Assembly (NCBI GenBank): GCA_000146465.1
Contig: CP001945.1
DNA length: 64,000 bases
Strand: one strand, 5' to 3'
The notes below the pieces were generated by a model. The model was not told the origin of the DNA. It did not search any database and worked only from the letters and a program-made list of their open reading frames with translations. The position numbers and the translations under genes are program-made. This document shows positions 1 through 64,000 of this stretch, piece after piece (positions within the stretch are counted from its first letter, which is position 1; every line of letters begins with the position of its first letter).

Positions 1-1016
1 AGGGGATAGGGACTGGATGGAGCACCTCTATTCCGAACTTCAATCCAGTGGATGTGGTAGAGAATATCCGGAGGTTGATCAGAGGCGAAGATCCTGTGGA
101 GATGATTCCCTATTACAGGAATTTTAGAGGGACGATTGAAAAGGTGGGAGAAGGAAAATACCAGGTTTCAGGAATATATGAGGGAGACATGGACCTTGAA
201 ATCTCCGAACTTCCTGTTGGGACATGGACTCTAAATTACAAGGAGTTTTTGGAGTCTCTTGTGCAGGCTGGAGTTGTAAAGGACTTCAAGGAATACCATA
301 CAGAAAAGACAGTAAGCTTTTCGGTCAAGCTTTCAAAGAGCATCAGCAACCTAAAGCTAAGCACAACCATCACCATCAACAACATGGTTTGCTTTGATGA
401 AAACCTTGGAATTAAGAAGTATTCGACGCCTCAGGAGATTCTGAAGGAATTCTATGATGTTAGACTTAGATATTATTCAATAAGGAAGGAAAACATGTTG
501 AAGGTAATGAAAGAAGAGTTGGTGAAGTTGGAAAATAAGGTTAGGTTTATAAAAGAGGTTTCAACGGGTGAGCTTGTAATTAGCAGAAGGAGAAAAGGGG
601 AAGTTATATTTGATCTTGAGTCGAGAAGATATGCAAGAGTTGACGATTATGAATATCTTCTGAGCATGTCAATATTAAGTCTTACTGTAGAGAGGATTGA
701 GAAATTAAACAACGAACATGCAAAGAAGCTTGAGGAATATAACAAACTGGAAAGTAAAACTCCCAAAGAACTGTGGTTGGATGACTTAGAGGTCTTTGAA
801 AGAGAGTATCTGAAGATTGTTGAGAGAGAAACTAAAGAATATGATGACGAGCTAAATGGATGTGTTCGAAAGAAAGGGAAAAAGCCAAAGTCTCGAAAAG
901 AAACCACTTACAGGCCAAAGAAGGCAAAAAAGCCCAAATCCCCCCAAGTAACGGAGAACTCCAGTGACGACAATTCCTTAGAGGAAAAACCTTGGAAGAA
1001 GTACAGCCTCATATAA
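1..1016 (+). CDS. TOP2: DNA topoisomerase II, C-terminal portion (5' end lies outside the window). The reading frame is open from position 3. The ORF track begins at 48 only because it translated an alternative start codon.
   Basis: Translation from the window edge reads GIGTGWSTSIPNF...IPYYRNFRGTIEKV...ELPVGTWT...YHTEKTVSF, matching the conserved Top2 C-gate region (GAEGIGTGW...LPSYKNFKGTI...ELPVRTWTQ...YHTDTTVKF). It is followed by a lysine-rich, acidic C-terminal tail. Confidence 0.8.
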   Translation, partial: GIGTGWSTSIPNFNPVDVVENIRRLIRGEDPVEMIPYYRNFRGTIEKVGEGKYQVSGIYEGDMDLEISELPVGTWTLNYKEFLESLVQAGVVKDFKEYHTEKTVSFSVKLSKSISNLKLSTTITINNMVCFDENLGIKKYSTPQEILKEFYDVRLRYYSIRKENMLKVMKEELVKLENKVRFIKEVSTGELVISRRRKGEVIFDLESRRYARVDDYEYLLSMSILSLTVERIEKLNNEHAKKLEEYNKLESKTPKELWLDDLEVFEREYLKIVERETKEYDDELNGCVRKKGKKPKSRKETTYRPKKAKKPKSPQVTENSSDDNSLEEKPWKKYSLI

Positions 1017-1100
1017 ATTCTGAATGAATCACATCTTAAGTCTCATCTTCTGTGGTAGTTTACTGTGACTCTTAAGAAAATTGAGATCGAGTAAATTTTA

Positions 1101-1616
1101 TTATTCTTTGCGTGCCTTTCTATACATTGCATCTATCTTCTTTTGGTACTCAATAGAGGCCGATTTCTCTTTCATAACCTTGTGGTACGCGGACATCTTG
1201 CTTTCCTTACGAATTGTCTTTCTCAAAGTCTTTGATTTCCTCTTGGCAAAATCAGCTAATTTTGGCTTTAGACTCTTGAATACCACCGGCTCGTCTTGGG
1301 GTAGAGGCAGTACTCTTTCTTCTCCTTGAATTCCAAATGCTTCAAAAACTCCAGGGTTCCTTTCAAACATCCCAGCATAACGTCTATAAAGATCCTTGTC
1401 ATTTTCAAACAGATAGTTTTTTACTTCGTTCAAGTAAATCGGTTTGGTCTTGGCCGAAACAAATATCTCTATTAGTTCTATGATCTTGGGATGAGGAGCT
1501 TTTTCTAAAGTTCCACCTACTAGAGTTCCGACTATGTCCTTGTACTCCTTCTCTCTTATTTGGAGGCCTTTGTATCGTCTTATAATTGCATCTATGTCGT
1601 TCTGTAGGATACTCAT
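1101..1616 (-). CDS. Hypothetical small basic protein of 171 aa with a lysine- and arginine-rich C-terminal tail. It may be a ribosomal or nucleic-acid-binding protein, but no family could be assigned.
   Basis: Intact ORF in the dense gene context. The C-terminus KRKSKTLRKTIRKESK...YRKARKE is strongly basic. No diagnostic motif was recognised. Confidence 0.35.
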   Translation of the reverse strand: MSILQNDIDAIIRRYKGLQIREKEYKDIVGTLVGGTLEKAPHPKIIELIEIFVSAKTKPIYLNEVKNYLFENDKDLYRRYAGMFERNPGVFEAFGIQGEERVLPLPQDEPVVFKSLKPKLADFAKRKSKTLRKTIRKESKMSAYHKVMKEKSASIEYQKKIDAMYRKARKE

Positions 1617-1678
1617 ATAAACCCCTCCAATCCGAACTTTTATTATTCCCCTTCCGAACCAAAGCCCTGAGCACAGAT

Positions 1679-2881
1679 ATGGTTGATAAAATGGATAAGA
1701 GATCGATCAGAAAGCTATACTTAAGGAAAGACCCAAAAGATCCCTATTTTCGTTCTTCTCTCACTAGACTTGTGGCCATAGGAAACCCATACCTAACCTT
1801 CATACTCCATGCTATGTTCCGAGATGTTCTTCCAGGAATACCATGCCCGGCGCCGTTTGGTATTCTCATGAAGAGCGGAAAGACAATCAGCTATATAGTC
1901 AGGCGTCTTATGGGAAGGAAGGTGGTATTGGAGGCCAAGAGCGAGTCGGAGGAACTTTACAGCAACAAATGGAACGAAAGTGACTATGCCGATATTATGA
2001 AATTTCTTTTGAATATCGAAAGGACAAATAAGAGGTTGCTGTTTGTTGATCAGCCTTTTATCCGGAACGTGATATCGAAAATATCGGAAGCAGAAAAGGC
2101 AAGAATCATTAGATTCCTAGAGGTCTCTCCTCTTTCTATATCAATAATGAGAACAATAAGAACTGAGAATCTAACAGACACCCATCTGGCAGTCATCAAC
2201 CTTCTGAAGGCCAAGACCATGCCATATGAAGAAGGATTTAGATATGTTCATGAATCCAACGTGGATTTTAAGCTTTTGAAGAGAACATTCTTGAAGTCCA
2301 CCTTTTCACAGATACAGAAATACTTTCACATTCTGGTGGACTTTTTCCCAGAAATGATGTTTGGAATAAGAAAGCCTTACAGTAATAGAATGCAAATATT
2401 TGCAGACCCTCTTTCGATACCGCTCAAGCCGAGGTTATTATGTGTTTATATCCCTGCATGCATATACTTTATAAGAAGGAAATCCAAATCTCTAAGCCTT
2501 GTAAAGAACCTGGATGTCCTGATTAAGACTATTTACATCGAAAAGATCCTTTCTGTTTCCCCTAGGAGGTACCTTTTAAAGAAAGTGATACATCAGCTGA
2601 TTCTTGACACACCTATTCTTGTAAAAGTTATTGTAATGAGGAGATTTCCCCCAAACCTCATTAAGAAGATGGTCGAGTATATCCCATCCTTTCACCTTGC
2701 ATACGAGTTGTCTCTCAAGATTCTTTCCAATGATCCTTCGGATAGCTTCTATGAGGAGCTGGTTGAAGAATTACTTAAAAAGTATCCGACCAAGAGTAAT
2801 GTCAAAAGATTCCAAGCCTGCTCTCATTTATTTAGCAACTCTCTTCTGGAGAGACTAAAGTATCTTACCGAGACAGTCTAA
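1679..2881 (+). CDS. Hypothetical protein. The probable start is the internal Met MVDKMDKRS; the ORF track begins earlier, at 1586, on an alternative start codon.
   Basis: Long open frame of about 400 aa after the first ATG, with no recognisable domain. The segment upstream of 1679 would overlap the neighbouring minus-strand gene and is probably non-coding. Confidence 0.4.
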   Translation: MVDKMDKRSIRKLYLRKDPKDPYFRSSLTRLVAIGNPYLTFILHAMFRDVLPGIPCPAPFGILMKSGKTISYIVRRLMGRKVVLEAKSESEELYSNKWNESDYADIMKFLLNIERTNKRLLFVDQPFIRNVISKISEAEKARIIRFLEVSPLSISIMRTIRTENLTDTHLAVINLLKAKTMPYEEGFRYVHESNVDFKLLKRTFLKSTFSQIQKYFHILVDFFPEMMFGIRKPYSNRMQIFADPLSIPLKPRLLCVYIPACIYFIRRKSKSLSLVKNLDVLIKTIYIEKILSVSPRRYLLKKVIHQLILDTPILVKVIVMRRFPPNLIKKMVEYIPSFHLAYELSLKILSNDPSDSFYEELVEELLKKYPTKSNVKRFQACSHLFSNSLLERLKYLTETV

Positions 2882-3127
2882 AAAGTGAGATTGGTAGAAT
2901 CTCCAGTGTTTTATTTGTTATCCCAGGTATAAAGCTTGTAATTTCCGTCAGAATCCCCAGAGAAGCCTGAATACCATTCTAGATGTTTTAACTTTCTGTT
3001 TTTATGAATGAAAGAGACCTGTATTTTACATTAGTCTCTTAAGAAGAAATTGTCCCCACTAGCTGCTTTTCCATATCTCCAAGTAGTTGTACTTTACTTA
3101 GAGAAAAGAATTACATGGAAAATATAA

Positions 3128-4309
3128 TTAAAAACCATTCTTTATATCAAACAGGTCTAGAATAACACATATAGTTATAAGGAATCCCGTAGAAAGAAGA
3201 TCAGAAATCGATGAAATAAGTGGAAGTGCCAAGACTCCTGTGTCTTCTTCTTTCTTATCTAAATACTCAACAAGGAGGGAAATCCCACTCAGCAAAATTG
3301 TAACCTGGAAAACAAAAGATATTATAAACAATACACAGAACTCACGTGAGTATAGAATCCCCATTAGTGCTGCCATTCCAAGATAGCATAGAGACATGAG
3401 TATGGAAGCTAATACCAATGTTATATATGACTTTCTACTGTTATGAATTGTCCGATTATTGATCGATGTAAATATCCTGTGAAGATAAATGAATGCTATT
3501 GATACAGACATTCCACCAAACACAGGAAACGACGGCGCAAGAACTGGGAATCTAGTGGAAAATGTCTCAAGTACGTATCCACTAGCAGTACTAATTCCAT
3601 ATGTTGCAAGAAGAACCTCCACCGGCTGAAGAGGAATTCTCTTTTTACTGACTAGTACAAAGCAGAGACACAAAGGCATCAAGGAGATTGAGAGGAAAAT
3701 GTATGAAAGACAGGATGACGGGGAGGAGTCCCTAAACCATTTGGTAAAGTATACCAAAGACCTTACATTCGTGTAATCTCCAAAAGATGATATGGTAGGG
3801 AGAATGATATTGTCTGGATTGATGTCCATAAATTTTGACAGCTCTATAGATATTACAAGCAGTATAATGAACAAGATCGAAGTCAATATGCACGATACAA
3901 GTGCACCTGCAAGTATGGAAAGTCCTAGTCCTTCGCTCAATCCTCCTGATAAAATGCCTCCTGCCATCCCTATTAGTCCTATTACAAGTCCTATTGCTAC
4001 AGACTGTGCCAAAACCATGCTAGAGTTGTCAAAGACATATCTGAAGTACCTCCTATATATGAACAAAGGAGATTGACTCATCGACGAAAGATACATCGCA
4101 AATGTTAGTTCTATGTTGCCCTTGAATGCCAAAATGCAGTTTGCTTCGAGAATCACAGGGACGCCTGCTAAGCGGGGATCATCGGTGGCATCTATCAGTA
4201 CGGATCCCATGAGGATCAAGCCACTCAGCGATATAAGTAATCCTGGAATTGATTGTATTAGCAGGGAGGAATCATACAGTGACATATTGAACAAGTCCCC
4301 AAACATCAA
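3128..4309 (-). CDS. Polytopic membrane protein with about 10 transmembrane segments. It is possibly an MgtE/SLC41-like divalent cation transporter.
   Basis: Repeated hydrophobic helices throughout. Two internally repeated segments, DPRLAGVPVILEANCILAFKGNIELTFAMYLSS and LAPSFPVFGGMSVSIAFIYLHR, loosely resemble the duplicated MgtE-domain motif P..(G)GNL..(A)SR(I)ST.LH. The family assignment is weak. Confidence 0.4.
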   Translation of the reverse strand: MMFGDLFNMSLYDSSLLIQSIPGLLISLSGLILMGSVLIDATDDPRLAGVPVILEANCILAFKGNIELTFAMYLSSMSQSPLFIYRRYFRYVFDNSSMVLAQSVAIGLVIGLIGMAGGILSGGLSEGLGLSILAGALVSCILTSILFIILLVISIELSKFMDINPDNIILPTISSFGDYTNVRSLVYFTKWFRDSSPSSCLSYIFLSISLMPLCLCFVLVSKKRIPLQPVEVLLATYGISTASGYVLETFSTRFPVLAPSFPVFGGMSVSIAFIYLHRIFTSINNRTIHNSRKSYITLVLASILMSLCYLGMAALMGILYSREFCVLFIISFVFQVTILLSGISLLVEYLDKKEEDTGVLALPLISSISDLLSTGFLITICVILDLFDIKNGF

Positions 4310-4595
4310 TTCGGGCCTCTGAGTTTGTTAAGAAGAAAAAGTTTCGCAAGCACCAATAATGCTTTATGGAAGGGTCCAACGCTCCATTCCATGGGGTTTC
4401 AAATGCTTTGAAATCATTGATGGACGTGATGAAAGAAAGTAGGAGAATCCTATGAAGAGTGGAGAGGAAACCCTTGTTTCATTTTCAAACATAAGGAGGC
4501 CTTGTGTTCGTAGGACCTGGAATTTCAACAGGCTTGTGGAATTTCTTTTAGGTTGAAACCTTTTGAAAACAACACCCATATAATCAATCCAGAGC

Positions 4596-5330
4596 ATGGA
4601 AAAATCAAATGCGAGCTTTAATTTCGACAAAATACCGAAGTTCATAATGAAGCTCTATAAGGCCACCAATAACGAGAAGTACAAAGGAATCTCCTGGACA
4701 CCCGATGGGCTTAAGATTCACATATATGACCGAGACGTGTTTGTTAAGGAGACACTTCCCCTCATATCGAAGACAAGGGAGTTTGGAACGTTTGTCCGGA
4801 TGTTGAACAGTTACGGGTTTGTTAAGTCCAAGGACATTGAAGAGGAGGACATATATTACAATAAGAACTTCAGAAAGGGAAGAGAGGACCTGCTGGGGTT
4901 TGATGATACACTCCGAATGATTAAAAGGAAGAAGTCCAATGATATTCGAATGAGAATTGGAGATGGATCTTTGAAGGACGTAGTGGAGTATTTATACGTA
5001 CAAAACCAGGAGTTATATACAGAATTGTCTGCTTGCAAGGAGCGCATAGAGAGGCAGGAGAGAGCCCTCAATGGTCTTATAGAAATTCTTTCAAGGGTCT
5101 TTAGAACAAATTCCCAGGACTTCGGGGCTCGGATTAAACCCAATGCTCATAATCTCCACGACGAAATGGACCTTTTTCTTGGAGAGCTTTCAGGGCCTCT
5201 CAAAGAAGGGTATGAGCCGCCTTCTCCTGATGTGCAAGGGAAAGGCATCCCTGAACTGTCCTTTAAGCCAGGAGAAAATTTTCAAGTAGATTCCGACTCT
5301 AAGAACGACAGGTATGATGCTTTCTTCTAG
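4596..5330 (+). CDS. Heat-shock-factor-type DNA-binding-domain transcription factor.
   Basis: The N-terminus FIMKLYKATNNEKYKGISWTPDGLKIHIYDRDVFVKETLPLISKTREFGTFVRMLNSYGFVKS...IYYNKNFRKGREDLL matches the HSF winged-helix consensus (FL.KL...W...G.sF.v.d...F...vLP.yFKh.nfsSFVRQLN.YGF.KV....F.hp.F.RGq..LL). A coiled-coil region follows. Confidence 0.8.
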   Translation: MEKSNASFNFDKIPKFIMKLYKATNNEKYKGISWTPDGLKIHIYDRDVFVKETLPLISKTREFGTFVRMLNSYGFVKSKDIEEEDIYYNKNFRKGREDLLGFDDTLRMIKRKKSNDIRMRIGDGSLKDVVEYLYVQNQELYTELSACKERIERQERALNGLIEILSRVFRTNSQDFGARIKPNAHNLHDEMDLFLGELSGPLKEGYEPPSPDVQGKGIPELSFKPGENFQVDSDSKNDRYDAFF

Positions 5331-5366
5331 ACATTTGTTTCGAGTAGGTTATAGCCTTTCTCATAG

Positions 5367-7769
5367 ATGGCTATGGGTGGAGAGAACATATTAGAAATAA
5401 AGATGATGTGTAATCAACCTGTCAATTTTCTTCATTTTGCACTGAAACGATTATCCTTAATGGAGATTAGAAAGAGAAGTAGGATTGTTCGTGCGCTGGT
5501 AGCCTTGCTTGCCTTGACATCTGGAGCTGTTACTATCATTGCCTCTATAGCTAAGCTGCAAAACTACATCAAGTTCTCGCCTGAAAACGACGGTCGGTTG
5601 GATGAATTTGGTTTCCACCGATCATCTCTTGAGGTCTCAGTCGAAGAATTTGGATGTATCTCTCTCAGATTTTCAGACATAAAGGAAGACTATTTTAGCA
5701 TAGGCGAGAAAGAGGGACGAGAAGAGAAAGAGAGACTGTATCTTGAGTTTATTATAAACACTCTAGGCCAAATCTCTCTTCAAAAAGACGATGAAGGAAT
5801 ATCTGAGAAAAAAGATCTATCTAGAGAGAAAGAGAACTTGCGGATCTTAGTTTGTGAGATCAGATACAATATCTGTAAAAACTCGAAGCTTGCAGGTATC
5901 AAGGGAAAGACAAGCTCGGATCCCTCTTCAGTAGCGCTAAGGAGGTTTTTGGGACTTGATAGGAACTTCCTTAGCCACTGTGATCTTGAGACAGAGGAGA
6001 CGAAAAAGATGTTAAAGGTTATTCAGGGACACTGGCCTTTCCGTTTAGAAGATGTGGAATGCAAGGTTTTTGGAAAGACTCTTCCATTGAAAGGCTATGT
6101 GGCATCTATCCTTGCTAACTATCTCCTTGAGTGCAAAATAGAAAAGCAGAAGAGGATGGCAAGAGATGCAAACATTCTCATGAGAATTGAAACCAGTGGA
6201 GAGGTGGAAAACACTAAGCCAAGCGAATTTGTGATACTGAATGATGGGGAGTGTATGAGCCCGGAAACATACATGAATATTGTACGAGAAATTCTCTTTC
6301 TTGCCAAATACAAAAATATCATTTCTAGCCTGAGTGAAGCAAAAGAGAATCCCCTGTGTGCTGACGAGTTATGGTTTCTTCTACAGAAATGTAAGAACAG
6401 CTTTAATAGGAATTTGTCTTATAAGTTCGACCGAATTCTTGATAGTAAGCCTCGGGGTAATCTGGAGGCTGAAAACGGCCAGAATTGTAAGGTTGATAAT
6501 TCCCTAGCAGGTTTTCTTGGGGTATCTGAGGACTTTCGAGATGGGGAACTAAGACAGATAAAGGAAAAAGACATATCTATTCTTGAACACTACCAGAATT
6601 TTCTCTCCGAGATGGTTGATGAGAAGGTCTATTATCACATTCTAGACGCAAAAAAAGCCATTAAAGTAAAGGATTATATGGCAGTCCTACTACTCAGGAA
6701 CTATAAGGACAAAATATACAAGCTGGCTGGGGAAATTGAGAAAAAGAATGTTTCTTTGGTGAAGATAAACGGCAGATCTATTGAGATGAGGCGCTATCTG
6801 TGGTTTTTGGTTAGACTTATGCACAGAGCCGAATCTTTAAGTAACAGTGCTTCCAACAAAGAACTCAGCAATGGATTAAGAAAGTTAAGAGAGAACTTTA
6901 TACTTTACATCGAACTGTTGATACACGGTAGAAGGATAGATCATCTCGACCCTCCTTCCCGAGCAGTGCTTAGGCTTTTGGGAAAAGGAGAGATAGAAAG
7001 CATTAATACAGAAGATATAGAGCCTGAGCACAGTTATATATTTGAAAATGAGGAACTATGTATTTCTAGCAGAAATAATGTCTTTTCTACAAAGTGTAAT
7101 TTGAATGGAACTGAGGTATCTCTTGGGAGTTATGCCGTGAGTGTGATTTCGAAATATCTCAAGGAGTATGGTAAATACAACAAAGAAAAAGAGGATTCAG
7201 ACTCTAATGTTTTCAGGAATGTGAATGAAGCACTCTCCATAAGATACGAGGACGGTAGACCTGTGGGAACGGAATACTTTGTTATGGTAAGAAGTATGTT
7301 TAGAAAGGCGTTTTGCTATGAGTTGGAACATCTTTTGAGAAAGGCAATATTTGACGATGAGCCTGGATCTAGTATAATCAAGTACTATCTGGATTGGAAG
7401 ATAAGAAATATTGATGAGTTTTTCCTGAAGGCCTTTCGAATCACAATGAACATCTTTGACCAAGGTGGAAAGAGAGTTCCCTCTCATGCTGCCAGCATGA
7501 TCGAAAGGATTTTGGGGAATGATGTTTTCTTTATGGGAAATATTCGTCCAAAGCCGAAAGATGAGAAATTATTCAAGTCGATTTTGTTCCGATTTCCTCG
7601 AAAGTACAAGAAAATTGAATGTTATTTTGGGAATAAGAAATTCCGACTAGTTAATCTTGTTGGCAAGGCGATTGTGGAGTATCTTCGATCCGATCCCGAT
7701 GGACATGAGGGCCTCTCTCTTGAGCTTGAGAGGAGCTTGGTGCCGGAGACGGCATCCTATGAAGAATGA
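5367..7769 (+). CDS. Hypothetical 800-aa protein with an N-terminal signal-anchor or transmembrane segment. It is an orphan.
   Basis: Long intact ORF with a hydrophobic N-terminal segment (IVRALVALLALTSGAVTIIASIA). The rest is a charged, helical-looking sequence without a recognisable domain. Confidence 0.5.
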   Translation: MAMGGENILEIKMMCNQPVNFLHFALKRLSLMEIRKRSRIVRALVALLALTSGAVTIIASIAKLQNYIKFSPENDGRLDEFGFHRSSLEVSVEEFGCISLRFSDIKEDYFSIGEKEGREEKERLYLEFIINTLGQISLQKDDEGISEKKDLSREKENLRILVCEIRYNICKNSKLAGIKGKTSSDPSSVALRRFLGLDRNFLSHCDLETEETKKMLKVIQGHWPFRLEDVECKVFGKTLPLKGYVASILANYLLECKIEKQKRMARDANILMRIETSGEVENTKPSEFVILNDGECMSPETYMNIVREILFLAKYKNIISSLSEAKENPLCADELWFLLQKCKNSFNRNLSYKFDRILDSKPRGNLEAENGQNCKVDNSLAGFLGVSEDFRDGELRQIKEKDISILEHYQNFLSEMVDEKVYYHILDAKKAIKVKDYMAVLLLRNYKDKIYKLAGEIEKKNVSLVKINGRSIEMRRYLWFLVRLMHRAESLSNSASNKELSNGLRKLRENFILYIELLIHGRRIDHLDPPSRAVLRLLGKGEIESINTEDIEPEHSYIFENEELCISSRNNVFSTKCNLNGTEVSLGSYAVSVISKYLKEYGKYNKEKEDSDSNVFRNVNEALSIRYEDGRPVGTEYFVMVRSMFRKAFCYELEHLLRKAIFDDEPGSSIIKYYLDWKIRNIDEFFLKAFRITMNIFDQGGKRVPSHAASMIERILGNDVFFMGNIRPKPKDEKLFKSILFRFPRKYKKIECYFGNKKFRLVNLVGKAIVEYLRSDPDGHEGLSLELERSLVPETASYEE

Positions 7770-7779
7770 CAAGGTACTC

Positions 7780-8055
7780 ATGCAGGCTCATATGCATAAA
7801 AACCTCAACCCCAAAGTTTTTATGGGGATTGAAAGAAGAAGGTTCTATCAGAAACTCACGGTGTTTATAGTCCTTATGTTTGTATCGCCGATAGCAGTCC
7901 ATGTGATTGGAAAATGGTTTGAATCCAATCCTCCGGCGATCTCGTTTATATCATTATTCTTAGTCTTGGGATCGATGGGGGCAATATGCAAGCTCGTGAT
8001 CGACAGGGAGCAAGAGAAAAGGAATAGAAGAGAAAGAAAAATTAAAGTCAAATAA
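7780..8055 (+). CDS. Possible small two-TM membrane protein of about 91 aa.
   Basis: The tail of ORF 7657..8055 extends beyond the stop of the preceding gene and encodes two hydrophobic helices followed by a basic tail (REQEKRNRRERKIKVK). There is no homology evidence, so it could be a chance ORF. Confidence 0.2.
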   Translation: MQAHMHKNLNPKVFMGIERRRFYQKLTVFIVLMFVSPIAVHVIGKWFESNPPAISFISLFLVLGSMGAICKLVIDREQEKRNRRERKIKVK

Positions 8056-8166
8056 ATTCTACCAGGAGTCTTGTTTCCATGACTATAGGGTTTTAAGCCA
8101 TACACCTAGGTTTTCGATTTAAATTTGTTTATTTCTGTCTTTTTTAGATCTGCAAGAACACCCCAA

Positions 8167-8949
8167 ATGAGTGAGGCCTCAGTGATAGTTCACCCATTGG
8201 TGCTACTTTCTGCAGTCGACCACTACAAAAGAAAAGGGACCAAGAGAGTCGTTGGGATACTACTTGGGAGTGACGATGGAGAAGTTCACATTACGGAAAG
8301 CTTTGCTTGCATATTTGAGGAGGACGAGGATGGATGGTTTATAGACACTTCATACATAAGAAGTATGTTTGATCTGTTCTACAAAGTTAACCACAAGCTC
8401 AAAATAATAGGATGGTACCACACAGGACCAAAGATGTATGGGGATGACCTGGACATAACAAGGTCTCTGTCAAACTTTGTCGAAAATCCATTTCTTGCCA
8501 TCATCAATGTCCATCTTGGAGAAAATGATCTTCCAGTCCAGACATTCAGGTTAGACGAACAGGACGAATTTGTACATGTCGGATGCAGCATAGAAGCCGA
8601 AGAGGCTGAAGAGGTGGGAGTTGAGCATCTGATCAGGGACATCAGAGAGGAGGCAAGTGGGTCGATTGCATCCAGGATCAATGGAATAAAGGAGTCGCTA
8701 TTGGTTTACAAGGGGGTTCTTTCGGAGATAAGATCCTATCTTGAAGACGTGATAAGCAAGGACATCCATCCAAATCAGGAAATAATTGATCTCTGCCAGG
8801 AGATCATCAACTCAATTCCGAAGCTGGAGAAGCCTCTTGATGAGAACCTTTCCGACTGCTATGTTTCTGTGCTTGCAAAGACTGTGATTGCATTGAATGA
8901 TTTGAGAAGGAATAGACTTGAGAATGGAATCGAGATGGGTACGCCATAA
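8167..8949 (+). CDS. RPN8: 26S proteasome regulatory subunit Rpn8 (MPN domain).
   Basis: The sequence VIVHPLVLLSAVDHYKR...KRVVGILLG...IIGWYHTGP...AEEAEEVGVEHLIRDI matches Rpn8/PSMD7 (VVVHPLVLLSVVDHFNR...KRVVGVLLG...IVGWYHTGP...AEEAEEVGVEHLLRDI). Start is taken at the internal Met MSEASV. Confidence 0.8.
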   Translation: MSEASVIVHPLVLLSAVDHYKRKGTKRVVGILLGSDDGEVHITESFACIFEEDEDGWFIDTSYIRSMFDLFYKVNHKLKIIGWYHTGPKMYGDDLDITRSLSNFVENPFLAIINVHLGENDLPVQTFRLDEQDEFVHVGCSIEAEEAEEVGVEHLIRDIREEASGSIASRINGIKESLLVYKGVLSEIRSYLEDVISKDIHPNQEIIDLCQEIINSIPKLEKPLDENLSDCYVSVLAKTVIALNDLRRNRLENGIEMGTP

Positions 8950-9035
8950 CTTTAATAAAACGTGTCACATTTCTGGCAGAAATGTCTTCAAATCGGGCTA
9001 GGTTTTTTTGTAAATTTTTCTTTGGGGTATGCAGC

Positions 9036-10106
9036 ATGGAGATTAGCCACATTGTTTTTCTGGATAATGGGGATACAAGCAAAGTTAACCAACAGGTGGT
9101 GTGTGGTAAGTATCTTGTATTCAACTCTCCTTGGGATGATTCTCAAGCAGACACTAAAATAAAAAGAGATGGAAGAACATTGGACATAGAGTCTAAAGAG
9201 ATAATCCTCAAGGTTGCCAGTGGAAAAATTGTTTACTTGGAGACTGTTTATCCTGTAAGTACCGGTGTTGAGTTTGTGGAGCTTATATCCCCACCCAATC
9301 CATATGATTTCTTTCTCCTGAGAAAGCACTTTCTTTCCAAGCTAACAGGAGTATGTCCCAGACCAATGGAGAAGGAAGTAACATATCCAAAGAAGAGGAG
9401 AATAGGATGTTTTATCATGCCGGTAATTCTGTGTATACTAAGAAAGCCTTTGGAGTATTTCCTTGTCAATATTCCTAGTCGCATCGTCGACTATATAATG
9501 AACTCCTCAGTCGAGGAAAAGCAAATCATAACGATAAAGACAACCTTGGGCGCCTATGTAAAATTCTTCACCACCATCCAGAGTCTATTTTTGAGGTTGG
9601 GGTTTCCAGTAGTATTTATTGATGGAATTTATATGATTCCAACAGCAGCTTGTTTATCAATATTTTCTCGCCTAGGTCTCTTCTTAGCAAAGCTGCTGGT
9701 AGAGTCCATTCATCTACTAAACAACAGTAGCTACAATCCCTTAAAAAAGCGGAGAGACTCAGTTGTCCTTAACACAGACCAAATATTCATGTCTGTACTG
9801 ATTTTCTCATTTCTTCTTTTGATCACATTCAATGTTGTGCATTTCTATGTTCTTTATATCTTTATGAACCTATGTCTAATAGCCTTGACAACTTTTAGCG
9901 ATTTTATAGATTTCGTGCTAATAGACATCTCGAAATTCCATACATACACTCTTTCAACAGATCACACCAAACACCGCCAAATCAAGCTCAAATACACCAA
10001 GGTCTCTATCTACCACAAAATCAAATTTGCAATTCAAGCAAGTCTTCTCTCTTCAAAGACGCTCAAAGACACTGTTCTAGCTAAATATCTGCTTGAAATA
10101 AAGTAG
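9036..10106 (+). CDS. Hypothetical multi-pass membrane protein.
   Basis: ORF 8982..10106 has several hydrophobic helices in its C-terminal half and no recognised domain. Start is taken at the Met MEISHIV. Confidence 0.4.
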   Translation: MEISHIVFLDNGDTSKVNQQVVCGKYLVFNSPWDDSQADTKIKRDGRTLDIESKEIILKVASGKIVYLETVYPVSTGVEFVELISPPNPYDFFLLRKHFLSKLTGVCPRPMEKEVTYPKKRRIGCFIMPVILCILRKPLEYFLVNIPSRIVDYIMNSSVEEKQIITIKTTLGAYVKFFTTIQSLFLRLGFPVVFIDGIYMIPTAACLSIFSRLGLFLAKLLVESIHLLNNSSYNPLKKRRDSVVLNTDQIFMSVLIFSFLLLITFNVVHFYVLYIFMNLCLIALTTFSDFIDFVLIDISKFHTYTLSTDHTKHRQIKLKYTKVSIYHKIKFAIQASLLSSKTLKDTVLAKYLLEIK

Positions 10107-10161
10107 TCCTTTTTCATATTTCTCCATTCCAAGATATCCGAAATCAAAAATAAAGCTTTTA

Positions 10162-12057
10162 TTATGGAACAAATATTCTTTGTTGCATCTTCTCCCCATC
10201 TTTCCTGCAGTGTATTGCCTTTAAGATTTCGTCGTCCGATACTTTTCCCGCTAGAGAGGCATAGAACGACTCAAAATCTCCTTCTGAAATCGATATCAAA
10301 AGGCCCAGATTCAGGAGGTGAGTAAGCTTCTGGACCGCCTCTGCGCTCCCAAAGTTCTTGGCAAATTCCAGGACCCTAGAAACATACTCTACCATGTTTC
10401 TTGACTGTTGCTCATCAAATGTAAGGTGCAATATTCTACTGTATAAAGCAGAATAGAGATCACAAAGAATTCTGTTTATCAGGATCTTGGAGTTTTCTCC
10501 TCTTATCGACATTTCAGATGCCTCACTAATTTCCTTCTCTATAACTTCCAGAACTCTTTCACATCCCTCCAGATTCACAAAATTCTCCTGTTTGACTCGG
10601 ACTCCGATTCTCATGGCACATGTTTCTATTTGATCCTCAAATGCATCCTTGAGCTTCTTATTGATCTTATTTCTGAAGACCCCAAGCTTCTGGAATTTAT
10701 CTCCAAAGTATTTCCTTGTCACCAAGTAAATGAATTGAAGCAACTTTATCACTTCAAACTTGCTTTGCATCGAATCATAAACGCTAGTAACAAATCCATT
10801 AATCTTCCAGGAGAAAAAGTCTATAAGCTCATCTTCCTCTTCCTCGTTGTAGAACTTGTTACATCTCTCCAGGGCAAAGTTTATGGTGTTAAGGAGCTGC
10901 TTATACATGAAGATGTTACTGGAATCGTTCCCAACTTCCTCTCCAAGAATGATGTACTTGGTGTTGCAAGGCTTCCGAAGAACAAGAATTTCATAGATCT
11001 GGTCGAAAAAGGCTTTCTCCTTATCAACAGCAATTCTGGTATACTGCGAAATAAGATCTTCGGTGGCATGAGATTCATCGAAATCTGGGTCTATTGTCTC
11101 GATGAACGATCCGAGAATCTGAAGATTCCGGTGGCAACTTTCAAGCCCTAGAAGAAACGTGCAGGGACTTGTTCCCTTGAGATAGTCGCCCAATGCTGTA
11201 GAAATAATGTCGTCATATACCTTCTTGTGTATCATCTTATATACATCCTTTGTATTTACAAAGATATCCCCAAGATCCCTGAACTTGTCGTCATATGCAT
11301 CTCTAATCTTGCTTATCAACTCCACAAACGTGCTATGCTCAACTGCGTGGAAGTCAAGGTCTATGATCTTTTCTTCCTTGTTCTCCATTCTAACCGGCTC
11401 CTTAAACAGGTCCAAGGAATATATGTAGGAATGAACGAGAAAACTTTCCTTTCCCATTTCAAGTAATGAGTTATATGCGGACCTCATCATTGTCTTGTTG
11501 TTCTGCTTATTTCCTATTTCAAACACATCAAGCATCTTGTCTTCCATTGCCTTATTGTATTCTCGGAGCTTCTCGCAGTCTTCGGTCACCTTTGAGATGC
11601 TATACAAAAGAAAACATAGAAATCTCCAGTCCTCCTCGCTATCACTTGAGATAAGACTGTCAATCACATTGAAATTCCCCTTCTCAACCTCCATCAGATA
11701 CTTTACGGCTTTTTCCATTCTTTTGAGATGGTTGATCTTCTTGTTTTTTTCTAGCACGTCTCTTGACGGCCCAAGCGGCTCCAGAACTATCTGGCCTATC
11801 TCTTTGCTCAGATCGTCAATCTTGTCAAGCTTCAGTCCCTCCTGGACGGTACGAAGCTTTGTGTTGAGCTTTTCCCTCTTGAAAAACAAACCCTCTCTTA
11901 TGTTCTCAAGGTCTCCAACAAGCTCTACAAGATTGGTATGTGTCTGAAAAACATTGTCTTCTTTGATATCAACAGATTCCTCAACAAGACTTGTCAGATT
12001 GAATGACCCAGCTCTCAACTGGCTTACATGGACGCTTTTCATCAGGGGAGACAACAA
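10162..12057 (-). CDS. Hypothetical 631-aa all-helical protein. It is possibly a vesicle-tethering complex subunit (exocyst, COG or GARP-like), but this is unproven.
   Basis: Long intact ORF with an N-terminal coiled-coil-like region followed by helical-bundle-like sequence. No catalytic motifs were found. Confidence 0.45.
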   Translation of the reverse strand: MLSPLMKSVHVSQLRAGSFNLTSLVEESVDIKEDNVFQTHTNLVELVGDLENIREGLFFKREKLNTKLRTVQEGLKLDKIDDLSKEIGQIVLEPLGPSRDVLEKNKKINHLKRMEKAVKYLMEVEKGNFNVIDSLISSDSEEDWRFLCFLLYSISKVTEDCEKLREYNKAMEDKMLDVFEIGNKQNNKTMMRSAYNSLLEMGKESFLVHSYIYSLDLFKEPVRMENKEEKIIDLDFHAVEHSTFVELISKIRDAYDDKFRDLGDIFVNTKDVYKMIHKKVYDDIISTALGDYLKGTSPCTFLLGLESCHRNLQILGSFIETIDPDFDESHATEDLISQYTRIAVDKEKAFFDQIYEILVLRKPCNTKYIILGEEVGNDSSNIFMYKQLLNTINFALERCNKFYNEEEEDELIDFFSWKINGFVTSVYDSMQSKFEVIKLLQFIYLVTRKYFGDKFQKLGVFRNKINKKLKDAFEDQIETCAMRIGVRVKQENFVNLEGCERVLEVIEKEISEASEMSIRGENSKILINRILCDLYSALYSRILHLTFDEQQSRNMVEYVSRVLEFAKNFGSAEAVQKLTHLLNLGLLISISEGDFESFYASLAGKVSDDEILKAIHCRKDGEKMQQRIFVP

Positions 12058-12142
12058 ATCACGTAATCAAAGAGACCTGAGAGGACCGACCTCGAGTCCC
12101 AAAAGAAAGAAGAGTTAGTTCAAGATAATTTAATGATGGCGA

Positions 12143-12901
12143 TTAGAAACCATTCCACTCCTCGGTATTCTCTGCAGTTATTCCACCCAAAATCTCTTCT
12201 TTCCCAACGTTAAGAACCGTATTTGTTGTTTCAAGGAGCTGCTCTTCAATAAGCTGCTCAAGCTCGACACTGTCTCTAAAGAGGAAAAGCTCGACTTCCT
12301 TCATGTCTCGAGCAAGTTCCGCCCCGGTCTTCATGTAACTGATTAGTCTGGATAAGATAAAAAACCCGGCAGCAATAGCAGATGGCGACCTGTTGTTCAT
12401 GGGGATGGCAATGTCTACTCCCACCAGAGAGTTGTCTGCATTGACAAATGCAATGGTTGGAAGATTGCAGTATTGTGATTCCAAAATCGCCTGCTTATCG
12501 GCATATGTATCGGAAACAATCAGAATCCTCGGGTCATACATTCTTCTAACTTCCGAGTTTGTAAACGATCCGGGAATAAACCTTCCGGTTATTGGTGTTG
12601 CACCGACAGCCTCGCAGAACTTGACAACGGGCTTTCTTCCGAATGTCTTTGTAGATACCACGGCAATGCTAGAGGGATGCTTTATTCCACAAAAGGCCCG
12701 AGCTGCAATGATGAGTTTCTCCCACATTGCATTGATGTCAATAATACTAATCTTATCATGAGGCCTTGTGCCGTAAAGGTATCTAGCAAAGTTCTTGTTT
12801 GCGGAGGTTCCTCCAAGATGTGCCTGGCTAAGTATAAGCAACTTAACAAACTCCTCTGGAATTTTGATACTATCCGAGATTCTGGTGTTATCTTGCGGCA
12901 T
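12143..12901 (-). CDS. RPSA: 40S ribosomal protein SA (uS2, p40).
   Basis: The sequence LLILSQAHLGGTSANKNFARYLYG...DGIyIIDInamWEKLIIAARAF...ATPITGRFIPGSFTN...PTIAFVNADNSLVGVDIAIPMNN matches RPSA ([23 protein letters not shown]...ATPIAGRFTPGTFTN...[23 protein letters not shown]). The probable start is the second Met MPQDN; the ORF track extends to 12934. An AAAAATTT..ACCC motif lies between the two Mets. Confidence 0.9.
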   Translation of the reverse strand: MPQDNTRISDSIKIPEEFVKLLILSQAHLGGTSANKNFARYLYGTRPHDKISIIDINAMWEKLIIAARAFCGIKHPSSIAVVSTKTFGRKPVVKFCEAVGATPITGRFIPGSFTNSEVRRMYDPRILIVSDTYADKQAILESQYCNLPTIAFVNADNSLVGVDIAIPMNNRSPSAIAAGFFILSRLISYMKTGAELARDMKEVELFLFRDSVELEQLIEEQLLETTNTVLNVGKEEILGGITAENTEEWNGF

Positions 12902-13091
12902 TTCAAGGGTACAAATTTTTTCAGGATTATGCATTTAGCACGGAGCAAAGTAGAAACAGAAGCCCAGGGATTATTAGGAAGGAATTCTCTTTTCATGTGA
13001 TGTATTCCAACCTTCTTTTACAAAAAATTCCTGTAAGATATTGGGGCCAGATTGCAGGTGTTGAAATCAATTCTTTTAGGACGAATTTATA

Positions 13092-13206
13092 GCCCCCGTA
13101 GCTCAGTCGGTTAGAGCGTGGTACTTATATGCTGGAAAGCTGTGCAATACTTGGTTTATACTGCTAAGATATGCCAAGGCCGCGGGTTCGAGTCCCGCTG
13201 GGGGCA
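13092..13206 (+). tRNA. tRNA-Ile (anticodon UAU) containing a 41-nt intron at the canonical 37/38 position, 13130..13170.
   Basis: Manual fold as follows. The acceptor stem GCCCCCG pairs with TGGGGGC, with one G-U pair. The D-arm is GCTC-AGTCGGTTA-GAGC. The anticodon stem TGGTA pairs with TGCCA. The anticodon loop is CT-TAT-A, interrupted by the intron. The T-arm is GCGGG-TTCGAGT-CCCGC (B-box GGTTCGAGTCC). The discriminator is A and no CCA is encoded. Confidence 0.8.
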
Positions 13207-13258
13207 GTTCTTTTCTTCTAATATTCTATAGTTTCTTTTAATTCCTTTGGCTTTCTTC

Positions 13259-14110
13259 CTAGAAGTAGATTCCTACCTTCCTGAACTCCAACAGAAGAGC
13301 AAGGAAGTCGTCAATGCTCATCTTGGCAGCCCGAGCCCCGTCAAGCTCTGCCCTGGACAAAACCTTTTCAAACACTTCCTCTGGCGTGGTGTTTTCAAAG
13401 CTAGGGTTTCCTTTTACCTTGCTGACCAAAGACGAATTCCTAAAGTTGGCCTTGAGAGTCTTGTTTTTTCTAAGAAAGCATATCTTCAGAAATCTGTCAA
13501 ACTCCTCGAGGTCTATTGGGGGCCTGGGAATCCGAGGCTCTATCCTTACAAAACTCGACTCGATCTTTGGTGGAGGCACAAAGCTGTTCTTGGACACCTT
13601 TAGAACATGATCCACCTGTGCAAGCATCTGTGCTCCAACAGATAGCCTACAGTACTCTGAACTTCCAGGCTTTGCCACCAGCCTGTCTGAAAACTCCCTC
13701 TGGAACATTATGAATGCACATTTGAAGTCATATTTTAGAAGCTTGAACATAAACGGGCTGCTGATTTGATATGGCAAGTTACTGATGCAAAGATCAAAAT
13801 GGGGGAAGTCATGCTTCAATGCATCCCCTACAAACAACTGGAACTTCTGAGCCATTCCAGGAGTGCCGTTAACTTTCTTTGCCAGCTCAGCTGCCAGCCT
13901 AGGGTCAATTTCATAGCATATCACCTTCTTTGCCTTCTGAAGTAACTTCATTGTCAAGTTTCCCGTCCCTCCCCCTATTTCTAGCACCGTGTCCGTTGGC
14001 TTAATCTTTGCCCTCTCTATTATTGTGTCGATTACTCCCATGTTCTTCAGTATATGCTGTCCATGCTGTTTATTGAACTTTGGATTTACCATTTGAACAC
14101 ACCCCACCAT
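13259..14110 (-). CDS. DIM1: 18S rRNA (adenine-N6,N6)-dimethyltransferase Dim1 (KsgA family).
   Basis: The sequence FNKQHGQHILKN...LEIGGGTGNLTMKLL...ISNLPYQISSP...FQREFSDRL...YCRLS matches Dim1 (FNTDLGQHILKN...LEVGPGTGNLT...ISNTPYQISSP...FQREFALRL..YCRLS). Start is taken at an internal Met so the CDS does not overlap the upstream gene; the ORF track extends to 14158. Confidence 0.85.
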   Translation of the reverse strand: MVGCVQMVNPKFNKQHGQHILKNMGVIDTIIERAKIKPTDTVLEIGGGTGNLTMKLLQKAKKVICYEIDPRLAAELAKKVNGTPGMAQKFQLFVGDALKHDFPHFDLCISNLPYQISSPFMFKLLKYDFKCAFIMFQREFSDRLVAKPGSSEYCRLSVGAQMLAQVDHVLKVSKNSFVPPPKIESSFVRIEPRIPRPPIDLEEFDRFLKICFLRKNKTLKANFRNSSLVSKVKGNPSFENTTPEEVFEKVLSRAELDGARAAKMSIDDFLALLLEFRKVGIYF

Positions 14111-14138
14111 GCATAAAAATTTAACATTGTAGATGGAT

Positions 14139-14945
14139 TTAATCGCTGAGGTCTCCAAAGAAAACCCCCGATGGCGTTAGAACATACAAAGACTTTTCCC
14201 CACGGACAACCCAGCTTGCGTCTCTTGGGACTTCCACAGAGACTTCTCCAAAAAGATCTGTCACCATTCCACCAAATGCTATAAGATTGTCCCCGACAAC
14301 CCTAGAGCTTCCAATGTCTTTCTTGAAGAGGATCTTTGCTCTACAAGTATCGTACTTCAAAAGTAGATCTCCACTGGTTACAATGTACAAATATCCCTCG
14401 CGAGGTACTAACAGCTTTACAGTGTCAAAGACCTTCAGCACCAGAGAGGAATCTTTGTAGACATGCCCAAGGGGTGTGGCATGAAATATAGAATCTCCAC
14501 TGACCCAGAAGTCCTGAATAATTGAGTATCCATCTTTTTCTCTGCATATACTTTGATTCTTGAAGTACTTGATGTCCTCAAATGCCGACCCATACAGAAC
14601 CCCATCCCCTCCAAGAAAATGCATTCGTGTTCTGCCCATTATTACCTTTTTGACGCCTCTCCTCATCTCAGGTAAATTGACCACAACCTCCCTAGAAATT
14701 GCATCAAAAACAATAATCTTCGATGTTTTGAACACAAGATATATGTAATGCTCGTAGATCCCCATCTTCAATATGTCTCCATAGAATGTATACTCCTCGC
14801 CCGAGGATAAAGCAATCAATGTGCTTCTGTTCGTCAGGCAAAATACATTTCCATCATACACCACAAATTCCTTACAGTCTGATATTCCCCTTATTAGCCT
14901 GAAAGAAACATTAGGAACCTCTGCAAAGAGCTTTATACCTTCCAT
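14139..14945 (-). CDS. Hypothetical 268-aa beta-rich protein, possibly propeller-like.
   Basis: Intact ORF between Dim1 and the ABC transporter. Its composition is rich in beta-strand-forming residues (V, Y, I, G). No recognised motif. Confidence 0.45.
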   Translation of the reverse strand: MEGIKLFAEVPNVSFRLIRGISDCKEFVVYDGNVFCLTNRSTLIALSSGEEYTFYGDILKMGIYEHYIYLVFKTSKIIVFDAISREVVVNLPEMRRGVKKVIMGRTRMHFLGGDGVLYGSAFEDIKYFKNQSICREKDGYSIIQDFWVSGDSIFHATPLGHVYKDSSLVLKVFDTVKLLVPREGYLYIVTSGDLLLKYDTCRAKILFKKDIGSSRVVGDNLIAFGGMVTDLFGEVSVEVPRDASWVVRGEKSLYVLTPSGVFFGDLSD

Positions 14946-15040
14946 CCAAACTCACCTTCTTTTGGGGTAGTTCAAAACAATTCTTGAGGGCCGTCCAGTG
15001 GGAAAAAATCATGATGGTAGAGCGTCATTATATTTTATTT

Positions 15041-16708
15041 TCAACTAAACAATACTCCGTCTGAGAAATGATACACCTTGTCGAACTTATTTAACAGGTC
15101 CGAATTCCGCATTATCATTATAATAGTTTTGTCCGAGAGGTTCTTCATAATCATGTCAACTAATCTATTCTCAGACTCTTTATCCATGTGAGAAGTCACC
15201 TGGTCAAATATATATATAGATGCATCTTTGACAACTGTCCTCATCATACTGACCTTTTGTTTCTGTCCCCCACTCAGTCTGTTACCTCCATTTCCAACAA
15301 GGGTTTGATACCCTCCATCAAGGTTTTTAAATACCCCATCCAGCTCATACCTTTTACAGAATTCCACAATCTCCTCATCGCTCAAACGTGAGTTCCCATC
15401 CCTTATGTTGCCAATGACAGATTTGTTAAACAGCTGCGATTCTTGAGGCGAGTACGCTATCATCTTACGGAGCCCCTCTTTGCTCAAACCATTGAGCTCC
15501 ATACCGTCGATTTGAATGCTCCCAGAATAGTCAAGAAACCCAAGCAGAGCTCTAGCAAAAGAAGTCTTCCCCCCTCCGTTGTCTCCAGATATACCTATCT
15601 TCTCCCCCTTTCTTATGCACATGCTCACATTCCTTATCAGCTTCTTGCCTTCTATCGATATCTCCAACCCCTCAATTTTTATCTCTCTTTCTAAGTTCTC
15701 CTTGTAGTACCCGATTTCCTGTATGTCCTCCCTACTCGGCTCGCTTCTATTCTGTGCTATGTTTGTAAGATTCAATAGAATCATTCCAAAGCTGTTGCTT
15801 ATGTCGACACAATACATTCGAAGCTGGTTACTTAGTGAGAATATCAAGGTATAGTCTCGAAAGCCAATATTCTTCGTATCTCCATTTGAAAATCGAACAG
15901 TCATTATAAACATTGCTATGACAAACATATTCTCTCCAATAAAGTTTCCAACCTGCAACCAGCTCCAATATATCTTGGCATATTTTGTTTGGCCCTTCAT
16001 ACATTTGTACAGCTCGTTTGCCTCTAGCTCTTCGTTATTGTATGATTTTATAATGTCATAATTCAATATGCTGTTGTAGATTTTCCTATTCGACAGGTCA
16101 ATCTCCTTGTTCATCTTCAGTCTGATGATGTTTCGATAGTGGTTTAAGACGATGACACATACTCCATAGACAATCACAACTCCTGCCATGAGCAACCCAT
16201 AGCGATTCTCAATCCCACTTCGGATTTTAATCACCGTTATCAGTACACAGAACAGACTCATTATAAAGCACTTTATAATCGATTCCAAGACATCTCGTAG
16301 AGACAAGACCTTCCTATTCATGAATGAAATCATGTCTCCCACCCCTATCTTTTTGAAATCTAAAAACGACATGGATATATGCTCCCTATACAGATCTATA
16401 ATGTAGTCTCTACATATAGTTTCTATGTAGCTAGACATCACAAACAGAGAAACAAATCCAAACACATAGGAAGAAAGAGCTACTGCTAAATATACCTTGA
16501 TTTTTCCGTTCACAGCCTCTGTCTCATCAGCCTTCTCCTGGATTTCATTCAGAATTTCTGTAATGAATATTTCTCCATATCCTGCTACTAGTAATATTGC
16601 AATCACAGGAAGAATAATGACCCTAACAACCGGAGATCCAAGAATATATTTGAAAAGGATATCCCTTACTGCCGAGAGTTTGCTGGATCTCTTCATAACC
16701 TCTTTCAT
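15041..16708 (-). CDS. ABC half-transporter, ABCB-type, with a transmembrane domain followed by a nucleotide-binding domain.
   Basis: An N-terminal six-helix transmembrane region is followed by Walker A (GDNGGGKTS), the ABC signature (LSGGQKQKV) and Walker B (IYIFDQVTSHMD). Confidence 0.85.
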   Translation of the reverse strand: MKEVMKRSSKLSAVRDILFKYILGSPVVRVIILPVIAILLVAGYGEIFITEILNEIQEKADETEAVNGKIKVYLAVALSSYVFGFVSLFVMSSYIETICRDYIIDLYREHISMSFLDFKKIGVGDMISFMNRKVLSLRDVLESIIKCFIMSLFCVLITVIKIRSGIENRYGLLMAGVVIVYGVCVIVLNHYRNIIRLKMNKEIDLSNRKIYNSILNYDIIKSYNNEELEANELYKCMKGQTKYAKIYWSWLQVGNFIGENMFVIAMFIMTVRFSNGDTKNIGFRDYTLIFSLSNQLRMYCVDISNSFGMILLNLTNIAQNRSEPSREDIQEIGYYKENLEREIKIEGLEISIEGKKLIRNVSMCIRKGEKIGISGDNGGGKTSFARALLGFLDYSGSIQIDGMELNGLSKEGLRKMIAYSPQESQLFNKSVIGNIRDGNSRLSDEEIVEFCKRYELDGVFKNLDGGYQTLVGNGGNRLSGGQKQKVSMMRTVVKDASIYIFDQVTSHMDKESENRLVDMIMKNLSDKTIIMIMRNSDLLNKFDKVYHFSDGVLFS

Positions 16709-16903
16709 TTCTGGGGTAGAATTTTCCTCTCCTTTTCGTCTATTGAGTCTCTAGTAGCTTGGGAGGTCTAAAATCCCATTCGAAATGGATTATTGGGTGA
16801 GCTTCACAAACGCAATGTTTGGATTGGCAGAAAAGGGGTGAAGGGCAGGCTTGAACTTGGAGATGGCCTGTAGTGGTGTTTACAGGATTTTCTGCCCCTT
16901 GGA

Positions 16904-17274
16904 ATGACAGTCGTGCAATACATCCTACTCAGGAGTGACTTGAGCTTTTCAAGAGGCGCAGTAATTGCCCAGGCCTGCCATTCAAGCGTCTATTCCATCG
17001 AAAAATACAGAAACCACCCAGACACAATAGAGTATCTAGAAAACATAGAATCTATGGCAAAGATAATTCTGAAGGTAAGTGGATGGATTAATTTTAGATT
17101 AAGGAAAAGGATGTGGAAGAGATAGCCGGATATCTTACTTCGAAAGGCATAGACCATACTGTTTGGATTGAAGATCCGGAAAGAATACCAACATGCATAT
17201 CTCTCAGGCCGTACAAAAGAAGCCATATACCTGATGTTGTTGATTATTTAGCAAGGTTTGGGCTATTCCGTTGA
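16904..17274 (+). CDS. PTRHD1-like peptidyl-tRNA hydrolase-fold protein, encoded in two exons. Exon 1 is 16904..17074, a 23-nt intron spans 17075..17097, and exon 2 is 17098..17274.
   Basis: Exon 1 encodes MTVVQYILLRSDLSFSRGAVIAQACHSSV...YLENIESMAKIILK. Exon 2 encodes IKEKDVEEIAGYLTSKGIDHTVWIEDPERIPTCISLRPYKRSHIPDVVDYLARFGLFR. Together they align along the whole length with PTRHD1 (LVQYVVVRSDL..GAVVAQCCHA...YLRELDSMHKVVLEA...[38 protein letters not shown]). The intron is GTAAGTGGATGGATTAATTTTAG. Without splicing, the ORF stops after 73 aa inside the intron-extended frame. Confidence 0.7.
17075..17097 (+). other. Spliceosomal micro-intron of 23 nt, GTAAGT...TTAATTTTAG.
   Basis: A canonical GTAAGT 5' splice site sits directly after codon 57. 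A TTAAT branch-like motif and the TTTTAG 3' splice site follow. Removal restores the frame into the conserved C-terminal half of the PTRHD1 homologue. Confidence 0.65.
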
Positions 17275-17384
17275 TTACAACCTGAGGAGTCTCCCTTATT
17301 TATCTCCTTAGAGGCTCCTTTTACGATAAAGAAAGGGACATTGGAATGGCTCTATTTTAGGGCAAAAACAAATCCCCTGGAGTA

Positions 17385-19625
17385 ATGAACTCATGTCTCA
17401 AGGATGAATACAGGCGGCAGTTGATGGGAGATTGCAATCAGATGCCTTGCCATAAGGTGTTCTGCAGAGGAGGTCTAAAGGACGAGGTGGTTGAGGCATT
17501 ATCAGAACTGCTTTCAAGGTATGGAGATGTGTTTCTATGCAGAAACATATGCAAAACCATTGATGAAGCTTCTGGAAGAAGCTTAGGAGAAGATGGAGAC
17601 ATAATCCTAGACTTTTTCTTTTGCATAAATGGAATGGGCCCCAAAAGAGGACCTGCTTCGGAAATCAGGACTTGCGAAGATGACGATGGTGCAAGGAAGC
17701 CCCGAACGAAAAACGAAGAAGACAAAGGCGTCTTAAGGCTTGAGGGAGGAATGGAGTCAATGGAATGGGCCAAGAGAAAGTTTAAGAAGAAAGGTGTTCC
17801 TTTGTTCAAAAATAAGACCGGGAATAGATTTGGATGCTTGAAAATCAACGAGATGAAGGATGAGTTTGATGGAGCAGGTCGGCTCGACCACAGTATTTGT
17901 ACTCTTATATCCAGAAAAGAAGAAATCTCAGAGGAGAAAAGATACATTCTTATTGGTGTGCTCCATCTACTTCTCAAGAAGTATGAAAACTCTCTTCATC
18001 TAACTCTTGGAATGATGATTATCAGAATTTATTACTCGATAAGTAGATATGATGATATTGAAGAGATATATTATCCAATATTGTACAAGGTGTTCTGTAA
18101 TATACGTAGTTTGTACAGTGAAATGCTTAAGAAGACTTCGCTCAGTGAAGGCATAGGTTGCGAAGGAGGAAAGATAGACATGAGAGAAGGCCGGGCTATT
18201 TGCCTTTACCTCCCCAGGTTTACAAGGCTTGATCTTTCGATGCTTGTAGACAACATAACTACTACTCTTAATTCTGAGGAGGTGATTGACAGCCGAGAAA
18301 GTAAGAGAGTTGATAATCTCCTAGGAATGCTCCATATGCTATATCTTATAAATGAGGAGTGTGGTTTCCTCAGCTACAAAAAATTCTATCTATCTGCCTT
18401 TTGTTCCCGGATGAACTTCCGTGAGGAATTCAAGCACTTCAGAACAAGGTCGAAGACACCTCTTAATTTTCCCTTTATCCTTCCTGTCCACATCAAGGCA
18501 GAGCTGATTAAGTATGAAAATAACGACAAGATGAAGACATCTTTACAAGATTCCTTTTTTAAGTCTCTATTTGAGGGGCATGTAGATCCATATCTGTTCA
18601 TTACCGTCAATAGAGAAACCGTGTATAGAGATAGCATAGAAATATTCAAGAAGATGAATGTCCTGGATGCTAAGAAGCAGCTTAGAACCACATTCAAAAA
18701 CGAGGAAGGAGTTGACTCCGGAGGAATAAGAAAAGAGTATTTCCAGCTACTGAGCCAGGAAATCAAGGAAGACGAAAGGCTGTTTGAACACACAGAGAAC
18801 CGAATCTGGATCAGGCCCCATAAAGGGGATGAAGAGGAATACGAAGCTATTGGAAGAATAATTGCCATTGCATTTTACAACAACATTGTCTTAAACATTC
18901 CATTTCCAAGCCTATTCTTCAAGAAGCTTCTTGATAGAAAGCCAACCCTCGATGATCTTAGAGAGATATCTTCTGGTATAGCCACATCGCTGAGGAACCT
19001 CAAAAGACTTTCAAAGGATGAAATAAACGGACTAGATCTCCGATTTGTTGCGGAGCATATAGTCGATGGAACTACAAGAATATATCCTCTTGTGAAGAAT
19101 GGAAAAAACATAAAGCTGACATCGGAAAACATGAAACTGTTTATTGAAAAATATATCGAGTTCCATACAGACACTCTTATAAAGCCTCAGTTCGAAGCCA
19201 TTAGGAGAGGATTCTACTCCATAATAGACAGGGACAAAATGGTATACTTGGATCCAAAGGAATTGGAGAAGATAATGATGGGGTCGAATACATTTGACAT
19301 CAAAGCAATAAGATCCACCACCACATACTCCGGATTCCAGGAAGATTCCCCAATCATCACATACTTCTGGGAAATATTCGAGGCTCTGAACAGGAAGAAA
19401 AAGAAAAAGCTTCTTCAGTTCATTACGGGAAACGACAGGATACCTGTCTCCGGCTCTGCATCGCTGAAGCTCATCATAATGAAAAACGGATGCGATACGG
19501 ACAGACTCCCCTCCTCGCAAACATGTTTCAACACACTTCTACTCCCCGAGTATTCATCCAAAAGGAAGTTGGAGAAAAAACTTGAAACTGCACTAGAGCT
19601 CACTGCAGGATTCTTCCTTCTCTGA
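17385..19625 (+). CDS. HECT-domain E3 ubiquitin-protein ligase.
   Basis: The C-terminal HECT lobe reads FTGNDRIPVSGSASLKLII...LPSSQTCFNTLLLPEYSSKRKLEKKLETALELTAGFFLL, with the catalytic Cys embedded in the typical LP.sHTCFN.L.LP.Y.S motif. Confidence 0.85.
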   Translation: MNSCLKDEYRRQLMGDCNQMPCHKVFCRGGLKDEVVEALSELLSRYGDVFLCRNICKTIDEASGRSLGEDGDIILDFFFCINGMGPKRGPASEIRTCEDDDGARKPRTKNEEDKGVLRLEGGMESMEWAKRKFKKKGVPLFKNKTGNRFGCLKINEMKDEFDGAGRLDHSICTLISRKEEISEEKRYILIGVLHLLLKKYENSLHLTLGMMIIRIYYSISRYDDIEEIYYPILYKVFCNIRSLYSEMLKKTSLSEGIGCEGGKIDMREGRAICLYLPRFTRLDLSMLVDNITTTLNSEEVIDSRESKRVDNLLGMLHMLYLINEECGFLSYKKFYLSAFCSRMNFREEFKHFRTRSKTPLNFPFILPVHIKAELIKYENNDKMKTSLQDSFFKSLFEGHVDPYLFITVNRETVYRDSIEIFKKMNVLDAKKQLRTTFKNEEGVDSGGIRKEYFQLLSQEIKEDERLFEHTENRIWIRPHKGDEEEYEAIGRIIAIAFYNNIVLNIPFPSLFFKKLLDRKPTLDDLREISSGIATSLRNLKRLSKDEINGLDLRFVAEHIVDGTTRIYPLVKNGKNIKLTSENMKLFIEKYIEFHTDTLIKPQFEAIRRGFYSIIDRDKMVYLDPKELEKIMMGSNTFDIKAIRSTTTYSGFQEDSPIITYFWEIFEALNRKKKKKLLQFITGNDRIPVSGSASLKLIIMKNGCDTDRLPSSQTCFNTLLLPEYSSKRKLEKKLETALELTAGFFLL

Positions 19626-19640
19626 AAATAAATTATCATA

Positions 19641-20063
19641 TCATCTCCGCTTCCCAAGGAACAAGGTTTCCTCCCCTCCATCACTGCTAAAGTCGAGATT
19701 GATTGCAGGATCAATTGGTCTATGTATCTTTCTACCTGCATATAGATTCTCCTTTATATTCCTTCGAAGCCCACTACACCGGAATTCTTCAAGGAATGCA
19801 GCCTCGTCTTCTCCTAGACTTATTCCAAACCCCTCTTCTTCTTCAACACCTATTCTCGAAACTCCTTTACATTCGTAGAACACTCCACGACGGCCCCCGT
19901 ATAAAGACAAAGTCACCTTGTCGCTTCCCACACTGTACTCATAAAGATGTTTATTATTATTCTCCCATAATTCGCTTCTCTTCGAGATCCTCACAAACAC
20001 CATCTTCGATCCTTTGGTACCAGAATTACTCATCTTCTTGGAGTAAAGGACTTTGTTTTTCAT
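19641..20063 (-). CDS. Hypothetical 140-aa protein.
   Basis: Intact ORF that is convergent with the HECT gene, separated by 15 nt. No recognised motif. Confidence 0.35.
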   Translation of the reverse strand: MKNKVLYSKKMSNSGTKGSKMVFVRISKRSELWENNNKHLYEYSVGSDKVTLSLYGGRRGVFYECKGVSRIGVEEEEGFGISLGEDEAAFLEEFRCSGLRRNIKENLYAGRKIHRPIDPAINLDFSSDGGEETLFLGKRR

Positions 20064-20129
20064 TCTGATTCCAAACTCCTACACCAAAATAAACTTCAAA
20101 TCCATTAAATCGGGATGCAAATCCCTTGG

Positions 20130-20990
20130 TCACTCGTCTGGGGGAACATACTTCTCCACATCCCTTTTTTTCTTTTCCTCTCTTTTTTTCTTTCTTTCTC
20201 TGCTGCTTTCTCTTTCTTCAAAATCAAAGTCTCCATCAACAAAGTATTCCCCAGTCTCCATCTCAATGTCCTCTTTTCTCTTGGGAACATCCAGGGGCAT
20301 ATTTCCACTGGGTCTTCCAACAACTTTCTTCTTTGACTTCTTGTTGCTCTTCTTGATCTTTGGAAGAAAACGGCTCCAATCCTCTCCTTCTTTGCTTTTG
20401 TCTTCTTCCAGCTTTCTTTTTTCAATAAGACTCCTAATCTGATACATCGGATGAATGTTGTTCATACAATCAACAACAATCTTCTTCACCTCTTCAATTC
20501 CCTTGAAACTACCTATAATGCTTACTGTCTTTCCATGAACAAGAACATGGCATTTTGTTAGTATCTGGATAGCTTTCAAAGTCATTTCTTTTGGCCCTAT
20601 CAGCCTATCCCTCCGCTTTTCAAATACCTTTTCTGAGCTTGCCATCTTCTTAATGTCAACCACCTCGCAGAAGTACTCGTCTTCCAACACCTTCATTGCT
20701 TCCTCAATTCCAACTCCCCGGCTCACAAGCTTAACAAAGTTAACCGCCTTAACAAATATAAACGGGTCTCTTGTACTTCTGTTTGTCATTACGTCGATCG
20801 TTCTTTCTCCCATGTCGATCTTACAAGATATCTTCTTCGCCTCTAATGCCTTTTCTATGTATTTCTGTGTCTGTTCAATGTATTTTTCCCTGTACTTCGG
20901 AAACATCACGGTTTCTGAACTCATCTCGGCAAACTCATGCTTGAAGTCGTCCTCACAAAACTTGACTCCATCCTCCATCCAGGGCCCCAA
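20130..20990 (-). CDS. KRR1: KRR1 small-subunit processome component (KH domain).
   Basis: The sequence FPKYREKYIEQ...RDPFIFVKAVNFVKLVSRGVGIEEAMKVLED...KRRDRLIGPKEMTLKAIQILTKCHVLVHGKTVSIIGSFKGIEEVKKIVVDCMNNIHPMYQIRSLIEKR matches KRR1 (FPKYREQYLRE...[59 protein letters not shown]). A K/E-rich tail follows. Confidence 0.85.
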   Translation of the reverse strand: MGPWMEDGVKFCEDDFKHEFAEMSSETVMFPKYREKYIEQTQKYIEKALEAKKISCKIDMGERTIDVMTNRSTRDPFIFVKAVNFVKLVSRGVGIEEAMKVLEDEYFCEVVDIKKMASSEKVFEKRRDRLIGPKEMTLKAIQILTKCHVLVHGKTVSIIGSFKGIEEVKKIVVDCMNNIHPMYQIRSLIEKRKLEEDKSKEGEDWSRFLPKIKKSNKKSKKKVVGRPSGNMPLDVPKRKEDIEMETGEYFVDGDFDFEERESSRERKKKREEKKKRDVEKYVPPDE

Positions 20991-21005
20991 TTCTTAGCTT
21001 TTCAC

Positions 21006-21740
21006 CTATACAAATTTCTGTATCCTCTCCCTCTTCTTTCTTCCAACCACCTCGACAAAGCTATCTTCTACTGTCTTTTCTCCTTGTGACGCCTCCACAC
21101 CCTTCCAAACTCTTCTGGGCCCCCGAACAATACACCTTCTGGGCTCTGGGAGTATCCTAGTCCTCTCAATTCCCACCCTCACCAGCTTTGCAATTTCTTC
21201 CCATAATTTTTTAATGATTTCGCTCTGGAGGTTTAACATCTCATCGATAGATTCGTAGACATTGCACATGTGTTTGTACCACTTTTGAACATCTATATCC
21301 CCCCTTTCCCATGCATCAGGACATAAAAAACCTCCCGTGTATTCATATCCAAAAATATATGAGAAATACATCTTATCTTCGTCGAAATCTTCTCCCTTCC
21401 GGAAGTATCTATGGAAGTAGATGTGTGAGTTCACGTACTCTCTTTTCTGGAATCCAAAAGTAAATAAAATATCTTCGAGATCTCTTCTTTTCATCTTCAC
21501 CATCTTAGAACCGTCCAAGGCATCTGGAACTCCTACTTTTCCGCACACTTCAAATGCTCGTCCATCTTCAACCCATTTCAGCACCTTGTTCCTGTCGTTC
21601 TCGAGTTTCCCATGGATAAATCTTACTACAGATAGATAATAGATGTACTTTTCTCTCCTCCCATCAATATCCTTCCTCATCCAAAAATCCTCAGAAGGGA
21701 TATCAATGTCTATCTTTTCTCCTGAAAACAGAAAATCCAT
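21006..21740 (-). CDS. Divergent HSF-type DNA-binding-domain protein.
   Basis: The segments KVLKWVEDGRAFEVCGK...RRDLEDILFTFGFQKRE...IYFHRYFRKGEDF fit the HSF pattern (W...G..F.v......F....Fvrq.N.yGFrK.....F.hp.F.RG.e) with weaker conservation than the other copies. Confidence 0.5.
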   Translation of the reverse strand: MDFLFSGEKIDIDIPSEDFWMRKDIDGRREKYIYYLSVVRFIHGKLENDRNKVLKWVEDGRAFEVCGKVGVPDALDGSKMVKMKRRDLEDILFTFGFQKREYVNSHIYFHRYFRKGEDFDEDKMYFSYIFGYEYTGGFLCPDAWERGDIDVQKWYKHMCNVYESIDEMLNLQSEIIKKLWEEIAKLVRVGIERTRILPEPRRCIVRGPRRVWKGVEASQGEKTVEDSFVEVVGRKKRERIQKFV

Positions 21741-21755
21741 GTAGCATTTGTAGAT

Positions 21756-22505
21756 TTATTGAAAGTCTTGGACAATATCATTGAACTTATGCCTTTTCAC
21801 CTTCAGGTTCACAGTTATTCCCGAAGTCTTCTTGACTTTCTCCTTCTCCTTTTTCTTCGGAGGGGACTTTTGGGGAACCTTGGGAACCTCCAAATCTCCA
21901 ACCTCATCGAGGAATCCAAACGAGCAGTTTGCATTGTCTTGGAAATATCTCTTTGCCCATTCTAACATCGATTCCTCAAACTCAATCTTGTTACTTGGAT
22001 CGTAATTTATGCTTTTAAATTCATGATACGGCTTCAATGTCTTCATGTGCGAGCACAAAGAAAACAGAGAATCCCGAAGTTTTGAAATCTTTTTCTCGTT
22101 TTCTCTAAGTCTTCCAATCATTTGAGGAACCTCGCTCATCATGATGCGGATGTTCTCATTCATCGAATCGATCTCTTCCTTAGGTATCTCCCTGTCGCTT
22201 TTATGGTTCACCTTGTATATCATACCAAGGAAATTCTTCTTCTGCCTTTGGAAAAATTTGTTATAATACTTCAGTCCAGATCTTCCAATCTTCTTGAATC
22301 CATAGCTCTCCAGAAGCCTTTTAAATTCTTCTATTCCAGTACAAAATCCAAAAAACGGCCCGGTAATAAATCTAAACATCCCGGGGTTCCTTATAACAAT
22401 GCATCGTCCGCTTTTACTCCATTCAATTGCTGTGAAACGAGTACTGTCCACCATCTCATATAGTATCTCTATTTCCTTTTCTACGGACTTTGATTTCCCA
22501 ACCAT
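21756..22505 (-). CDS. HSF-type DNA-binding-domain protein.
   Basis: The sequence AIEWSKSGRCIVIRNPGMFRFITGPFFGFCTGIEEFKRLLESYGFKKI...KYYNKFFQRQKKNFLGMI corresponds to the HSF motifs (WS..G.sF.V.d...F...vLp..F....f.SFvRQLN.YGF.KV ... F.hp.F.rGq..LL.nI). Confidence 0.65.
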   Translation of the reverse strand: MVGKSKSVEKEIEILYEMVDSTRFTAIEWSKSGRCIVIRNPGMFRFITGPFFGFCTGIEEFKRLLESYGFKKIGRSGLKYYNKFFQRQKKNFLGMIYKVNHKSDREIPKEEIDSMNENIRIMMSEVPQMIGRLRENEKKISKLRDSLFSLCSHMKTLKPYHEFKSINYDPSNKIEFEESMLEWAKRYFQDNANCSFGFLDEVGDLEVPKVPQKSPPKKKEKEKVKKTSGITVNLKVKRHKFNDIVQDFQ

Positions 22506-22525
22506 TCTTTCAAGGACTTTTCAGA

Positions 22526-23575
22526 CTAAACATTTTTGGCTTTCCTGGACTTTGAATCTACATACTTCACTCCATCCTTAAAAAGGCGGAAAAGCATCTT
22601 ATACACACTGTTCTGAGACAGCCCACACAGCTCAATTTCAAAACTGCTCGAGATGGTAATCTGGGCTCTCTTCCTGGCCGTCCCATCTCTGGAATCTAGC
22701 CGTCTCGACATCTTCCTTATAAACACTTCAAAGATTATTTTGTATTCCTTGCTTATCTCCAGACTGCAAAGCCTCTCCAGCACTCTAATCGACTTGTCAA
22801 ATCTCCCGTGCTTCATCCATGCCAAGCACACAAGAAACTCATCCCACATGGTCTCTCTCCTTTCTTCAACTCCTAGGATCTTTCCAAGGCGATGCAGAAC
22901 ACCTTGGGAATACCGGTCTCTCTTTTCTAATTCTTCTCCAAGAAACTTCCTTGTAAACTTGAAGTATCGTACAAGACAAGGATACATGGAGGATAGTTCC
23001 ACAAGCTTGGGCAACGCCAGTCTCCCAAAATACTCTTCTGGTGCATTCCTTCGCACATTTTCAAATAGATCCAGATCCCCAACCCCGAAATCCTTTTCAT
23101 AGGCCCTGTACCTTGGAGATTGTAAGATAAGCGCTTGTAGGGCATCCCTGCGATATTTACTCTTTGTCCTGTATACGTGGTAAAATACAATATCGTTGTT
23201 CTTAAAGAATCTCGAAAACACACACACATATCTTACTGCAAGATCACTGATTCTTGGGTCTGTAGAGTAGAACATATGGAGGATGTTTGTGTCCACCTCC
23301 TCCACATGCTTACTAACCTTCTCGAGATACTTCAGTGCTAGGGATTTGGCAATCCGATTCTTTGCATGGAATAACTGCCCCATCTTCCTGATTCCACCCC
23401 TTATGACCTCTTTTTGCGAGGTGGACTTTATGATCCTCTTCAAATTCGACAGACCTACCTCGATATCAGAATAAGAGGAATCTGGAGAAATATCTATCTT
23501 TAGGAGCTTCTTCAAATGTGTGTTCGGCTTCATGAAATGGGTTTTAGAAGAAGGGATTAAATAAGACATTAACAA
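22526..23575 (-). CDS. Hypothetical 349-aa helical protein.
   Basis: Intact ORF lying between the two pairs of HSF-type genes. No recognised motif. Confidence 0.45.
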   Translation of the reverse strand: MLMSYLIPSSKTHFMKPNTHLKKLLKIDISPDSSYSDIEVGLSNLKRIIKSTSQKEVIRGGIRKMGQLFHAKNRIAKSLALKYLEKVSKHVEEVDTNILHMFYSTDPRISDLAVRYVCVFSRFFKNNDIVFYHVYRTKSKYRRDALQALILQSPRYRAYEKDFGVGDLDLFENVRRNAPEEYFGRLALPKLVELSSMYPCLVRYFKFTRKFLGEELEKRDRYSQGVLHRLGKILGVEERRETMWDEFLVCLAWMKHGRFDKSIRVLERLCSLEISKEYKIIFEVFIRKMSRRLDSRDGTARKRAQITISSSFEIELCGLSQNSVYKMLFRLFKDGVKYVDSKSRKAKNV

Positions 23576-23758
23576 ATCGATGCTTTCAGAGTAACTATGA
23601 CAACTGGCATTACAAAATGCTGGTTAGTGCCTCATCATTAAGCATTGTCAGAAGATTCCTCCGCCAAGCTCCCGAGGAAACTGGTACTCGGAGGATATCC
23701 TCTGCTAGGGGCTATGGAAAGACCTATTTAATAAAAGTAATTTTCTCTTGGCAAGCCC

Positions 23759-24247
23759 ATGTCCATAGAGAACAAGCCATTCAGTTTTACATATATTATC
23801 CGTAACTTTCATAGAATAATTTCCAAGGGAAAGGATGGAGCAGCATGGAGTCCTTGCGGGAGAGAAGTTATAATTACAGACTCTGCCAAGTTCCAACGGT
23901 TCCTCGAGAAATTGTCAAGAAAAAAAAAAGGCTCGAAGCTAGACTACCTGAAAAGAAATGGCTTTATTCGGGGAAAGACAATGAACCAGAAATCGGTTTT
24001 CTCCCATCCATGGTTTGTAAGAGGGCAGAAAGATCTCCTGAAGAACTTCACGCTCAAAAACTCCTTCTGTTGGTCACAGGGGATACAGATGGGAAGCCAT
24101 GGAGAACCTGATGACCCACTGGACTCATTGAAGCTAGGGTTGTTTGATTTGGGAAGAACATTGTTCAATCTCCGGAACAGTTGTTTAGATTTGAATTCGC
24201 ATATTCAGCTTCTTTTTAATATGGCTAAGTCTAAATCATGTGAGTAA
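23759..24247 (+). CDS. HSF-type DNA-binding-domain protein, short form of 162 aa.
   Basis: The sequence AAWSPCGREVIITDSAKFQRFLEKL...LDYLKRNGFIRGK...VFSHPWFVRGQKDLLKNFTLKN matches HSF ([25 protein letters not shown]...FVRQLNMYGFRKV...EFQHPCFLRGQEQLLENIKRK). Confidence 0.65.
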   Translation: MSIENKPFSFTYIIRNFHRIISKGKDGAAWSPCGREVIITDSAKFQRFLEKLSRKKKGSKLDYLKRNGFIRGKTMNQKSVFSHPWFVRGQKDLLKNFTLKNSFCWSQGIQMGSHGEPDDPLDSLKLGLFDLGRTLFNLRNSCLDLNSHIQLLFNMAKSKSCE

Positions 24248-24290
24248 CTGGAACAGTGAGTTTTGACGATGGTGGGGGATTTAACCCTTT

Positions 24291-24956
24291 GTGAAGAGTG
24301 AAGGGATGAAAAGCAGAGAGAGGGTTTTGGAGGACATAAGAAACAGATTGAGGACACTGCTGTCGAGCAGGAAGTGCATAGGCATGGAAAGCATAAGAGA
24401 TGACTTTTTTTTTATGATAACAAATCCTAAAATCTTCGACGAGCTAGTGATGGAACCGGTCTTTTCTTGCAATAAATATTGGGAGTTTAAGAGACTAATG
24501 TATCTTTGTGGATATTCGCATATCAATAGATGTATGTTCATGAAGGGAGGAGAAAAGGAAGGCCGAGCCCCTAGTATACTTCTTAAGAGGCCTGAAGAAA
24601 AGGATCTTTTGCGTTTTGAAGAAGCCTTGGAAGATCTGCGGAAAAAGTATTTAGATCTTGAAGAGATTCTGGACGATGTATGGGACAGACTGGATAATAT
24701 AGATGGTGCTCTTGAAAGATCCATGGGAGCAATACGGGATGTATTTAACAAAGGAGCAGAAGTCTCAGGAGTTGATCTCCAAGAAATAAATGGACTTGTT
24801 GATTCACTAATGAAATATGATGAGTCGGAGTCCATGGATACATTCAGCGAGGGAGCAACTCCGGAAGAATCCGATATAGAAGCATTTTCGTCCTCCTCAG
24901 AGGAGGGCCACACAAAGGTGTTGGAAAATAAAGAAAAGAAGATCAGTTTCTTTTAG
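24291..24956 (+). CDS. Hypothetical protein with a possible degenerate HSF-type domain followed by a coiled coil.
   Basis: The segments KYWEFKRLMYLCGYSHI..CMFMKGGEKE weakly resemble the HSF helix-3 and wing region. A heptad-repeat segment (LRFEEALEDLRKKYLDLEEILDDVWDRLDNIDGALE) is followed by an acidic, serine-rich tail. Confidence 0.4.
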   Translation: MKSEGMKSRERVLEDIRNRLRTLLSSRKCIGMESIRDDFFFMITNPKIFDELVMEPVFSCNKYWEFKRLMYLCGYSHINRCMFMKGGEKEGRAPSILLKRPEEKDLLRFEEALEDLRKKYLDLEEILDDVWDRLDNIDGALERSMGAIRDVFNKGAEVSGVDLQEINGLVDSLMKYDESESMDTFSEGATPEESDIEAFSSSSEEGHTKVLENKEKKISFF

Positions 24957-25001
24957 GAAACCTTGGGTAGACTAAAAGCTTTACTTTGGATGGTTTGGGT
25001 A

Positions 25002-25958
25002 TTAAAGATGCTTTTTCTCCCCTGTTTGCTTTTGTGTTTTTGTGTCAAATGCTTCCAGCGCTATAGATCCTAGCACCCCAAGTATTGAGAGGGCTTGTAT
25101 CTTTTTGATCTTGTGGCCAAACACAATTAATGACAAAAGGATCGAAAACATCTTTCTTGTAAGGTTGACTTTAGTAAGGGTTAGAGAACCATGGGATTGT
25201 ATCATTGAGTAGATTACAATCTGGCCAAAGATGTTGAATGTGGAGTACAGAAGAAGATCTGGTGCAACCTCTGGTGTTGCCTTTATGAATGCAATGGAAT
25301 ATCTAAGGTTATCTGTAAGGAGGATTACCGTGAAAGAGATTAGGAATCTGAATAGATTGGTGTAGTACATCATATGAAAGGATGAGGCCTGGAACTTCCT
25401 AAAGATGTGGTCCTGGGTCGAATTGATGATTCCATCGGCAAGAAGACTTGTAGTGAGAACTAAAATTCCAATGAGGCTGAGTCTAGATCCCGAGGAATTC
25501 TTTCCATCGAAGTACGAAAAAGAAAGAACAGATATGGATATCAGACACAAGGAAAAATACTTCCTACGGGTTAGTGTTCTTCTGTATATGAGAAAGTTCA
25601 TCAGGGCAATGGGGAGAAGCTTGCAGGACTTTGCTATTATCAATGTCGGATAGCTAATGTACCTAAGTGAGAGAAACCCTAGTTGGGCAGATATTAGACT
25701 TAGAGACGCTAGATAAGCATAATGGAATAGTATAGCTCTCCCAAGTCCTCCTTCAACTCCTTTGCAACTCATCATCACTCTTCCTATCACAATCCCTCCT
25801 AGACTCTGCAGTACCAATGGAAACAGGACCGATTCGTACCTCCGGCCATGGTATGTTGTAGTTGTTAGCTTTTCTCCATAGATTCCAAACACAAGGAAGA
25901 ATGCATATATCCCTACAACATGAAGCATTAAGCTGACGTGCTTGTTCAGAGATCCCAT
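25002..25958 (-). CDS. Nucleotide-sugar transporter of the UAA / SLC35B-like family.
   Basis: The 318-aa ORF has about 10 transmembrane helices. The composition and length match the SLC35B/UAA family (its N-terminus reads HVVGIYAFFLVFGIYGEKLTT). The call rests on overall pattern rather than a single motif. Confidence 0.6.
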   Translation of the reverse strand: MGSLNKHVSLMLHVVGIYAFFLVFGIYGEKLTTTTYHGRRYESVLFPLVLQSLGGIVIGRVMMSCKGVEGGLGRAILFHYAYLASLSLISAQLGFLSLRYISYPTLIIAKSCKLLPIALMNFLIYRRTLTRRKYFSLCLISISVLSFSYFDGKNSSGSRLSLIGILVLTTSLLADGIINSTQDHIFRKFQASSFHMMYYTNLFRFLISFTVILLTDNLRYSIAFIKATPEVAPDLLLYSTFNIFGQIVIYSMIQSHGSLTLTKVNLTRKMFSILLSLIVFGHKIKKIQALSILGVLGSIALEAFDTKTQKQTGEKKHL

Positions 25959-26019
25959 GGGCTTAAGATCGAATCTTCACAAATCAAAAAGCATTCCATT
26001 AAAATTTGTTTATCTACCC

Positions 26020-26277
26020 ATGGAGTTCAAGGCTTCTTTGAGACTGCCATGCGAGAGCCCTGAGATTGTTGCAACAGCTATACGATGCGAGGATAGCGAT
26101 TGCGACATGCCGGAGGAAACATATTCTCATGAAGATGGGTACTTAGTTGTGAATGTTTCTGCAGCCAAGATAAAAGATCTTTCCAAATCACTCAACTCGT
26201 TGTTGTCAAGGTTCAAGCTGTCTGTCGAAAGCATAGAGATGTGCAAAAAGCTTGGAGGCAGGAAGGAAGTGGGGTAG
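26020..26277 (+). CDS. PCC1: KEOPS/EKC complex subunit Pcc1 (LAGE3 family).
   Basis: From the internal Met, the sequence MEFKASLRLPCESPEIVATAIRC...DGYLVVNVSAAKIKDLSKSLNSLLSRFKLSVESIEMCKKL matches the Pcc1 family pattern (slripFps.r.Ae.A..sL.pD.e......v.l.f.A.d.R.LR.S.nsfLd.l.L....m..F). ORF 25942..26277 carries a spurious N-terminal extension. Confidence 0.55.
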   Translation: MEFKASLRLPCESPEIVATAIRCEDSDCDMPEETYSHEDGYLVVNVSAAKIKDLSKSLNSLLSRFKLSVESIEMCKKLGGRKEVG

Positions 26278-26359
26278 AAGGTCCTATGCAGTATTTCCAA
26301 AATAAATTGAATTTAATATTTTTATGTTCCATGGCAGATGTACTTTCTTTTCTAGGACC

Positions 26360-26887
26360 TCATGATTCCCCGGAAAACAAGGCTTCGAGACGGTTGAGCT
26401 CGTTCTCATCAGCCTCTGTTCTAAACTCGCTATACATGGGAACCTTTTGAAGATCCGCACTTATGCATAGCCTTCCTCCTTTGCAAGTGACAGCAGGGAT
26501 TTTTCGCTCCACGCCAATGAGATCTGTAATTTCCGGACAGTTGCTTGCTAGTATGTAATGGTTTTTGTTCGACTTCCTCATAACTCTTCTCAAACAGCTC
26601 AGTGGATCTCTCACCTCTTTGTGATTACAATGTAATATCTCTAAATACTTTGAAATTCCTCTCTTGTGGTCCTTTCCAATCTCTTTAAGCTTCTTGTAGA
26701 CACACTTAGTTATGAAAAGCTTTGGCTGGGACTTAAACAAGTCGTTTATGTGTCTTAGGCCTAAGAAGTATCTGTTCAGTGCTGAAACGAAGTTACACTC
26801 CACAATAATTTGGTAGGGGATTCTGTATCCAATTTTCGGCAGCAGCTTCACTATTTTTTTACTGTTTCTGTTTATTTTTGCATCCAT
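26360..26887 (-). CDS. UTP23: rRNA-processing PIN-domain protein Utp23 (Fcf1/Utp23 family).
   Basis: The sequence [31 protein letters not shown]...[15 protein letters not shown]...[11 protein letters not shown]...KIPAVTC matches Utp23 (KITRQKHAKKHLGFF..REPYQILLDGTF...TRCVLKELETLGKD...NPHHYFVATQD...KKPGVPLMF). Start is taken at the internal Met MDAKINR. Confidence 0.7.
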
Positions 26888-26924
26888 TGCCTGTGGGTTA
26901 AATTCCTGGAAAAAAAGACCCACA

Positions 26925-28457
26925 ATGGTTAAAAACAATAACGAAGTTGAACTTTCTGAAGAGGACTTCTATGTCCAAAGATCAAGTATGGTGAAAGGGG
27001 AGATGAGCCAAGGAAAAAACATGTATCCCCACAAGTTTGAGGTGACTCACAGCTTTGGGGAGATCCTTAGAAAGATAGGAGAGGTAAAGGAGCAGTTTGT
27101 TGCAGAAGACGTGGTTCAATCTGCAGGAAGGATAATGAGTATCAGGCTCCACTCCCGATTCTGCTTTTTCATAATTTCTTCTTGTGGAGAGAGTATCCAA
27201 CTCGTTGTAGATGCCAAGAAAGAGGGAAGTGAGCAGATAATCAAGTTTCTGAAGAGGGGAGACATTGTTGGGTTTATAGGGAACGTTGGAAGAACAAGGA
27301 CTCTAGAACCCTCTGTGTTCGCCACTGATGTGAAGGTCCTTACTCCATGCCTTAGGACCATTCCGACGGAGCACTTTGGATTGAAGGATCCTGAGACGAT
27401 ATACAGGAGGAGATACATGGATCTTCTCATCAACCGGGAGTCGAAGGAAAGGTTTGAAAAGAGAACACAGATCATCAGGTATATTAGGAGCTTCTTGGAC
27501 TCGCGGGGGTTTCTAGAAGTTGAGACGCCTATGATGAATCTGATTCCTGGAGGAGCAGCAGCAAAGCCTTTTATAACTCATCACAATGAGCTTAACTTGA
27601 ATCTTTACATGAGAGTATCTCCCGAGCTGTACCTGAAGAAGCTTGTTGTCGGGGGCCTTGACAGAGTGTATGAGATAGGAAAGCAGTTTAGAAATGAAGG
27701 AATTGATCTTACCCACAATCCCGAGTTTACATCCTGTGAATTCTACATGGCCTATGGGGACTACAATGATCTTATGAAGATGACTGAAGAGCTTATGAGC
27801 GGAATAGTTCAGGAGATGTTTGGAACAGACACGATAGTTTACAATCCAAGGAAGAGAGGAGAGGAGATCAAGCCGGTGTCTCTATCATTCAAGAGGCCCT
27901 TCCGAGTGATTAGCATAATCGAGGAGCTTAACACTCGTCTTGGGTTAGATCTTAGTGGAGAGACTCTTGATAACGAGGAGACCTTGGAAAAACTTCTTGG
28001 GGTTTGTGAAAAAGAAGGAATCCATGTTGAGAAACCTCGTACACTTACAAGAGTGCTTGACAAGCTTATTGGACATGTGATTGAGCCTCAGTGTGTTAAT
28101 CCGACCTTTATAAAAGATTATCCAATAGCAATGTCTCCCTTGGCTAAGAACCATCGATCAAAGCCTGGCTTGACTGAAAGATTCGAACTTTTTATCAACT
28201 GTAAGGAAGTGTGCAATGCCTATACGGAGCTAAACAACCCTTTTGAACAGAGGGAGAGATTCCTTCAGCAGGCACAGGACATAAATGCTGGAGATGACGA
28301 GGCCATGATGAACGACGAAGACTTTTGCACGGCTCTTGAGTATGGGCTTCCGCCCACTGCCGGATGGGGCCTGGGGATTGACAGATTTGTGATGTATCTG
28401 ACGAATGCAGCTAATATCCGGGATGTTATTTTCTTTCCCACTATGAAGCCTGAATAA
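26925..28457 (+). CDS. KRS1: Lysyl-tRNA synthetase, class II.
   Basis: Near co-linear identity to eukaryotic LysRS, including [104 protein letters not shown] and [14 protein letters not shown]. Confidence 0.95.
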
Positions 28458-28462
28458 ATATT

Positions 28463-30373
28463 TTGCCAGATTTAGGGATGGAAATAATGCGAAGAGGGTT
28501 GGCCCTTACAAAAGTTCTAAACATTCTTATGGCGTTGGGTGGAGCTAAAAAAATAAGACTTGATTCTGGGGATGGAGTCTCTTGCTCGGACTCTGGAGAA
28601 ATCCTGGATGGAATGCTAAACCTAATGGAGATGTATGGGGTGGATGGATATCTTACACTTACTTCGGACGAACACCTAAATGAGTATATAGGAGAGGGAG
28701 ATCAAAGGGTTAGGTTCCTGACGGGGTTTTCTGGATCGAACGGAATGGCTGTAACATGTGCCTATCCTGCTTTGTATACGGATTCGAGGTATTACATTCA
28801 AGCAGCAAACGAGTCGAAGAAGTACAAGCTTAAGAAGATGGAAGAAGACGAGAGAATTGAAGAGTATTTGGAAGCATGCAAATGTAAACAGATTGGAATA
28901 TGCAAGAAGTTCATGAGATCTAAGAGATACGAGGATCTAAAGAAGAGGTTGGAGTCCAAAGGAATATCTTTGAAGCCTATTGATGAGGATCTTGTGGATA
29001 TCTTGTGGAAAGACAAGCCGAAAAGGACATTTAATAAGGTGTATAGTATTGAAGAAGAGAGGATTTCGAAGTACAAAGAGGAGCTTATGGAATTGTGCCA
29101 AGATCCTGAGGACAAGAATATATTAGAAGGGAAAGTCCTTGATAGGGATGTTAGCGTTGTTGGAAGAACATATAAGGAAAAGATAGAAGAGATAAGATCA
29201 TTTCTTGAGGTAGGCCAAACAATGGTCTTTACGGAGCTTGACACAATAGCCTGGATGTTTAATCTCAGAGGATCGGATGTTTCCTACAACCCTGTTTTTT
29301 ACTCTTACGCCCTTTTATCCAAGGATTCAGCAAAGCTATTTACCAATGAAGGGAATATAAAGATGGATGGAGTGGAAGTTTATCCTTACGACGACTTCTC
29401 CAAACATGCAGCAGAGCTCGAGGGTGATATTATTATTTCCGGGGAGTGTAATGCATATATAAAGGATCTGTTCAAGAACGTGCAGTATTGCGACAAGGTG
29501 AGGCTTCTCCAGTCGCAGAAGAGAGAGGTAGAAATCGAAGGATTCCGTTTGTCTTATATGTTTGATGGAATGGCACTTGTAGAGCTATTTGAGTGGATAG
29601 ATCTAAGTCTTGATAAGGGGATATCTGAAAAGAATATCAAAGAGAAGCTGGAAGAGATCAAGAAAAGGTTTTCTGGATATGTCCAGCCCAGCTTTGAATC
29701 AATAGTTGGAGGAGGGCCAAATGGAGCAATTGTTCACCACAAGGCAAGTGATAGGCCTGTATCTCGAGATGAAGTTATCCTTATTGATAGCGGGTCTCAA
29801 TACATGTTTGGAACCACAGACACCACACGGACCTTGCATTTTGGAAATCCAAAAGACGAGGAAAGAAAGAGCTACACCCGTGTTCTCAAAGGACAACTAA
29901 GATCAATGAGGATGAAATTTCCGCTCTCTATGAATGCATCTGTGCTGGATTCAATGTCAAGAATAGACTTGTGGAGCGAGATGCTTGACTACGGGCATGC
30001 TACAGGGCACGGAGTGGGGCACTTTCTGTGTGTTCACGAACATCCCCCAACCATCTCCTTTGGAGGTGAACAGACTCTAAAACCTGGGCAGGTGTTTTCG
30101 ATTGAGCCGGGGTTTTACAAGGAGGGAGAATATGGGATAAGAATTGAAAATCTTGTATATCTGAAAGAAATCAATCAGAAGTTCTACAAGATCCAAAACT
30201 TGACCTTTGTCCCATATCACCTCAAGCTTGTAGATACCGCCATGATGTCCCAGGAAGAGGTAGATCATTTGAACAGAATCTCCGAAGAGATAAGACTCAT
30301 CTTGAAACCCCTCATGAAAGGAAGACCTGGATACAGGTATCTTATGGAAAATACAGAACCTATCAGTAAATAA
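28463..30373 (+). CDS. Xaa-Pro aminopeptidase (aminopeptidase P, M24B family).
   Basis: The M24 pita-bread domain carries the metal ligands in ...ILIDSGSQYMFGTTDTTRT... and HATGHGVGHFLCVHEHP, plus the GQVFSIEPGFY motif. The N-terminal creatinase-like domain is also present. Confidence 0.9.
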   Translation: MPDLGMEIMRRGLALTKVLNILMALGGAKKIRLDSGDGVSCSDSGEILDGMLNLMEMYGVDGYLTLTSDEHLNEYIGEGDQRVRFLTGFSGSNGMAVTCAYPALYTDSRYYIQAANESKKYKLKKMEEDERIEEYLEACKCKQIGICKKFMRSKRYEDLKKRLESKGISLKPIDEDLVDILWKDKPKRTFNKVYSIEEERISKYKEELMELCQDPEDKNILEGKVLDRDVSVVGRTYKEKIEEIRSFLEVGQTMVFTELDTIAWMFNLRGSDVSYNPVFYSYALLSKDSAKLFTNEGNIKMDGVEVYPYDDFSKHAAELEGDIIISGECNAYIKDLFKNVQYCDKVRLLQSQKREVEIEGFRLSYMFDGMALVELFEWIDLSLDKGISEKNIKEKLEEIKKRFSGYVQPSFESIVGGGPNGAIVHHKASDRPVSRDEVILIDSGSQYMFGTTDTTRTLHFGNPKDEERKSYTRVLKGQLRSMRMKFPLSMNASVLDSMSRIDLWSEMLDYGHATGHGVGHFLCVHEHPPTISFGGEQTLKPGQVFSIEPGFYKEGEYGIRIENLVYLKEINQKFYKIQNLTFVPYHLKLVDTAMMSQEEVDHLNRISEEIRLILKPLMKGRPGYRYLMENTEPISK

Positions 30374-30490
30374 AGGCCTCTATACTGTTTTTTGATTGTT
30401 CTCTAAAGATTTATTTAACAATATTGCACTGGCGAACTTCTCCATTCCTTTTGTGAGAAAATACAACAATTAGTTCAGAGATAGCACTAA

Positions 30491-31231
30491 TCAAACATCG
30501 TACTCGGGAGGATCAATCAAGTCGTACAACAGATTGATGTTTCTTTTGCAAAGAGGGCAGGTATCCTTCAAATCTAGCCATTCGTCTATGCACTCTTGAT
30601 GGAAATGATGGCCACACGGGAGGAGCTTCAGCTTGATTCCCGGAATGTAGTTATCAAAGCATATTGCACAATGGTATGTGTCATCGGAAACATCATTTTG
30701 GTCCTTATACATAACCTCCTGGAGCTTTGGCTTCACAAATGTTATGAGGAACAGAAGCAAAACAATGGCCAGGAGAGGGGCAATGAAGGCCACAAATCCA
30801 AGTCCTACAAACACAACCGTCGTATAGTACAGCAATGGATTTGCAACATTACAATTTTCGCATTCTTGAATCCAGTTGAACCCGATGAGGTACCAGAACA
30901 AAAGAAGAGCTTCTATGAAGTTGGAAAACAGGGTTATGTCTGTGTTCTCCCTGTACTCTGGTATTCTACTGATTCTAAAGAATGGGAGGTTTTTCGACAT
31001 GAATATCCCGAACTTGGCTATTGTTATTACCATGTATACAAGCAGAAAAAGTTTTAAGGGAACTTCACACTTTTCGTTTCTCGTAAGAAAGAGTATAATG
31101 AAGCTGGTAACGATCTTGAGGACCTTTAGAAACCCTTCTACAATGATTAATGCCTTCAGAAACTTCAATGCGTTGGTTCTTTCCTGAGCTTGGGAATTTA
31201 TAAAATCCGGCTCGCCATCCCTCACATCCAT
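30491..31231 (-). CDS. Membrane-anchored RING-H2 finger protein, a putative E3 ubiquitin ligase.
   Basis: Several N-terminal transmembrane helices are followed by a C-terminal RING-H2 finger, CAICFDNYIPGIKLKLLPCGHHFHQECIDEWLDLKDTCPLC. Confidence 0.7.
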   Translation of the reverse strand: MDVRDGEPDFINSQAQERTNALKFLKALIIVEGFLKVLKIVTSFIILFLTRNEKCEVPLKLFLLVYMVITIAKFGIFMSKNLPFFRISRIPEYRENTDITLFSNFIEALLLFWYLIGFNWIQECENCNVANPLLYYTTVVFVGLGFVAFIAPLLAIVLLLFLITFVKPKLQEVMYKDQNDVSDDTYHCAICFDNYIPGIKLKLLPCGHHFHQECIDEWLDLKDTCPLCKRNINLLYDLIDPPEYDV

Positions 31232-31360
31232 TCACATCCTTTTTTCTATTTTTCTTTTTATTTTTTTCAAAGGGGCTGTCTGTCTCCATTGGTAAATCCT
31301 AAAACCCTCTGTATAAATGGGAGTCCAGAATGGGAATTTTTCGATTGCTACGGTTCTGGA

Positions 31361-32452
31361 CTAGTGGGATTGCTCAAATCCTCTTTGAAGAGAGAGACAC
31401 CGTGCCTCGAGCTTGTACATGTACTTGGATGGGGATACCTTCCTCACTATCTTTATCATGGCTGGATCTGCCCGAAGACCCACTCTTGAGAAGATGTATT
31501 GAATGACGTCTTCATTGCTTTTGCAGAAGAAATAGCAGTGAACCAACGACTTATTCCCCCAGGCACTAATTTTTTGAAGATAGTCCAAGCTATACTCGGG
31601 TAGATTCAAGAAGAAATGGTCTACTTCTCTTCCTGCCATTTTCTCGAGGAATTCGGCTGCAGGGAGATTGAAGATTTCAATCTTTTTTGGATCGAGCTTA
31701 TTGATCTTAATGGATTTCCTTAAGCATTCAATGGCGTGAGAGTTCAAGTCGTTTGAGTATACTCTGCAGCCCTTCTTAAGTGCTGCCAACGAAACAGGCC
31801 CCACTCCACAGAAGGGATCGCACACCACATCCCCAACCTGGAACTTCTTCACAAGAATCATTCTTTCGCTTTGGAGCTTGGAACACCAATAGACATTTCT
31901 ATAGTCTATGCAAAAGAGAATGTCTCCTTCCCTGTGAATAGTCTCCAGCACAGGATCTCCTCCTATAACCTCCAGATCAAAGGATCGATACTCATTCGAT
32001 ATTTGACCAATCTTTGTTATCACTGTTCTACCTGTTTTATCGTGAACAACTTGTCCAATTACATTCTTATATTTCATCTGCTCCTCATCTAGATTCAAGT
32101 GAATTATGGATCCGACAATTTCAAAGGATGAAGGTGTTTGAACTTCTTTCGGCAATATTCTTTGAAGAGCCTCGCTGTAAGTAAAATATTCATAGCACAA
32201 CTCCAGTTCTATATGGATTAGGACATCTTCCTGGCTCAAAAAGTCTTCGTTGATTAGGACTAGGAGGTCGTGGTCGGTTTCAGTTAGAATCTTGAACGTG
32301 TCATACTTCTTTCTAGTTCGGATTACCGATGGAATGCGAGGAATTTTTCTGATGGATTCCTTGATTTTTTGGATGCAATTCGGAACTTCTTCTTCACTTG
32401 TTCCCAGTGCCTTCAGACAAAGTACTGATCTCACTTCATTCCTAAAATCCAT
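31361..32452 (-). CDS. TRM5: tRNA (guanine37-N1)-methyltransferase Trm5.
   Basis: Met-10+ methyltransferase core: VVCDPFCGVGPVSLAALKKGCRVYSNDLNSHAIECLRKSIKINKL ... FFLNLPE. This matches Trm5 (VVDVFAGVGPFAIP..NCTVFANDLNP ... VMNLPA). Confidence 0.8.
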   Translation of the reverse strand: MDFRNEVRSVLCLKALGTSEEEVPNCIQKIKESIRKIPRIPSVIRTRKKYDTFKILTETDHDLLVLINEDFLSQEDVLIHIELELCYEYFTYSEALQRILPKEVQTPSSFEIVGSIIHLNLDEEQMKYKNVIGQVVHDKTGRTVITKIGQISNEYRSFDLEVIGGDPVLETIHREGDILFCIDYRNVYWCSKLQSERMILVKKFQVGDVVCDPFCGVGPVSLAALKKGCRVYSNDLNSHAIECLRKSIKINKLDPKKIEIFNLPAAEFLEKMAGREVDHFFLNLPEYSLDYLQKISAWGNKSLVHCYFFCKSNEDVIQYIFSRVGLRADPAMIKIVRKVSPSKYMYKLEARCLSLQRGFEQSH

Positions 32453-32533
32453 TTATGAAGGGCTTCTTCTTTTCTGCCATACCACCGAAAACGGAAAGGA
32501 AATCTTATCAAATAGAAACATTTATTGTCTTTT

Positions 32534-33058
32534 TCAGTTTGAACTTTCTTTATCATAAAGATCCAGGGTTATAGCTGCCAGCTCCATTACCTTCTTCTTG
32601 TACTCCTTTTCGTTTTCCCTCAGATGCTGTGCTGCATCCACGTTTGCTGGGCTTTCGCAGTTAGGAGATGTAAGAAGCGTTATTATGCTGAGTATCACGC
32701 TTTCAGGTGTTCTTACCGGAAGCCATCTATCTCCCAGAGATTCGTATCCATACTCATCCTCCCCGGGATTGTGCAATATAGATATGCAAACATTTCCGTT
32801 TTCATCTATATTTGGATGCCACATCTTCGAACAGAAACGAAAACTCGGCGGTGAATCCGGATAGTCGAGGGGGAAGAGCATCCGTCCTTTGAAGATCCCA
32901 TTTTCGTATGGCGTCATCCTAGGCCCGAAGATTAGAATTTCCCACGTGTATATGTCTCCATCGACAAGGCCGACACTGTAATACTCGTTGGGGTTTTCTT
33001 GGATTCTCTTGTAGTCTTTTAAAAGAAGTCCTCTTGAAAAGCCTCCCTTCTTTCCCAT
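32534..33058 (-). CDS. Ubiquitin-conjugating enzyme E2, Ubc7/UBE2G-like with an acidic loop insertion.
   Basis: The UBC fold carries HPNIDENGNVCISILH with the active-site Cys, followed by the UBE2G-type insertion PGEDEYGYESLGDRWLPV. The probable start is the Met MGKKGGFS; the ORF track carries a spurious N-terminal extension up to 33196. Confidence 0.85.
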   Translation of the reverse strand: MGKKGGFSRGLLLKDYKRIQENPNEYYSVGLVDGDIYTWEILIFGPRMTPYENGIFKGRMLFPLDYPDSPPSFRFCSKMWHPNIDENGNVCISILHNPGEDEYGYESLGDRWLPVRTPESVILSIITLLTSPNCESPANVDAAQHLRENEKEYKKKVMELAAITLDLYDKESSN

Positions 33059-33241
33059 ATTGTTTTCTTGGGTTTGAAATCTTAATGGTTTATATATAGT
33101 TTCGAATAGGTAGCAGAAAGCCATTTGGCTCGAAGAACAGATGAAACCTGTCGGCCATGCCAGACAGATGTAAACATCCAGATCAACCATCTGCATTGTT
33201 CAAGAGGCTTTGACAAATATTTTCCAAAATTTTCACCCTGA

Positions 33242-33712
33242 ATGGAGGAAGTAAAGAAGCTGAAGGTCTTTCCAAGACAGACAGGCGTGTATCTCAAGCC
33301 ATACGCAGCAGATGGGGAGCAGCCAGAGAGGAGAGTCAGGGCAGAGGTCTGTGGGTTCAAGGCTCCGGAAACTGCTTACACACGGCAGTACATCGATAAG
33401 AAGTGTCCGTTTACAGGTGATATCAATGTCCGAGGAAGGACTTTCAAGGGAATTGTTAAGAAGATGAAGGCTGAGAAAACCATTGTTGTTGTTGTCAACT
33501 ATGTTCATTACAGCAAGAAGTATAAGAGATATTCAAGAAGACACACCAACTTCTCTGTTCACATGTCTCCTTGCTTTGAAGGAATGATTAATGTGGGAGA
33601 CACTGTTATCTGTGGAGAAACCAGGCCTCTTTCCAAGACAAAGTCGTCGGTGGTCTTGGGATATACCAAGAAAGCTACGCCTGGTTCGTTCAAGCTTCTT
33701 GAAAGCATCTAA
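33242..33712 (+). CDS. RPS11: 40S ribosomal protein S11 (uS17).
   Basis: The sequence [63 protein letters not shown] matches RPS11 ([63 protein letters not shown]). The upstream motif CCAAAATTTTCACCC lies 4 nt before the ATG. Confidence 0.9.
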
Positions 33713-33782
33713 TAAAGCTACGTTATCCTTTAAAAGTATCTGCACCATAGAATTCAAGAACAACACGTCCTTATAAATCCTT

Positions 33783-34154
33783 GTGTCCAAGGGCTTCCCG
33801 ATGAAGCTATTGAACGATTGGGAGAAAGAAGAGATAATCCATAAAAGCAAAATAGTAAATTTCGACTTCCTAGAAAAAAAAGACTTCATCAGCGAGGTTA
33901 AAGACGGATTCTATTATCTCTCCAAGGATATCAAGGCGGTTGAGACCGAACTATGGAAGAAGGCCAACGATGAGTTAGCAGACCACTTAGATATAAAGGA
34001 CATAGATAAAGAGATCAAAAGATTCATATTTCTTCTGAACAGATATAATGAAATCAAAGACATAGGACAGGAACTCATTGGTAGAATAGCCAGCCTAAGA
34101 CAGACCACTGCTCGAGATATTCATGAGGAACTAGGGATGGAGACTGAACTGTAG
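33783..34154 (+). CDS. SWI5: Swi5/Sae3-family recombination mediator, a small coiled-coil protein.
   Basis: The C-terminal motif IFLLNRYNEIKDIGQELIGRIASLRQTTARDIHEELGM matches the Swi5 domain signature (L..YNeiKD.gQ.LiG.iA..rgvt.k.vyeefG). A coiled coil lies upstream. Confidence 0.6.
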   Translation: MSKGFPMKLLNDWEKEEIIHKSKIVNFDFLEKKDFISEVKDGFYYLSKDIKAVETELWKKANDELADHLDIKDIDKEIKRFIFLLNRYNEIKDIGQELIGRIASLRQTTARDIHEELGMETEL

Positions 34155-34174
34155 ATTCTCAGAAGGCATGGAAA

Positions 34175-35083
34175 CTAGTAAATACAGTCTGTGTTTTGGC
34201 TGCCTTCTATTAAAACTATTTCTTCTGGCATCATAATCTTTTCTTTCATAACATCTATTGGATGGTAAGCTAGGCTGTCTTTTCCTCCATCCTTTATGCA
34301 TAAGGATCTTCCTATGTGGCATTTTGTTTCAATACTATATCCAAGAATACTACATGGACTATATGGCTTGTTGCACTCTCCCTTGAACACAACGTCGTTG
34401 CACATTCCAATGTGCACAATATTGTCGTAGGCTCTTCCTATGGTATAGAGTCCAAGGATATTTGCCATGTATGCATCCCCGGGAGAAGAGAAGGCCATTA
34501 CAGGGAGACCATATCGAATTCCTGCCAGGGATGCAATTGTTCCTCCAAGCGAGTGTCCAGTGAGAACCAATCTGCTTTCCGGATATGCTTCTTTCACAGA
34601 GTCAATTATCTTCAAGGCGTCATCAAAATAGCCTATTCTACCAAACTCCATTCTCTTTTCTTCTTCGCATCTTCTGCTTTTGCATATAGAGTACAAGATC
34701 TTGTCCAAAAACTTGTCTTTCTTGGATGTTTTTCCTATTCCCATCCCCATCACAGAAAGTGTTGTTCCTTTGAACGCAATAACTATCTTCTCATCATGTC
34801 TAAAGACCTTTGCTCTTAACCCGTCTCCATCGTATCCAAACCTGGCTTGCACCGTGTCTAGATCATGGCTACTGTATGCATTTGAAGCCATCCAAATGAA
34901 TTCTAAGAGATAAATCCTCTCCAGGAAGTTTAGGGTGTGTTCTTGAAATAAGGCTGTATTTACCTTGGGACTGTTTTCCGCTCCATCTCCGGAAGGATGG
35001 GAAGTATTCCAAATCCTATAGTCCATGTCATATAAAGAGGTTTGTAGAAGATACAAAAGCATTATAAAGAAGCTTACCTCCAA
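34175..35083 (-). CDS. Class-3 lipase of the alpha/beta-hydrolase fold with an N-terminal membrane anchor, possibly Atg15-like.
   Basis: An N-terminal hydrophobic segment precedes a lipase_3 core containing the nucleophile elbow VLTGHSLGGTIASLAG. Confidence 0.65.
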   Translation of the reverse strand: MEVSFFIMLLYLLQTSLYDMDYRIWNTSHPSGDGAENSPKVNTALFQEHTLNFLERIYLLEFIWMASNAYSSHDLDTVQARFGYDGDGLRAKVFRHDEKIVIAFKGTTLSVMGMGIGKTSKKDKFLDKILYSICKSRRCEEEKRMEFGRIGYFDDALKIIDSVKEAYPESRLVLTGHSLGGTIASLAGIRYGLPVMAFSSPGDAYMANILGLYTIGRAYDNIVHIGMCNDVVFKGECNKPYSPCSILGYSIETKCHIGRSLCIKDGGKDSLAYHPIDVMKEKIMMPEEIVLIEGSQNTDCIY

Positions 35084-35122
35084 ACAGTCTTTTGTTTATA
35101 GCTGTTTCATCTCTAACCTCCC

Positions 35123-36040
35123 TTGAAGATTATGGAAAGCGTTTCGCCATGGATCATCCTTTTAGACATTATTGATCTTGCAGTAGGAGCCATCCAGCTA
35201 GGAACACAAAAAAGGATGGATGGAGTCTTGGAAAGATTCATAGTCATAGTAATGCTCAAATGTATGGAGCGAGAGATGCAGAGCAGATCTCCTCTCATAG
35301 GAGCAAGACATTTGATTGCTTGCGACTCCTCCAAACCACTCCTTACAAGAGGATTGGAATGTCTAGGAATTGTTGATTTGCCTAGATACATTTCAGAGAC
35401 CTTAGGCGAGATAAAGAGAGAGCCTGGTGCTTTTGCAGAGATCATGAGTATTTCTCTGGCTTGCTTTGTAGTCCAAGCCTTTCTGTTCAGATCATCTTCC
35501 ACCAACCTGAAGAGAAAAACCTTCCATGTCTTTGCGTTTCTTGTGTTCTACAAAGGACATCGCCTCTCATTTCTACTTAGCGAAGGCTTCTTTCTGATTT
35601 TGGGTCTGTTGTCGCCGTGTAGACATGTCAATTCTCTCCTTACACCTTACCTCAGCAGACACGATAGGGAACACAGTGTATTATCGCATGTCTATCTTTT
35701 GCTGGCTTGCACATACCCAAGGATGTTCATGAGACATAAAGAATATGTTTCGGCACTGATTTCTATATGCTTTCAAGACTCAATGGCCTCAGTTGTTGGA
35801 GAATGGTTTGGGAAGACAGAGAAATCCATACAGGGTGCAATAGGAGGAGTAGTATCCGGAATAGCAATTTATTTTGCTCTTTACAGAAAAGTCGACATGG
35901 TACTGTTCTTCATAGTTGCAGGCATAGTGGAATATCTTATTCCCATCAATGACAACATTGCCATTCCGCTTTCTGCAATTTCATACTCCTGGTTATCGAA
36001 GAAGATTATGAGCAGCATCCCTTCTTGGGCTGTGGTTTGA
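35123..36040 (+). CDS. Polytopic membrane CTP-dependent kinase-like protein, a dolichol kinase Sec59-like candidate.
   Basis: Multiple transmembrane helices are present. The C-terminal motif DSMASVVGEWFGKTEKSIQGAIGGVVSGIA fits the dolichol/phytol-kinase signature (GD..A...G..fGk....K.....G...g). Its 3' end overlaps the Rab11 3' end by 35 nt. Confidence 0.5.
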   Translation: MKIMESVSPWIILLDIIDLAVGAIQLGTQKRMDGVLERFIVIVMLKCMEREMQSRSPLIGARHLIACDSSKPLLTRGLECLGIVDLPRYISETLGEIKREPGAFAEIMSISLACFVVQAFLFRSSSTNLKRKTFHVFAFLVFYKGHRLSFLLSEGFFLILGLLSPCRHVNSLLTPYLSRHDREHSVLSHVYLLLACTYPRMFMRHKEYVSALISICFQDSMASVVGEWFGKTEKSIQGAIGGVVSGIAIYFALYRKVDMVLFFIVAGIVEYLIPINDNIAIPLSAISYSWLSKKIMSSIPSWAVV

Positions 36041-36650
36041 CCTCTTTCAGGTTTTCCTTACTGAACTCAACGCTTTTAAGTTTCCTCTTTCCTATTGAGG
36101 CTTTCTGGGTCTTTACCTTCTTGTGAATCGTCTTAACAAGTTCAAGAAATGCTTCTCGGACATTTTCTCCAGTCAGTGCCGAAGTCTCAAAAAACGACAA
36201 CTCGTTTGTAACTGCTTCATCCTTTCCCTTCTGTGTGTCCACATCTCTGTCGTCCTCTAGATCCTTTTTGTTTCCAATGAGCACAATTGGAATCTCGCTC
36301 GGTGAGAAGTCTCGAAGCTGCTTCAACCACAGACTAGTGGCCTTCTTTAGACTGTCTTTGTTTGTAATGTCGTAGACGATGGCAGCACCAGATGTTCCCC
36401 TATAATATGCCTGAACAATGGCCTGGTATCTCTCTTGCCCAGCTGTGTCCCATATCTGGGCCTTGACAATGTCCTCGCCTATCTTGAAGGTGATTGTACC
36501 AAACTCGACGCCGATTGTTGCCTTTGAATCCTTATGGAACTCGTTTCTTGTCAACTTCGAAAGAAGGTTTGTCTTTCCGACAGCCGAATCTCCTATCAAG
36601 ACTATCTTGAAGAGATAGTCGAAGTTTTCACTCTTTGTGATGCCAGGCAT
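36006..36650 (-). CDS. RAB11: Rab11-family small GTPase.
   Basis: From the internal Met, the sequence [43 protein letters not shown]...[32 protein letters not shown]...LIGNKKDL...KKGCCS is near-identical to Rab11 ([44 protein letters not shown]...[32 protein letters not shown]). The C-terminal CC prenylation motif is present. The ORF track carries a 22-aa spurious N-terminal extension. Confidence 0.9.
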   Translation of the reverse strand: [214 protein letters not shown]

Positions 36651-36735
36651 TCCAAATAAACATATAGGACTTATAAGAGCAGAATATCTAAAACCATATC
36701 CAAAACACTCCATCATCTATCATTCCTAAGGATAA

Positions 36736-39700
36736 ATGGGGAGTTTGTTTGGATCCCCGATGCTCAAGAAGATCCTTCTGAGGGCACTAAACAAGTTTCT
36801 TGGGAACTATGTAGAGAACATAGACAAACATCAGTTTGAGCTTGGAATATTCAAGGGATATGTGTCTGTATCCAACCTGAGAATCAAATCTTCTGTCATT
36901 TCGAGGCTGTTTGAGGGAAGGGTTGTGTCGAACTCGATAGGGACACTGCGAGTTCTTGTGCCTTGGAAGAGCTTTTCTAGAAAACCTATTGAAATATATG
37001 TAAAGGATGTTGACATCAAGCTTGGGAAGGCTGGGTTCTGCTGGTGCTTTCTTGATGAGAAGCTGTGTACAGAGTGTGTTGAGTACGAGAAATATGAGTT
37101 TATGACCAAGCTTGACAAGCTTAGTGTTCTGTCTGATGCTCGAGAGGACAACTCTACGCTTTTTAAGGATCTGATTGCTGGAGATGGATTCAGGGTCTTG
37201 ATTGAGAATGTAAATGTAGAATATGTAAGTGGAGCATCAATTGCTCTTCGGGTGCAGAAAGTGGAGTTCAATAAGAAAACCAAAGGAGAAGTGAAGAACA
37301 TGAAGATCTTCGATGCTGTGGGGATAGAAGTGGTTGGGGCATCGAAGGTTCTAGGCCCATTCGACATCTACAGCAAGATAAAGATGTTACCTAAAGATAT
37401 AAACCCAAGAATTGAAGTATCTCTTAATGACTTTCACGTGGAGGTGAAGCAGCAGATTGCTGAGGAGATTCTTAGGGGGGCCAGAGAATATGCCGAGGAC
37501 AGGGTACGATGGACATTGTTCAGAAGCTATCTAGAATACAGAGAGATACTAAGGACGGCTAGAGAGATGAACCTATGGAAGGACCAGGAAGATCCGGCAA
37601 GCTCGGACAGAAGTGTTGCAATGGAGATATGGAAGAGATTGATAAGACTGCAGAAAAAAGCTATGGAGTCCAAAGGCGTTGTTCTGGAGGAGATACCTGG
37701 GATAATATCAAAGATAAAGGAATACAGGGAAATCTTAGGCCGTTCGGGCCTATCCTTCAAGGAAGTAGAAAGAAAGAAGAGATGTGAAAGGGAGATTTGC
37801 TTGGAACGGTTATTGAAAGTAAAGAGAAGTTTGAGCGAGGTCTCGGAAAAGAAGTCGTGGAAGAACATCCTGTCGTTTATGAAAGAAGAAGCGAACAATA
37901 AAAGAACATCAATGATCATTCCAGCAACATTTAGTGTAGGGGAAGCTACGGTTGTGATTATTGACGAAAAGCACCAAGGATTCAAAATAGTCGTTCCCAA
38001 GACAAGAGTAGGAGTTAAAGATCTACTTTCTCCGTCCAGGCTGGATTTTAAGGGAGACAAATGGAGGCTGTATTTTATTGATGCTAGACTCAACGAACGT
38101 GATCCTCATAGCGAGTTGATTTCTCTTCTATTAGATGTAAGAGGCACGCTTATCCAGGATGGGGCCGGGCTGTATGTAAAGGGAATAGCTAAGGAATGGA
38201 AGGTGCTTGGGTATAGAAGAGAGCTTCCTCACTGCTTCGAAGGCTTTATGAGGTTAGTGAAAAGGTCTTATGTTCCTTCCTATGGATTGGCGGCTCCTAG
38301 AGGGAAAACCCGAGCAGATTTTAAGGTAGATATAGTTTCTATGGAGTCTGATCTGGAGAGATTTGTTAAGATCGAGCCGTCTAGTAGGTATGGGATCGAA
38401 TGTGCAGGGATGGTTCTTTCATATGTAAACGATGAGATCAATACAAAGAGGGCTGCATCACTAACGATATCGTCTTCCTTTGTTTACCGGGTTAATTCTG
38501 TGTCCAAAGAAAGAGAGGCTCTTTCAAACAAGATTGAGACAACGGTTCTGCTTGTTGACAATGTGTTTTATGTGAAGACGTCGATGGTGGATCTCTATGC
38601 ACATGGAGTATATCCTAATGACTTTAGAGGAAACGGAGTAGTGTTTCCTGTTGGTTTTGTTGTCCCAAACTTCGAGGTATGTTCTGATGCAATAAGGATC
38701 AATGGGCCTGACGGAAGAGCAGAACTCCAACGGATCAAGATGTCGGGAAATGGAGGAAGTATATTTGATATGGAGATTTTTAAAGGAAAAGTATTGGACT
38801 CCAATGGAAAGACAATGTGCCGGATTCCCAGGATGAAGATCGAGGCCAGAATTGGAAGGGCTCTTCTTTTGGATGTTGTGTATCTAAAGATATGCGGGAG
38901 AGCTAGAAGGATTGCAAGATTGGCACGGGGAATGACGTGGATGGCAAATGGAGAAGTGTCTACGAAAGTTATTGCAAGAATTAAAAGAATAGAAGGGGAC
39001 ATAAGGTGCAAAGGATCTATCTTAAGAATTATTGTAGATGAGTATTTCCAAGGCCTTGCGAAAAGTGTCCGAGCTGTTTTGAATGAGAGTATTATAAATA
39101 TCGAGAACTTTGAAGCCGGAGAAGAATTTGGATGGAAGTCTGCAGTGCTAACAATAAGAAAGGAGGATCTCAAGAACTTGGATGGATTTGGAAGGATATT
39201 CAAGAAAATAGGAAGTAGGTCGAGTGCCTTCAAAGCCTCTGCTGGAGGTCTGGTGATTAAGCTGCTTAATGGAGGGGAGATAGAAATAGAGAGTCTTCGG
39301 ATTTTCCGAGACGAGGGAGGTATGATTATCTATCCTTTTGAAGTTAAGGTCTTCAACACAGGTGATTCCTCAACCTCAGCAGACAGTAGGAAAAGAGAAG
39401 TGGAGATGTGTATTAGCAAAATTGAGATATCAGATACTAAAGCAACTATTGAGGGAAGTATCAAAGGAGAGATAAATGAGGAAACCCTTATCAAAATAAA
39501 GGATGGGATAAAAGAGATTCCAATCCCATCGGGGGGATCCTTAGAGACGGTTGTCTTACTTGATATATCTCTTAGTATGGTGATATCTGGAAATCCACTG
39601 AAAATAGCATGTCCTTTGACTCTTTGGCAAAAAGCGGATGAATACGAAATCACTTTGCAACAGATAGAGATTGCATCGGGAGACGGACAAAACACAAATC

Positions 39701-42700
39701 TATTTGAAGTCCACGCCAAGGGAGCAGATGGGGTATTAAGACTATCGGTAAGCAAGATGGAAATCCACATTGAACCTTTCAGGCTTGCTTCAATACTTTA
39801 TCCTCTTGTTCACGGGACTGGGGACACGGACTTTGTGAAAAAGGTAGAAGTGGATATAGAAGAGATATTTGCGAAGACCAAAAGCATAGATGGCATAAGA
39901 ATGAGGAATGTCAGATATAGAGATGAACTACTTCTACAGTTTTCTGTTTTAGATGAGCCCGGGAGTAAGGTAGCATACAAAAGAGTGAATGGATCGGAGA
40001 GCTATCTTCTTTCTGTGATCGGAGGAAGTTACGAGTTGAGTTCTTTGGCTGCTCTTGTTTCCTTCTGTTCATCTGAATATATGCAGATATACTCGAAGTT
40101 TGGAATTCAGGTTTCCAGGGCTCGGCTCCATGTGTTGTGTATGGACCTTAAGGTGTTACTAGGCGATGCTCTGTTTGCCCTTCGGATCAATCTTCCTATT
40201 GTATATTTCGATATGGAAGATCTAAACTCCTTTAAAGGAAGGGCTCTTTGCTCACTAGACGTCTATGATTCAAATTCTATGGAATTTATTCCCTTTATTG
40301 AAGAAAATGTGCTTCTAGCAAGGAAATACGGAACCTTCTTGGATGTAAGAACGCTTACAAAATTAAGGATTCTGTATTTGGACGAAATCACAAGCACAAT
40401 CTGGAGTCTCTTTGCATCGGAAGAAACAGGAATAACGATGTTTGGGAAGCCTTTCCGTAACAAAGTTAGCATAAGAAACATCACGGACACAGTGCTATGG
40501 GTCAAGACTAAAAGATATGCTGGGAGAGTCGGGAAAGGACAATTCCACGAGTTTGATGTAGACTATGACGAGCATAGAATTCAAATTGGAAAGGATGAAG
40601 CATGTGCCTTGGTTTATATTGTCAACAGCTGTTCTACCTCCTTTGTTTCTGAAGGGAAGAGTTTTGTTATAGAAGTGACATACGATGGAAAACTAAGGGG
40701 CATAACAATTACACATGTCTTGTCGTTCCTTAATCTCTGTGATATTGAGTTGATGGGGAAGATGGACTACCTTGATGGGTCTGCTTTGGAGCTGCATATG
40801 CTCCCTGAGTTCCACCATACAATTCCACAAGAGAAAGACTTCTTTCTGGAGATAGGCATGCATGGAAAGTATGTTTCTGCCGGAAAGATAAATGTCAGTT
40901 CGGCTCCGAAGGATGCAACCTCCACCTTTGGAATGATATGCAAGCTGGGCTTAGTAGAAATAGGGATCGACACGGTTGTTAGAAATGCAGGGTCTGTTTC
41001 TTGTGTTGTGATAATTCTCTATCCAATTTTTGAAGTGATGAATAGAACAGCATCCGTATTGAACTTAATCCTCTCTGTTGGAAAAGACAATACTCCTGGT
41101 GGGGAAAGTGAAACTCAAAAAAAGAACATTCCGCTTTCGGTCGATAGAGATTGTAAAGAAGACATATATGGGATTAGCTTTTCTGAGCTTCCTCTTCTCT
41201 ATGTGCAGAGTCTTGGAAGTCGAGCTACTGCCAGGGCGTTTGAAAATAAGGCATCCATCGAAATCAACTCCCATTACTCTGGAGAAATAAGAAAGGAGCA
41301 GGCTGAGATAATATCTTTTTTCGGAAGGCATACTCTTGCACATCGGATCAGAATGGTAATATATTCCCCTATGGTGATTATAAACCACCTTGGAAATGAT
41401 ATCTGGATAAATGGAGCCCGGTTTGGGCCAGGACCTTCATGCTCCAACCGGCTGAAGGATATACACAGCTTGGCTGTTGGGGAATATAGTATTGAGGAAT
41501 CCGTGGAGGTCGGAAAGAAGTTTACCAAAGCCTTTATTCTGAAGAAAAGGGGTTTTAAAGGCCACAAGACCTGGAAATCTCATGAAGGCCAGGAATGGTC
41601 CAATGAAGCCATATTTGGAGGATTTGGGCCTAAAACGGGAATACAACCAAGTTGCATCCGTCTTCTACTAGAGTTTGGGGAGGATCAAGGTAGAAGAATA
41701 ATTGAGTGCAAGTACACCTACCTGATTAGAAATCAATCCCAAATGAGACTTCTGGCTGTATCGGAGCATGTATGTTACTATGTGGAACCCCATGAAGAGG
41801 TACCTCTCAATACATCCACAAATGGATTCTATCTGTTCATTGCAGATTCAGTGAATATTAGATCCCCAAGGCTTTCTGGAGTGTTTATTCCATTGGACAT
41901 TAAGATAAGGAAATACTTTAAGCTTCAAGGTTCCGATGCCATTTTGTTCAGCGTGAGCAAAGTCACGGACTCTGGACAGCATGTATTTGGGATAAGAACT
42001 GAAAAATATTGGCCTTATACGATACACAATGGGATAGATGTTGGTCTGAGATTCAGCCAGAAATATGATACTATTGAGCATTATGTGGAAAAGGGATCTG
42101 TTTATAGATATGCGCCAGACAGTCTGATGCTTGATCCAGAGATACTATTGTGCATTGAAGATCAAATAATTCAGGTAAACCTTAACGAGGATCAGGTCTT
42201 ACTTGTTCATGGAATTACAGTGTCCATATCCCAGGGAAGTACTACAAGGGTTGTTCGGGTTTCCAGAGGGGAGATCTCTAGTAGTGAGTGTAGGATTTGT
42301 TTAGGAATAGTAATTGACAGCTTATCTATATCGTTGGTGAATAAGGAAGGGAATGAGGTTTTATGCAGCCATATAGAAGGCCTGGAGATTGGAGCAGAAT
42401 GTATTTCAAGAGAAGCTGGAATTCCAGAGTTGATGGCTCATCCAAAATATGTGGAATTTGTAATTCAAGGAACAGCTGAAAGCATTCAGGTGGATAATCA
42501 GAGCTTATTCTGTGCATTTCCAGTGGTTTTCCATCCTCTTGACAAGTATTTGAGGATAGAAACCGAAAGAAGAAATAGAAAGAAACTTCTTGTATTTGAT
42601 TTTACATTTGGGAGTTCGGCACAGAATGTCTCCGTATCAAATCTGTACTTCAAAACAGAGGCCTTTGCACTGAACATTGAAGAAAACCTGGCCAAGAGCA

Positions 42701-43857
42701 TTAGGGAGATGTTTCTTAGGAAAAAAGAGAGAGAGGTAAAAAGCTACGAAAAAAACCTAAGAATCCAGAATCTAAAGATGGAGAGAATGGGTGCAAAGGT
42801 GAATTTCCTCAAGGATATAGAATCTGGTTTTGTTTCCAATGTTGTGGGATTATTTATCAACAACATAAGTGACTTCTCTTTGGAAATAGATGGGATGAAG
42901 GAAACATGCTTGTATACGACTTTCCAAGAGCTTGAAGATCTTCTGGCTTCTTTCTACTTATCTCAGCTTCAGAAAAATCTCTACAAGGTTCTTACGCACT
43001 TGGACTTTATGGGAAACATAGGAAGTTTCACCGAGTCTGTATCCATAGGAATTAAGGATCTTCTTACCGAGCCTTCCTTGAACTCCAATGTAGCTTGTGG
43101 AATCTTCAAGGGAGGAAAGAGTTTCTTGAAGAACACCATTTATGGTGTTTCTAACACAGTTGGAAAATTCTCTAAAAGCATAGGAACAAGTGCTAAGTTC
43201 ATTGGATGCAGTGCGGATCCTAAACACGAAAAATTCCGCCATTCCTATGCACGTGATATGCATCTTCTTATACCCCGGGCTAGACATTCAAAAGGTCCAA
43301 TGACATCTATACTCAAAGGAACAGGAAATCTTTTTGACTCGATAACGCGTGGAATGGTGGGGATAGCAACTTCTCCTGTGGAAGGAGCCTCAAATGGTGT
43401 TGCTGGTGTTGTGAAGGGATTGGGAAAAGGAGTCCTTGGTGCCTTTGCCGGACCGATCGCAGAAGTTGCCGACCTTGTAACTAATATTTCTGACACCATA
43501 AAGACGTCCATGAATGGAAGAGTCAAAAGGATCCAATATCCAAGGCCCGCAGGATTCCTTGGATGGTACGATGAGGGATTGAGCCAAGGCTTCTATATAT
43601 TTATGTCTATGGCCGGGAAAGTTCATGAAGAAGAAAGGTTTGTGGATGGGACATTTGGGGATTTTAACGGAAGATGCCAGCTGGTTTTGACAACAAGAAG
43701 ACTACTAATATCAGATACTACCACTATTCTTGACGTGTGCTTAGGAAGTATAGTTGTTGAAGGAGACGATCGAAAGTTAAAAATCGGAGAGTTCATCATG
43801 TCCATCGAAAGGCCCTCATTTGTTGCTTCCGTGAAGTCAATAATTGAAAGATGTTGA
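36736..43857 (+). CDS. VPS13: VPS13-family bridge-like lipid-transfer protein, reduced to 2373 aa.
   Basis: The N-terminal chorein-N motif KKILLRALNKFLGNYVENIDKHQFELGIFKGYVSVSNLRIKSSVIS...GTLRVLVPWKSF aligns with VPS13 ([43 protein letters not shown]...GKVTLQIPF). The single uninterrupted ORF is very long. Confidence 0.8.
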   Translation: MGSLFGSPMLKKILLRALNKFLGNYVENIDKHQFELGIFKGYVSVSNLRIKSSVISRLFEGRVVSNSIGTLRVLVPWKSFSRKPIEIYVKDVDIKLGKAGFCWCFLDEKLCTECVEYEKYEFMTKLDKLSVLSDAREDNSTLFKDLIAGDGFRVLIENVNVEYVSGASIALRVQKVEFNKKTKGEVKNMKIFDAVGIEVVGASKVLGPFDIYSKIKMLPKDINPRIEVSLNDFHVEVKQQIAEEILRGAREYAEDRVRWTLFRSYLEYREILRTAREMNLWKDQEDPASSDRSVAMEIWKRLIRLQKKAMESKGVVLEEIPGIISKIKEYREILGRSGLSFKEVERKKRCEREICLERLLKVKRSLSEVSEKKSWKNILSFMKEEANNKRTSMIIPATFSVGEATVVIIDEKHQGFKIVVPKTRVGVKDLLSPSRLDFKGDKWRLYFIDARLNERDPHSELISLLLDVRGTLIQDGAGLYVKGIAKEWKVLGYRRELPHCFEGFMRLVKRSYVPSYGLAAPRGKTRADFKVDIVSMESDLERFVKIEPSSRYGIECAGMVLSYVNDEINTKRAASLTISSSFVYRVNSVSKEREALSNKIETTVLLVDNVFYVKTSMVDLYAHGVYPNDFRGNGVVFPVGFVVPNFEVCSDAIRINGPDGRAELQRIKMSGNGGSIFDMEIFKGKVLDSNGKTMCRIPRMKIEARIGRALLLDVVYLKICGRARRIARLARGMTWMANGEVSTKVIARIKRIEGDIRCKGSILRIIVDEYFQGLAKSVRAVLNESIINIENFEAGEEFGWKSAVLTIRKEDLKNLDGFGRIFKKIGSRSSAFKASAGGLVIKLLNGGEIEIESLRIFRDEGGMIIYPFEVKVFNTGDSSTSADSRKREVEMCISKIEISDTKATIEGSIKGEINEETLIKIKDGIKEIPIPSGGSLETVVLLDISLSMVISGNPLKIACPLTLWQKADEYEITLQQIEIASGDGQNTNLFEVHAKGADGVLRLSVSKMEIHIEPFRLASILYPLVHGTGDTDFVKKVEVDIEEIFAKTKSIDGIRMRNVRYRDELLLQFSVLDEPGSKVAYKRVNGSESYLLSVIGGSYELSSLAALVSFCSSEYMQIYSKFGIQVSRARLHVLCMDLKVLLGDALFALRINLPIVYFDMEDLNSFKGRALCSLDVYDSNSMEFIPFIEENVLLARKYGTFLDVRTLTKLRILYLDEITSTIWSLFASEETGITMFGKPFRNKVSIRNITDTVLWVKTKRYAGRVGKGQFHEFDVDYDEHRIQIGKDEACALVYIVNSCSTSFVSEGKSFVIEVTYDGKLRGITITHVLSFLNLCDIELMGKMDYLDGSALELHMLPEFHHTIPQEKDFFLEIGMHGKYVSAGKINVSSAPKDATSTFGMICKLGLVEIGIDTVVRNAGSVSCVVIILYPIFEVMNRTASVLNLILSVGKDNTPGGESETQKKNIPLSVDRDCKEDIYGISFSELPLLYVQSLGSRATARAFENKASIEINSHYSGEIRKEQAEIISFFGRHTLAHRIRMVIYSPMVIINHLGNDIWINGARFGPGPSCSNRLKDIHSLAVGEYSIEESVEVGKKFTKAFILKKRGFKGHKTWKSHEGQEWSNEAIFGGFGPKTGIQPSCIRLLLEFGEDQGRRIIECKYTYLIRNQSQMRLLAVSEHVCYYVEPHEEVPLNTSTNGFYLFIADSVNIRSPRLSGVFIPLDIKIRKYFKLQGSDAILFSVSKVTDSGQHVFGIRTEKYWPYTIHNGIDVGLRFSQKYDTIEHYVEKGSVYRYAPDSLMLDPEILLCIEDQIIQVNLNEDQVLLVHGITVSISQGSTTRVVRVSRGEISSSECRICLGIVIDSLSISLVNKEGNEVLCSHIEGLEIGAECISREAGIPELMAHPKYVEFVIQGTAESIQVDNQSLFCAFPVVFHPLDKYLRIETERRNRKKLLVFDFTFGSSAQNVSVSNLYFKTEAFALNIEENLAKSIREMFLRKKEREVKSYEKNLRIQNLKMERMGAKVNFLKDIESGFVSNVVGLFINNISDFSLEIDGMKETCLYTTFQELEDLLASFYLSQLQKNLYKVLTHLDFMGNIGSFTESVSIGIKDLLTEPSLNSNVACGIFKGGKSFLKNTIYGVSNTVGKFSKSIGTSAKFIGCSADPKHEKFRHSYARDMHLLIPRARHSKGPMTSILKGTGNLFDSITRGMVGIATSPVEGASNGVAGVVKGLGKGVLGAFAGPIAEVADLVTNISDTIKTSMNGRVKRIQYPRPAGFLGWYDEGLSQGFYIFMSMAGKVHEEERFVDGTFGDFNGRCQLVLTTRRLLISDTTTILDVCLGSIVVEGDDRKLKIGEFIMSIERPSFVASVKSIIERC

Positions 43858-43943
43858 CAGACATCAGATATGCAGTGTAAAAAACCAAAGATCTAATAAA
43901 ATTTTATCATTAATAAATGCATATGGCTCTGCCATGATGTCTT

Positions 43944-44849
43944 CTACAAGAAATAGTCAGGGATTCTGGTGGAGACAAGGGTTTCGATCTTTGTAGGTGA
44001 GGGCTCAAACTGAGTAAAGCTGTATGTTCCATATTCATCCATTTCCATGAGCGTGGCTAAATTCCCACACCTATAGCAGTAATTTGGGGCACTAAATATG
44101 GTGACGCATCCCTTTTCATGGCTCCAATTGAATCCATTCATCACAAGCTGATGTGCCCTGCATATCATCTTCAATCCATTTCTCTCATTAAATGCATCTG
44201 TTATATCCTTTCCAAATGTAAATCCTGCACCTCGAGGAGAAGGCCCCCATCCAAGTTTTTCATCTGGGTCGGACCAGAGGAGATCACACATAGGGCCTTC
44301 GTGTGGAATCTCAACCTTCCTATCGATAGCCTTCAACTGGTCCAGTGTGTCAAACGATGGACTCAATCCCCCATGGCAGCAGAACGTGTCGTTCCCAACA
44401 ACAGCTGCAACAGGCAGGAAATCAAAGAGGTCTGTAAAGTATCTCCACACAAGAGATGTTCCATACTTTCTGACACATTCATCATAGAACCCATACACTT
44501 GAGTTATTTGCCTACTTTCATGGTTTCCCCTAAGTAGCCATACCCTATCAGGATATTTCACCTTTAAACATAGCAAAATGGAGATTGTTTCAACCGAATG
44601 GTATCCTCTATCTACATAGTCTCCCATAAATAAGTAATTTGTATATGGCGGAAGGCCTCCAACCTTGAACAATTCCATAAGATCGTAGAACTGCCCGTGG
44701 ACATCTCCGCATATTGTTACCGGTGCCTTGACACTAACAACATTTTCTTCCTTCATCAACATTTCAGTTGCCTTTTCACACAGGTCCTTTACCTCTGCCT
44801 CCGTTAGTAAATTACATTTGAATAGCTTCTCAAGATAGCTCTCGATCAT
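43944..44849 (-). CDS. Serine/threonine protein phosphatase 2A-family catalytic subunit.
   Basis: Motifs [49 protein letters not shown], the [11 protein letters not shown] region and the C-terminal DYFL are characteristic of the PP2A, PP4 and PP6 catalytic subunits. Confidence 0.9.
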
Positions 44850-45103
44850 TTCTTTCCCCTTCAGGGTCTAAATATTTTTTCTGTTTCATCTTCGCACTTC
44901 GGCCTCCGATGCCTGCTAAGGTTCAAACAGCAACTTTCTCCACATCCACAGAAACCCGGAGGTAGCATCTGAACCATAAGCCATATCAAAGGTAATTCAA
45001 AAATGCAATCCTTTTGCTATGATTGGCTTCATTAATTTAAATTCTGTAAATGACTTTTTAATATTCAACCTTTGCTAAACACACCCTCAGGAACCTGCAT
45101 CGT

Positions 45104-45901
45104 ATGACAAATAGCTCAGCCTTCACTTCAAGCGACAACGAACAATACTCTACAGCAGTAGATAAAATGCATATCAAGCCTTTTTATGAAATACTCTGGT
45201 CTTCCAGTGACAACATCGAGCTTGAGGACTTGGGAAACGACCCTTTTGTGGATAATAGTGTCTTTGATTCGATTGGAATCTCCCACCTAAGACCATCAGG
45301 GAAGGAAGGAAAGTGCAAGGAGAAAGGCATGTGGACGTCTCTGCATGGGGTCCGGAATCAAAACAGAGCCTCCCCTGCACCCGTTGCGGGAAGGCATCTC
45401 ATAGATTTTTGGAAAGACTTCAGCAATGGTGAGGTTTTTTCTCTTCCCACTCTTGGACCTGGAAAAAGTGACAGCATCCAGAGGATTTCCGTTGATGTTG
45501 CTAAACAGGTTGTCGAAGGGATGTATAACATAGATTACTTGGTGATCGATTGCAGATTCCCATACGAGTATCAAGGAGGACACATAAGAAACGCGGTAAA
45601 CATAAGCTCCGCCAGGGAGTTGGGGATCCTCTTTCGGAAGCCTAAGGTTTTAATCTTCCACTGCGAATTCTCATCCATAAGAGCCCCGAAACTTGCTCAG
45701 TATCTTCGGAACATGGACAGGATGAAGAACCCATATCCTCTCCTGACCATTCCTGAGGTGTATGTCATGGAAGGGGGATACAGGAAGTTTTACAGCAAGT
45801 ATCCAAGCCTATGTGATCCAAAAGGATACATAACAATGGGCAGTCTTGGCTATAGAGATCTGTATAAAAAAAACAAATTTAGATCAAATAAACGATACTA
45901 A
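45104..45901 (+). CDS. CDC25: Cdc25-type dual-specificity phosphatase (rhodanese fold), an M-phase inducer.
   Basis: The sequence IDCRFPYEYQGGHIRNAVNI...VLIFHCEFSSIRAPKLAQYLRNMDRMKNPYPLLTIPEVYVMEGGYRKFY matches the Cdc25 catalytic domain ([21 protein letters not shown]...[46 protein letters not shown]), including the active-site CX5R motif HCEFSSIR. Confidence 0.8.
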   Translation: MTNSSAFTSSDNEQYSTAVDKMHIKPFYEILWSSSDNIELEDLGNDPFVDNSVFDSIGISHLRPSGKEGKCKEKGMWTSLHGVRNQNRASPAPVAGRHLIDFWKDFSNGEVFSLPTLGPGKSDSIQRISVDVAKQVVEGMYNIDYLVIDCRFPYEYQGGHIRNAVNISSARELGILFRKPKVLIFHCEFSSIRAPKLAQYLRNMDRMKNPYPLLTIPEVYVMEGGYRKFYSKYPSLCDPKGYITMGSLGYRDLYKKNKFRSNKRY

Positions 45902-46057
45902 TTGCTCATCTTTGTATAAAACTTCCGCAATCCATTGTCCTTAAGAAATAACACAAGCAGAGTTTATTACTGTTTCAACCTTCTCGAACCAATTCTCCTC
46001 TAGAATTCTAAACGTGTTCTCAGAAAACAGATAAAAGAAACATATCTCCAAGGCTAA

Positions 46058-46330
46058 ATGAAAAACTGGATCCTATTAGCTTTGAGAGCATGTAGAGCAA
46101 TATCTCCAGAGCCAGGGACAGCAGTAAACAACGTGCTCGAGAACTGGAGCCTGGATTTCGATGAGTATGTAGAGAAAAATATACAAGCTGGAAGAAATAA
46201 GGAAGGAATTGTTAGGTACTCCAGCAAATGCTCTGGAAACGACTGCAACTCCGAGAAGACAGGATGTGCTGATAACCTTTGCAAAAGTAAGCCAGGGAAG
46301 TTTTCGTATAGATATGATCTTTTAACTTAG
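46058..46330 (+). CDS. Possible small secreted, Cys-containing protein of 90 aa.
   Basis: The only sizeable ORF in the largest noncoding gap of the window (45902..46429). It has a hydrophobic N-terminus (MKNWILLALRACRAIS) and a four-cysteine cluster with C-x4-C / C-x4-C spacing (CSGNDCNSEKTGCADNLC). There is no homology evidence, so it could be a chance ORF. Confidence 0.2.
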   Translation: MKNWILLALRACRAISPEPGTAVNNVLENWSLDFDEYVEKNIQAGRNKEGIVRYSSKCSGNDCNSEKTGCADNLCKSKPGKFSYRYDLLT

Positions 46331-46429
46331 TTTTCTCTCAATAATAACTCCTTATTCTAAAGTCCCATTTGCTGAATTTCACTAACCGCCACCCCAAACT
46401 TCTATAGAGAATTTTAGTAATACCCTCCA

Positions 46430-46894
46430 ATGGAGATCCCGGTGGAAATAGCCAGTAACTTCTGGAAGATAGCCTTCTTTCTTCTGGTTCTTTACGTAGT
46501 TCTAGAGAAGAGACCCAGGATTAGAACCAAAAAGCCTGTCGAGAAAGGAGAATATGGAATGAACATTATAATCAACAAGGATTATAATATGACCAAGGGT
46601 AAAGTTATTTCCCAGATCTGTCATGGGATGGCCTCTGTGATGGAGCATCTGTTTAGAAACAAAGAACTATTTCTTGAATGGAAGAGAAACCAAGAGCCTA
46701 AGATAGTTCTGAAGGCCTCTGGAGGGGAGATTGAGGAGATTATAAGACTGGCCAAAAAGAACGGTGTTTACTACCACAAAATACACGATGCCGGTAGGAC
46801 ACAGGTCCCTTCTGGTGCAAACACGGTACTTATGCTTGGCCCAGCACTGAGATATAAGCTTTTGTCCATTTCTGGCCATTTGAAACTGTATTAG
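46430..46894 (+). CDS. PTH2: Peptidyl-tRNA hydrolase PTH2, with an N-terminal membrane anchor.
   Basis: An N-terminal transmembrane helix precedes KMNIIINKDYNMTKGKVISQICHGMASV...KIVLKASGGEIEEIIRLAKKNGVYYHKIHDAGRTQVPSGANTVLMLGP, which matches the PTH2 core ([24 protein letters not shown]...KVVLKA..EEELLEL...AKSLGL....[21 protein letters not shown]). Confidence 0.8.
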   Translation: MEIPVEIASNFWKIAFFLLVLYVVLEKRPRIRTKKPVEKGEYGMNIIINKDYNMTKGKVISQICHGMASVMEHLFRNKELFLEWKRNQEPKIVLKASGGEIEEIIRLAKKNGVYYHKIHDAGRTQVPSGANTVLMLGPALRYKLLSISGHLKLY

Positions 46895-47086
46895 ACCGCC
46901 TACCCATTCCAACCGTCCAAATCCATGGAACTGTCTTGATATATAATAAGCAAGCTGTGTTCGTTGGTTGGATCAAGGCGGTAATGCTATTTGGGCTACC
47001 CCTTTAATCCTCCAAATGCTAATTAAAAAGACTAAAAATATAATCCGGATCACTTTCTTCTTTATTATTCCCTCCCAAGAGAAGTT

Positions 47087-47611
47087 ATGAATTCTAAAAT
47101 GTTTTTGGTAGTCATTATCTTTTGGATCTTCCAAGTAGTAGAGGTGGGCGTGATCGATGCTCTTGAACATGCTTTTGTTAATGCCAAGGTGTACCAAGTT
47201 CACAATTTTCCAGACATTCTGGGAATGGATTACAACAAGGATATCCGATACATAAACTTTTACGCATTCTTGAGTGGTGTTATATGTACATGGATTTTGG
47301 TGTTTCCGTTGACAATCAAGCTAGTCATCCTTGCTGTCTTCGGCACAGAGGATGATTCTGAGAAGGTTGGAGATTATTTTCTATGGTTCCATTTGGCTTT
47401 ACTACTTCTCCTGACGTTTGCTGATATTTTGATTCTTTGGACCTGTGATCGAGATACACTTCGGGCTCAGGCAACTGATGCCTATGGCCTTTATTATATC
47501 TATAGAAACCATAAACTTTTTTACTTATCACATTTGGTTGCAGAGATTGTTTCTTTGGTGGGAGTTGTATTCTATGGATGTTTGTTCAAAGATATCTACT
47601 TGGCCGGATAG
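47087..47611 (+). CDS. Hypothetical four-TM membrane protein.
   Basis: Intact 174-aa ORF with four hydrophobic helices. No recognised motif. Confidence 0.35.
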   Translation: MNSKMFLVVIIFWIFQVVEVGVIDALEHAFVNAKVYQVHNFPDILGMDYNKDIRYINFYAFLSGVICTWILVFPLTIKLVILAVFGTEDDSEKVGDYFLWFHLALLLLLTFADILILWTCDRDTLRAQATDAYGLYYIYRNHKLFYLSHLVAEIVSLVGVVFYGCLFKDIYLAG

Positions 47612-47656
47612 ATAAACAGAATGGTTTTTAAGTACATGGCCGTGGTTTCATGTTTC

Positions 47657-48241
47657 TTACTTTTCCAGAATTACCATAAAACTTCTTTCGATCTTCTCGG
47701 TTATGCTCCTGTCGGGAGCTGAAACTCCTTTCTTCCTACTGGAAGGAACTACAAAGTACAAATCCCTAATCTTCTCATTGATAAACTTGGGTGTGACAGT
47801 CACTCTTCTTGGAGATATAGGAAAATCTCCTTCTAAAGCCACTACATAATCATCAGACTCCAGCTCCTTGCATCCAGGGGGAAGAGAGCAAATGTGCCCA
47901 TCTCCGCCTATCCCGAGAAGACATACATCGATGTCCGGGAGCTCTGCAGAATACATCTTGGCTGCCTCATCCAAAGGTCTTGAAGTCCATATTCGATGCA
48001 CGTCTGCGTTGGTCTTGCTTATAAATCCTATTGATCCAGTGTAGTTCAAATGGTTTTGGTCTGCTCTCTCATCAGAATAGAATATTCTCCACCCCGAGGT
48101 GTCCATAGTCAGGTATCTTTTGTCCTCAAGGCATTGAAGTAGAGACCCTCCAGAGATCATCAGTGCTAAGCTTCTTCCAGAGTATTCTTTTAAGATTCGA
48201 TATATCTCTGTGCTGAAGTCTTCTGTAAACAAAACATCCAT
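47657..48241 (-). CDS. 6-phosphogluconolactonase of the pentose-phosphate pathway.
   Basis: The motifs LALMISGGSLLQ, WRIFYSDER and DVCLLGIGGDGHICSLPPG match 6PGL (FALGLSGGSL ... FFCDERLVP ... DLLILGVGPDGHTCSLFPD). Start is taken at the internal Met MDVLFTEDF, whose beta-strand aligns with the 6PGL N-terminus. The ORF track extends to 48376 and would then overlap RPL22. Confidence 0.7.
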   Translation of the reverse strand: MDVLFTEDFSTEIYRILKEYSGRSLALMISGGSLLQCLEDKRYLTMDTSGWRIFYSDERADQNHLNYTGSIGFISKTNADVHRIWTSRPLDEAAKMYSAELPDIDVCLLGIGGDGHICSLPPGCKELESDDYVVALEGDFPISPRRVTVTPKFINEKIRDLYFVVPSSRKKGVSAPDRSITEKIERSFMVILEK

Positions 48242-48311
48242 TAGGGGTTTAAGACTAATCGGACAAAGATCTAGAAACAGGATTAATGGCTGTTTAGAAA
48301 AAACCCATATT

Positions 48312-48650
48312 TTATTCTTCCTTACCTTCCTCAACATTAATATACTTGAGTTCAAATCCATCTGGCCCTTGTGCAAAAATCTTGATGAAAGCCCTAAGCT
48401 TCTTCATATGTAGAAACCTTGCTATCTGCCACTTTATTCCCCGCTTTGGTATAAATCCTCCTGTGACATTCACTTCAACAATGTTCCCGCTCACCTCGAT
48501 CTGGAGAAGCTTTTCCTTCTTTCCCATGTGGCATTTGATCTTCTGTTGAAGAAATGCCCCCAGGTCCGAAGGAGAGACGAGACTGTCGGATGCCGGCTTT
48601 GTACAGTCAACAGTAAACTTCCTTGTGGTCTTCTCCGATGCCGTTGCCAT
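48312..48650 (-). CDS. RPL22: 60S ribosomal protein L22e.
   Basis: The sequence KFTVDCTKPASDSLVSPSDLGAFLQQKIKC...IEVSGNIVEVN matches RPL22 ([30 protein letters not shown]...[35 protein letters not shown]). An acidic C-terminus is present. The upstream motif CCAAAATTTTTCACCCC lies 9 nt before the ATG. Confidence 0.85.
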   Translation of the reverse strand: MATASEKTTRKFTVDCTKPASDSLVSPSDLGAFLQQKIKCHMGKKEKLLQIEVSGNIVEVNVTGGFIPKRGIKWQIARFLHMKKLRAFIKIFAQGPDGFELKYINVEEGKEE

Positions 48651-48709
48651 TTGTCTTATTGGGGTGAAAAATTTTGGCTCCAGAAGAACACAAAACTGAG
48701 CTTTGGATT

Positions 48710-49999
48710 TTAGAGGCCTAGCTCAATGGAGTCTCCACCAAAATAGCCTTGCAAAACATCGGGGATGCTAATCCCTCTCTCATTTTGATAGTTTTCCACA
48801 ATGCAGCATAGTGTCCGTTGAATTGCACACATGGTTCCATTCAGTAAATGGACGTAAACCTTGCGGTTGTTCTCCTTGGCAATTCCATACCTGATCTCAA
48901 GCTCTCTCGACTGGTAATCCGTGCAGTTTGAGCAAGAAACCAACTCTCTGTATTTCTCTGCATTCGGGAAATACGCCTCAAGATCGTACTTCATGACTGC
49001 TGCATCATTCAACTCCCCAGATACAATGCTTACAACATTATAACTTATGTCTAATGACTGGTAGAACTCTTCACATATTTTTATCATCTCTTCATGATGT
49101 CTTTCAGACTCCTCAGGGCTGCATATTACAAACTGTTCAATCTTCTCAAACTGATGGACCCGGAATAGCCCTGCATTATCTTTTCCATGGGCTCCAGCTT
49201 CCTTTCTGAAGCAGAGAGACTGCCCACAGAACTTTTTGGGAGTCTCCTGAGGAACAATTCTTTCGTCCATGTACAGTGCTGCGAGAGACTGCTCAGACGT
49301 TGCAACAAGATACAGGTCGTCCTCAACCTTGTAGAGCTGATCGTCAAAATCACTTAGCTGTGATGTCTTTCCCATCACGTCTCTTTTGAGCATCACCGGT
49401 GTTTGGATATAGACATAGCCCTTGTTCTCAAGAAAGTCAATAGCATATCTCGAAAGAGCCTGTGCTAGCCTGGCCATCTTTCCAGATAGATAGTATCCTC
49501 GATGCCCTACCACCTTTGCCCCTGCTTCCGGATGAGTGAAGTCTTTCATTAGCACACAAAAAGGCTTTGGATCTTTCTTTATGCTTCTTCCACTTCTATA
49601 GGACCTTATAATCTCATTGTCCTTTTCGTCATTACTGACCACAACTTTGGGAGAAATAATGTTTCCTATCCCTTTCATCACCTTACTAAGCTCATCTTCG
49701 ATAACCTTTACATCTTCTTTGAGTCTTTTTGCTTCCCCCTGAATGTCTTTCATCTCTTTAACTTTTTCTCCAAGATCTGCATCCTCTTTATTCTTTCCCT
49801 GCTTGTATCCCGACTTTATCTCTCTGTCCAGTTGGTTAACTCGAGTATTGATTTGGTCGAGCCGGAAGTTGGTTTCTATCTTTCTTCTGTCCAATTCATA
49901 GGCCCTTTCAACACCTGTTCCATCTCGAAACCGCTTCTTCTCGCTCTCAACCACCTTTTCACGGCTCTTTTCATCTCTAATTAGACCGATGTCGATCAT
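48710..49999 (-). CDS. SES1: Seryl-tRNA synthetase, class II.
   Basis: From the internal Met MIDIGLIRDEK, an N-terminal coiled-coil arm is followed by a class II core containing FRKEAGAHGKDNAGLFRVHQFEKIEQF. This matches SerRS motif 2/3 (FRSEAGS.GRDTRGIFRVHQFEKIEQF). Confidence 0.9.
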   Translation of the reverse strand: MIDIGLIRDEKSREKVVESEKKRFRDGTGVERAYELDRRKIETNFRLDQINTRVNQLDREIKSGYKQGKNKEDADLGEKVKEMKDIQGEAKRLKEDVKVIEDELSKVMKGIGNIISPKVVVSNDEKDNEIIRSYRSGRSIKKDPKPFCVLMKDFTHPEAGAKVVGHRGYYLSGKMARLAQALSRYAIDFLENKGYVYIQTPVMLKRDVMGKTSQLSDFDDQLYKVEDDLYLVATSEQSLAALYMDERIVPQETPKKFCGQSLCFRKEAGAHGKDNAGLFRVHQFEKIEQFVICSPEESERHHEEMIKICEEFYQSLDISYNVVSIVSGELNDAAVMKYDLEAYFPNAEKYRELVSCSNCTDYQSRELEIRYGIAKENNRKVYVHLLNGTMCAIQRTLCCIVENYQNERGISIPDVLQGYFGGDSIELGL

Positions 50000-50052
50000 T
50001 CCTGGGGATCCATCCAAACATTTTATCGAAGAAAGTAAATCAAAACATCTTT

Positions 50053-53000
50053 TTAATTCTCTTCCCACTCTTCCTCTCGATCCCGGTCTTTCCAGAACTT
50101 CGAAAAATGCCCAACTCTGCAAGATCCATCATAGAATCCCTGAGGAGCCCCTATTCTCCATGTGTATTTCAAGCTGTCATCGTAGAATGGTCTTGCAAAG
50201 TTGTAGTTCCACATCTCGGGAATAAGAAAAACCCCCATGTCTCCAGTCAGCACAAATTCCATCTCTTTCCAACCACATTCCTCTTTTTTCATCACCTTTA
50301 TCCTATCATCGATGAGTATGGCTAGTCCGTCAATTATTTTGTACCTTTCATGCAGGAGATCTACAGTTTGGAGGTTGTTTCCATTCATTACCACTCCAAC
50401 AATATTGGACTCAGGAGTAAATAACGAGGAGTGAATCACAGATAATGACGAAAATTGAGGAACAAGCCCAAAGGAGATCGGATCTCCCCCAACCACCAAT
50501 CCAAAGACTAAGACGTGGGGATCCATTATCTCCATGAACTTCCTGACGAGGTTCAAAGGAATCTTCAGGATTTTTCTTTCATCAACTTGGTCTAAGAATT
50601 CTGTTTTACAGTTTCCTTTCTCCAGCATCTCCAAAATCCATCTTTCAAGATCCCCACTTTTGCTCATTCTGTCCAGTTTCACATATCTGCTTCTCCATCC
50701 ATCACTACCTCCAAAAGACACATGTCCTGGCCTGTTGAACACCATTTTACTATTCTTTATCTCTGTGTCTATAACCTTTCCCTCTTCCTCTCGTCCCAAA
50801 CCCGCTTTAAACCCAAACACTATGTCTCTTATCTCATTCTGAGACAAACTAGAAGGCTCTATTCCATAAATAGTACAGTAACTTTCAACTATGAGATCCT
50901 TCAGCTCAATCTCCTTTTTTATCCATTCAGAGTCACTTATCTCAGGCCATATCTCATTAATTCCAAGATCCTTGACTCTTGTTTCATCAACATCCATTCC
51001 GTGCACCACAAGGAGAAGCCTGCAGAAATTCGTAAACCTGCTTGTTTCACGCCACTTCTCATATAGATTAATGCTTCGAACACATTTTTCTTTTTCGAAC
51101 CCTTTGAGTTTCACCAAATTAGAAAATGGTGGTATTGATAGACATGTTTTCACCGATATAGATGGGTGGTCTATACTAAAGTTCTCCATTGCATCCACCA
51201 TGTCTTCAGAGACAACAACACTTCTCTTCTTAAGCTCCTCACCCATCAAAAATATATCTTGGGCTGCAAGAAACCTTATCTGCCGGATCTTTTTGCTCTC
51301 TCCAGAGTAACTTTTGAAATACAGATTTCCACTTCCAGGATCAAAGATAAACAGCATCTTTTCCTTCTTAAGCAATGCCTTGACGTCAACCAGAAGCCCG
51401 GAGTTAAACATCTCCCCACTGTTATTAACCACCTCAACATCGGAAGTGTACAGCTGAAGTGCCTTCCTAAGCCTCTCCCGAAGCACATGAAGCATCGAAT
51501 TCTCCATCAAGATCTTCTCCATCGAGTCTCTTATCACAGTATTTAGCTCTCCATTCAGATTTCCATATGCACTCCATGTATTGTAACAAAGATCGAGAAC
51601 TATGATAAATCCATTCTGGACCGGATATCGAGTCTGAGGATCTCTAACACACTCAGCAAACCTTACCCTTGCATATTTACGGGAATTCCTTTTGTCATAG
51701 TCTCCCCATCTCAGCTGAACATCAATCCACAATCCATCACATCTCTCTCCATCTCCCTCCGTCTCTTCAGAAATACACATAGGAGACTGAACATAGAAAT
51801 CCCCCGACAGAAGGATGTCTGCACAGCTGCTTCCAAACCTGTAACTTTTCTTCCCGTGTACTTCCAGCCTCTTAGTATCACAGTACTTCTTAAACATATC
51901 ACACAAGTCCTTAACAACACTCTCATGGATTCTCTTCCACAGATGGTTTCGGAATATCTGAACAAACGAAATCTTCAACGTCGGTAGCTTTCCGTGCATA
52001 AACACTCCCGTTTGGTCCAATTGAACCTGATATCCAACATATACATTTCCCCTGTTGATAGTTGGTGACCACCACAAGATGAATCTTCTGTTGGGAACTT
52101 GGCTCAACCCCATCTTCTGGGCGTTTGTCAGACGTCTATACCCTCCAGCAACACTGTCCTCCCAAAACACCTTGCTGAAGCTTCTGAAATACGTCGCCCC
52201 AAACAGCGTGTGGTCTGCAATCCCTTCAAGCCCTCCAAGGACTTTTAAAACATCTGCTGTGAATCCCTCCATACTCCATAGCTTCCCATCATGCCTTGCA
52301 TCTGTAAACCAAAACCATTCGGGATTGCTTGAATATTTCTTAAACATGCTAATAATCCTAAATCCCCTGTCATACAGTAGCCATCTACTTCTTTGAAGAA
52401 GAGTACTCATTCGTGGAATCCCCTTTTCAGGTTCTATCTTTCCACTCCTCCCATACTCCGTCCACACTCTGCTTGACTCAGAAAACTCATCGTCCCATCG
52501 GGATGTATAGTCCAGAATCCCTGGAATGGTCTTATGCTTCTCTTCCTCCATGTCCGAAACATCTTCCTGAAAAAGCCGGACTCCTCCAGCACTTAGCATC
52601 CCTAGTCCTCCCATCTCCTTAGGTGCATAGAACATAACAGGTGGAAACCTCACCGGCATCTTCGAGTTTATTCCTTTCTTCACAACATTCTGTATCATAC
52701 ATTCAGCTTTTCTAAGCCTCTCCTCCAGCCCCTGAGTGTCACAGATGCACTCTCTGTAGTACATTGTAAACGAAAGAATCTGTGTATTCCATCTTGTTGC
52801 CACCTTGAGAAATGTGGCAGATCCACTCGTGTTCACAATATGCATTATATTACTTTCAAACATTTCTACACTCTTGTCACTCACAGCCAAGTTTGCATAC
52901 ATCCCATTCTCAAGCTTCCATGAGCTTCTTTCATGGATCTTCTTTGAAGAAATCATCACATCAATTCCCCCCATCGAGAACTTAACACCTGGGAATATAC

Positions 53001-56000
53001 TACATCCTCGGAATCTGATTCTCCCTAAAGAAGGTAATAGTCTCGTCGCAACCTCGGCATGAACACACTTCTCTAAAAGTTTCAGTCTCTCCCTGCCATT
53101 GCTACTATCAAATTCCTCAGTCTCTTCATCATAAAGATTCCCACAAATCCCATCGAAGTAGTTTCCTCTTCGATCTTTCATCACATCTTCAAACCATTCA
53201 GTTCCCTTTCCATAGTCAGAGAGTAAGGCGCTTTCTTCCTCTTTCTTTAGTTTAAAAAGGATGTAGACATCGTCCATATGCCTAAAGTACAGCTTTATGC
53301 TACTTTTCTCGTCCATGAAAACATCTTCTCCTAAAACACACAGGTCGATGATAAACGAATAAAACTTATATACAAACGCAGAAAGCTGAAATCCTTTGAT
53401 AAACCCAACATGGTTGGTGTACCTCATATCCTTGTAGAAAACTAAGCAGTTGTTTCTGCTTATGATGTAATCCGCCAAAGTAGGGTCCAAAACAAGCTTC
53501 AGCAGCTTCGAAAGGAGGTTGTTATCTATCATCTTCATAATCCCCGAGTATTTTCCCTCGTAAAGTACAACTCTTTCCCCATCTACTCCACTGAATGATG
53601 AAATTTTCTCGCATAAGTCCATCAGGGCCTTTAAGTCCATCTCGTCTCCAGGCTTGATAAACTCAGGGAAGATGTTGAGCCTCTCGGATTCGTAGAACAG
53701 GTATGCACAAAGAAATGCATCCACAAGCCTCTCCATGTACGATACATGGTAGTATTCAATTCCCCCGCTTCCATATCTCTTTAGAGTAACAGAAACCTCT
53801 TTGAACGATCTTTGAGTAAGCAATGACTTTTTTATCTTGAAAATGGTGTCGGCAGAGTCCTCCAGCGCCTTGTCGAAAAACTCGCATTCCTCGGCCGTTG
53901 CATTCTTCTTAAGCCTGTCCACTGCAATGCTCAAGAACTTCTCCTCATTCTTCTCAGGAAACAATATCTTCCCTGTTCCTTTGCTCCTGAAGTATTCCGC
54001 AGAAAGCTTGTAGATAGCAACAGCCTCTGCTGCTTTGAGAAACGGCTGGCTCAAATACTCCGCTTGCTCAGCCATCCGTTCCTTCATATATAGCCTTGTA
54101 ATCTTTCCAAGACGCTTCTTCTCTCCCTTTTTACTCTTCTCTCCCCCGTTAATCGCACTCTCAATATACCATCCAGACCTCAGCCGAACGTATCTGTCTA
54201 TTATCCCCTGCAATTCAAAAAGTTCCTTCTGATGCTTGACTCCTGCCATTTTCCCCTGCTCCTGTATATTCAACACAAAGTTATCTGAAAATGTAACCAC
54301 ACTCTGCTTAGAAGATATCGTTGTATTTCCCTCCCCCTCTTGGAGAGTATCAACCATAGGCCTGATAGCCTCCAGGTTTACAATCGTAGTCTCTGAAGTT
54401 CCTTTCAGGCCCTCTTGCTCAAGAGATAAAGAAGCACTTCTTCTTATTCCTAGTTCCTTGATGTGCTCATGTACAATATGGTAGGGAACATTTGCCTTCC
54501 AACATCTCCACGCTTCACTAAAATGCTGGAGAAGCCTCCTTACTTGTGTCGGATGGAGCACAGACGAAACTTCGGCCATAATCTGCCTCTTTAGTGCAAC
54601 ATCATATCCACTCTCGCTTCGTTGCTTCGATAGAGGCTTTGGATTATAGTCCCTTCCTTCCGCAATCCTTGTAACCAGCCCAGAAATATATCTTCCAAGC
54701 AACGGAATGTGTCCCCGGAACATAAAGCACCACGTCCTCCACTGCTCTCCCCATCCTTTAAATCCTATGTAATCCGAAAGCCTCTTCCATGACTTGCATT
54801 GCTTGATCTGCTTCATAAGCTTATACTTGTACCTGTATATTCCTGTCAGAACCCCAACATTGTTAAGCACATGATCTACATTCGCCATCAGTTCATATCC
54901 GTCAATGTTTCCTTGTCTAAACAGAACGTGGATATCCACAAGATGCTTCACAAGCTTAAGCATTTCTCTTGTTAGATGATAAGATGTTCCGACTCGGGAC
55001 TTCTTTCTTTCTTTTGTCGTCAGTTGCCGAATAGGCTTCAAATTGAAGTTCCAGTCAAGAATGAGATAGCTAAGCTTCTTCCTTCTCAACACTTCGCTAA
55101 GCATCCTGTGCCCTTGATACACCAATTGGAGCCCCGCCTCAACCCAGTCTATCTCTGTCCTTTGGAAATATCTTGTATTTTTCAGCTTCTTAAGAATGTG
55201 GCTAGGAGGCCTCTTCTTTGTCTTCTTCTCTGTGATCCTTGCATAGTTCCTGAGAAGGTTTCGGACCTTGGGACCCTCGTCCGTCCTTTCTCTCAAGCAC
55301 TCCCCTTTCAGCAATGGGATGTCGGCCGGATGTCTTTCCTTTTTTCTCCTGCCATCCTCTCTCTTCTCCCTTCTAAATGGACTTATAGCATCCAAATGAG
55401 TTTTTTCCAAAACTTGTACCCTTGTACTTCTGTTGTAAAGATAAGGATAAGCTATCCTTTCGAGCCCAGGCTCCCTCTCCATTATATTCACATCATTTCC
55501 ACTCCTCTCAGTAACATAAGGCCCATTCTCAAGCTGCACACCTACATGCCTGCTTATCAAGAATGCTTTGCAATTAAACAGATATCCCTCGTCCACATCT
55601 CTAAAGTCTTCCTTCCACTTTATGTTGTCTTGACTCCCAATAGCAGTTGGAACAGGGAGGCCAATTATACTTCCATAGTCCACTACTGGTTCGTCGTCAT
55701 CAAACACAGGGTATCTCAGAACACGTACAAGTCCTCTTTTTCTTTCCTCTGAAGAAAACAACATACTTGCATGGCTCCATCTATTCTTGTACTCTTCTAC
55801 ATCTACTCTCCTCTTCTCTGTGACAAAGGTCACCAGCCCAGAAACATGGTATACAACATCCACATATCTGATCGACTCCCATGGCATTGGCATCGACCTC
55901 ACAAGATTATGAAGTGCATACGGCATGTACCTCATTGCTCCCATGAAGGAAGGATGCATGTCTTTTGATGTCCTTATTATTCTTCGAAGATGTTCTGGCG

Positions 56001-56031
56001 GCATCCTTTCCTTTCTAACACTAGAAGGCAT
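50053..56031 (-). CDS. PRP8: Pre-mRNA-processing-splicing factor 8 (PRP8), reduced to 1992 aa.
   Basis: The N-terminus reads PEHLRRIIRTSKDMHPSFMGAMRYMPYALHNLVRSMPMPWESIRYVDVVYHVSGLVTFV, matching Prp8 (HLRKIIRDHGDM...[42 protein letters not shown]). A single long ORF is co-linear with the Prp8 RT-like, thumb, endonuclease-like, RNase H-like and Jab1/MPN regions. Confidence 0.95.
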   Translation of the reverse strand: MPSSVRKERMPPEHLRRIIRTSKDMHPSFMGAMRYMPYALHNLVRSMPMPWESIRYVDVVYHVSGLVTFVTEKRRVDVEEYKNRWSHASMLFSSEERKRGLVRVLRYPVFDDDEPVVDYGSIIGLPVPTAIGSQDNIKWKEDFRDVDEGYLFNCKAFLISRHVGVQLENGPYVTERSGNDVNIMEREPGLERIAYPYLYNRSTRVQVLEKTHLDAISPFRREKREDGRRKKERHPADIPLLKGECLRERTDEGPKVRNLLRNYARITEKKTKKRPPSHILKKLKNTRYFQRTEIDWVEAGLQLVYQGHRMLSEVLRRKKLSYLILDWNFNLKPIRQLTTKERKKSRVGTSYHLTREMLKLVKHLVDIHVLFRQGNIDGYELMANVDHVLNNVGVLTGIYRYKYKLMKQIKQCKSWKRLSDYIGFKGWGEQWRTWCFMFRGHIPLLGRYISGLVTRIAEGRDYNPKPLSKQRSESGYDVALKRQIMAEVSSVLHPTQVRRLLQHFSEAWRCWKANVPYHIVHEHIKELGIRRSASLSLEQEGLKGTSETTIVNLEAIRPMVDTLQEGEGNTTISSKQSVVTFSDNFVLNIQEQGKMAGVKHQKELFELQGIIDRYVRLRSGWYIESAINGGEKSKKGEKKRLGKITRLYMKERMAEQAEYLSQPFLKAAEAVAIYKLSAEYFRSKGTGKILFPEKNEEKFLSIAVDRLKKNATAEECEFFDKALEDSADTIFKIKKSLLTQRSFKEVSVTLKRYGSGGIEYYHVSYMERLVDAFLCAYLFYESERLNIFPEFIKPGDEMDLKALMDLCEKISSFSGVDGERVVLYEGKYSGIMKMIDNNLLSKLLKLVLDPTLADYIISRNNCLVFYKDMRYTNHVGFIKGFQLSAFVYKFYSFIIDLCVLGEDVFMDEKSSIKLYFRHMDDVYILFKLKKEEESALLSDYGKGTEWFEDVMKDRRGNYFDGICGNLYDEETEEFDSSNGRERLKLLEKCVHAEVATRLLPSLGRIRFRGCSIFPGVKFSMGGIDVMISSKKIHERSSWKLENGMYANLAVSDKSVEMFESNIMHIVNTSGSATFLKVATRWNTQILSFTMYYRECICDTQGLEERLRKAECMIQNVVKKGINSKMPVRFPPVMFYAPKEMGGLGMLSAGGVRLFQEDVSDMEEEKHKTIPGILDYTSRWDDEFSESSRVWTEYGRSGKIEPEKGIPRMSTLLQRSRWLLYDRGFRIISMFKKYSSNPEWFWFTDARHDGKLWSMEGFTADVLKVLGGLEGIADHTLFGATYFRSFSKVFWEDSVAGGYRRLTNAQKMGLSQVPNRRFILWWSPTINRGNVYVGYQVQLDQTGVFMHGKLPTLKISFVQIFRNHLWKRIHESVVKDLCDMFKKYCDTKRLEVHGKKSYRFGSSCADILLSGDFYVQSPMCISEETEGDGERCDGLWIDVQLRWGDYDKRNSRKYARVRFAECVRDPQTRYPVQNGFIIVLDLCYNTWSAYGNLNGELNTVIRDSMEKILMENSMLHVLRERLRKALQLYTSDVEVVNNSGEMFNSGLLVDVKALLKKEKMLFIFDPGSGNLYFKSYSGESKKIRQIRFLAAQDIFLMGEELKKRSVVVSEDMVDAMENFSIDHPSISVKTCLSIPPFSNLVKLKGFEKEKCVRSINLYEKWRETSRFTNFCRLLLVVHGMDVDETRVKDLGINEIWPEISDSEWIKKEIELKDLIVESYCTIYGIEPSSLSQNEIRDIVFGFKAGLGREEEGKVIDTEIKNSKMVFNRPGHVSFGGSDGWRSRYVKLDRMSKSGDLERWILEMLEKGNCKTEFLDQVDERKILKIPLNLVRKFMEIMDPHVLVFGLVVGGDPISFGLVPQFSSLSVIHSSLFTPESNIVGVVMNGNNLQTVDLLHERYKIIDGLAILIDDRIKVMKKEECGWKEMEFVLTGDMGVFLIPEMWNYNFARPFYDDSLKYTWRIGAPQGFYDGSCRVGHFSKFWKDRDREEEWEEN

Positions 56032-56121
56032 CCTAGGGCAAATACTCGATGTCCAAATACTCCCTGCAAAAAGGCATTTGGGATTTTGAATTGGTTCTTC
56101 GTCTTCCCTCAGTAGAGGGGC

Positions 56122-57159
56122 ATGGAGGCCAGGTCATTGTCGACAACAACAGAAAAGCTGGTTGTCTCCAGAGCAATAGATATATATGGAGTAGCAGACG
56201 AGGATTCGGTAACAAAGTACATCACAGCAATGTATGGGTACATCCACCCAAACAGATGGAAGACAATCTACCAGGAGGTGCTTGACACATGTGCAAAACA
56301 TGGATACTCGTCTCCTGTTGATTTCTGTGAGGACCTGAGACTTGATGTTGCAAGGAAGATGTACATGGAGAAGGCATTGCTCTATAACAGGCTTTTGGAG
56401 GGAGAGGAGGTGGAATGGCCTGAACAGCACATGGAACACGACTGGAACATTGGAGACATCGAGAAAATAGATGAGCTTTCCAAAGGGTCTGAGGACATTC
56501 TTGACAAGAGACTCCTGTATCCTACTGTAGACCCGCGAATCATAAAGCAGCATGTGGAGGCCATGAGTAAGTGGCAGAGTAGAGCTGAAGAAAGTCGAAA
56601 TGGAGTAGGCAAGGCCGAGGAAAAGAAAAAAGAGTATGGGATAGAGGACAAAGAAAGAAGAAGATTTTATCATAGAATGTCTAATGAAGAGAAGGAACTT
56701 GACGATTTCTTGGACAGAATAGAAGAAGAACACTACAACATGCCACAAAGTGGTGTTGCCCCAAACAGACTAAGAGAAAAATATCCCATCCTAAAGGCTT
56801 CTCCAATAGGAAGCGGATATCCGGGATTCCGAATGGAAGGATCTGATGTTTCTCTAGAAAACCAGTACAGAGCAGTTGTAAAGAAAATCCTGGGAAAAAC
56901 CATGCATGGGAGTAATGATAGGCAATGGAGACAGGAACTCCGAATTATCGTGCAATATCACATGAGAAGAATAGGAATGGTTAACGAGATTGAAAAGGTG
57001 AATGCATTGATAGACAGTAGCACTATGTCACACACGCTAATGAACATCTTGATGCTTCTCCAGGAGCTGGTCGAAAGGCCAAGAAACCAAGAGCTGGTCC
57101 AGGACTACCTATTTTTCAAAAAGGATATTCTTATGTTTGGTAATTACTACAGAAAATGA
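56122..57159 (+). CDS. Hypothetical 345-aa protein.
   Basis: Intact ORF divergent from PRP8 across a 90-bp spacer. It has a charged, coiled-coil middle region. No recognised motif. Confidence 0.45.
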   Translation: MEARSLSTTTEKLVVSRAIDIYGVADEDSVTKYITAMYGYIHPNRWKTIYQEVLDTCAKHGYSSPVDFCEDLRLDVARKMYMEKALLYNRLLEGEEVEWPEQHMEHDWNIGDIEKIDELSKGSEDILDKRLLYPTVDPRIIKQHVEAMSKWQSRAEESRNGVGKAEEKKKEYGIEDKERRRFYHRMSNEEKELDDFLDRIEEEHYNMPQSGVAPNRLREKYPILKASPIGSGYPGFRMEGSDVSLENQYRAVVKKILGKTMHGSNDRQWRQELRIIVQYHMRRIGMVNEIEKVNALIDSSTMSHTLMNILMLLQELVERPRNQELVQDYLFFKKDILMFGNYYRK

Positions 57160-57233
57160 TCAGCTTTCGTATCCTGGACAGACACTTACCAATTAAAAAT
57201 TCCATTGAAAGCCTAAACTTTATTCGTTGCTTC

Positions 57234-57959
57234 TCATTTGACTATGGTATCCACTATGGCTCTTCTTCGAGCCTCCAAGTCCTGGTCTCCACTGAGGTCA
57301 AACACGCTTTCAATCACAGTCATCTCGACATTGGTCGTTTTCACTCCTGCAACACACATCCAATCATTGATGGCAACCCCTCCCCCAATGCAAGGGCTTC
57401 CTCCATTGACTGTCCCTGCAATCACATTCACCTCGAGAAGCTCACTAAGCTCCTTTTGGCACTCTTGACTCGTGAGGGGATGAACAAGCATTCCTTGGTT
57501 GTTCAATGCACCAAAGGTTCCCACAAGTGGCTCTTGGCCTATATTGTGTCGGTAGACAGGAACCTGTAGAACATCTTTGATAATGTCTTCCGACTCTCCA
57601 TCCAGATCTCCATGTATGATTGCAACATGGTCGTTGCAGAGAACTACATTTCCAAGGGCATTCAGTCTCTCTTCAATCCGCCTCACTACAACATTCTCCG
57701 GCAATGTGTTTCTTATGTGCATAATCTCCTGGTCTGTTATCGTGTGTGGCACAAGTAATCCATGTCTGTTTCCCCTGCATTGCGACCCTACACTTCTAAT
57801 GCTATTGATCGTTGTTTCCACAATCGGGATTGCAACAGTCTCCTGCAGAAACTTGAGTACATTGTTTGACTGACTTCTTCCAACCACACAGTATGTGTTG
57901 GTAAGTGATATGTATGCTCCTATCTCAGAGCTTCCTTCAAAATCTATTCTGTACGACAT
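57234..57959 (-). CDS. TIF6: Eukaryotic translation initiation factor 6 (eIF6).
   Basis: From the internal Met, the sequence [26 protein letters not shown]...[58 protein letters not shown] matches eIF6 (FENSNEIGVFSKLTNTYCLV...[43 protein letters not shown]). An AAAAATT..GGGGCCC motif lies immediately upstream. Confidence 0.9.
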   Translation of the reverse strand: [241 protein letters not shown]

Positions 57960-58021
57960 GGGCCCCTGAGAATTTTTCATTTTCCACTCTCCAGATAACT
58001 TCTTCCAGAGTCTACCTCTTG

Positions 58022-58267
58022 TCAGCTTTCGGCTATACTTTTAATGTTGTTACATCTAATTGTAACCTCCCCAACCATTGCTTCGCTCTCTCCATCCTTC
58101 TCTATGCATTTGTCCAGAAGTATATTGAAGTAGTTGTCCGACGTGACAAGAACCCCTTCATAGACCTGCCCCCACTTTAACGTAACAGAAACATTCTTGT
58201 CTCTTATCCTGTGAAGAAATTGCTTCGGATTCTCCCTGGAAGGCTTTCCGCCATAGGACTCTTCCAT
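58022..58267 (-). CDS. Sm-fold protein, SmF/LSm6-like.
   Basis: The sequence PKQFLHRIRDKNVSVTLKWGQVYEGVLVTSDNYFNILLDKCIE...MVGEVTIRCNNI matches SmF ([43 protein letters not shown]...LGEVLIRCNNV). Confidence 0.75.
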   Translation of the reverse strand: MEESYGGKPSRENPKQFLHRIRDKNVSVTLKWGQVYEGVLVTSDNYFNILLDKCIEKDGESEAMVGEVTIRCNNIKSIAES

Positions 58268-58365
58268 CTTGTAGGGTCCTCAGGGATTTGAATAAACATC
58301 GTACTAGATCCTTACAAAACTCATTTATTAGACAACTTTTCCACAGAGAGTTTAATCAGGAAACA

Positions 58366-58935
58366 TTAGATTCGAGATCCTTTCTTCGGAGCAAACATGG
58401 CTTTGGTTGTATGCAACTTGGCAAGTCCTATGATGACATACATAATCGGAATTGCAAACATAATGTATAGACCATTCCGAATTCTTTTTGCCTCTGCAAT
58501 ATTGTTTTCTTGGATTGTTTTCAGACGTGTATTCGTCCTGTACAAAGACATGAGTTTGGCCTCCAAATCAAGAAACAAATTCTTAATTGCCAGGTTGTCA
58601 TTGTCAACATCTCCAGACGACATGACATCTGTGTATATGCTTATAGAAGCCTTCTCAAACCCATCATTGAAGACTTCAATTCGATAGGCCCCAGGAGTTG
58701 TGTACTTGGCATTAACACTCTCTATAAGCTCTTCCTTGAACTCACTGTCATCGTCAACCTCTCCAGGCTTGATTATCTTGTAGTACACAAGCGCGTCGGA
58801 ATATTGGTTCAACTGGATTGTAAGTTCCACATCCTTGCTATCAAGAATTGCCCAGTACACCTCCTTGTCTCCAGGCCTTAGGATCTTCTGGATCCTAGAA
58901 CACATTGCAAAAGAAACAATCCAGAAGAATAGCAT
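58366..58935 (-). CDS. p24/emp24/gp25L-family cargo receptor (GOLD domain).
   Basis: The architecture is signal peptide, then a GOLD-like beta domain, a coiled coil, and a single transmembrane helix (GLYIMFAIPIMYVIIGLAKLHTTKAMF) with a short basic cytosolic tail. Confidence 0.7.
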   Translation of the reverse strand: MLFFWIVSFAMCSRIQKILRPGDKEVYWAILDSKDVELTIQLNQYSDALVYYKIIKPGEVDDDSEFKEELIESVNAKYTTPGAYRIEVFNDGFEKASISIYTDVMSSGDVDNDNLAIKNLFLDLEAKLMSLYRTNTRLKTIQENNIAEAKRIRNGLYIMFAIPIMYVIIGLAKLHTTKAMFAPKKGSRI

Positions 58936-58997
58936 GGGTTAGGTCTTCTCTTTGCTTTTTCAAACCAAGCCTCTAGTTGGCTAAAACAAAACACCCC

Positions 58998-59552
58998 ATG
59001 GGATCAGGTGCCAGCACAATCCCAGGCGATACAGAAGAAGATGCCAGACAATTCTCCCACTTCCCCTCAAAAGATATCCAGGAATGGTCTTCCTCGTTCA
59101 GATCAGAATATCCTGGCGGGCTTATGACACCGAAGGATTTGGAGGAAATCTTCAGGAGTTTTTTCCCCTTTGGATCTCCCACAAACTTCTCTAGGAGGCT
59201 TTTCGAAACAATCAACATAGGCCAGACCACAGCCATCGATTTTCACGAACTTCTGATTGCATACAGTATACTGATAAAGGGAAGCGACCATGAAAAACTA
59301 CGGTGGATATTTAGGTTTTATGACAAGGACAATGATGGTCTTGTATCTAAGGAAGAAATGGTCGAGGTTGTCCAGTATCTAGCAGATATGACATCGCACA
59401 CCCTCGATGTCTCCATAGATTCAGAAGGAATAGTAGAGGAGATATTCACTTCTGTTGGAGGTTCCAAGAGCTTCCTTACCTTCGAGGACTTCAAGGCACT
59501 TTCAACAAAGAATGAAAAGCTATTTAAGATGCTAACCCCATTCTCCGAATAA
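58998..59552 (+). CDS. N-myristoylated EF-hand calcium sensor of the NCS-1/frequenin/recoverin family.
   Basis: From the Met, MGSGAST forms an N-myristoylation consensus (MG...S). The sequences EWSSSFRSEYPGGLMTPKDLEEIFRSFFPFGSPTNFSRRLFETINIGQTTAIDFHELLIAYS and EKLRWIFRFYDKDNDGLVSKEEMVEVV align with NCS-1 ([62 protein letters not shown]...[27 protein letters not shown]). Confidence 0.8.
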   Translation: MGSGASTIPGDTEEDARQFSHFPSKDIQEWSSSFRSEYPGGLMTPKDLEEIFRSFFPFGSPTNFSRRLFETINIGQTTAIDFHELLIAYSILIKGSDHEKLRWIFRFYDKDNDGLVSKEEMVEVVQYLADMTSHTLDVSIDSEGIVEEIFTSVGGSKSFLTFEDFKALSTKNEKLFKMLTPFSE

Positions 59553-59617
59553 CAGAGAAATAAGACCACCAATCCATTACTAAATATATTATACCAATGC
59601 AATGTGCTTTAATGTAA

Positions 59618-60856
59618 TTATTTCAGTTTGATCTTCTTGGAGTCCTTTGAGTCGTCATAGAAGTCCGGCTTCACCTCGTACTTAAGTTTTTTCACCGGCT
59701 TCTTCTCCGATCTGCTTCTGGCCTCCAAGTCCTTAATTCTTCTCTTGATCGCCTCCTGCATCCTTATGCCAGCCTCGTTCGTTACCTTCTCCCCATAGGA
59801 ATCGATTCTGGCTGCTATTGCAATCTTAGACGCCAAGCTCCTAGCTATCTTTCCTTTATGTTGAGAATCCACTTGTCCTAGGAGAGAACATCCGTAGATC
59901 ATACCATACTTCGGAGTATTTGTCTTTGACTTCAATGCTTGGAACAAGGCTTTCTCTGCCCCCATGATCTGGATCGATGACCCAGGCATCTTAGCAAGAT
60001 TTGAAAGAGACCCTGCTTTGCTTATCATCTTTGCTCCTATCACTTCCCCAATCAGAGACGTTATGTTTGGGGCAAGATCCTCCATCTTCACCCGTATGTA
60101 TTCCACAAGCTCATCTCGGAATTCAAAGCTCTTTAATACGCTTTTTGCATCCTCCAATATATTCAGAACATCCGATGAGTCCATTGCAATCCCCATGCTT
60201 GTCTTTGCAAGACTTACAATCCTTTCCCACTCATCTTTGGCTATTTCCTTGAGCTCTTCCTTCTTCTCCTCAATACTCTCCTTTCTCCCAATCGCCACAA
60301 CAAGTCTTAAATATTTCCTGTTATTGTCTGTCACAGAAGACAGTTCGGGGAAGTGGAACCCATACCATTCCTTGAGTCTCATGCAATGGAGGTTGATGTC
60401 TCTGTCCATATCCTCCAGAAGTGAGACAGACTGAATCACCATGGTGTCAATCTTCTCGGGCACAATCTTAACCTTTTCCATTGATATCTTGTGTGCTATG
60501 CACAGGATCCTTTCCGAATATTCCCTCCCACTCATCCCAAAATACTTGTGGACATTGGATCTTATCAGCCTCTGGACATCATCATTCAAGTATACAACCT
60601 TTCTCAAAAACTTCTTCGATAAAGGCTCCACCAGTTTCTGGTCATCCACAGCCAAGACCTCTTTGTCCTTAACCTCTGCAAGCTTCATAAACCTCTCCAG
60701 ATTGCTCGGAACTTCCCCCTTGATCAGCAGTCCAGAAGACTCTAGTGCTTCGTCAATACTCTCAAATTTGTACGTCTCGACAAGTCGTGGCTCTTCAGAC
60801 AGATCTGTCTTGTCGAAAAGTCCATACCCAACAACAGTCTCCACCAAGTAAATCAT
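59618..60856 (-). CDS. Box C/D snoRNP protein of the Nop56/Nop58 (Nop5) family.
   Basis: The sequences MIYLVETVVGYGLFD, KIDTMVIQSVSLLEDMDRDINLHCMRLKEWYGFHFPEL and AGSLSNLAKMPGSSIQIMGAEKALFQALKSKTNTPKYGMIYGCSLLGQ...GKIARSLASKIAIAARID carry the diagnostic Nop-domain motifs. A C-terminal lysine-rich tail follows. Whether this is Nop56 or Nop58 is not resolved. Confidence 0.85.
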   Translation of the reverse strand: MIYLVETVVGYGLFDKTDLSEEPRLVETYKFESIDEALESSGLLIKGEVPSNLERFMKLAEVKDKEVLAVDDQKLVEPLSKKFLRKVVYLNDDVQRLIRSNVHKYFGMSGREYSERILCIAHKISMEKVKIVPEKIDTMVIQSVSLLEDMDRDINLHCMRLKEWYGFHFPELSSVTDNNRKYLRLVVAIGRKESIEEKKEELKEIAKDEWERIVSLAKTSMGIAMDSSDVLNILEDAKSVLKSFEFRDELVEYIRVKMEDLAPNITSLIGEVIGAKMISKAGSLSNLAKMPGSSIQIMGAEKALFQALKSKTNTPKYGMIYGCSLLGQVDSQHKGKIARSLASKIAIAARIDSYGEKVTNEAGIRMQEAIKRRIKDLEARSRSEKKPVKKLKYEVKPDFYDDSKDSKKIKLK

Positions 60857-60904
60857 TTCAAACGGTCGAAAAAAATAGAAAAAATAGAAATCCATTTCCA
60901 GATC

Positions 60905-61762
60905 TTAAAAAGATTTGTCCATGTCACAGGCTCTGCTATCTGCCTTGATGTCCTCAGGTGGCATGTCTATCTTCTCCATAGAGATGTTTTCCTTCCTAAT
61001 CTTCACTCCGTACTTCAAGCTTCCAAGAGTGTTGACTCGGAGACTTCCGTACCCTCCTATCTTCCTAAGCTCCAGAACCCCATTGTAGTTTGGACAGAAG
61101 CAGCTGAACATGTTCGAGTCAAACATCCCAACCGTATCAAAATACAGGCTTAAGCTTGTGTTTGCCATGAAGAACCCAGGAATCGAAACCATGCATACAT
61201 GGCCATTAGCCCTTACAGCTCTCTTGAGCTCAAAGAGAAACTTTGCCATCTCCTCTTCACCCAGTCCAGAAAGTTTCCAAACAGGAGATCCCAACGAGAA
61301 TATGGCTATCCTCAATTCCTTTTCCTTTCTTGCTATGTCCAGAATGCTTTTCAACGTTGCATCCTCTCCAGAAAGCAAGATTCCTTCGAATCTCCTTTTT
61401 TTCGAGAGGTTGAACTTGAACAAAGGTCTTGCTAGAGATAGCTTGGTGTATCTCCATGCAATTACCATTTTGTCTTCATCCTCCTTCTCGGTAAATGATC
61501 CAGTACCGTATATCTCCACATTCCGGCCTTCCTTCATAACTGCCATCATGTTCTCTTGGTTGGAAGCTCCTTCTGAAAGAAAAACCTTCAGTATTGTCGA
61601 ATGAATCTGAGAATTTTCATCCTCAAGCAAGAGAATGGATGTTCCTCTTGTAAAGCACTCTCCTAGTACTGTGTCAAACCCGGATATTCCTGTAGATAGA
61701 TGTTCTATTCTCTTATATCCTGTGCTTTTTACAAATGACTCCATGCAGGGGCATATTGTCAT
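60905..61762 (-). CDS. ELP4: Elongator complex subunit Elp4 (RecA/KaiC-like, PAXNEB family).
   Basis: The sequences TGISGFDTVLGECFTRGTSILLLED, KMVIAWRYTKL and RIAIFSLGSPVWK correspond to Elp4 ([26 protein letters not shown] ... KMKIAWRYQLL ... RIGIQNLGSPLWG). Confidence 0.6.
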   Translation of the reverse strand: MTICPCMESFVKSTGYKRIEHLSTGISGFDTVLGECFTRGTSILLLEDENSQIHSTILKVFLSEGASNQENMMAVMKEGRNVEIYGTGSFTEKEDEDKMVIAWRYTKLSLARPLFKFNLSKKRRFEGILLSGEDATLKSILDIARKEKELRIAIFSLGSPVWKLSGLGEEEMAKFLFELKRAVRANGHVCMVSIPGFFMANTSLSLYFDTVGMFDSNMFSCFCPNYNGVLELRKIGGYGSLRVNTLGSLKYGVKIRKENISMEKIDMPPEDIKADSRACDMDKSF

Positions 61763-61825
61763 ACTAATCCAACACCCAGGCCTATTGCTTCTGGCTTGTA
61801 TTTCCAGATATATCTTCAATCCTTC

Positions 61826-63250
61826 ATGTGCGGAATACTTCTCTCAGAAGAAGAAAACACTGCATACGAGAGGGTGGCCTCTCTTATAAGAAACAGAGGA
61901 GGAGACTATTACAACAAGGTCTATATCGATGGTATGGTGGCAATCGCCTCGGTTCTTTCGATAAGGGATTCTGTTTGCCAGCCTGTGGAAGGAAACGGGT
62001 ATCTGTTTCTTTACAACGGTGAAATCTATAACAATGAAAGAAGCGACACACTGTCTATCAAAAATATAATAGATAAGGTCTTGTGCGAGAGTGGGAAAGC
62101 AGTTTTGGATGGTAGATGTATAGTAGATAAGATTTATGCAGAAATCAACAGACATGAAAACGAAATGGCAATGATATTGATGATTGGAAGCCATGTGTAC
62201 TTCTTTAAGGACGACATAGGGAGAAGGAGCTTGGGATACACACTGGATCCGTTCTGTGTCTCATCCGTGGAGTATGATGAGGAGATCAACCCCATGGCTA
62301 TATACTCCTACGACAGGTCTACAAGAAAGCTGAGCGAATGGCTAAAAGACAGCCAAATTGTTAAAAGGTACATGACAATGGGAGATGCAATATTAAAGCG
62401 TCTCAGCAACGAGAAGTACTCGAAGAAGTATCGATACTTAGCAAAGCATCTGTCCTTGCAGAATGTAGGAAATCATGAGGCAAAGCTTGAGGATGTCGAT
62501 AGTGCAGTTGAAGAGTTTAACAAGATCTTCAGAAGGTCTATAGAAAGAAGAATTAGTGGTGGAAACATCTGTGTATTCTTTAGTGGGGGAGTGGACTCGA
62601 TGCTTGTGGCTGTTTTCCTCCACTATGCAGCAGATCTTCGCCAGAAGATTTATTTGATAAACACATCGTTTGGGAAATCATGGGACAGAGAGGCTGGGAA
62701 GAAAGGGTTTGAAAGCCTTTGCACAATGTTCAAGGAAAGGTCTTTTGTCTTTGTTGCCAACAACATCGGAGTAGAGGAGGTTAGGGCTGCAAAAGAACAT
62801 ATCTACAGACTGATCCATCCAAAAGACGGACGCATGGATTTCAACATAGGAGCAACATTGTTTTTCTCAGCAAAAGAGTCGAGAAAGTACAGTAGGATTG
62901 CATATTTGGGATCAGGGGCAGATGAAATGTTTGGAGGATACCACAGGTACAGGGGAGAAGGCTTTAGAGAGGAGATGCTCTTTGATCTTTTCACAATCTC
63001 GCACCACAACCTCTGTAGAGATGACAGGGCTGTTTCTGACTGCCAGGTTGAGTGTAGGTTCCCATTTCTGGACTCGGAGTTGGTGGGATATTCCCTGAAG
63101 ATAGGGAATAATGTAGTTGCAATGGATGGAGAAAAGAAGTTTATCTTGAGAGAGACCTTGAGAAGAAACGGACTTGAATGTGTGTCTGGAGTTCCGAAGA
63201 AGGCAATGCAATATGGGAGTGGAATCTTCAAGATGGAAGGGAAGATATAG
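61826..63250 (+). CDS. Asparagine synthetase (glutamine-hydrolysing) family protein, possibly ASNSD1-like.
   Basis: The N-terminal Ntn class-II amidotransferase start is MCGILL, Cys2 being the nucleophile after Met removal. The PP-loop ATP pyrophosphatase motif is SGGVDSMLVAVF. Start is taken at the MCGI Met; the ORF track begins 30 nt upstream. Confidence 0.7.
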   Translation: MCGILLSEEENTAYERVASLIRNRGGDYYNKVYIDGMVAIASVLSIRDSVCQPVEGNGYLFLYNGEIYNNERSDTLSIKNIIDKVLCESGKAVLDGRCIVDKIYAEINRHENEMAMILMIGSHVYFFKDDIGRRSLGYTLDPFCVSSVEYDEEINPMAIYSYDRSTRKLSEWLKDSQIVKRYMTMGDAILKRLSNEKYSKKYRYLAKHLSLQNVGNHEAKLEDVDSAVEEFNKIFRRSIERRISGGNICVFFSGGVDSMLVAVFLHYAADLRQKIYLINTSFGKSWDREAGKKGFESLCTMFKERSFVFVANNIGVEEVRAAKEHIYRLIHPKDGRMDFNIGATLFFSAKESRKYSRIAYLGSGADEMFGGYHRYRGEGFREEMLFDLFTISHHNLCRDDRAVSDCQVECRFPFLDSELVGYSLKIGNNVVAMDGEKKFILRETLRRNGLECVSGVPKKAMQYGSGIFKMEGKI

Positions 63251-63285
63251 AACTTAAGAGAACATCACTTTTATTCAAAGCCAAC

Positions 63286-64000
63286 TTAGCAGGCATTTCT
63301 TGATATTAGCCTTGTCCCTCTGTCAAGCTTGAACCCGCTGTTCTTGAACAGGCCGCAAGAGTAGAAGCTGGATGGAATTGAAAACCCAAAGGAGGAAATT
63401 CTCCTTTCGAACTCATCTAAAGACACAGATTGGGAATGGAAGGCCTTCATCTTCTCATTAAACATCTCTTTCAGAAGGAAAATCAAAACATCTGTGTTGC
63501 TTCTGTTGAAGTACTTTATAAACTTCTTCCTCAGGCTCTTCGACATAGAGTATTTCTGAGCTCCCATGAAAGAGTCGAGGACAACAGAAATGGCTTCGTC
63601 AATATCCTCGGCAGAGACTGCTGTACTCAGTCTCATCTTTGCAAATGCTTCGCTGATCCGGACAATACTCTCAACATGTCTGACAGTCACTGGAAGCCCA
63701 GAAGGCAAGCTCTCCTTACGGAGCTCCAGATACAAGCTTGAGATTTTCTCGATATCAACATCATTGAAGACAGGCACCACATTGGTCCTTGCGTACAGTA
63801 TGTATTTCTTTAGCAAATCCTGGCCCATCATCATCTTTTTGGAATCAAACCCATCGGTCTTCTCTCCTCCTCCATGAGACTCTATGATAAACCTTGCAGT
63901 CTTCTCGTCCTCTCCAGAGTCGATATTATCTTTTGTAACACAGAGAATATCAAACCTCGATATTATAGGGTCGCTCAGATTTACATTCTGCGAGAACGTC
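63286..64000 (-). CDS. MCM2: MCM2 replicative helicase subunit, C-terminal portion. The gene continues past the window end and only its 3' part lies in the window.
   Basis: The minus-strand frame is open to position 64000 and reads [42 protein letters not shown]...[17 protein letters not shown]...[24 protein letters not shown]...[21 protein letters not shown]. This matches MCM2 ([24 protein letters not shown]...LARFVVGSH...VLKKYIIYAKERVHPKL...[23 protein letters not shown]...[21 protein letters not shown]). Confidence 0.8.
   Translation of the reverse strand, partial: [237 protein letters not shown]

Follow-up and report, generated by a model that had tools for sequence, protein, structure and literature searches.

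Introns in tRNA genes, together with the endonuclease that removes them, are considered to occur in every eukaryote apart from one exception among nematodes (bioRxiv 10.1101/2025.06.17.660180), and in eukaryotic nuclear tRNAs they canonically lie between positions 37 and 38 (PMC4090602; PMC2695483). For tRNA-Ile(UAU), the share of genes with an intron is 83% in animals and 87% in fungi, against only 2% in plants (PMC12168002). Eukaryotic precursors feature a pair between position 32 of the anticodon loop and position -3 of the intron, the anticodon-intron pair (PMC4090602). In the case of yeast tRNA-Ile(UAU), the pseudouridylation of U34 and U36 by Pus1 depends on the intron, and pseudouridine at these two positions is believed to promote wobble pairing with A rather than with G (PMC4090602; bioRxiv 10.1101/2025.06.17.660180).

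In contrast to other fungi, Microsporidia are reported to possess a ligase of the RtcB type and not Trl1 (PMC6190962; PMC13247085). For Encephalitozoon cuniculi two tRNA introns are listed, of 16 and 42 bp (PMC2607024), in a complement of 44-46 tRNA genes (PMC2695483; PMC2607024), and Enterocytozoon bieneusi has both of these intron-containing genes, with introns at equal positions (PMC2607024). The literature has recorded the two tRNA introns of Encephalitozoon ever since the genome of E. cuniculi was published, and the intron that is the subject of this study, which belongs to a published and annotated genome, is already known. Here we describe the gene that carries it, tRNA-Ile(UAU) of Encephalitozoon intestinalis, within a stretch of 64,000 nucleotides of contig CP001945.1 (GenBank assembly GCA_000146465.1) that we refer to as the window, and compare it with its counterparts in related genomes and in metagenomes.

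A tRNA-Ile(UAU) gene with a 41-nt intron

When the whole window was searched against all 4227 Rfam families, the tRNA family RF00005 matched at 13092..13206 (+) with a score of 57.2 bits, above the gathering score of 29 (E=1e-9), along the whole of its 71-position model. With the intron search switched on (-i) and the default threshold, ARAGORN called a single gene in the window, a tRNA-Ile(tat) of 74 nt after splicing with an intron of 41 nt. Run without the intron search it called no gene in the window, which is an artefact of the setting, and at a relaxed threshold it made 118 calls, nearly all of them spurious, so only default-threshold calls were used. In the Rfam alignment, 42 bases are inserted between ...ACUUAUA and UGCCAAGG..., because A38 is counted there together with the intron. 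With an anticodon loop of 7 nt and a variable loop of 5 nt (ARAGORN), the spliced molecule has a class I body.

A preliminary description of this DNA, made from the sequence alone, had proposed a 74-nt tRNA with anticodon TAT and a 41-nt insert one nucleotide 3' of the anticodon. Both programs reproduced this, and the gene is real and correctly described. The same description had called it the only RNA gene in the window, and it is indeed the sole Rfam match at the gathering score and the sole default ARAGORN call; this holds for what the tools can see, since small RNAs that are not modelled lie beyond the reach of Rfam and ARAGORN, and "only RNA gene" is to be read as a statement about tool-detectable genes. 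Two further Rfam matches appeared at E<=1, both far under their own gathering scores. One, a U6atac-like match at 6974..7086 (+) with 20.4 bits against 33, lies inside an 800-aa open reading frame (5367..7769) and was rejected as a second RNA gene, being judged a chance match; the other, to Plastid-ycf2 (25 bits against 65.7), falls on the tRNA locus itself, read on its reverse strand.

Table 1. Features of the tRNA-Ile(UAU) locus and of other genes in the window
Feature	Position in window	Strand	Remarks
tRNA-Ile(UAU) gene, pre-tRNA body	13092..13206	+	115 nt; 74 nt spliced; no encoded CCA
Exon 1, 38 nt	13092..13129	+	acceptor 5' strand, D arm, anticodon-stem 5' strand, C32 U33, anticodon, A37
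A-box-like Pol III element TAGCTCAGTCGG	13099..13110	+	read from sequence; putative function
Anticodon TAT (U34 A35 U36), reads AUA codon	13126..13128	+	A37 at 13129
Intron, 41 nt, position 37/38	13130..13170	+	Rfam and ARAGORN
Exon 2, 36 nt	13171..13206	+	A38, anticodon-stem 3' strand, variable loop, T arm, acceptor 3' strand, discriminator A73
B-box Pol III element GGTTCGAGTCC	13185..13195	+	exact fit to consensus; putative function
TTTT run, probable Pol III terminator	13211..13214	+	5 nt past tRNA 3' end
RPSA, 40S ribosomal protein SA, 252 aa	12143..12901	-	Pfam Ribosomal_S2; exact match E. intestinalis ADM11329.1
Dim1, rRNA dimethyladenosine transferase, 277 aa	13259..14092	-	Pfam RrnaAD 1.4e-60; exact match E. 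intestinalis ADM11330.1
HSF-type DNA-binding domain protein	4596..5330	+	small protein
HSF-type DNA-binding domain protein	21756..22505	-	small protein
HSF-type DNA-binding domain protein	23759..24247	+	small protein
PTH2 (peptidyl-tRNA hydrolase), short gene	16904..17274	+	adjoins ABC transporter; 23-nt GT-AG spliceosomal intron at 17075..17097 (GTAAGTGGATGGATTAATTTTAG)
PTH2, longer paralogue	46430..46894		
TRM5/TYW2-type tRNA methyltransferase	31361..32452	-	not tRNA splicing pathway
Prp8, spliceosomal protein, 1992 aa	50053..56031	-	not tRNA splicing pathway
Nop56/58-type snoRNP protein	59618..60895	-	not tRNA splicing pathway

The gene contains sequences that fit both elements of an internal RNA polymerase III promoter, an A-box-like element (consensus TRGCNNAGTGG) and a B box (consensus GGTTCGANTCC). 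A run of at least four T residues lies 1-5 nt downstream of the gene in all five aligned species, and the remainder of the trailer is not conserved. Codon counts over 35 genes in the window show ATA to be the most used isoleucine codon (41% of isoleucine codons, 33 per 1000 codons), so tRNA-Ile(UAU) is not a minor tRNA here. A37 and A73 are both present, and the tRNA would be charged with isoleucine by IleRS and would decode AUA. Given the total of only 44-46 tRNA genes in E. cuniculi, the gene is probably single-copy.

The window has a G+C content of 41.5%, is about 92% coding and was assigned to E. intestinalis ATCC 50506 by its two proteins flanking the tRNA, RPSA and Dim1, which match that strain exactly. 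The tRNA gene is divergent from RPSA, at a distance of 190 bp, and convergent with Dim1, at 52 bp. The preliminary description had placed both neighbours on the strand opposite to the tRNA, as they are, but had given the gap between them as 160 bp: the intergenic space (12902..13258) measures 357 bp, or 324 bp from an upstream in-frame ATG at 12934, and the figure of 160 bp probably reflects the 157 bp between this ATG and the 5' end of the tRNA. Among 50 open reading frames of the window, no Pfam match was found to the tRNA splicing endonuclease, RtcB, Trl1 or Pus1; the RNA-related proteins that the window does encode belong to other pathways (Table 1). As a separate observation, an HSF-type DNA-binding domain occurs in three separate small proteins within 20 kb, a notable number for so reduced a genome.

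Orthologues in Encephalitozoon and Ordospora

The loci of relatives were fetched by way of their Dim1 homologues. The order ABC transporter - hypothetical - Dim1 - [tRNA] - RPSA - Sec10 is kept in all of the Encephalitozoon and Ordospora loci obtained, that is, in E. cuniculi GB-M1 chromosome IV (AL590444), a second E. cuniculi strain, E. hellem, E. romaleae, Ordospora colligata and the Logan assemblies L009 and L081, which derive from public read sets. In every one of these, a tRNA-Ile(tat) gene lies on the strand opposite to Dim1 and RPSA. The intron measures 41 nt in both E. cuniculi strains, E. hellem, E. romaleae and L081, 40 nt in L009 and 42 nt in Ordospora; in the window and all six orthologues, Rfam and ARAGORN place it at 37/38 and give the anticodon as TAT. 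The gene and the position of its intron are in this way conserved across seven genomes.

In the more distant relatives fetched (L005-L008), no tRNA-Ile was found beside Dim1 and synteny is broken, and the linkage of the two genes appears to be confined to the Encephalitozoon/Ordospora group. Three of these relatives, whose Dim1 is 79-84% identical, instead have an intronless tRNA-Val(TAC) ahead of Dim1 (L005 2857..2931, L006 2882..2956, L007 2858..2930), and Dim1 has different neighbours there, Fcf1 and a type II topoisomerase.

An apparent rearrangement of about 29 kb near the ABC transporter relative to E. cuniculi, with PTH2 in one genome and a HECT gene in the other as the neighbour, was examined and rejected. 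The short PTH2 gene is present in the window, hidden by its 23-nt intron, which causes a plain open reading frame scan to miss it; once spliced, it encodes 115 aa, a length equal to that of the E. cuniculi orthologue.

In an alignment of five species, pairing is complete (100%) in the D, anticodon and T stems. Ordospora has U-A in place of C-G at pair 3:70, and both L009 and Ordospora have A-U in place of G-C at one pair of the T stem; these two compensatory changes support the cloverleaf. Acceptor pair 4:69 (13095 and 13202) is C-G in the E. intestinalis window and in Ordospora; in E. cuniculi, E. hellem, E. romaleae, L009 and L081 it is a C.A mismatch, which is thus persistent across several species.

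Table 2. Sequence identity to the window at the tRNA-Ile(UAU) locus
Relative	100 nt upstream	Exons	Intron	Downstream trailer	Dim1 third positions
E. hellem	59%	97%	98%	64%	52%
E. cuniculi	50%	95%	93%	55%	59%
L009	50%	91%	85%	46%	57%
Ordospora	50%	89%	70%	43%	53%

When folded alone, the spliced tRNA is predicted to form a perfect cloverleaf (-31.4 kcal/mol). In the unconstrained fold of the 115-nt precursor there is none: the intron pairs incorrectly with the D arm, and the precursor has a z-score of only -2.2. Such a fold is what might be expected if the locus were a tRNA pseudogene or a relic that has lost expression or function. This is scarcely credible, however, in view of the 57.2-bit covariance-model score, the clean fold of the spliced product and the intact B box and T-run terminator. 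Furthermore, the exons are 89-97% identical among species in which neutral sites are saturated, compensatory changes have kept the stems paired, and the prominence of AUA among isoleucine codons means that a tRNA reading it is needed.

Predicted pairing of the intron with the anticodon region

Because the unconstrained fold was not a cloverleaf, precursor folds constrained by the tRNA body were used to study the intron. At intron position -3 lies G13168, which can pair with C32 (13124) to form the anticodon-intron pair, and both residues are conserved in all five aligned species. The 4-bp helix of which they are part, joining C32-A35 to intron positions -3 to -6, is likewise paired in five of five species, with one change from U-A to U.G. 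In the constrained folds of all five, the predicted structures place the 3' splice site in a 3-nt bulge, formed in the window by A13169 and U13170 on the intron side and A13171 on the exon side.

The lowest-energy folds differ between genera. For Encephalitozoon, U34-A37 pair with a UGUG in the intron and a second hairpin forms, and this UAUA/UGUG pairing of anticodon with intron is 97% paired across species; for Ordospora, the lowest-energy fold has the anticodon-intron helix. As models, the anticodon/UGUG pairing with the second hairpin and the C32-A35 anticodon-intron helix both fit the data. Within the intron, no double-sided covariation was seen among the five to seven closely related sequences compared. 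The idea that the second hairpin mimics an anticodon loop was dropped, as its loop, UUAUACU, is not conserved in E. cuniculi.

Related genes in metagenomes

A scan of metagenomes with a 17-mer from exon 1 (AGAGCGTGGTACTTATA) yielded 70 loci, 50 of which have a matching 3' half. All but one of these 50 tRNA-Ile(UAU)-like genes (49/50) are interrupted at the same position, by introns of 11-63 nt, and G is found at -3 in 35 of the 36 distinct, unrelated introns. Together with the published percentages for animals and fungi, this bears out an earlier statement, made for the window, that eukaryotic tRNA-Ile(UAU) genes typically contain an intron. The sole intronless gene, L075, reads CTTATAATGCCAA, which is the junction predicted for the window, CTTATA|ATGCCAA, as contiguous sequence.

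This last gene bears on whether the intron of the window might lie elsewhere in the anticodon loop, which would change both the anticodon of the mature tRNA and the amino acid that it carries. Programs do not always place introns unambiguously, as is seen in some of the metagenomic relatives, which ARAGORN labels Ala, Thr or Glu through another placement of the intron. At the locus studied here, however, the two programs agree with one another in the window and in its six orthologues, on the position that is canonical for eukaryotic nuclear tRNA introns; a shift of the intron by one base alters the mature sequence, so that its placement is unambiguous in the sequence; and the predicted junction is the one that L075 carries uninterrupted. 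Since the short variable loop also excludes a tRNA of the Leu or Ser type, we give another placement next to no likelihood.

On aquatic metagenome contigs (among L010-L079), tRNA-Ile(UAU) genes often stand in tight clusters, Ile-Tyr, Ile-Leu or Ile-Gly-Pro, with about 30-40 bp between genes, and some clusters include an intron-containing tRNA-Tyr. These contigs may come from picoeukaryotes or from large viruses.

Conservation of the intron and selection

Among Encephalitozoon species, the intron is conserved at about the level of the exons, while the flanks and the third codon positions of Dim1 are near saturation (Table 2). Only 3 of the 41 intron positions vary among five Encephalitozoon sequences, and the binomial tail probabilities for the observed intron identities are 2e-8 (E. 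hellem) and 1.5e-7 (E. cuniculi). Judged by this comparison, the intron is under purifying selection, and its exon-level conservation is the one mildly new observation made here.

How far this speaks for a function can be weighed against the view that the intron is a neutral passenger, with no role beyond being spliced out, that persists only for want of removal. There are several reasons to entertain such a view. In some systems tRNA introns can be deleted without lethality, some nematodes have lost the intron of tRNA-Ile(UAU) (bioRxiv 10.1101/2025.06.17.660180), and the metagenomic gene L075, which has the same exon-1 17-mer, does without one. In addition, Pus1 is dispensable in Saccharomyces cerevisiae (PMC4090602), which weakens modification as the sole reason for the retention of the intron. 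A neutral passenger would not, however, be expected to vary at only three sites and to retain 93-98% identity among Encephalitozoon species while flanks and synonymous sites have fallen to 50-64%, nor would the few bases needed for the anticodon-intron pair account for a conservation that reaches well past them. We therefore consider neutral persistence rather unlikely. The pattern supports the alternative, in which the intron has been retained for a function, probably anticodon modification, and not by inertia.

Since the intron is near-invariant where neutral sites are saturated, it could also have a sequence-specific job of its own, beyond splicing and modification. As a candidate for such a role, the excised free intron might pair with other RNAs, as has been reported for tRNA introns in yeast. 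On the sequence pattern available, we regard this as decidedly improbable.

Discussion

The reading that we prefer, to which we assign a probability of about 0.92, is that the locus is a functional nuclear tRNA-Ile(UAU) gene of E. intestinalis, whose product reads AUA and is spliced by the endonuclease and RtcB, and whose intron is probably kept for the sake of anticodon modification. For the steps of transcription, cleavage, ligation and pseudouridylation, this reading draws on the literature and on homology. RNA polymerase III would transcribe the gene from its internal A and B boxes and stop at the downstream T run, giving a precursor in which a single base separates the anticodon from the 41-nt intron on its 3' side. 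The tRNA splicing endonuclease (Sen2/Sen34) would then cut at 37/38 and at the border between intron and exon 2, locating these sites by the folded tRNA body and the C32/G-3 pair, which would leave the 3' site in a 3-nt bulge. The halves would be joined by a ligase of the RtcB type, as reported for Microsporidia, and CCA would be added after ligation. The intron itself would be kept near-unchanged probably because the anticodon can be modified only on a precursor that still contains the intron: in yeast and animals, Pus1 makes pseudouridine at positions 34 and 36, which aids the reading of AUA but not that of AUG, and the same may apply here.

One of the smallest eukaryotic nuclear genomes still keeps its tRNA-Ile(UAU) intron and hence, by implication, a protein-based tRNA splicing pathway. 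The retention of endonuclease and ligase in E. intestinalis, which follows logically from the presence of the intron, agrees with the literature. As the isoleucine codon used most often is read here by a tRNA that has to be spliced, this pathway should be indispensable.

Four known systems are close enough for comparison. Archaeal tRNA introns with a bulge-helix-bulge (BHB) motif resemble this one in being spliced by proteins that include a homologous endonuclease, and in having a 3-nt bulge with the 3' splice site beside a 4-bp helix, both present here in one of the predicted models. A strict archaeal BHB, however, consists of two 3-nt bulges around a 4-bp helix, each with a splice site, whereas in either of the folds predicted here the 5' splice site lies in an internal loop or beside a bulged base, and not in a 3-nt bulge. 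The eukaryotic endonuclease relies on the mature tRNA domain and the anticodon-intron pair, and not on a strict BHB (PMC4090602).

In S. cerevisiae, the codon AUA is rare and its tRNA minor, whereas ATA is the commonest isoleucine codon in the E. intestinalis window. The intron of the yeast tRNA-Ile(UAU) is about 60 nt long, compared with 41 nt in E. intestinalis. The two tRNAs share their anticodon, with U34 and U36 as possible sites of pseudouridylation, as well as A37, A73 and an intron at 37/38 that is able to pair with the region of the anticodon (in part PMC4090602). Yeast ligates its tRNA halves with Trl1 and Tpt1, whereas Microsporidia are reported to use RtcB. In yeast the modification by Pus1 depends on the intron, and it may do so in microsporidia.

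Animal tRNA-Ile(UAU) genes, such as those of human and Caenorhabditis elegans, resemble the E. intestinalis gene in their conserved intron at 37/38 and in ligation of the RtcB type. The anticodon arm, GGUACUUAUAAUGCC, is one that we take to be identical to that of human tRNA-Ile(UAU). The human intron, at about 20 nt, is shorter than the 41 nt of E. intestinalis, and animals have several copies of the gene, whereas E. intestinalis probably has a single one.

The fourth system is the orthologue on chromosome IV of E. cuniculi GB-M1 (AL590444), which occupies the same position and orientation relative to Dim1 and RPSA and has a 41-nt intron at the same place, presumably the tRNA intron that the literature lists as 42 bp (PMC2607024). 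Compared with the window, 38 of 41 intron positions and 70 of 74 exon positions are identical. The differences comprise three substitutions in the intron and, in the acceptor stem, a C4.A69 mismatch in E. cuniculi where the window has C-G, while the flanking intergenic sequence, at about 50% identity, is unalignable.

Follow-up and report, generated by a model that had tools for sequence, protein, structure and literature searches.

Four genes clustered in the Encephalitozoon intestinalis window (the whole stretch of 64,000 nucleotides analysed here) are, judged by sequence comparison, real, old and fast-diverging paralogues of the HSF type. We refer to them as B, C, D and E. A fifth HSF-type gene, A, lies elsewhere in the window, and no further HSF-type copy was found within the 64 kb. 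We infer that B–E bind DNA, oligomerise and depend on one another. On balance, we lean towards the view that these four old, fast-evolving paralogues are small oligomerising transcription regulators acting as an interdependent set.

Table 1. Features of the HSF-type locus (nucleotide positions are those of the window).
Feature	Coordinates	Strand	Annotation	Domains and remarks
Gene A	4596..5330	+	'heat shock transcription factor', ADM11324.1	DNA-binding domain ~aa 16-100 (nt 4641-4895)
Gene B	21006..21740	-	Eint_040460, 'uncharacterized'	divergent HSF-type domain ~aa 47-122 (nt 21375-21602)
Gene C	21756..22505	-	'HSF-like protein', ADM11337.1	HSF-type domain ~aa 7-94 (nt 22224-22487)
Gene O	22526..23533	-		non-HSF, embedded; 335 aa from ATG; listed ORF reaches TTG at 23575
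Candidate C/D-box snoRNA	23581..23644	-		inside the O/D divergent spacer
Gene D	23759..24247	+	Eint_040490	HSF-type domain ~aa 1-95 (nt 23759-24043), then short helical region
Gene E	24291..24956	+	Eint_040500, 'uncharacterized'	highly degenerate HSF-type domain, ORF aa 6-85 (nt 24306-24545)

The five ORFs of the preliminary description (162-249 aa) were all present exactly as given, and the 15-bp spacing between B and C (21741-21755) matched as well. The order of the block is UAA (a transporter), E, D, O, C, B, KRR1. It comprises two closely spaced pairs, each arranged head to tail (C followed by B, and D followed by E), which are divergently transcribed on either side of O and the candidate snoRNA. 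The E. cuniculi orthologues of C and D are ECU04_0530 and ECU04_0550. The spacers described as 43 bp (D/E) and 183 bp (O/D) are correct as distances between ORF ends, but both rest on mechanical TTG/GTG starts, which a eukaryote would not use. The orthologues of O begin at the ATG at 23533, which leaves an O/D spacer of 225 bp. For E, the annotated start, probably the real one, is the ATG at 24306; this gives a protein of 216 aa and a D/E spacer of 58 bp. B is annotated as 224 aa, with its ATG at 21680.

HSF-type domains had been claimed for all five ORFs. This was confirmed overall, by Pfam for A, C and D and by more sensitive tests for B. A, C and D scored 65.7, 37.7 and 26.0 bits against PF00447 (HSF_DNA-bind), above its gathering threshold of 22 bits. 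B and E did not match this model even at E ≤ 10, and their best single orthologues reached E-values of 0.011 and 0.12, respectively. In the Pfam check set beforehand for the cluster members, C and D passed and B and E failed, i.e. two of the four. Pfam revealed no domain other than HSF_DNA-bind in A–E. Gene A matched the DNA-binding domains of human HSF1 and yeast HSF at E ~1e-10. It is a conserved HSF-type protein of this genome and the local representative of the family, with a DNA-binding domain and a helical region, and is probably the published 'Hms2-like' microsporidian copy.

When domain profiles were aligned with a canonical HSF profile using hhalign, the values were 98.1% for C, 96.6% for D, 93.4% for B and 41.6% for E. 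C is the cluster member nearest to canonical HSF. In searches of PDB sequences, C matched HSF at E 5e-4 and D matched HSF2 at E 1.5e-6. For B, the alignment with the canonical profile had an E-value of 2.4e-7 and a z of 14.6 over 100 column shuffles; none of the 100 shuffles reached the observed score for B, and none of 100 did so for E. The only PDB sequences matched by the B profile below E = 1 were HSF domains (best E 0.013). The B-family HMM also matched the HSF of L009 at E 3.5e-6, with reciprocal HMM links. Domain trimming and a canonical reference profile were needed for the hhalign signal, as full-length family-versus-family comparisons of B or E with C or D yielded no more than 9-28%. 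Similarity among family members outside the DNA-binding domain, in the C-terminal halves, was not significant. Homology is demonstrable for the DNA-binding domain only.

The evidence for E is of a different kind. Its domain profile aligned with that of C at 83.5% (shuffle z 8.3). A search of PDB sequences with the E profile found no HSF, only coiled-coil noise. Single-sequence AF2 prediction gave pLDDT < 50 over aa 22-101, and with an MSA of four sequences, one of five models was confident. That one model has a winged-helix fold in the order a1-b1-b2-a2-a3-b3-b4, and its helices and strands coincide exactly with the positions expected from the sequence alignment. Two structure-search methods both ranked HSF domains first for this model, with weak Foldseek E-values of 0.045 and above. 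Downstream of the domain, E encodes a long heptad helix (aa 103-154 in the AF2 model, nt 24597-24752; heptad signal strong at 104-138) and then an acidic tail ending in FF. By a crude heptad score for an oligomerisation repeat of the HSF1 type (HR-A/B) following the domain, the signal is clear for E, marginal for B and D, and below the null for A and C. In L007, the ortholog of E has the domain deleted, while the coiled coil and tail are retained.

The preliminary description listed three HSF motifs in all copies. Only A has them complete; W..G is missing from E, and the recognition-helix Arg from B and D. In HSF-DNA structures, this Arg (SFVRQLN) contacts the G of nGAAn. It is present in A, and the corresponding residues are R/K/N/R in the C orthologues and R/K/K/R in the E orthologues. 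It is replaced in the orthologues of B (D/K/D/T/G) and D (D/G/N/D), with Asp in both B and D of the window. The Trp and Gly of the b1-b2 hairpin (W..G..F.V) occur in every orthologue of A, B, C and D. In the E family, they are replaced by Ser or Pro (for Trp) and mostly by Asp or Glu (for Gly). C retains both hairpin residues and the Arg of the recognition helix.

The preliminary description took the source for a microsporidian, which is correct. It described the cluster as the product of an old local duplication, and the age was borne out. E. cuniculi and three deeply diverged microsporidia (L006, L007 and L008+L012) carry the same block of five genes, again flanked by the UAA transporter gene and KRR1. 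Therefore, the cluster is old. Its layout was already in place before Encephalitozoon and Ordospora radiated and has not changed since. These orthologues were reached through synteny with KRR1; in word-indexed searches, B and E matched only themselves. A simple inverted duplication of one pair did not hold. It predicts that C resembles D and that B resembles E. C and D were indeed the best pair (95.7% in hhalign), but B and E gave only 0.3%, and E was closest to C.

At the syntenic site, E. hellem, E. romaleae, a romaleae-like isolate and two Ordospora species have O alone, without B–E. Considering this site only, all four genes occur in five taxa, none in five, and partial sets in 0 of 10. 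No relics of B–E were found at the syntenic sites of the five taxa without them, where spacers of 91-397 bp are left. This distribution on the tree implies at least two independent complete losses, one in the E. hellem/E. romaleae clade and one in Ordospora, although the deep nodes of the NJ tree behind this count are weakly supported. Each loss would require two deletions, one on either side of the retained O. The suggestion that the family expanded amid a gene-shedding genome needs qualification: the cluster itself was not spared, and all four genes have gone from the syntenic site in two lineages.

The rapid divergence noted earlier was supported by the substitution rates. The dN values of B–E were 0.35-0.66, compared with 0.12-0.25 for KRR1 and UAA, and the orthologues of B–E are merely 40-52% identical. 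They evolve two to four times faster than their neighbours, yet stay intact: the ORFs are open in five lineages between which dS is saturated, and wherever a dS value could be computed, it was well above dN. As dS is saturated, dN/dS is usable only roughly (omega 0.08-0.36). Each family has 26-51 invariant columns. The evolution of B–E is fast but constrained.

Gene O, described as an orphan between the two pairs, is not one. All examined taxa, as distant as Vairimorpha, retain it, with orthologues in L001-L007 and L009-L012, including taxa without B–E. O is a conserved microsporidian protein unrelated to the HSF family, and its 11-sequence profile matched nothing in Pfam or among PDB sequences. 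The divergent spacer of 183 bp exists between the ORF ends, but it is not empty. It contains a block of ~65 nt that is nearly invariant across five taxa, and an invariant 19-mer occurs in eight loci. Rfam matched the block to C/D-box families exclusively, with SNORD64 on top (27.1 bits, E 0.003, below the gathering threshold). We regard it as a candidate C/D-box snoRNA outside the HSF family, with a predicted target in LSU rRNA. Autoregulation through HSEs was rejected: triple-unit HSEs were not enriched in the window (four versus ~2 expected, with none in the cluster), and the single dimeric HSE-like site in the O/D spacer, GAAGATTC, was not conserved.

Within the set that we favour, C would be the likeliest conventional DNA binder because it keeps the canonical Trp, Gly and recognition-helix Arg. 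B and D, with the base-contacting Arg replaced, might read different DNA or serve as partners or modulators. E, whose domain is degenerate, may act mainly via its strong coiled coil and acidic, Phe-terminated tail. The argument for interdependence is the all-or-none retention of B–E, which concerns two loss events only and the syntenic site only. A role as the general regulator of the heat-shock response is improbable for B–E, as several relatives lack them. Such a response is reported even for microsporidia whose HSF-type proteins are restricted to the Skn7-like and Hms2-like kinds (PMC6531884). A stricter version, which we think rather unlikely, is that B–E form an obligate hetero-oligomeric regulator. 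C and perhaps E would contact DNA, B and D would be pseudo-DNA-binding domains tuning specificity or activity, and E would give the coiled coil and effector tail; lineages would therefore keep or lose all four. If this is so, the four genes would amount to a lineage-specific transcription switch that the mammal-infecting species E. cuniculi and E. intestinalis possess and that E. hellem, E. romaleae and Ordospora lack.

It is possible, though we doubt it, that B–E are instead independent HSF-type factors with separate DNA specificities and targets, and that their joint loss reflects a coincidental regional deletion or relaxed selection. The recognition-helix residues vary between families but rather little within each, which is what diverged specificities would predict, and there were just two loss events. 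Yeast carries several independent HSF-type factors: Hsf1, Skn7, Hms2, Mga1 and Sfl1. This precedent (in part from PMC6531884) also favours independence. However, every loss took two separate deletions flanking the retained O and snoRNA, and none of the ten taxa has a partial set. In B and D, the base-contacting Arg has given way to acidic or small residues, and L007 dispenses with the E domain; both observations also speak against four independent factors. We consider it improbable that B, E or both are not of the HSF type, i.e. that they are unrelated lineage-specific proteins beside C and D with chance motif matches. The failure of both in Pfam would fit this, as would, for E, the 41.6% to canonical HSF, the lack of HSF among PDB sequences by profile, the failed single-sequence AF2 and the single confident model of five. 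Against it, B reached 93.4% with a z of 14.6 and its sub-1 PDB matches were HSF domains only. E reached 83.5% to C with a z of 8.3, HSF domains came first in both structure searches, and the predicted helices and strands sit exactly where the alignment places them. Least probable of all, and hardly credible in our judgement, is that the cluster genes are functionless duplicates slowly decaying, their divergence being neutral drift. The raised dN, the degenerate DNA-contact residues, the absence of the genes from two lineages and the truncated E of L007 could be read in this way. Nevertheless, four ORFs are intact in five lineages despite saturated synonymous sites and with low rough omega, dozens of columns per family are invariant, and gene order and orientation are fixed. 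Neutral sequence would not remain open over such a distance in so compact a genome.

Microsporidia have very few recognisable transcription factors. They are reported to lack a canonical HSF and to have no more than two proteins with an HSF domain, of which one is Skn7-like and the other Hms2-like (PMC6531884). In E. intestinalis and E. cuniculi, the present locus adds four HSF-type genes to these published two, and we found no literature on these locus tags or on HSF-type expansions in microsporidia. Two of the four escape Pfam detection and carry the annotation 'uncharacterized'; therefore, standard domain thresholds under-count regulators in fast-evolving genomes. The cluster is one of few regulator gene-content differences between very similar Encephalitozoon species, and its all-or-none retention makes functional interdependence a concrete hypothesis that can be tested. 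The cluster leaves general microsporidian heat-shock regulation unsolved, because many microsporidia do not have it.

Among known winged-helix systems, ETS domains ranked below all HSF matches, and the sequence profiles tie B–E to HSF instead. ETS domains are a metazoan family. The Skn7 type belongs to the same DNA-binding domain family, and Chaetomium Skn7 (5d5w/5d5x) was among the PDB matches of A, C, D and the E model; its receiver domain, however, was not found in A–E by Pfam. HSF1 and HSF2 (PF00447; PDB 5d5u, 7dci, 3hts) have long regulatory/activation regions and an HR-C, which are absent from these proteins of 162-249 aa. B–E further differ from them in that the Arg is lost in B and D, the Trp and Gly are lost in E, HSEs are not enriched, close relatives lack the genes, and other microsporidia respond to heat without them. 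The yeast Hms2/Mga1/Sfl1 type and the microsporidian 'Hms2-like' NCER_100004 share with B–E an N-terminal HSF-type winged helix followed by a helical or coiled-coil segment (PMC6531884). Like B–E, Hms2-type proteins are short and have neither HSF1-type activation domains nor HR-C. In contrast to the Hms2-like proteins, B–E come in addition to the single Hms2-like protein and the single Skn7-like protein listed for each species, are limited to part of an Encephalitozoon/Ordospora-level clade and are far more divergent, two of them falling below the Pfam threshold. They are also physically clustered, and have partly lost the canonical DNA-contact and core residues.

Four HSF-type paralogues (B, C, D and E) show a fixed layout of divergent pairs on the two sides of O, a non-HSF gene. 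They are constrained, and they were kept or lost jointly at the syntenic site. The window belongs to a 228-kb contig of Encephalitozoon intestinalis ATCC 50506. The preliminary description had placed five HSF-type ORFs in it, the fifth being the conserved gene A, and all five were present with an exact match of coordinates. Its spacers of 15 bp (B/C) and 43 bp (D/E) were also correct between ORF ends. The divergent spacer of 183 bp holds for ORF ends but, as the orthologues of O begin at the ATG at 23533 (335 aa), the spacer between O and D is 225 bp. The TTG/GTG starts of O (23575) and E (24291) were a product of bacterial-style ORF calling; the ATG starts at 23533 and 24306 were backed by orthologue alignments and the GenBank annotation. 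For B, the alignment with E. cuniculi and a Logan gene call were also compatible with a start at 21740.

Coordinates of the HSF-type genes, gene O, the C-terminal segments and the candidate snoRNA
Feature	Position	Strand	Description
A	4596-5330	+	ORF; annotated 'heat shock transcription factor'
A C-terminus	5300-5330		...DAFF
B	21006-21740	-	ORF; Eint_040460; annotated 'uncharacterized', 224 aa, start 21680
B C-terminus	21006-21030		...(E/K)F(V/I)
C	21756-22505	-	ORF; annotated 'HSF-like protein'; E. cuniculi ECU04_0530 = 'HSF1 domain'
C C-terminus	21756-21780		...(D/N/E)(F/L)Q
O	22526-23575	-	ORF; ATG at 23533 in orthologue alignments
Candidate C/D-box snoRNA	23581-23644	-	within O/D spacer 23534-23758
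D	23759-24247	+	ORF; UniProt flags HSF-type domain
E	24291-24956	+	ORF; Eint_040500; annotated 'uncharacterized', 216 aa from ATG 24306
E C-terminus	24930-24956		...(S/H/D)(F/L)F

In a search of A-E with the Pfam model HSF_DNA-bind (PF00447, cut-off 22 bits), A scored 65.7, C 37.7 and D 26.0 bits; B and E had no match even at E<=10. Failure of the cluster members in such a search had been named beforehand as the outcome that would refute their HSF-type nature. Read literally, two of the four (B and E) failed, and C and D were above the cut-off. The result agrees with public annotation, in which A, C and D are labelled HSF-type and B and E 'uncharacterized'. Microsporidia have lost canonical HSF, and one Skn7-like and one Hms2-like protein are listed per species, including E. 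intestinalis, E. cuniculi, E. hellem, E. romaleae and O. colligata (McNamara-Bordewick et al. 2019, PMC6531884). By accession spacing, the Hms2-like entry of E. intestinalis is probably gene A; B-E go unmentioned in that paper. Literature searches on the B-E locus tags and on microsporidian HSF-type expansions found nothing.

Word-indexed homologue searches with B and E returned the queries only. Thus, syntenic loci were fetched through the conserved neighbour KRR1 (20130-20990). The same block (UAA transporter, E and D, O, C and B, KRR1) was found in E. cuniculi and in three microsporidia from public read sets: L006, L007 and L008+L012, the last being two contigs of one sample. This sampling provided 4-5 orthologues per B-E family, with 31-53% identity to the window proteins.

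When the B family profile was compared with PDB sequences, HSF2 and Drosophila HSF ranked first, and they were the sole PDB sequence matches below E=1 for the domain-only profile (best E 0.013). In searches of a local database made up of every six-frame ORF in the fetched loci, the HMM of B matched canonical HSFs (E 3.5e-6 and 2.5e-4) and that of C matched B orthologues (9.5e-6). We also built a canonical reference profile from E. intestinalis A, its orthologue in the distant metagenomic microsporidian L009, and segments of K. lactis HSF and of human HSF1 and HSF2. Against it, the B domain reached 93.4% in hhalign (E 2.4e-7), the domain-only positive controls being 98.1% for C and 96.6% for D. 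When the columns of the B alignment were shuffled 100 times, no score came near the observed hhalign value (z = 14.6). Judging from these profile comparisons, B very probably has a divergent HSF-type domain.

The sequence signal of E was weaker than that of B: its domain reached 41.6% in hhalign against the canonical profile and 83.5% (E 8.3e-6) against C, with column-shuffle z of 7.2 and 8.3, respectively. An exhaustive HMMER scan, which covered 1.84 billion representatives, put the E family at four members in total. Single-sequence AF2 of E failed. With an MSA of the four E-family sequences, none a recognised HSF, one of five models was confident, and the best model had pLDDT 81-89 across residues 11-80 (10-residue block means). 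Its elements were H3-26, E32-36, E40-43, H46-58, H63-72, E75-79, E82-85 and a long helix at 103-154. The top Foldseek matches of this model were nearly all HSF domains (target-normalised TM 0.55-0.63, with weak E-values). In addition, its third helix (aa 63-72, YWEFKRLMYL) is the segment that sequence alignment independently sets on SFVRQLNMYGF. It seems likely, on the alignments and the predicted fold, that E is also HSF-type.

The recognition-helix Arg of HSF contacts the G of nGAAn in HSF-DNA structures. In the domain alignment, A is canonical, and C retains the Trp, the Gly and this Arg (R/K/N/R among orthologues). B and D still have Trp and Gly as well as the wing motif F.(K/R)G, and their Arg is replaced (D/G/N/D in the D family, D/K/D/T/G in the B family). 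E is still basic at the Arg position and has lost both the Trp and the Gly. The E orthologue at L007:6108-6623 (minus strand) lacks the entire N-terminal HSF-like domain (profile positions 47-104) and still has the coiled coil and an acidic tail ending FF, which suggests that the HSF-like domain is dispensable for the function of E. No significant similarity between families was found outside the DNA-binding domain. By a crude heptad score, the heptad pattern was clear in E, marginal in B and D, and negative in A and C. Among the five proteins, A, B, C and E close with an acidic or polar residue and then an aromatic one, a pattern kept among orthologues; these termini may represent a shared short linear motif.

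Five taxa carry O alone between UAA and KRR1: Ordospora colligata, O. pajunii, E. hellem, E. romaleae and the romaleae-like isolate L005. Residual spacers at these five loci are 91-397 bp, and family HMMs found no relics of B-E in them. In an NJ tree of KRR1 and HECT (999 columns), the hellem/romaleae clade (bootstrap 94) adjoins E. intestinalis (81) within a grouping that includes E. cuniculi, Ordospora forms a separate clade (100) and L006+L007 lie outside (94); deeper nodes are weak. The tree and the pattern of presence and absence imply at least two independent complete losses of B-E. With two loss events, it may also be, as the main rival explanation has it, that B-E are independent factors and their joint loss is coincidental. 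Every complete loss requires deletions on both flanks of the retained O, and, among ten taxa, five had all four genes at the syntenic site and five had none, with no single whole gene missing.

The preliminary description was confirmed as an observation, and its interpretation was partly right. Divergence is indeed fast, with dN of 0.35-0.66 for B-E versus 0.12-0.25 for KRR1 and the UAA transporter (2-4 times). The B-E ORFs are intact and rough omega is 0.08-0.36, with dS saturated throughout. B-E are fast-evolving yet constrained genes. Simple duplication of one pair in inverted orientation was not supported, because C and D were the best pair in intra-cluster domain hhalign (95.7%), E was nearest to C, and B against E gave nothing. 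The locus L009:1273-6042 was set against 3128-5330 and 20130-23575 of the window. Its gene order is MgtE(-), A-type HSF(+), snoRNA, O(+), KRR1(+), so that the A orthologue directly adjoins O, where cluster-bearing taxa have D and E; the window, too, has MgtE and A as a divergent pair. This single taxon would fit a history in which A and O were ancestral neighbours, local duplication took place, and an inversion later shifted A by about 15 kb.

O had been called an orphan, which did not hold: each of the eleven other taxa examined, as far as Vairimorpha ceranae, had an orthologue, and 14 columns were invariant. The 11-sequence profile had no Pfam or PDB sequence match. Therefore, O is a functionally uncharacterised protein conserved among microsporidia. 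Within the O/D spacer, a stretch of about 65 nt has hardly changed across five taxa. Read on the minus strand, it shows a terminal stem, a C box (AUGAUGA) and a D box (CUGA). All five Rfam matches in it belong to C/D-box families; the best, SNORD64 (27.1 bits, E 0.003), stays under the gathering score. It is a candidate C/D-box snoRNA, whose 12 nt preceding the D box, GUCAUAGUUACU, are predicted to pair with AGUAACUAUGAC, a segment conserved in LSU rRNA. Its invariant 19-mer recurs upstream of O in the cluster-less L001, L002, L005 and L009. The spacer also has a two-unit HSE-like site, GAAGATTC, at 23651-23658. None of the four other taxa has it in the orthologous spacer, and the window carries about 1.25 sites of this kind per kb; thus, it is probably a chance occurrence.

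We infer that B-E may be small oligomerising transcription regulators. Conventional DNA binding would be likeliest for C, B and D might be partners with altered specificity or without DNA binding, and E might act mostly via its coiled coil and acidic tail. E. hellem infects birds and humans. A general heat-shock regulator is unlikely, as close relatives including E. hellem are without the cluster and HSE-like sites were neither enriched in the window nor conserved at the locus. The retention pattern is interesting in itself, and B-E extend the known HSF-type domain family, with two of them newly recognised as members.

Follow-up and report, generated by a model that had tools for sequence, protein, structure and literature searches.

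A short signal directly before the start codon of microsporidian genes is well described. Cornman et al. found a CCC motif with MEME in Nosema ceranae and Encephalitozoon cuniculi, mostly within 15 bp of the start, and TATA[AT]A[AT] was seen to peak near -27 from the ATG in N. ceranae (Cornman et al., 2009; PMC2685015). T. hominis likewise has this CCC motif, together with TATA boxes. In E. cuniculi, RACE gave 5' UTRs shorter than 7 nt, with transcripts beginning past the CCC, at 1-7 nt from the AUG (Peyretaillade et al., 2009; PMC2803860). That study also reported an AAATTT-like signal that adjoins CCC before every E. cuniculi ribosomal-protein gene and before the orthologues of these genes in four other genera, for which the authors proposed a TATA-like role shared with A-rich tracts; it noted the intergenic bias of the signal and GGG as an alternative to CCC, and corrected 364 start codons. 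CCC or GGG was later found next to the mapped transcription starts of non-coding RNAs that are made by different polymerases (Belkorchia et al., 2017; PMC5499648), and MicroAnnot sets translation starts by the CCC/GGG signals, with Encephalitozoon intestinalis as a benchmark genome (MicroAnnot, 2024; PMC10815200). The start signal matters for annotation, a use already established and built into microsporidian annotation pipelines.

Here we analysed a stretch of 64 kb (the window; all coordinates refer to this stretch), which belongs to E. intestinalis, as its focal proteins are identical to deposited proteins of E. intestinalis ATCC 50506. The gene order is that of E. cuniculi chromosome IV (AL590444.1), E. 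hellem and Ordospora colligata. The GC content is 41.5%, and once start codons are curated about 91% of the window is coding, with a non-coding fraction of 8.8%. Four genes at 21006-22505 and 23759-24956 lack a counterpart in the syntenic E. hellem locus, and E. cuniculi has the first pair; the four include two HSF-type DNA-binding paralogues (21756-22505 and 23759-24247), and the gene at 4596-5330 brings the number of HSF-domain genes within 20 kb to three.

A preliminary description of this DNA had drawn attention to an AAAATTT plus CCC motif before ribosomal-protein and translation-factor start codons and had likened it to the AAATTT-like and CCC-like signals of Encephalitozoon. The likeness holds down to orthologous genes: the supplement of the E. 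cuniculi study lists the same motifs before RPSA (AAAAATTTTGCACCCTTGAA), RPS11 (AAATTTTTCACCCCGAA), RPL22 (AAATTTTTTCACCCCAATAAGCTAAGA) and ECU04_0780, the eIF6 gene (aaaatttctccgatgccc), whose corrected start was validated by BLAST (PMC2803860). The motif is therefore the published start-of-gene signal of Encephalitozoon and other microsporidia, already known, and the present work re-observes it. We give a probability of about 85% to the reading that the sites described below represent, in E. intestinalis, the composite core-promoter signal of microsporidia. The additions made here are minor: quantification across the window, footprinting with E. hellem and Ordospora as references, the instances at the Gpi1, Dim1, Pcc1 and ABC transporter genes, and the depletion of AAATTT in coding sequence.

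RPS11, RPL22 and RPSA are the only ribosomal-protein genes, by Pfam, among the 54 open reading frames of at least 80 aa in the window, and the strings quoted earlier for these three genes and for eIF6 were all found in the DNA exactly where they had been placed. On the plus strand, the RPS11 composite AAAATTTT-CA-CCC occupies 33226-33238 (AAAATTTT at 33226-33233, CA, CCC at 33236-33238) and is followed by TGA and the ATG at 33242, which opens a coding sequence of 156 aa (uS17, 33242-33712, +; Pfam Ribosomal_S17 and S17_N; identical to ADM11348.1), so that the composite ends 3 nt before the start codon. A second AT-palindrome, AAATATTTT at 33215-33223 (+), lies upstream of this composite and is conserved across species, reading AAATATTT in E. 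hellem and E. cuniculi and AAAATATTTT in O. colligata, about 10 nt upstream of the first. The neighbouring gene on the minus strand encodes an E2 ubiquitin-conjugating enzyme whose conserved start is the fourth ATG, at 33058 (174 aa), not the first at 33196; a reading frame opened at the first ATG would leave no more than 45 nt before the RPS11 ATG, and one public gene call, of 218 aa, seems to extend too far. Its upstream region (33058-33105, -) holds TATATAAA, conserved in four species and about 27 nt upstream of a CCC at -14.

The RPL22 composite AAAATTTTT-CA-CCCC is on the minus strand at 48661-48675 and is conserved in four species; it reads AAAATTTTT (48675-48667), CA, CCCC (48664-48661) and AATAAGACAA, ends 10 nt before the ATG at 48650, and precedes a coding sequence of 112 aa (eL22, 48312-48650, -; Pfam Ribosomal_L22e; ADM11359.1). 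Directly after the CCCC on the same strand stands a conserved AATAAG (48655-48660, -), about 50 nt past the SerRS stop codon; SerRS is read from this strand too, and the hexamer may be a SerRS polyadenylation signal that overlaps the RPL22 leader.

At RPSA the composite AAAAAATTT-GTA-CCC (12907-12921, -), likewise conserved in four species, lies inside the reading frame that begins at the first ATG. The order along the minus strand is ATG#1 at 12934, AAAAAATTT at 12921-12913, GTA, CCC at 12909-12907, TTGAA and ATG#2 at 12901, which is Met12 of the long form and stands 5 nt beyond the end of the composite; from it a protein of 252 aa is read (uS2, 12143-12901, -; Pfam Ribosomal_S2; ADM11329.1). 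The in-frame upstream ATG is present only in E. intestinalis and E. hellem. The conserved block of E. cuniculi and O. colligata has no in-frame upstream ATG, and the upstream ATG of Ordospora is out of frame. All deposited Encephalitozoon RPSA proteins have 252 aa, and no deposited record of the 263-aa form that would follow from the first ATG was found. In the long spacer between Dim1 and RPSA there is also a tRNA gene with an intron (13092-13206, +, 115 nt; Rfam RF00005, 57.2 bits); this intron-bearing gene is detected by Rfam, whereas ARAGORN found no tRNA anywhere in the window.

The eIF6 gene carries a degenerate version, AAAAATT-CTCA-GGGGCCC (57960-57977, -), within a block conserved in E. 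hellem and E. cuniculi. Here ATG#1 is at 57980, AAAAATT at 57977-57971, CTCA follows, GGGGCCC is at 57966-57960, and directly abutting it is ATG#2 at 57959, Met8 of the long form, which opens a coding sequence of 241 aa (57234-57959, -; ADM11363.2). The AT element, AAAAATTC in E. intestinalis and E. hellem, has only two T and lies 8 nt from CCC, and it fails the strict A3+T3+ definition; in E. cuniculi it is AAAATTTC, followed by ...GCCC. The arrangement GGAAAATGAAAA(A/T)TTCTC...GCCC-ATG is kept in the three Encephalitozoon species.

Both internal methionines had been proposed as the true starts, and the comparison of orthologues bears this out. For RPSA, the 252-aa form is the one deposited, and E. 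cuniculi and O. colligata offer no in-frame alternative. For eIF6, ATG#1 is conserved within Encephalitozoon. However, orthologues of microsporidia and of other eukaryotes open with M-[SA]-x-R at the position that corresponds to Met8, and M-S-[YFH]-R-I-D-F-E-G (MAVR.QFEN in fungi and other eukaryotes) stands at position 1 in the orthologues sampled from microsporidia outside the Encephalitozoon-like group, from fungi and from other eukaryotes; the Pfam eIF-6 domain begins at residue 11 of the long form, and the revised GenBank entries ADM11363.2 and CAD25265.2 (E. cuniculi) both have 241 aa. Judged from these sequences, Met12 of RPSA and Met8 of eIF6 are the correct starts, and they are already the curated annotation. 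The spurious N-terminal extensions of RPSA (12902-12934, -) and eIF6 (57960-57980, -) translate into conserved pseudo-peptides, NPEK[IF]CTL[EQ] and MK[NI]S..., because the promoter block is conserved as DNA, and these could mislead homology-based start-codon calling among close relatives.

Some 25-30 nt before the ATG of RPS11, RPSA and RPL22, holding the AnTn element and the CCC, hardly vary among the three Encephalitozoon species (E. intestinalis, E. hellem and E. cuniculi) and can still be recognised in O. colligata, and at eIF6 a block of about 25 nt is shared with E. hellem and E. cuniculi; for the sequence immediately upstream of these blocks no alignment could be obtained. In more distant species the RPS11 elements can still be followed. 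The upstream region of Pancytospora philotis RPS11 (locus L015, 1464-1500) ends in GATAAAATTTTCAAAATTTTGCAGCAAAAATTTGCCCTA-ATG and contains three tandem elements, AAAATTTT, AAAATTTT and AAAAATTT, that is, A4-5T3-4 elements followed by GCCC-TA-ATG in otherwise very GC-rich DNA, and that of Gurleya vavrai ends in AATTTTTTTAACCCTA-ATG. The lengths of the A and T runs drift between species, and the order, A then T, is kept.

For the statistical analysis we used homology-defined starts for 51 genes, taking the first Met column conserved across E. hellem, E. cuniculi and O. colligata, a definition independent of the motif, with the 2,509 other ATG trinucleotides as controls. For several genes the conserved-Met call was overridden by annotated orthologue lengths; the causes were loci cut at their ends (unk400, PRP8 in Ordospora), a misaligned N-terminus (RPL22) and poorly conserved proteins. 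A naive analysis of the first ATG of all 54 open reading frames served as a control free of such overrides. The homology-defined start differs from the first ATG in 13 of the 51 genes, so about one gene in four in the window would be given a false start by the first-ATG rule, and CCC or GGG lies within 15 nt of most of the starts corrected in this way.

The number of copies in the window is lower than chance would give. The strict composite, defined as A3+T3+N0-8(CCC|GGG) and searched on both strands of the 64 kb, falls short of expectation in its CCC form (3 against 9.0±3.2 expected from dinucleotide-preserving shuffles) and also when GGG is admitted (4 against 17.3); plain A3+T3+ behaves in the same way (40 observed on both strands, 105 expected in such shuffles). 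All four strict composites, at RPS11, RPL22, RPSA and Gpi1, end 3-11 nt before a homology-supported ATG. The non-random feature is the placement of the composite, not its total number, and only a positional test is informative.

By position the signal is clear. CCC occurs in the 15 nt before 31 of the 51 starts, compared with 8.5% of control ATGs (p = 5e-20); CCC or GGG is found in -15..-1 of 38 starts and in -25..-1 of 41, which leaves 10 of 51 genes with neither triplet within -25, and at -70..-36 of the 51 starts there is no enrichment of CCC/GGG. GGG alone is barely enriched in -15..-1 (20% against 10%), so the CCC signal is strand-specific. The naive first ATGs give the same picture, with CCC in -15..-1 of 24/54 (9% in controls, p = 1e-11) and in -10..-1 of 20/54 (6%, p = 3e-11). 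Within -25..-1, an AT element (A3+T2+ or AAT3+) with CCC/GGG after it precedes 11 of the 51 starts and 11 of the 2,509 controls (0.4%; p = 4e-14). Motif discovery upstream of the ATGs had been suggested as a check, and unbiased k-mer enrichment at -30..-1 ranks the same elements first: CCC among 3-mers (52 against 14 expected), ACCC among 4-mers (20 against 2.4) and AAATTT among 6-mers (6 against 0.4, p = 3.9e-6), with AAAATTT..CCC placed at ATGs above the controls. The looser CCC examples cited for Rpn8, HSF and HECT are present as described. Two genes outside the test set also carry CCCC within 15 nt of the ATG. One is a conserved gene of 77 aa with no assigned function (7822-8055, +, CCCC at -14), situated between an 800-aa open reading frame and Rpn8 and annotated at the same 77 aa in E. 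cuniculi, E. hellem and O. colligata. The other, in the gap between the ABC transporter and HECT genes, is a second paralogue of the peptidyl-tRNA hydrolase PTH2 (16904-17274, +, CCCC at -9..-6), a non-ribosomal-protein gene with a 23-nt spliceosomal intron (17075-17097, GTAAGT...TTTTAG), whose spliced product of 115 aa has the length of the annotated E. cuniculi orthologue.

The strict composite precedes 3 of 3 ribosomal-protein genes and 1 of 48 other genes (Fisher p = 1.9e-4), an association that rests on a small sample of three genes in one window. In all three, the AnTn tract lies 2-3 nt from CCC, and CCC lies 3, 5 or 10 nt from the ATG. Very tight spacing between AnTn and CCC is characteristic of ribosomal-protein genes, and the AAATTT-like element itself is not limited to ribosomal or translation genes. 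It is found at Gpi1, a non-translation gene (AAATTTTT-CTTT-GGG(G), 9012-9026, +, ending 9 nt before the homology-supported ATG#2 at 9036), at the rRNA dimethylase gene Dim1 (AAATTTTT-N9-GGGG, 14102-14122, -, upstream of the conserved ATG#2 at 14092), at Pcc1 (AAAATTT-N9-CCC, 26001-26019, +, abutting the conserved ATG#2 at 26020) and at the ABC transporter gene (AAAATT-CTA-CCCC, 16713-16725, -, ending 4 nt before the ATG at 16708), and these gene versions are conserved. The idea of a motif common to ribosomal-protein and translation-factor starts stands for the three ribosomal-protein genes; for the translation factor, the eIF6 copy is degenerate in the window but belongs to a conserved block that is listed as the signal of this gene in E. 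cuniculi, and genes without a role in translation carry the element too. We also considered whether the Gpi1 match at 9012-9026 could be a chance string within the first-ATG reading frame; this was rejected, as it precedes a Met conserved across species, the start at 9036.

These observations are also what must be weighed against the idea that the AT strings are by-products of a compact spacer, arising from polyadenylation or other 3'-end signals or from composition, with the ribosomal-protein association due to chance. SerRS precedes RPL22 on the same strand by just 59 nt, with the conserved AATAAG after the RPL22 CCCC, and two intergenic A3+T3+ sites (1093-1099 and 43898-43905) lie between convergent 3' ends, as this idea would have it. 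The neighbour of RPS11, however, is divergent, and over 330 nt, with the tRNA gene among them, separate the RPSA composite from the stop codon of Dim1, so that for these two genes an artefact of polyadenylation signals or spacer is excluded, by gene orientation at RPS11 and by distance at RPSA. Moreover, the composite lies inside the first-ATG reading frame at RPSA, Gpi1 and eIF6 and is thus not confined to spacer DNA, it is conserved as a block where the surrounding spacer diverges, and the ribosomal-protein association (p = 1.9e-4 here) is complete in E. cuniculi (PMC2803860). We regard an origin as spacer by-product as barely credible.

In the composite-promoter reading, which we prefer, the parts of the signal would act as follows. 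The CCC is a sense-strand cytosine triplet, usually ACCC or CCCT and occasionally GGG, placed 3-15 nt before the ATG of most genes, and by extrapolation from E. cuniculi it would mark the start site of the RNA polymerase in E. intestinalis as well. If so, transcripts would have leaders of only a few nucleotides, and translation would start at whichever AUG comes first downstream of CCC. The AnTn palindrome 2-3 nt upstream of CCC would be a class-specific proximal element of ribosomal-protein genes, possibly a substitute for the TATA box, which might bind TBP or another factor and would give these genes strong, coordinated and raised transcription. A looser version, with a spacing of 3-9 nt or a degenerate T-run, may serve some other genes, including eIF6 and Dim1. 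As the spacing between AnTn and CCC is fixed and the distance from CCC to ATG is variable, ranging from 0 to about 20 nt across genes, the pair is suggested to form one start-setting unit after which the first downstream AUG is used.

The same variable distance bears on whether the motif might instead be part of the mRNA leader and act in translation initiation, as a Kozak-like or ribosome-recruiting signal. Its position relative to the AUG and its specificity for the sense strand would suit such a role, and the 10 nt between CCCC and ATG at RPL22 leave room for part of the region to be transcribed. A distance of 0 to about 20 nt is, however, unlike a fixed translational context, the E. cuniculi 5' ends lie downstream of CCC (PMC2803860), and CCC/GGG also precedes the mapped starts of ncRNAs that are never translated (PMC5499648). 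The mapped 5' ends and the occurrence of CCC/GGG before ncRNAs make a role in the translational leader very unlikely.

How the AT tract would work within the composite promoter is a separate matter. Tracts of the A4T4 type are intrinsically bent with a narrow minor groove, and T4A4 is straight; TTTTAAAA is an example of a non-bent AT-rich sequence with a composition equal to that of AAAATTTT. The tract might thus act mainly through DNA structure, by holding the tiny promoter curved or open next to the CCC initiator, and not as a sequence read by a specific protein. In line with this, A3+T2+ is enriched 5-fold at -25..-1, where the reverse order T3+A2+ is not (p = 0.29), being mildly enriched further upstream (p = 0.004 at -35..-1; p = 0.001 at -70..-36). 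Copy number and spacing also vary, from two palindromes at Encephalitozoon RPS11 to three in tandem in Pancytospora, and run lengths drift across species as the A-then-T order persists. The tight 2-3 nt spacing to CCC over long evolutionary distances, on the other hand, fits protein contact at least as well. We think an action mainly through structure improbable, and since it is compatible with the composite promoter and not exclusive of it, it is best kept as a live alternative or complement.

A further feature of the tract is its scarcity in genes. Nine of the 20 A3+T3+ sites fall within the 8.8% of the window that is non-coding, and the 11 in coding sequence compare with 30±5 under shuffling of synonymous codons (z = -3.7), a depletion of about 2.7-fold. 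Among the motifs compared this coding depletion is the strongest: the ratio is 0.65 for T3+A3+, 0.71 for A6/T6 runs and 0.85-0.96 for other AT hexamers. The depletion suggests selection against cryptic, promoter-like sites within genes, as seen in one window with small counts. From here one may speculate that AnTn is an order-specific module dependent on bent structure, so potent in such minimal promoters that it is purged from coding sequence to avoid cryptic initiation, and serving a wider growth regulon that takes in the ribosome-biogenesis genes eIF6 and Dim1; we consider this doubtful. In the literature consulted on the AAATTT/CCC signal we found no description of either a genome-wide counter-selection or such an extension of the regulon.

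The canonical TATA box, bound by TBP, lies near -27 to -30. The AAATTT element resembles it in being AT-rich and upstream of the start site, and differs in that it adjoins CCC, only about 5-15 nt from the presumed start, and lacks a TATA step; a simple TATA-box role is therefore geometrically awkward. Counted from the ATG, the AT element of the focal genes begins at -16 to -25; its distance to CCC is 2-3 nt in the ribosomal-protein genes and 8 nt in eIF6, and none of the four upstream regions has a TATA step or TATA[AT]A[AT] 25-32 nt upstream. The E2 ubiquitin-conjugating enzyme gene offers a contrast, as its conserved TATATAAA, about 27 nt upstream of CCC, has the canonical TATA geometry.

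The metazoan TCT initiator used with TRF2 (PMC8047918) is similar to AAATTT as a dedicated start-proximal element that distinguishes ribosomal-protein genes, but its sequence is unrelated and it spans the start, whereas AAATTT lies upstream of it, so that the two are alike in function only. In a eukaryote almost devoid of intergenic DNA, the signal illustrates how about 20 bp can hold both the choice of start site and class-specific regulation. With the known microsporidian signal (PMC2685015, PMC2803860, PMC10815200) the sites described here share the layout of an A-run, a T-run, 1-3 nt and CCC adjoining the ATG, the gene class and the use for start-codon correction; nothing essential differs, and the window holds the E. 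intestinalis copies of the same loci.

What the first reader, a model, noticed from the sequence alone, without database searches (positions are those of the whole stretch)
36736..43857. Retained but shrunken VPS13 (2373 aa) in a minimal genome
Canonical VPS13 proteins have more than 3000 aa. Here the chorein-N motif is clear, but the protein is about 25% shorter. The fact that a 7-kb gene for bulk lipid transfer is retained suggests non-vesicular lipid supply is indispensable to this organism. One possibility is supply to expanding membranes such as the polaroplast or plasma membrane during development. The shortened repeat region could define a minimal functional bridge.
Basis: inference. 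Interest (0 to 1): 0.5.

Follow-up and report, generated by a model that had tools for sequence, protein, structure and literature searches.

The report
Compact but complete VPS13 lipid bridge
This is the already-annotated VPS13 lipid-transfer gene of the microsporidian parasite Encephalitozoon intestinalis; it is 25% shorter than yeast Vps13, about as much as most proteins of this parasite, and every canonical VPS13 domain is still detectable, so it is an ordinary compacted gene and not a stripped-down new kind of bridge.

Summary
The ORF is real: 36736..43857 (+), 2373 codons. The true start is probably the second ATG at 36760, giving 2365 aa. That protein is 100% identical to the NCBI 'vacuolar protein sorting-associated protein' of Encephalitozoon intestinalis ATCC 50506.

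It is a genuine VPS13, not ATG2. I found a chorein-N end, a beta-rich rod, a complete six-repeat VAB adaptor-binding domain (Foldseek to PDB 7u8t, E 6e-29; six invariant Asn), post-VAB groove strands, ATG_C-type helices and a PH-like C-terminus.

The '25% shorter' figure is correct (2365/3144 = 0.75 of yeast) but unremarkable. [quoted passage not shown]

About 80% of the deficit lies in the pre-VAB rod, which is 0.66 of yeast length. VAB is 0.86, RBG11-12 is 0.88 and the C-terminus is 0.96.

A medium-confidence AlphaFold2 model (pLDDT 59) still shows about ten five-strand units before the VAB, the canonical number. Compaction appears spread over loops and short strands, with no whole repeats deleted.

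The 'minimal shortened bridge' idea is therefore not supported, although the unit count is not proven. The proposed polaroplast role is untested.

The parts
36736..43857 (+).
   Evidence: the ORF listing and translation.
36755..36762 (+). CCCC motif followed by the probable true start codon, ATG at 36760, which gives a 2365-aa protein
   Evidence: The sequence is GGATCCCCGATG. The NCBI protein is 2365 aa and 100% identical. M1 is invariant in 11 orthologues. The CCC-like motif upstream of Encephalitozoon start codons is described in PMC2803860.
36760..37239 (+). RBG1 / chorein-N (residues 1-160 of the 2365-aa protein): an N-terminal helix plus 4 strands
   Evidence: Pfam VPS13_N, E 2.6e-16. 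PDB sequence hits to 6cbc and the VPS13A N-terminus. hhalign probability 98.9%. AF2 DSSP shows H2-15 plus 4 strands. This is the best-conserved module, 81% identical to E. cuniculi.
37240..37923 (+). RBG2 (residues 161-230) and the helical insert (residues 231-388) that follows it
   Evidence: AF2 DSSP. The global hhalign places Q178-377 against Pichia 241-453 with mean confidence 4.4-5.0. S. cerevisiae also has a 190-aa gap between RBG2 and RBG3.
37924..40455 (+). Central rod, inferred RBG3-RBG10 (residues 389-1232): eight groups of about 5 beta-strands, most followed by a short helix
   Evidence: AF2 N-half (pLDDT 65-85 in most units, but below 55 in unit 5 and in unit 10 of that model) and AF2 C-half for the end of unit 10. 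Deletions among orthologues avoid the predicted strands (OR 0.32, p 2e-12). The global profile alignment to canonical VPS13 is colinear. Single units are not detectably homologous. There are no phmmer relatives outside the Encephalitozoon/Ordospora clade.
40456..42270 (+). VAB (Vps13 adaptor-binding) domain, residues 1233-1837: six repeats of about 9 strands. The invariant Asn codons are at 40477, 40732, 41041, 41383, 41731 and 42028.
   Evidence: Foldseek top hit is 7u8t_B (E 6.4e-29, prob 1.00, TMt 0.56, 682 columns). AF2 pLDDT is mostly 80-90. hhalign to canonical VPS13 gives probability 100, E 7.9e-61. Six Asn are conserved across 24-32 sequences (five invariant, N1325 in at least 90%). 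The codons were verified as AAC/AAT.
42271..42918 (+). Post-VAB groove strands (RBG11-12, formerly the 'APT1' region), residues 1838-2053
   Evidence: hhalign of this unit to Pichia 2672-2745 gives probability 95.7%. The profile matches VPS13C 3207-3662 (E 1e-55). AF2 shows long strands at fragment 677-888. The QxDNQ...FP motif (Q1910, D1912, P1921) is invariant across all sequences.
42919..43512 (+). ATG_C-type helical region, residues 2054-2251
   Evidence: phmmer matches VPS13C 3401-3658 to ORF residues 2070-2328 (E 2.5e-22). A Gly-rich block is invariant (G2085...G2224). AF2 predicts helices at fragment 890-1086, though with pLDDT mostly below 60. Identity to E. cuniculi is 74%.
43639..43854 (+). 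C-terminal PH-like domain, residues 2294-2365 (7 strands plus a terminal helix)

Best explanation
The gene encodes the VPS13 orthologue of Encephalitozoon intestinalis. VPS13 is a bridge-like lipid-transfer protein.

Shown here: the protein keeps the whole canonical VPS13A/yeast-type architecture. The parts, in order, are:
- a chorein-N end
- a long beta-rich rod
- a six-repeat VAB adaptor-binding domain inserted in the rod
- two further groove units after the VAB
- ATG_C-type helices
- a PH-like C-terminus

Inferred from established knowledge of the family: the N-terminal end docks at a donor membrane, normally the ER. Phospholipids slide along the hydrophobic face of the groove. The VAB, ATG_C and PH modules anchor the other end on an acceptor membrane through adaptors, lipids or scramblases.

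The protein is 25% shorter than yeast Vps13 because of the general sequence compaction of microsporidian proteins. About 80% of the missing residues come from the pre-VAB rod, where inter-unit loops are halved and the strand units are about 30% smaller. The globular targeting modules stay at 86-96% of yeast size.

The number of groove units, and therefore probably the length of the bridge, appears unchanged at 10 before and 2 after the VAB. Which membranes it connects in the parasite is unknown. Because microsporidia lack ERMES, ER-to-mitosome supply is one plausible job. Expanding sporont and spore membranes are another.
For: Identity and annotation: 100% identical to the NCBI E. intestinalis protein. 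Orthologues of 2365-2419 aa exist in E. romaleae, E. cuniculi, E. hellem and Ordospora, and relatives of 2457-2552 aa include Conglomerata obtusa.

Sequence family: only VPS13 chains are hit in the PDB, with no ATG2 or BLTP1-3 hits.

C-terminal half: hhalign probability 100, E 7.9e-61, 1083 columns, from just before the VAB to the C-terminus.

VAB: Foldseek to 7u8t E 6.4e-29. Six conserved Asn (five invariant, one in at least 90% of sequences), each ending the first strand of a nine-strand repeat.

Rod:
- The AF2 N-half shows 53 strand elements grouped into about 10 units, most followed by a helix.
- Its best structural matches are bridge-like LTPs: LPD-3/BLTP1 (3e-15), Vps13 fragment 6cbc (5e-7), Atg2 N-terminus (7e-7).
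- Predicted strands are more hydrophobic and carry more local period-2 alternation than non-strand pieces (element-level p 1e-5).
- Orthologue deletions avoid the strands (p 2e-12).

Compaction pattern (ratios to S. cerevisiae, boundaries from PMC7613979):
- whole protein 0.75
- rod 0.66 (units 0.71, inter-unit 0.51)
- VAB 0.86
- RBG11-12 0.88
- C-terminus 0.96
- unit-end positions decline smoothly from 0.78 to 0.66

Baseline: the median microsporidian orthologue is 21% shorter than yeast, with domains at 89% and linkers at 70%.

ERMES is absent from microsporidia (PMC10648710).
Against: - The N-half model is only medium confidence (mean pLDDT 59, pTM 0.34, 14-sequence alignment). Unit 5 and several loops are below 50.
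- Individual units 2-10 show no significant profile similarity to canonical units (all below 6% probability), so one-to-one orthology of units is not demonstrated.
- A crude amphipathic-segment counter found about half as many excess segments as in the canonical control (12.7 vs 22.5). The control recovered under half of its known 49 strands, so the test is weak.
- Strict whole-strand alternation is significant for only 3 of 47 strands.
- No model coordinates were available, so continuity and hydrophobicity of the groove were not measured.
- Pfam detects only 85 N-terminal residues, below its gathering score.
- No functional, expression or localisation data were examined.
Confidence: 0.8

Rival explanations
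1. Truly shortened bridge: the pre-VAB rod has lost one to three RBG units. The protein would then span a narrower membrane gap and would represent a minimal functional VPS13, analogous to the 9-RBG plant VPS13X.
For: - The rod is only 0.66 of yeast length. Units 2 and 5 are about half the size of their yeast counterparts.
- Unit 5 is poorly predicted, with pLDDT below 55.
- The amphipathic-segment excess is about 0.5-0.6 of the canonical control.
- Unit-level orthology cannot be shown by sequence.
- Shorter VPS13 forms with fewer RBG units exist elsewhere: Arabidopsis VPS13X has 9 and worm VPS13D has 11.
Against: [quoted passage not shown] It has 53 strand elements (about 47-49 once broken strands are merged), close to the canonical 49.
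- The global profile alignment is colinear with no canonical block larger than about 130 aa left unmatched. Two-thirds of the canonical-extra residues fall outside the predicted strands.
- Unit-end ratios decline smoothly with no step.
- The pattern fits the known genome-wide linker and domain trimming.
Confidence: 0.17
2. The protein belongs to a different bridge-like lipid-transfer family (ATG2, BLTP1/Tweek, BLTP2/Hobbit or BLTP3/SHIP164) and merely shares the chorein-N end.
For: - The best Foldseek E-value of the N-half is to LPD-3/BLTP1 (3e-15), ahead of the Vps13 fragment (5e-7). Atg2 N-terminal domains score similarly.
- Three orthologues give faint Pfam ATG2_CAD hits (E at best 0.014).
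Against: - A complete six-repeat VAB domain is present. Levine 2022 (PMC7613979) treats VAB repeats as definitive for VPS13 over ATG2.
- All significant PDB sequence hits are VPS13A, VPS13C or Vps13.
- The LPD-3 hit reflects that it was the only long RBG rod in that structure library, and its TM-score is only 0.15.
Confidence: 0.01
3. The gene is a decaying relic, or a scaffold or tether that no longer conducts lipids. Its length would be kept only for tethering or adaptor binding.
For: - The middle of the rod evolves very fast: units 7-8 are only 31-38% identical between E. intestinalis and E. cuniculi, and there are no phmmer relatives outside the clade.
- Whole-strand hydrophobic alternation is weak.
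- According to the preprint, most microsporidian orthologues fail to complement yeast.
Against: - The 7.1-kb ORF is intact in a 2.2-Mb genome under strong deletion pressure, and its length is conserved within about 2% across Encephalitozoon and Ordospora.
- Both lipid-entry and lipid-exit ends are the best conserved parts (RBG1 81%, ATG_C 74%).
- Predicted strands are hydrophobic (mean Kyte-Doolittle hydropathy (KD) +0.32, against -0.49 elsewhere) with local alternation.
- Rod sequences are poorly conserved in all RBG proteins, because only the amphipathic pattern is constrained.
Confidence: 0.02

Closest known systems
S. cerevisiae Vps13 and human VPS13A (the 12-RBG 'ancient form' of VPS13; Levine 2022, PMC7613979)
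   Same: The order of parts is the same: chorein-N/RBG1, RBG2 followed by a long helical insert, about eight further five-strand units, a six-repeat VAB with one conserved Asn per repeat, RBG11-12, ATG_C helices and a C-terminal PH-like domain. The apparent unit count is also the same, 10 before and 2 after the VAB. The C-terminal 1200 aa are colinear, with hhalign probability 100.
   Different: The protein is 25% shorter (2365 vs 3144 and 3174 aa). The rod is 0.66 of yeast length, with inter-unit loops halved and units about 30% smaller. The rod sequence has diverged so far that Pfam VPS13_N beyond position 85, VPS13_M, VAB and VPS13_C all fail to score. There is no WWE insert, which human VPS13A has in RBG11.
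Arabidopsis VPS13X (At3g50380), the known short VPS13 with 9 RBG domains
   Same: It is a VPS13 identified by its VAB repeats despite a divergent, reduced rod. It shows that RBG number can vary within the family.
   Different: VPS13X really has fewer RBG units (9) yet is 3125 aa long and carries extra domains (Ricin, helices). The microsporidian protein is much shorter but seems to keep all units. This is compaction and not loss of repeats.
ATG2 (8 RBG units in human ATG2B, 2078 aa)
   Same: It has a chorein-N end, an RBG groove, ATG_C-type C-terminal helices and a similar overall length (about 2000-2400 aa).
   Different: ATG2 has no VAB repeats and no C-terminal PH domain. The protein here has both, and it has no significant sequence match to ATG2.

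Membership tests
VPS13 (bridge-like lipid-transfer protein, RBG superfamily) | N-terminal chorein-N / RBG1 (an N-terminal helix replacing the first strand, plus 4 strands) | tested here: met
   Pfam VPS13_N positions 1-85, E 2.6e-16. PDB hits to the VPS13A N-terminus and 6cbc. hhalign probability 98.9%. AF2 shows H2-15 plus 4 strands.
VPS13 (bridge-like lipid-transfer protein, RBG superfamily) | Pfam curated (gathering) threshold for VPS13_N, and detection of VPS13_M, VAB and VPS13_C by Pfam | tested here: not met
   VPS13_N scores 59.1 bits against a cut-off of 80. No other VPS13 Pfam model is hit in this protein. Only 4 of 11 orthologues give faint VAB hits, E at best 0.015. This reflects sequence divergence, because profile-profile and fold comparison recover the domains.
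VPS13 (bridge-like lipid-transfer protein, RBG superfamily) | Long rod of repeating beta-groove units (12 in the ancestral VPS13A/yeast form: 10 before and 2 after the VAB) | tested here: inconclusive
   AF2 shows about 10 five-strand groups before the VAB and further groove strands after it. The best fold matches are bridge-like LTPs. However, N-half pLDDT is 59, unit-level homology is not detectable, and an independent strand counter was uninformative.
VPS13 (bridge-like lipid-transfer protein, RBG superfamily) | Continuous hydrophobic groove lining | tested here: inconclusive
   Predicted strands are more hydrophobic (KD +0.32 vs -0.49) and show more local period-2 alternation (p 1e-5). Strict whole-strand alternation is significant in only 3 of 47 strands.
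VPS13 (bridge-like lipid-transfer protein, RBG superfamily) | VAB domain: six all-beta repeats, each with a conserved Asn, inserted between RBG10 and RBG11 (family-specific) | tested here: met
   Foldseek to 7u8t_B gives E 6.4e-29, prob 1.00 and 682 aligned columns. DSSP shows six groups of nine strands. N1240, N1325, N1428, N1542, N1658 and N1757 align with Pichia N1948, N2072, N2201, N2308, N2426 and N2530.
VPS13 (bridge-like lipid-transfer protein, RBG superfamily) | C-terminal ATG_C-type helices followed by a PH-like domain | tested here: met
VPS13 (bridge-like lipid-transfer protein, RBG superfamily) | Binds and transfers glycerophospholipids between membranes at contact sites | not testable with these tools
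   This needs biochemistry and cell biology.
ATG2 | Chorein-N plus RBG rod plus ATG_C, without VAB repeats or a C-terminal PH domain | tested here: not met
   A VAB domain and a PH-like domain are present. There is no significant ATG2 sequence hit in the PDB searches.

The most novel reading that the evidence does not exclude
The Encephalitozoon protein may be the smallest VPS13 that keeps the complete 12-unit groove and all targeting domains. It would be about 640 aa shorter than the shortest full VPS13 in Levine's catalogue (S. pombe, 3004 aa). Five-strand RBG units would be squeezed to about 75-115 aa and inter-unit loops to about 10-15 aa. If so, it defines the minimal sequence needed per groove unit. 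It would also be a convenient full-length target for structure determination, and for asking which loops of larger VPS13s are regulatory and which are structural. It might additionally be the only bulk lipid bridge left in a cell without ERMES.
Probability: 0.35. Interest if true: 0.4.

Novelty: already known. Interest (0 to 1): 0.2.

Why it matters
As a discovery it matters little. The gene is already annotated as VPS13 in several Encephalitozoon genomes, and its shortness matches a published genome-wide trend.

The useful residue is descriptive. In this lineage, compaction removed roughly a third of the rod's residues but spared the VAB, ATG_C and PH modules and, apparently, the number of groove units. 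That suggests bridge length and adaptor docking are the constrained properties of VPS13, while most loop sequence is dispensable. A 2365-aa complete VPS13 could serve as a compact model for structural work.

No paper in the searched library discusses microsporidian VPS13.

Tried and rejected
1. It detects only 85 N-terminal residues, below the gathering score. VAB, VPS13_M and VPS13_C are invisible in this protein, and Pfam does not report ATG_C even in canonical fungal VPS13. I replaced it with profile-profile alignment and AF2 plus Foldseek.

2. Unit-by-unit hhalign of each putative RBG against canonical VPS13. Only RBG1 and RBG11 are significant, so unit orthology cannot be shown.

3. Counting amphipathic beta segments as an AF2-independent strand count, with a shuffle null and a canonical positive control. 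The control recovered an excess of only about 22 against 49 known strands. The test is uninformative, though it leans towards fewer or less clean strands in E. intestinalis.

4. A permutation test for strict alternation over whole strands. Only 3 of 47 strands were significant, which is underpowered.

5. Exhaustive phmmer of rod residues 378-1145 against 1.84 billion representatives. It found only 4 relatives, all in the Encephalitozoon/Ordospora clade, so it gave no bridge to canonical sequences.

6. Deepening the AF2 alignments with sequences from the third homology search.

8. The look-up of encoding contigs returned no record for the E. intestinalis protein.

9. ATG2 or another BLTP family was considered and rejected because the VAB is present. 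The pseudogene reading was rejected because the ORF is intact and its length is conserved.
Full report
**Observation.** The window carries one uninterrupted ORF at 36736..43857 on the + strand, 2373 codons plus stop. Its product, read from the second methionine, is 100% identical to the NCBI protein 'vacuolar protein sorting-associated protein [Encephalitozoon intestinalis ATCC 50506]', 2365 aa. So the window is microsporidian and the gene is already annotated.

Several facts favour the second ATG (36760) as the real start:
- The first ATG adds only MGSLFGSP and lies 19 nt from the start of the divergent upstream gene.
- The second ATG is residue 1 of all 11 aligned orthologues.
- It matches position 1 of Pfam VPS13_N.
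- It is directly preceded by CCCC, the CCC-like motif reported immediately upstream of most Encephalitozoon start codons, whose 5'UTRs are shorter than 7 nt (PMC2803860).

All residue numbers below use the 2365-aa protein. Add 8 for the ORF numbering.

**Is it VPS13?** Pfam alone is nearly blind. It finds only VPS13_N positions 1-85 (E 2.6e-16, 59 bits, below the 80-bit gathering score) and nothing else. Orthologues fare no better.

More sensitive methods recover the family:
- Sequence searches of the PDB hit only VPS13 chains. These are VPS13C residues 3401-3658 (E 2.5e-22), the VPS13A N-terminus and the Vps13 fragment 6cbc.
- A profile of 11 microsporidian orthologues raises the VPS13C match to E 1e-55 over 3207-3662.
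- Profile-profile alignment against ten canonical VPS13s gives probability 100 and E 7.9e-61 over 1083 columns. It aligns residues ~1156-2357 with Pichia Vps13 ~1857 to the C-terminus. That span covers everything from the last pre-VAB unit through the VAB, the post-VAB groove, ATG_C and the Pfam VPS13_C/PH region (Pichia domain coordinates).

**VAB domain.** Six asparagines are conserved in alignments of 24-32 microsporidian and canonical sequences: N1240, N1325, N1428, N1542, N1658 and N1757. Five are invariant and N1325 is present in at least 90% of sequences. They align with Pichia N1948, N2072, N2201, N2308, N2426 and N2530, and the codons were checked in the window.

An AlphaFold2 model of residues 1166-2365 (24-sequence alignment, mean pLDDT 75.5, pTM 0.58) shows an all-beta region that falls into six groups of nine strands. 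Each conserved Asn closes the first strand of its group. Foldseek's top PDB match is the solved Vps13 adaptor-binding domain 7u8t (E 6.4e-29, probability 1.00, TMt 0.56, 682 columns).

According to Levine 2022 (PMC7613979), VAB repeats identify a protein definitively as VPS13 and not ATG2. After the VAB, the model has long groove strands, a helical block (ATG_C region, low pLDDT) and a seven-strand plus terminal helix PH-like domain.

**Where did the missing 25% go?** Using conserved landmarks, the 824-aa deficit against Parasitella Vps13 (3189 aa) splits as follows:

| Segment | Residues missing |
|---|---|
| Before the first VAB Asn | 665 |
| Within the VAB | 46 |
| After the last VAB Asn | 113 |

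Ratios to the published S. cerevisiae boundaries (Levine 2022, Supplementary Data File 1) are as follows:

| Module | E. intestinalis / S. cerevisiae |
|---|---|
| Whole protein | 0.75 |
| Rod up to the end of RBG10 | 0.66 |
| VAB plus linkers | 0.86 |
| RBG11-12 | 0.88 |
| C-terminus | 0.96 |

**Are repeats lost?** The AF2 model of residues 1-1200 is only of medium confidence (14 sequences, mean pLDDT 59, pTM 0.34). Most strand groups have pLDDT 65-85. Its secondary structure reads as follows:
- an N-terminal helix plus 4 strands
- 5 short strands
- a ~150-aa helical insert
- eight more groups of about five strands, most closed by a short helix

That makes ten units. [quoted passage not shown] The 53 strand elements become about 47-49 once broken strands are merged, against 49 canonical strands.

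The ends of the ten units fall at 1.02, 0.78, 0.78, 0.74, 0.69, 0.69, 0.68, 0.67, 0.66 and 0.66 of the yeast positions. That is a smooth decline with no step. Summed units are 0.71 of yeast and inter-unit segments are 0.51.

The supporting evidence is indirect:
- A global profile alignment of the N-terminal halves is colinear (probability 99) and leaves no canonical block larger than about 130 aa unmatched. It is confident only at Q1-377, Q726-818 and Q1145-1254.
- It puts 524 of 775 canonical-extra residues outside the predicted strands.
- Deletions among microsporidian orthologues avoid the predicted strands (52/555 vs 153/621 positions, OR 0.32, p 2e-12).
- Predicted strands are more hydrophobic than the rest (KD +0.32 vs -0.49) and contain more local period-2 alternation (element-level p 1e-5).
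- The best fold matches of the N-half are bridge-like lipid-transfer proteins: LPD-3/BLTP1 3e-15, Vps13 6cbc 5e-7 and Atg2 7e-7.

The evidence against, or missing, is:
- Single units 2-10 have no significant similarity to canonical units.
- The rod's middle has no phmmer relatives outside the Encephalitozoon/Ordospora clade among 1.84 billion representatives.
- A crude amphipathic-segment counter gave roughly half the canonical excess, although its positive control failed to recover most known strands.
- Strict whole-strand alternation is rarely significant.

I put about 0.65 on 'all 12 units retained' and about 0.17 on a truly shorter rod.

**Is the shrinkage remarkable?** No. Jiang et al. 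[quoted passage not shown] Domains are at 89% and linkers at 70% of yeast length.

VPS13 at 75%, with its globular modules at 86-96% and its loop-rich rod at 66%, fits that pattern. All microsporidian-type orthologues found here are 2365-2552 aa, with a 1222-1324-aa stretch before the first VAB Asn, against 1905-2050 aa in the canonical proteins compared (Parasitella, Pichia, Pomacea). The compaction is therefore old and shared. One unnamed relative sits on a metagenome contig with 26-37-nt intergenic gaps, typical of such compact genomes.

**Mechanism.**

Shown here: a complete VPS13 architecture, with the two ends as the best conserved parts. RBG1 is 81% and ATG_C 74% identical to E. cuniculi, against 31-38% for units 7-8.

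Inferred from family knowledge: ER-docked chorein-N end, lipid flow along the groove, and acceptor-side anchoring through VAB, ATG_C and PH.

Inferred and untested: the acceptor membranes. Microsporidia lack ERMES (PMC10648710). From my own knowledge, in yeast Vps13 backs up ERMES and is needed for prospore-membrane expansion. ER-to-mitosome supply and membrane expansion during sporogony are therefore plausible, and the polaroplast idea is neither supported nor excluded.

**Novelty.** The gene is already annotated as VPS13 in public records, and the length reduction is a known genome-wide phenomenon. No paper in the library mentions microsporidian VPS13. The observation that compaction spared unit number and targeting domains is a modest new description, not a new kind of system.

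**Verdict.** Interest is low (0.2).

Noticed in passing
window 36736-36762: There are two in-frame ATGs 24 nt apart. The second (36760) is preceded by CCCC and matches the start of all orthologues and the NCBI annotation. The first leaves only 19 nt to the divergent upstream gene.
   Followed up: yes
window 36006-36716 (-): A 236-aa Ras/Rab-family small GTPase (Pfam Ras, E 2e-55) is transcribed divergently from VPS13, with a shared intergenic region of only 19-43 nt. I did not examine whether this head-to-head pairing of two membrane-traffic genes is conserved in other microsporidia.
   Followed up: partly
window 34175-35083 (-) and 35123-36040 (+): A 302-aa alpha/beta-hydrolase with a class-3 lipase motif (E 1e-7) lies two genes upstream of VPS13. 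A 305-aa TTG-start ORF next to it has no Pfam match and overlaps the end of the GTPase gene, so it may not be a real gene or may start later.
   Followed up: partly
window 43858-44849 and 45104-45901: Downstream there is a convergent 301-aa PP1/PP2A-type phosphatase (Metallophos, E 1e-46). It is separated from the VPS13 stop by 86 nt that contain two AATAAA-like signals (around 43887 and 43913). A 265-aa rhodanese-domain protein follows (E 8e-12).
   Followed up: partly
window 38800-39800 (residues ~680-1020 of the protein): Evolutionary rates within one protein are very uneven. Rod units 7-8 are only 31-38% identical between E. intestinalis and E. cuniculi, while RBG1 is 81% and the ATG_C region 74%. 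Units 4-5 (72-73%) are unexpectedly well conserved for rod segments, which may mark a partner-binding surface.
   Followed up: partly
window 36001-44000 vs 48001-56000: GC skew is consistently positive (+0.13 to +0.30) across the + strand VPS13 gene and strongly negative (-0.19 to -0.32) at 48-56 kb. This suggests a coding-strand purine bias that tracks gene orientation. No tRNA genes were found in the whole window.
   Followed up: no
L002 (JGI metagenome 3300010965, contig Ga0138308_102914), 501-7874: An unnamed 2457-aa VPS13 has the same compact pre-VAB rod (first VAB Asn at 1222). It sits in a gene-dense contig with 26-37-nt intergenic gaps, next to a Rad23-like UBA/ubiquitin protein and an MFS transporter. 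This is probably an uncultured microsporidian or a similarly compacted eukaryote.
   Followed up: partly
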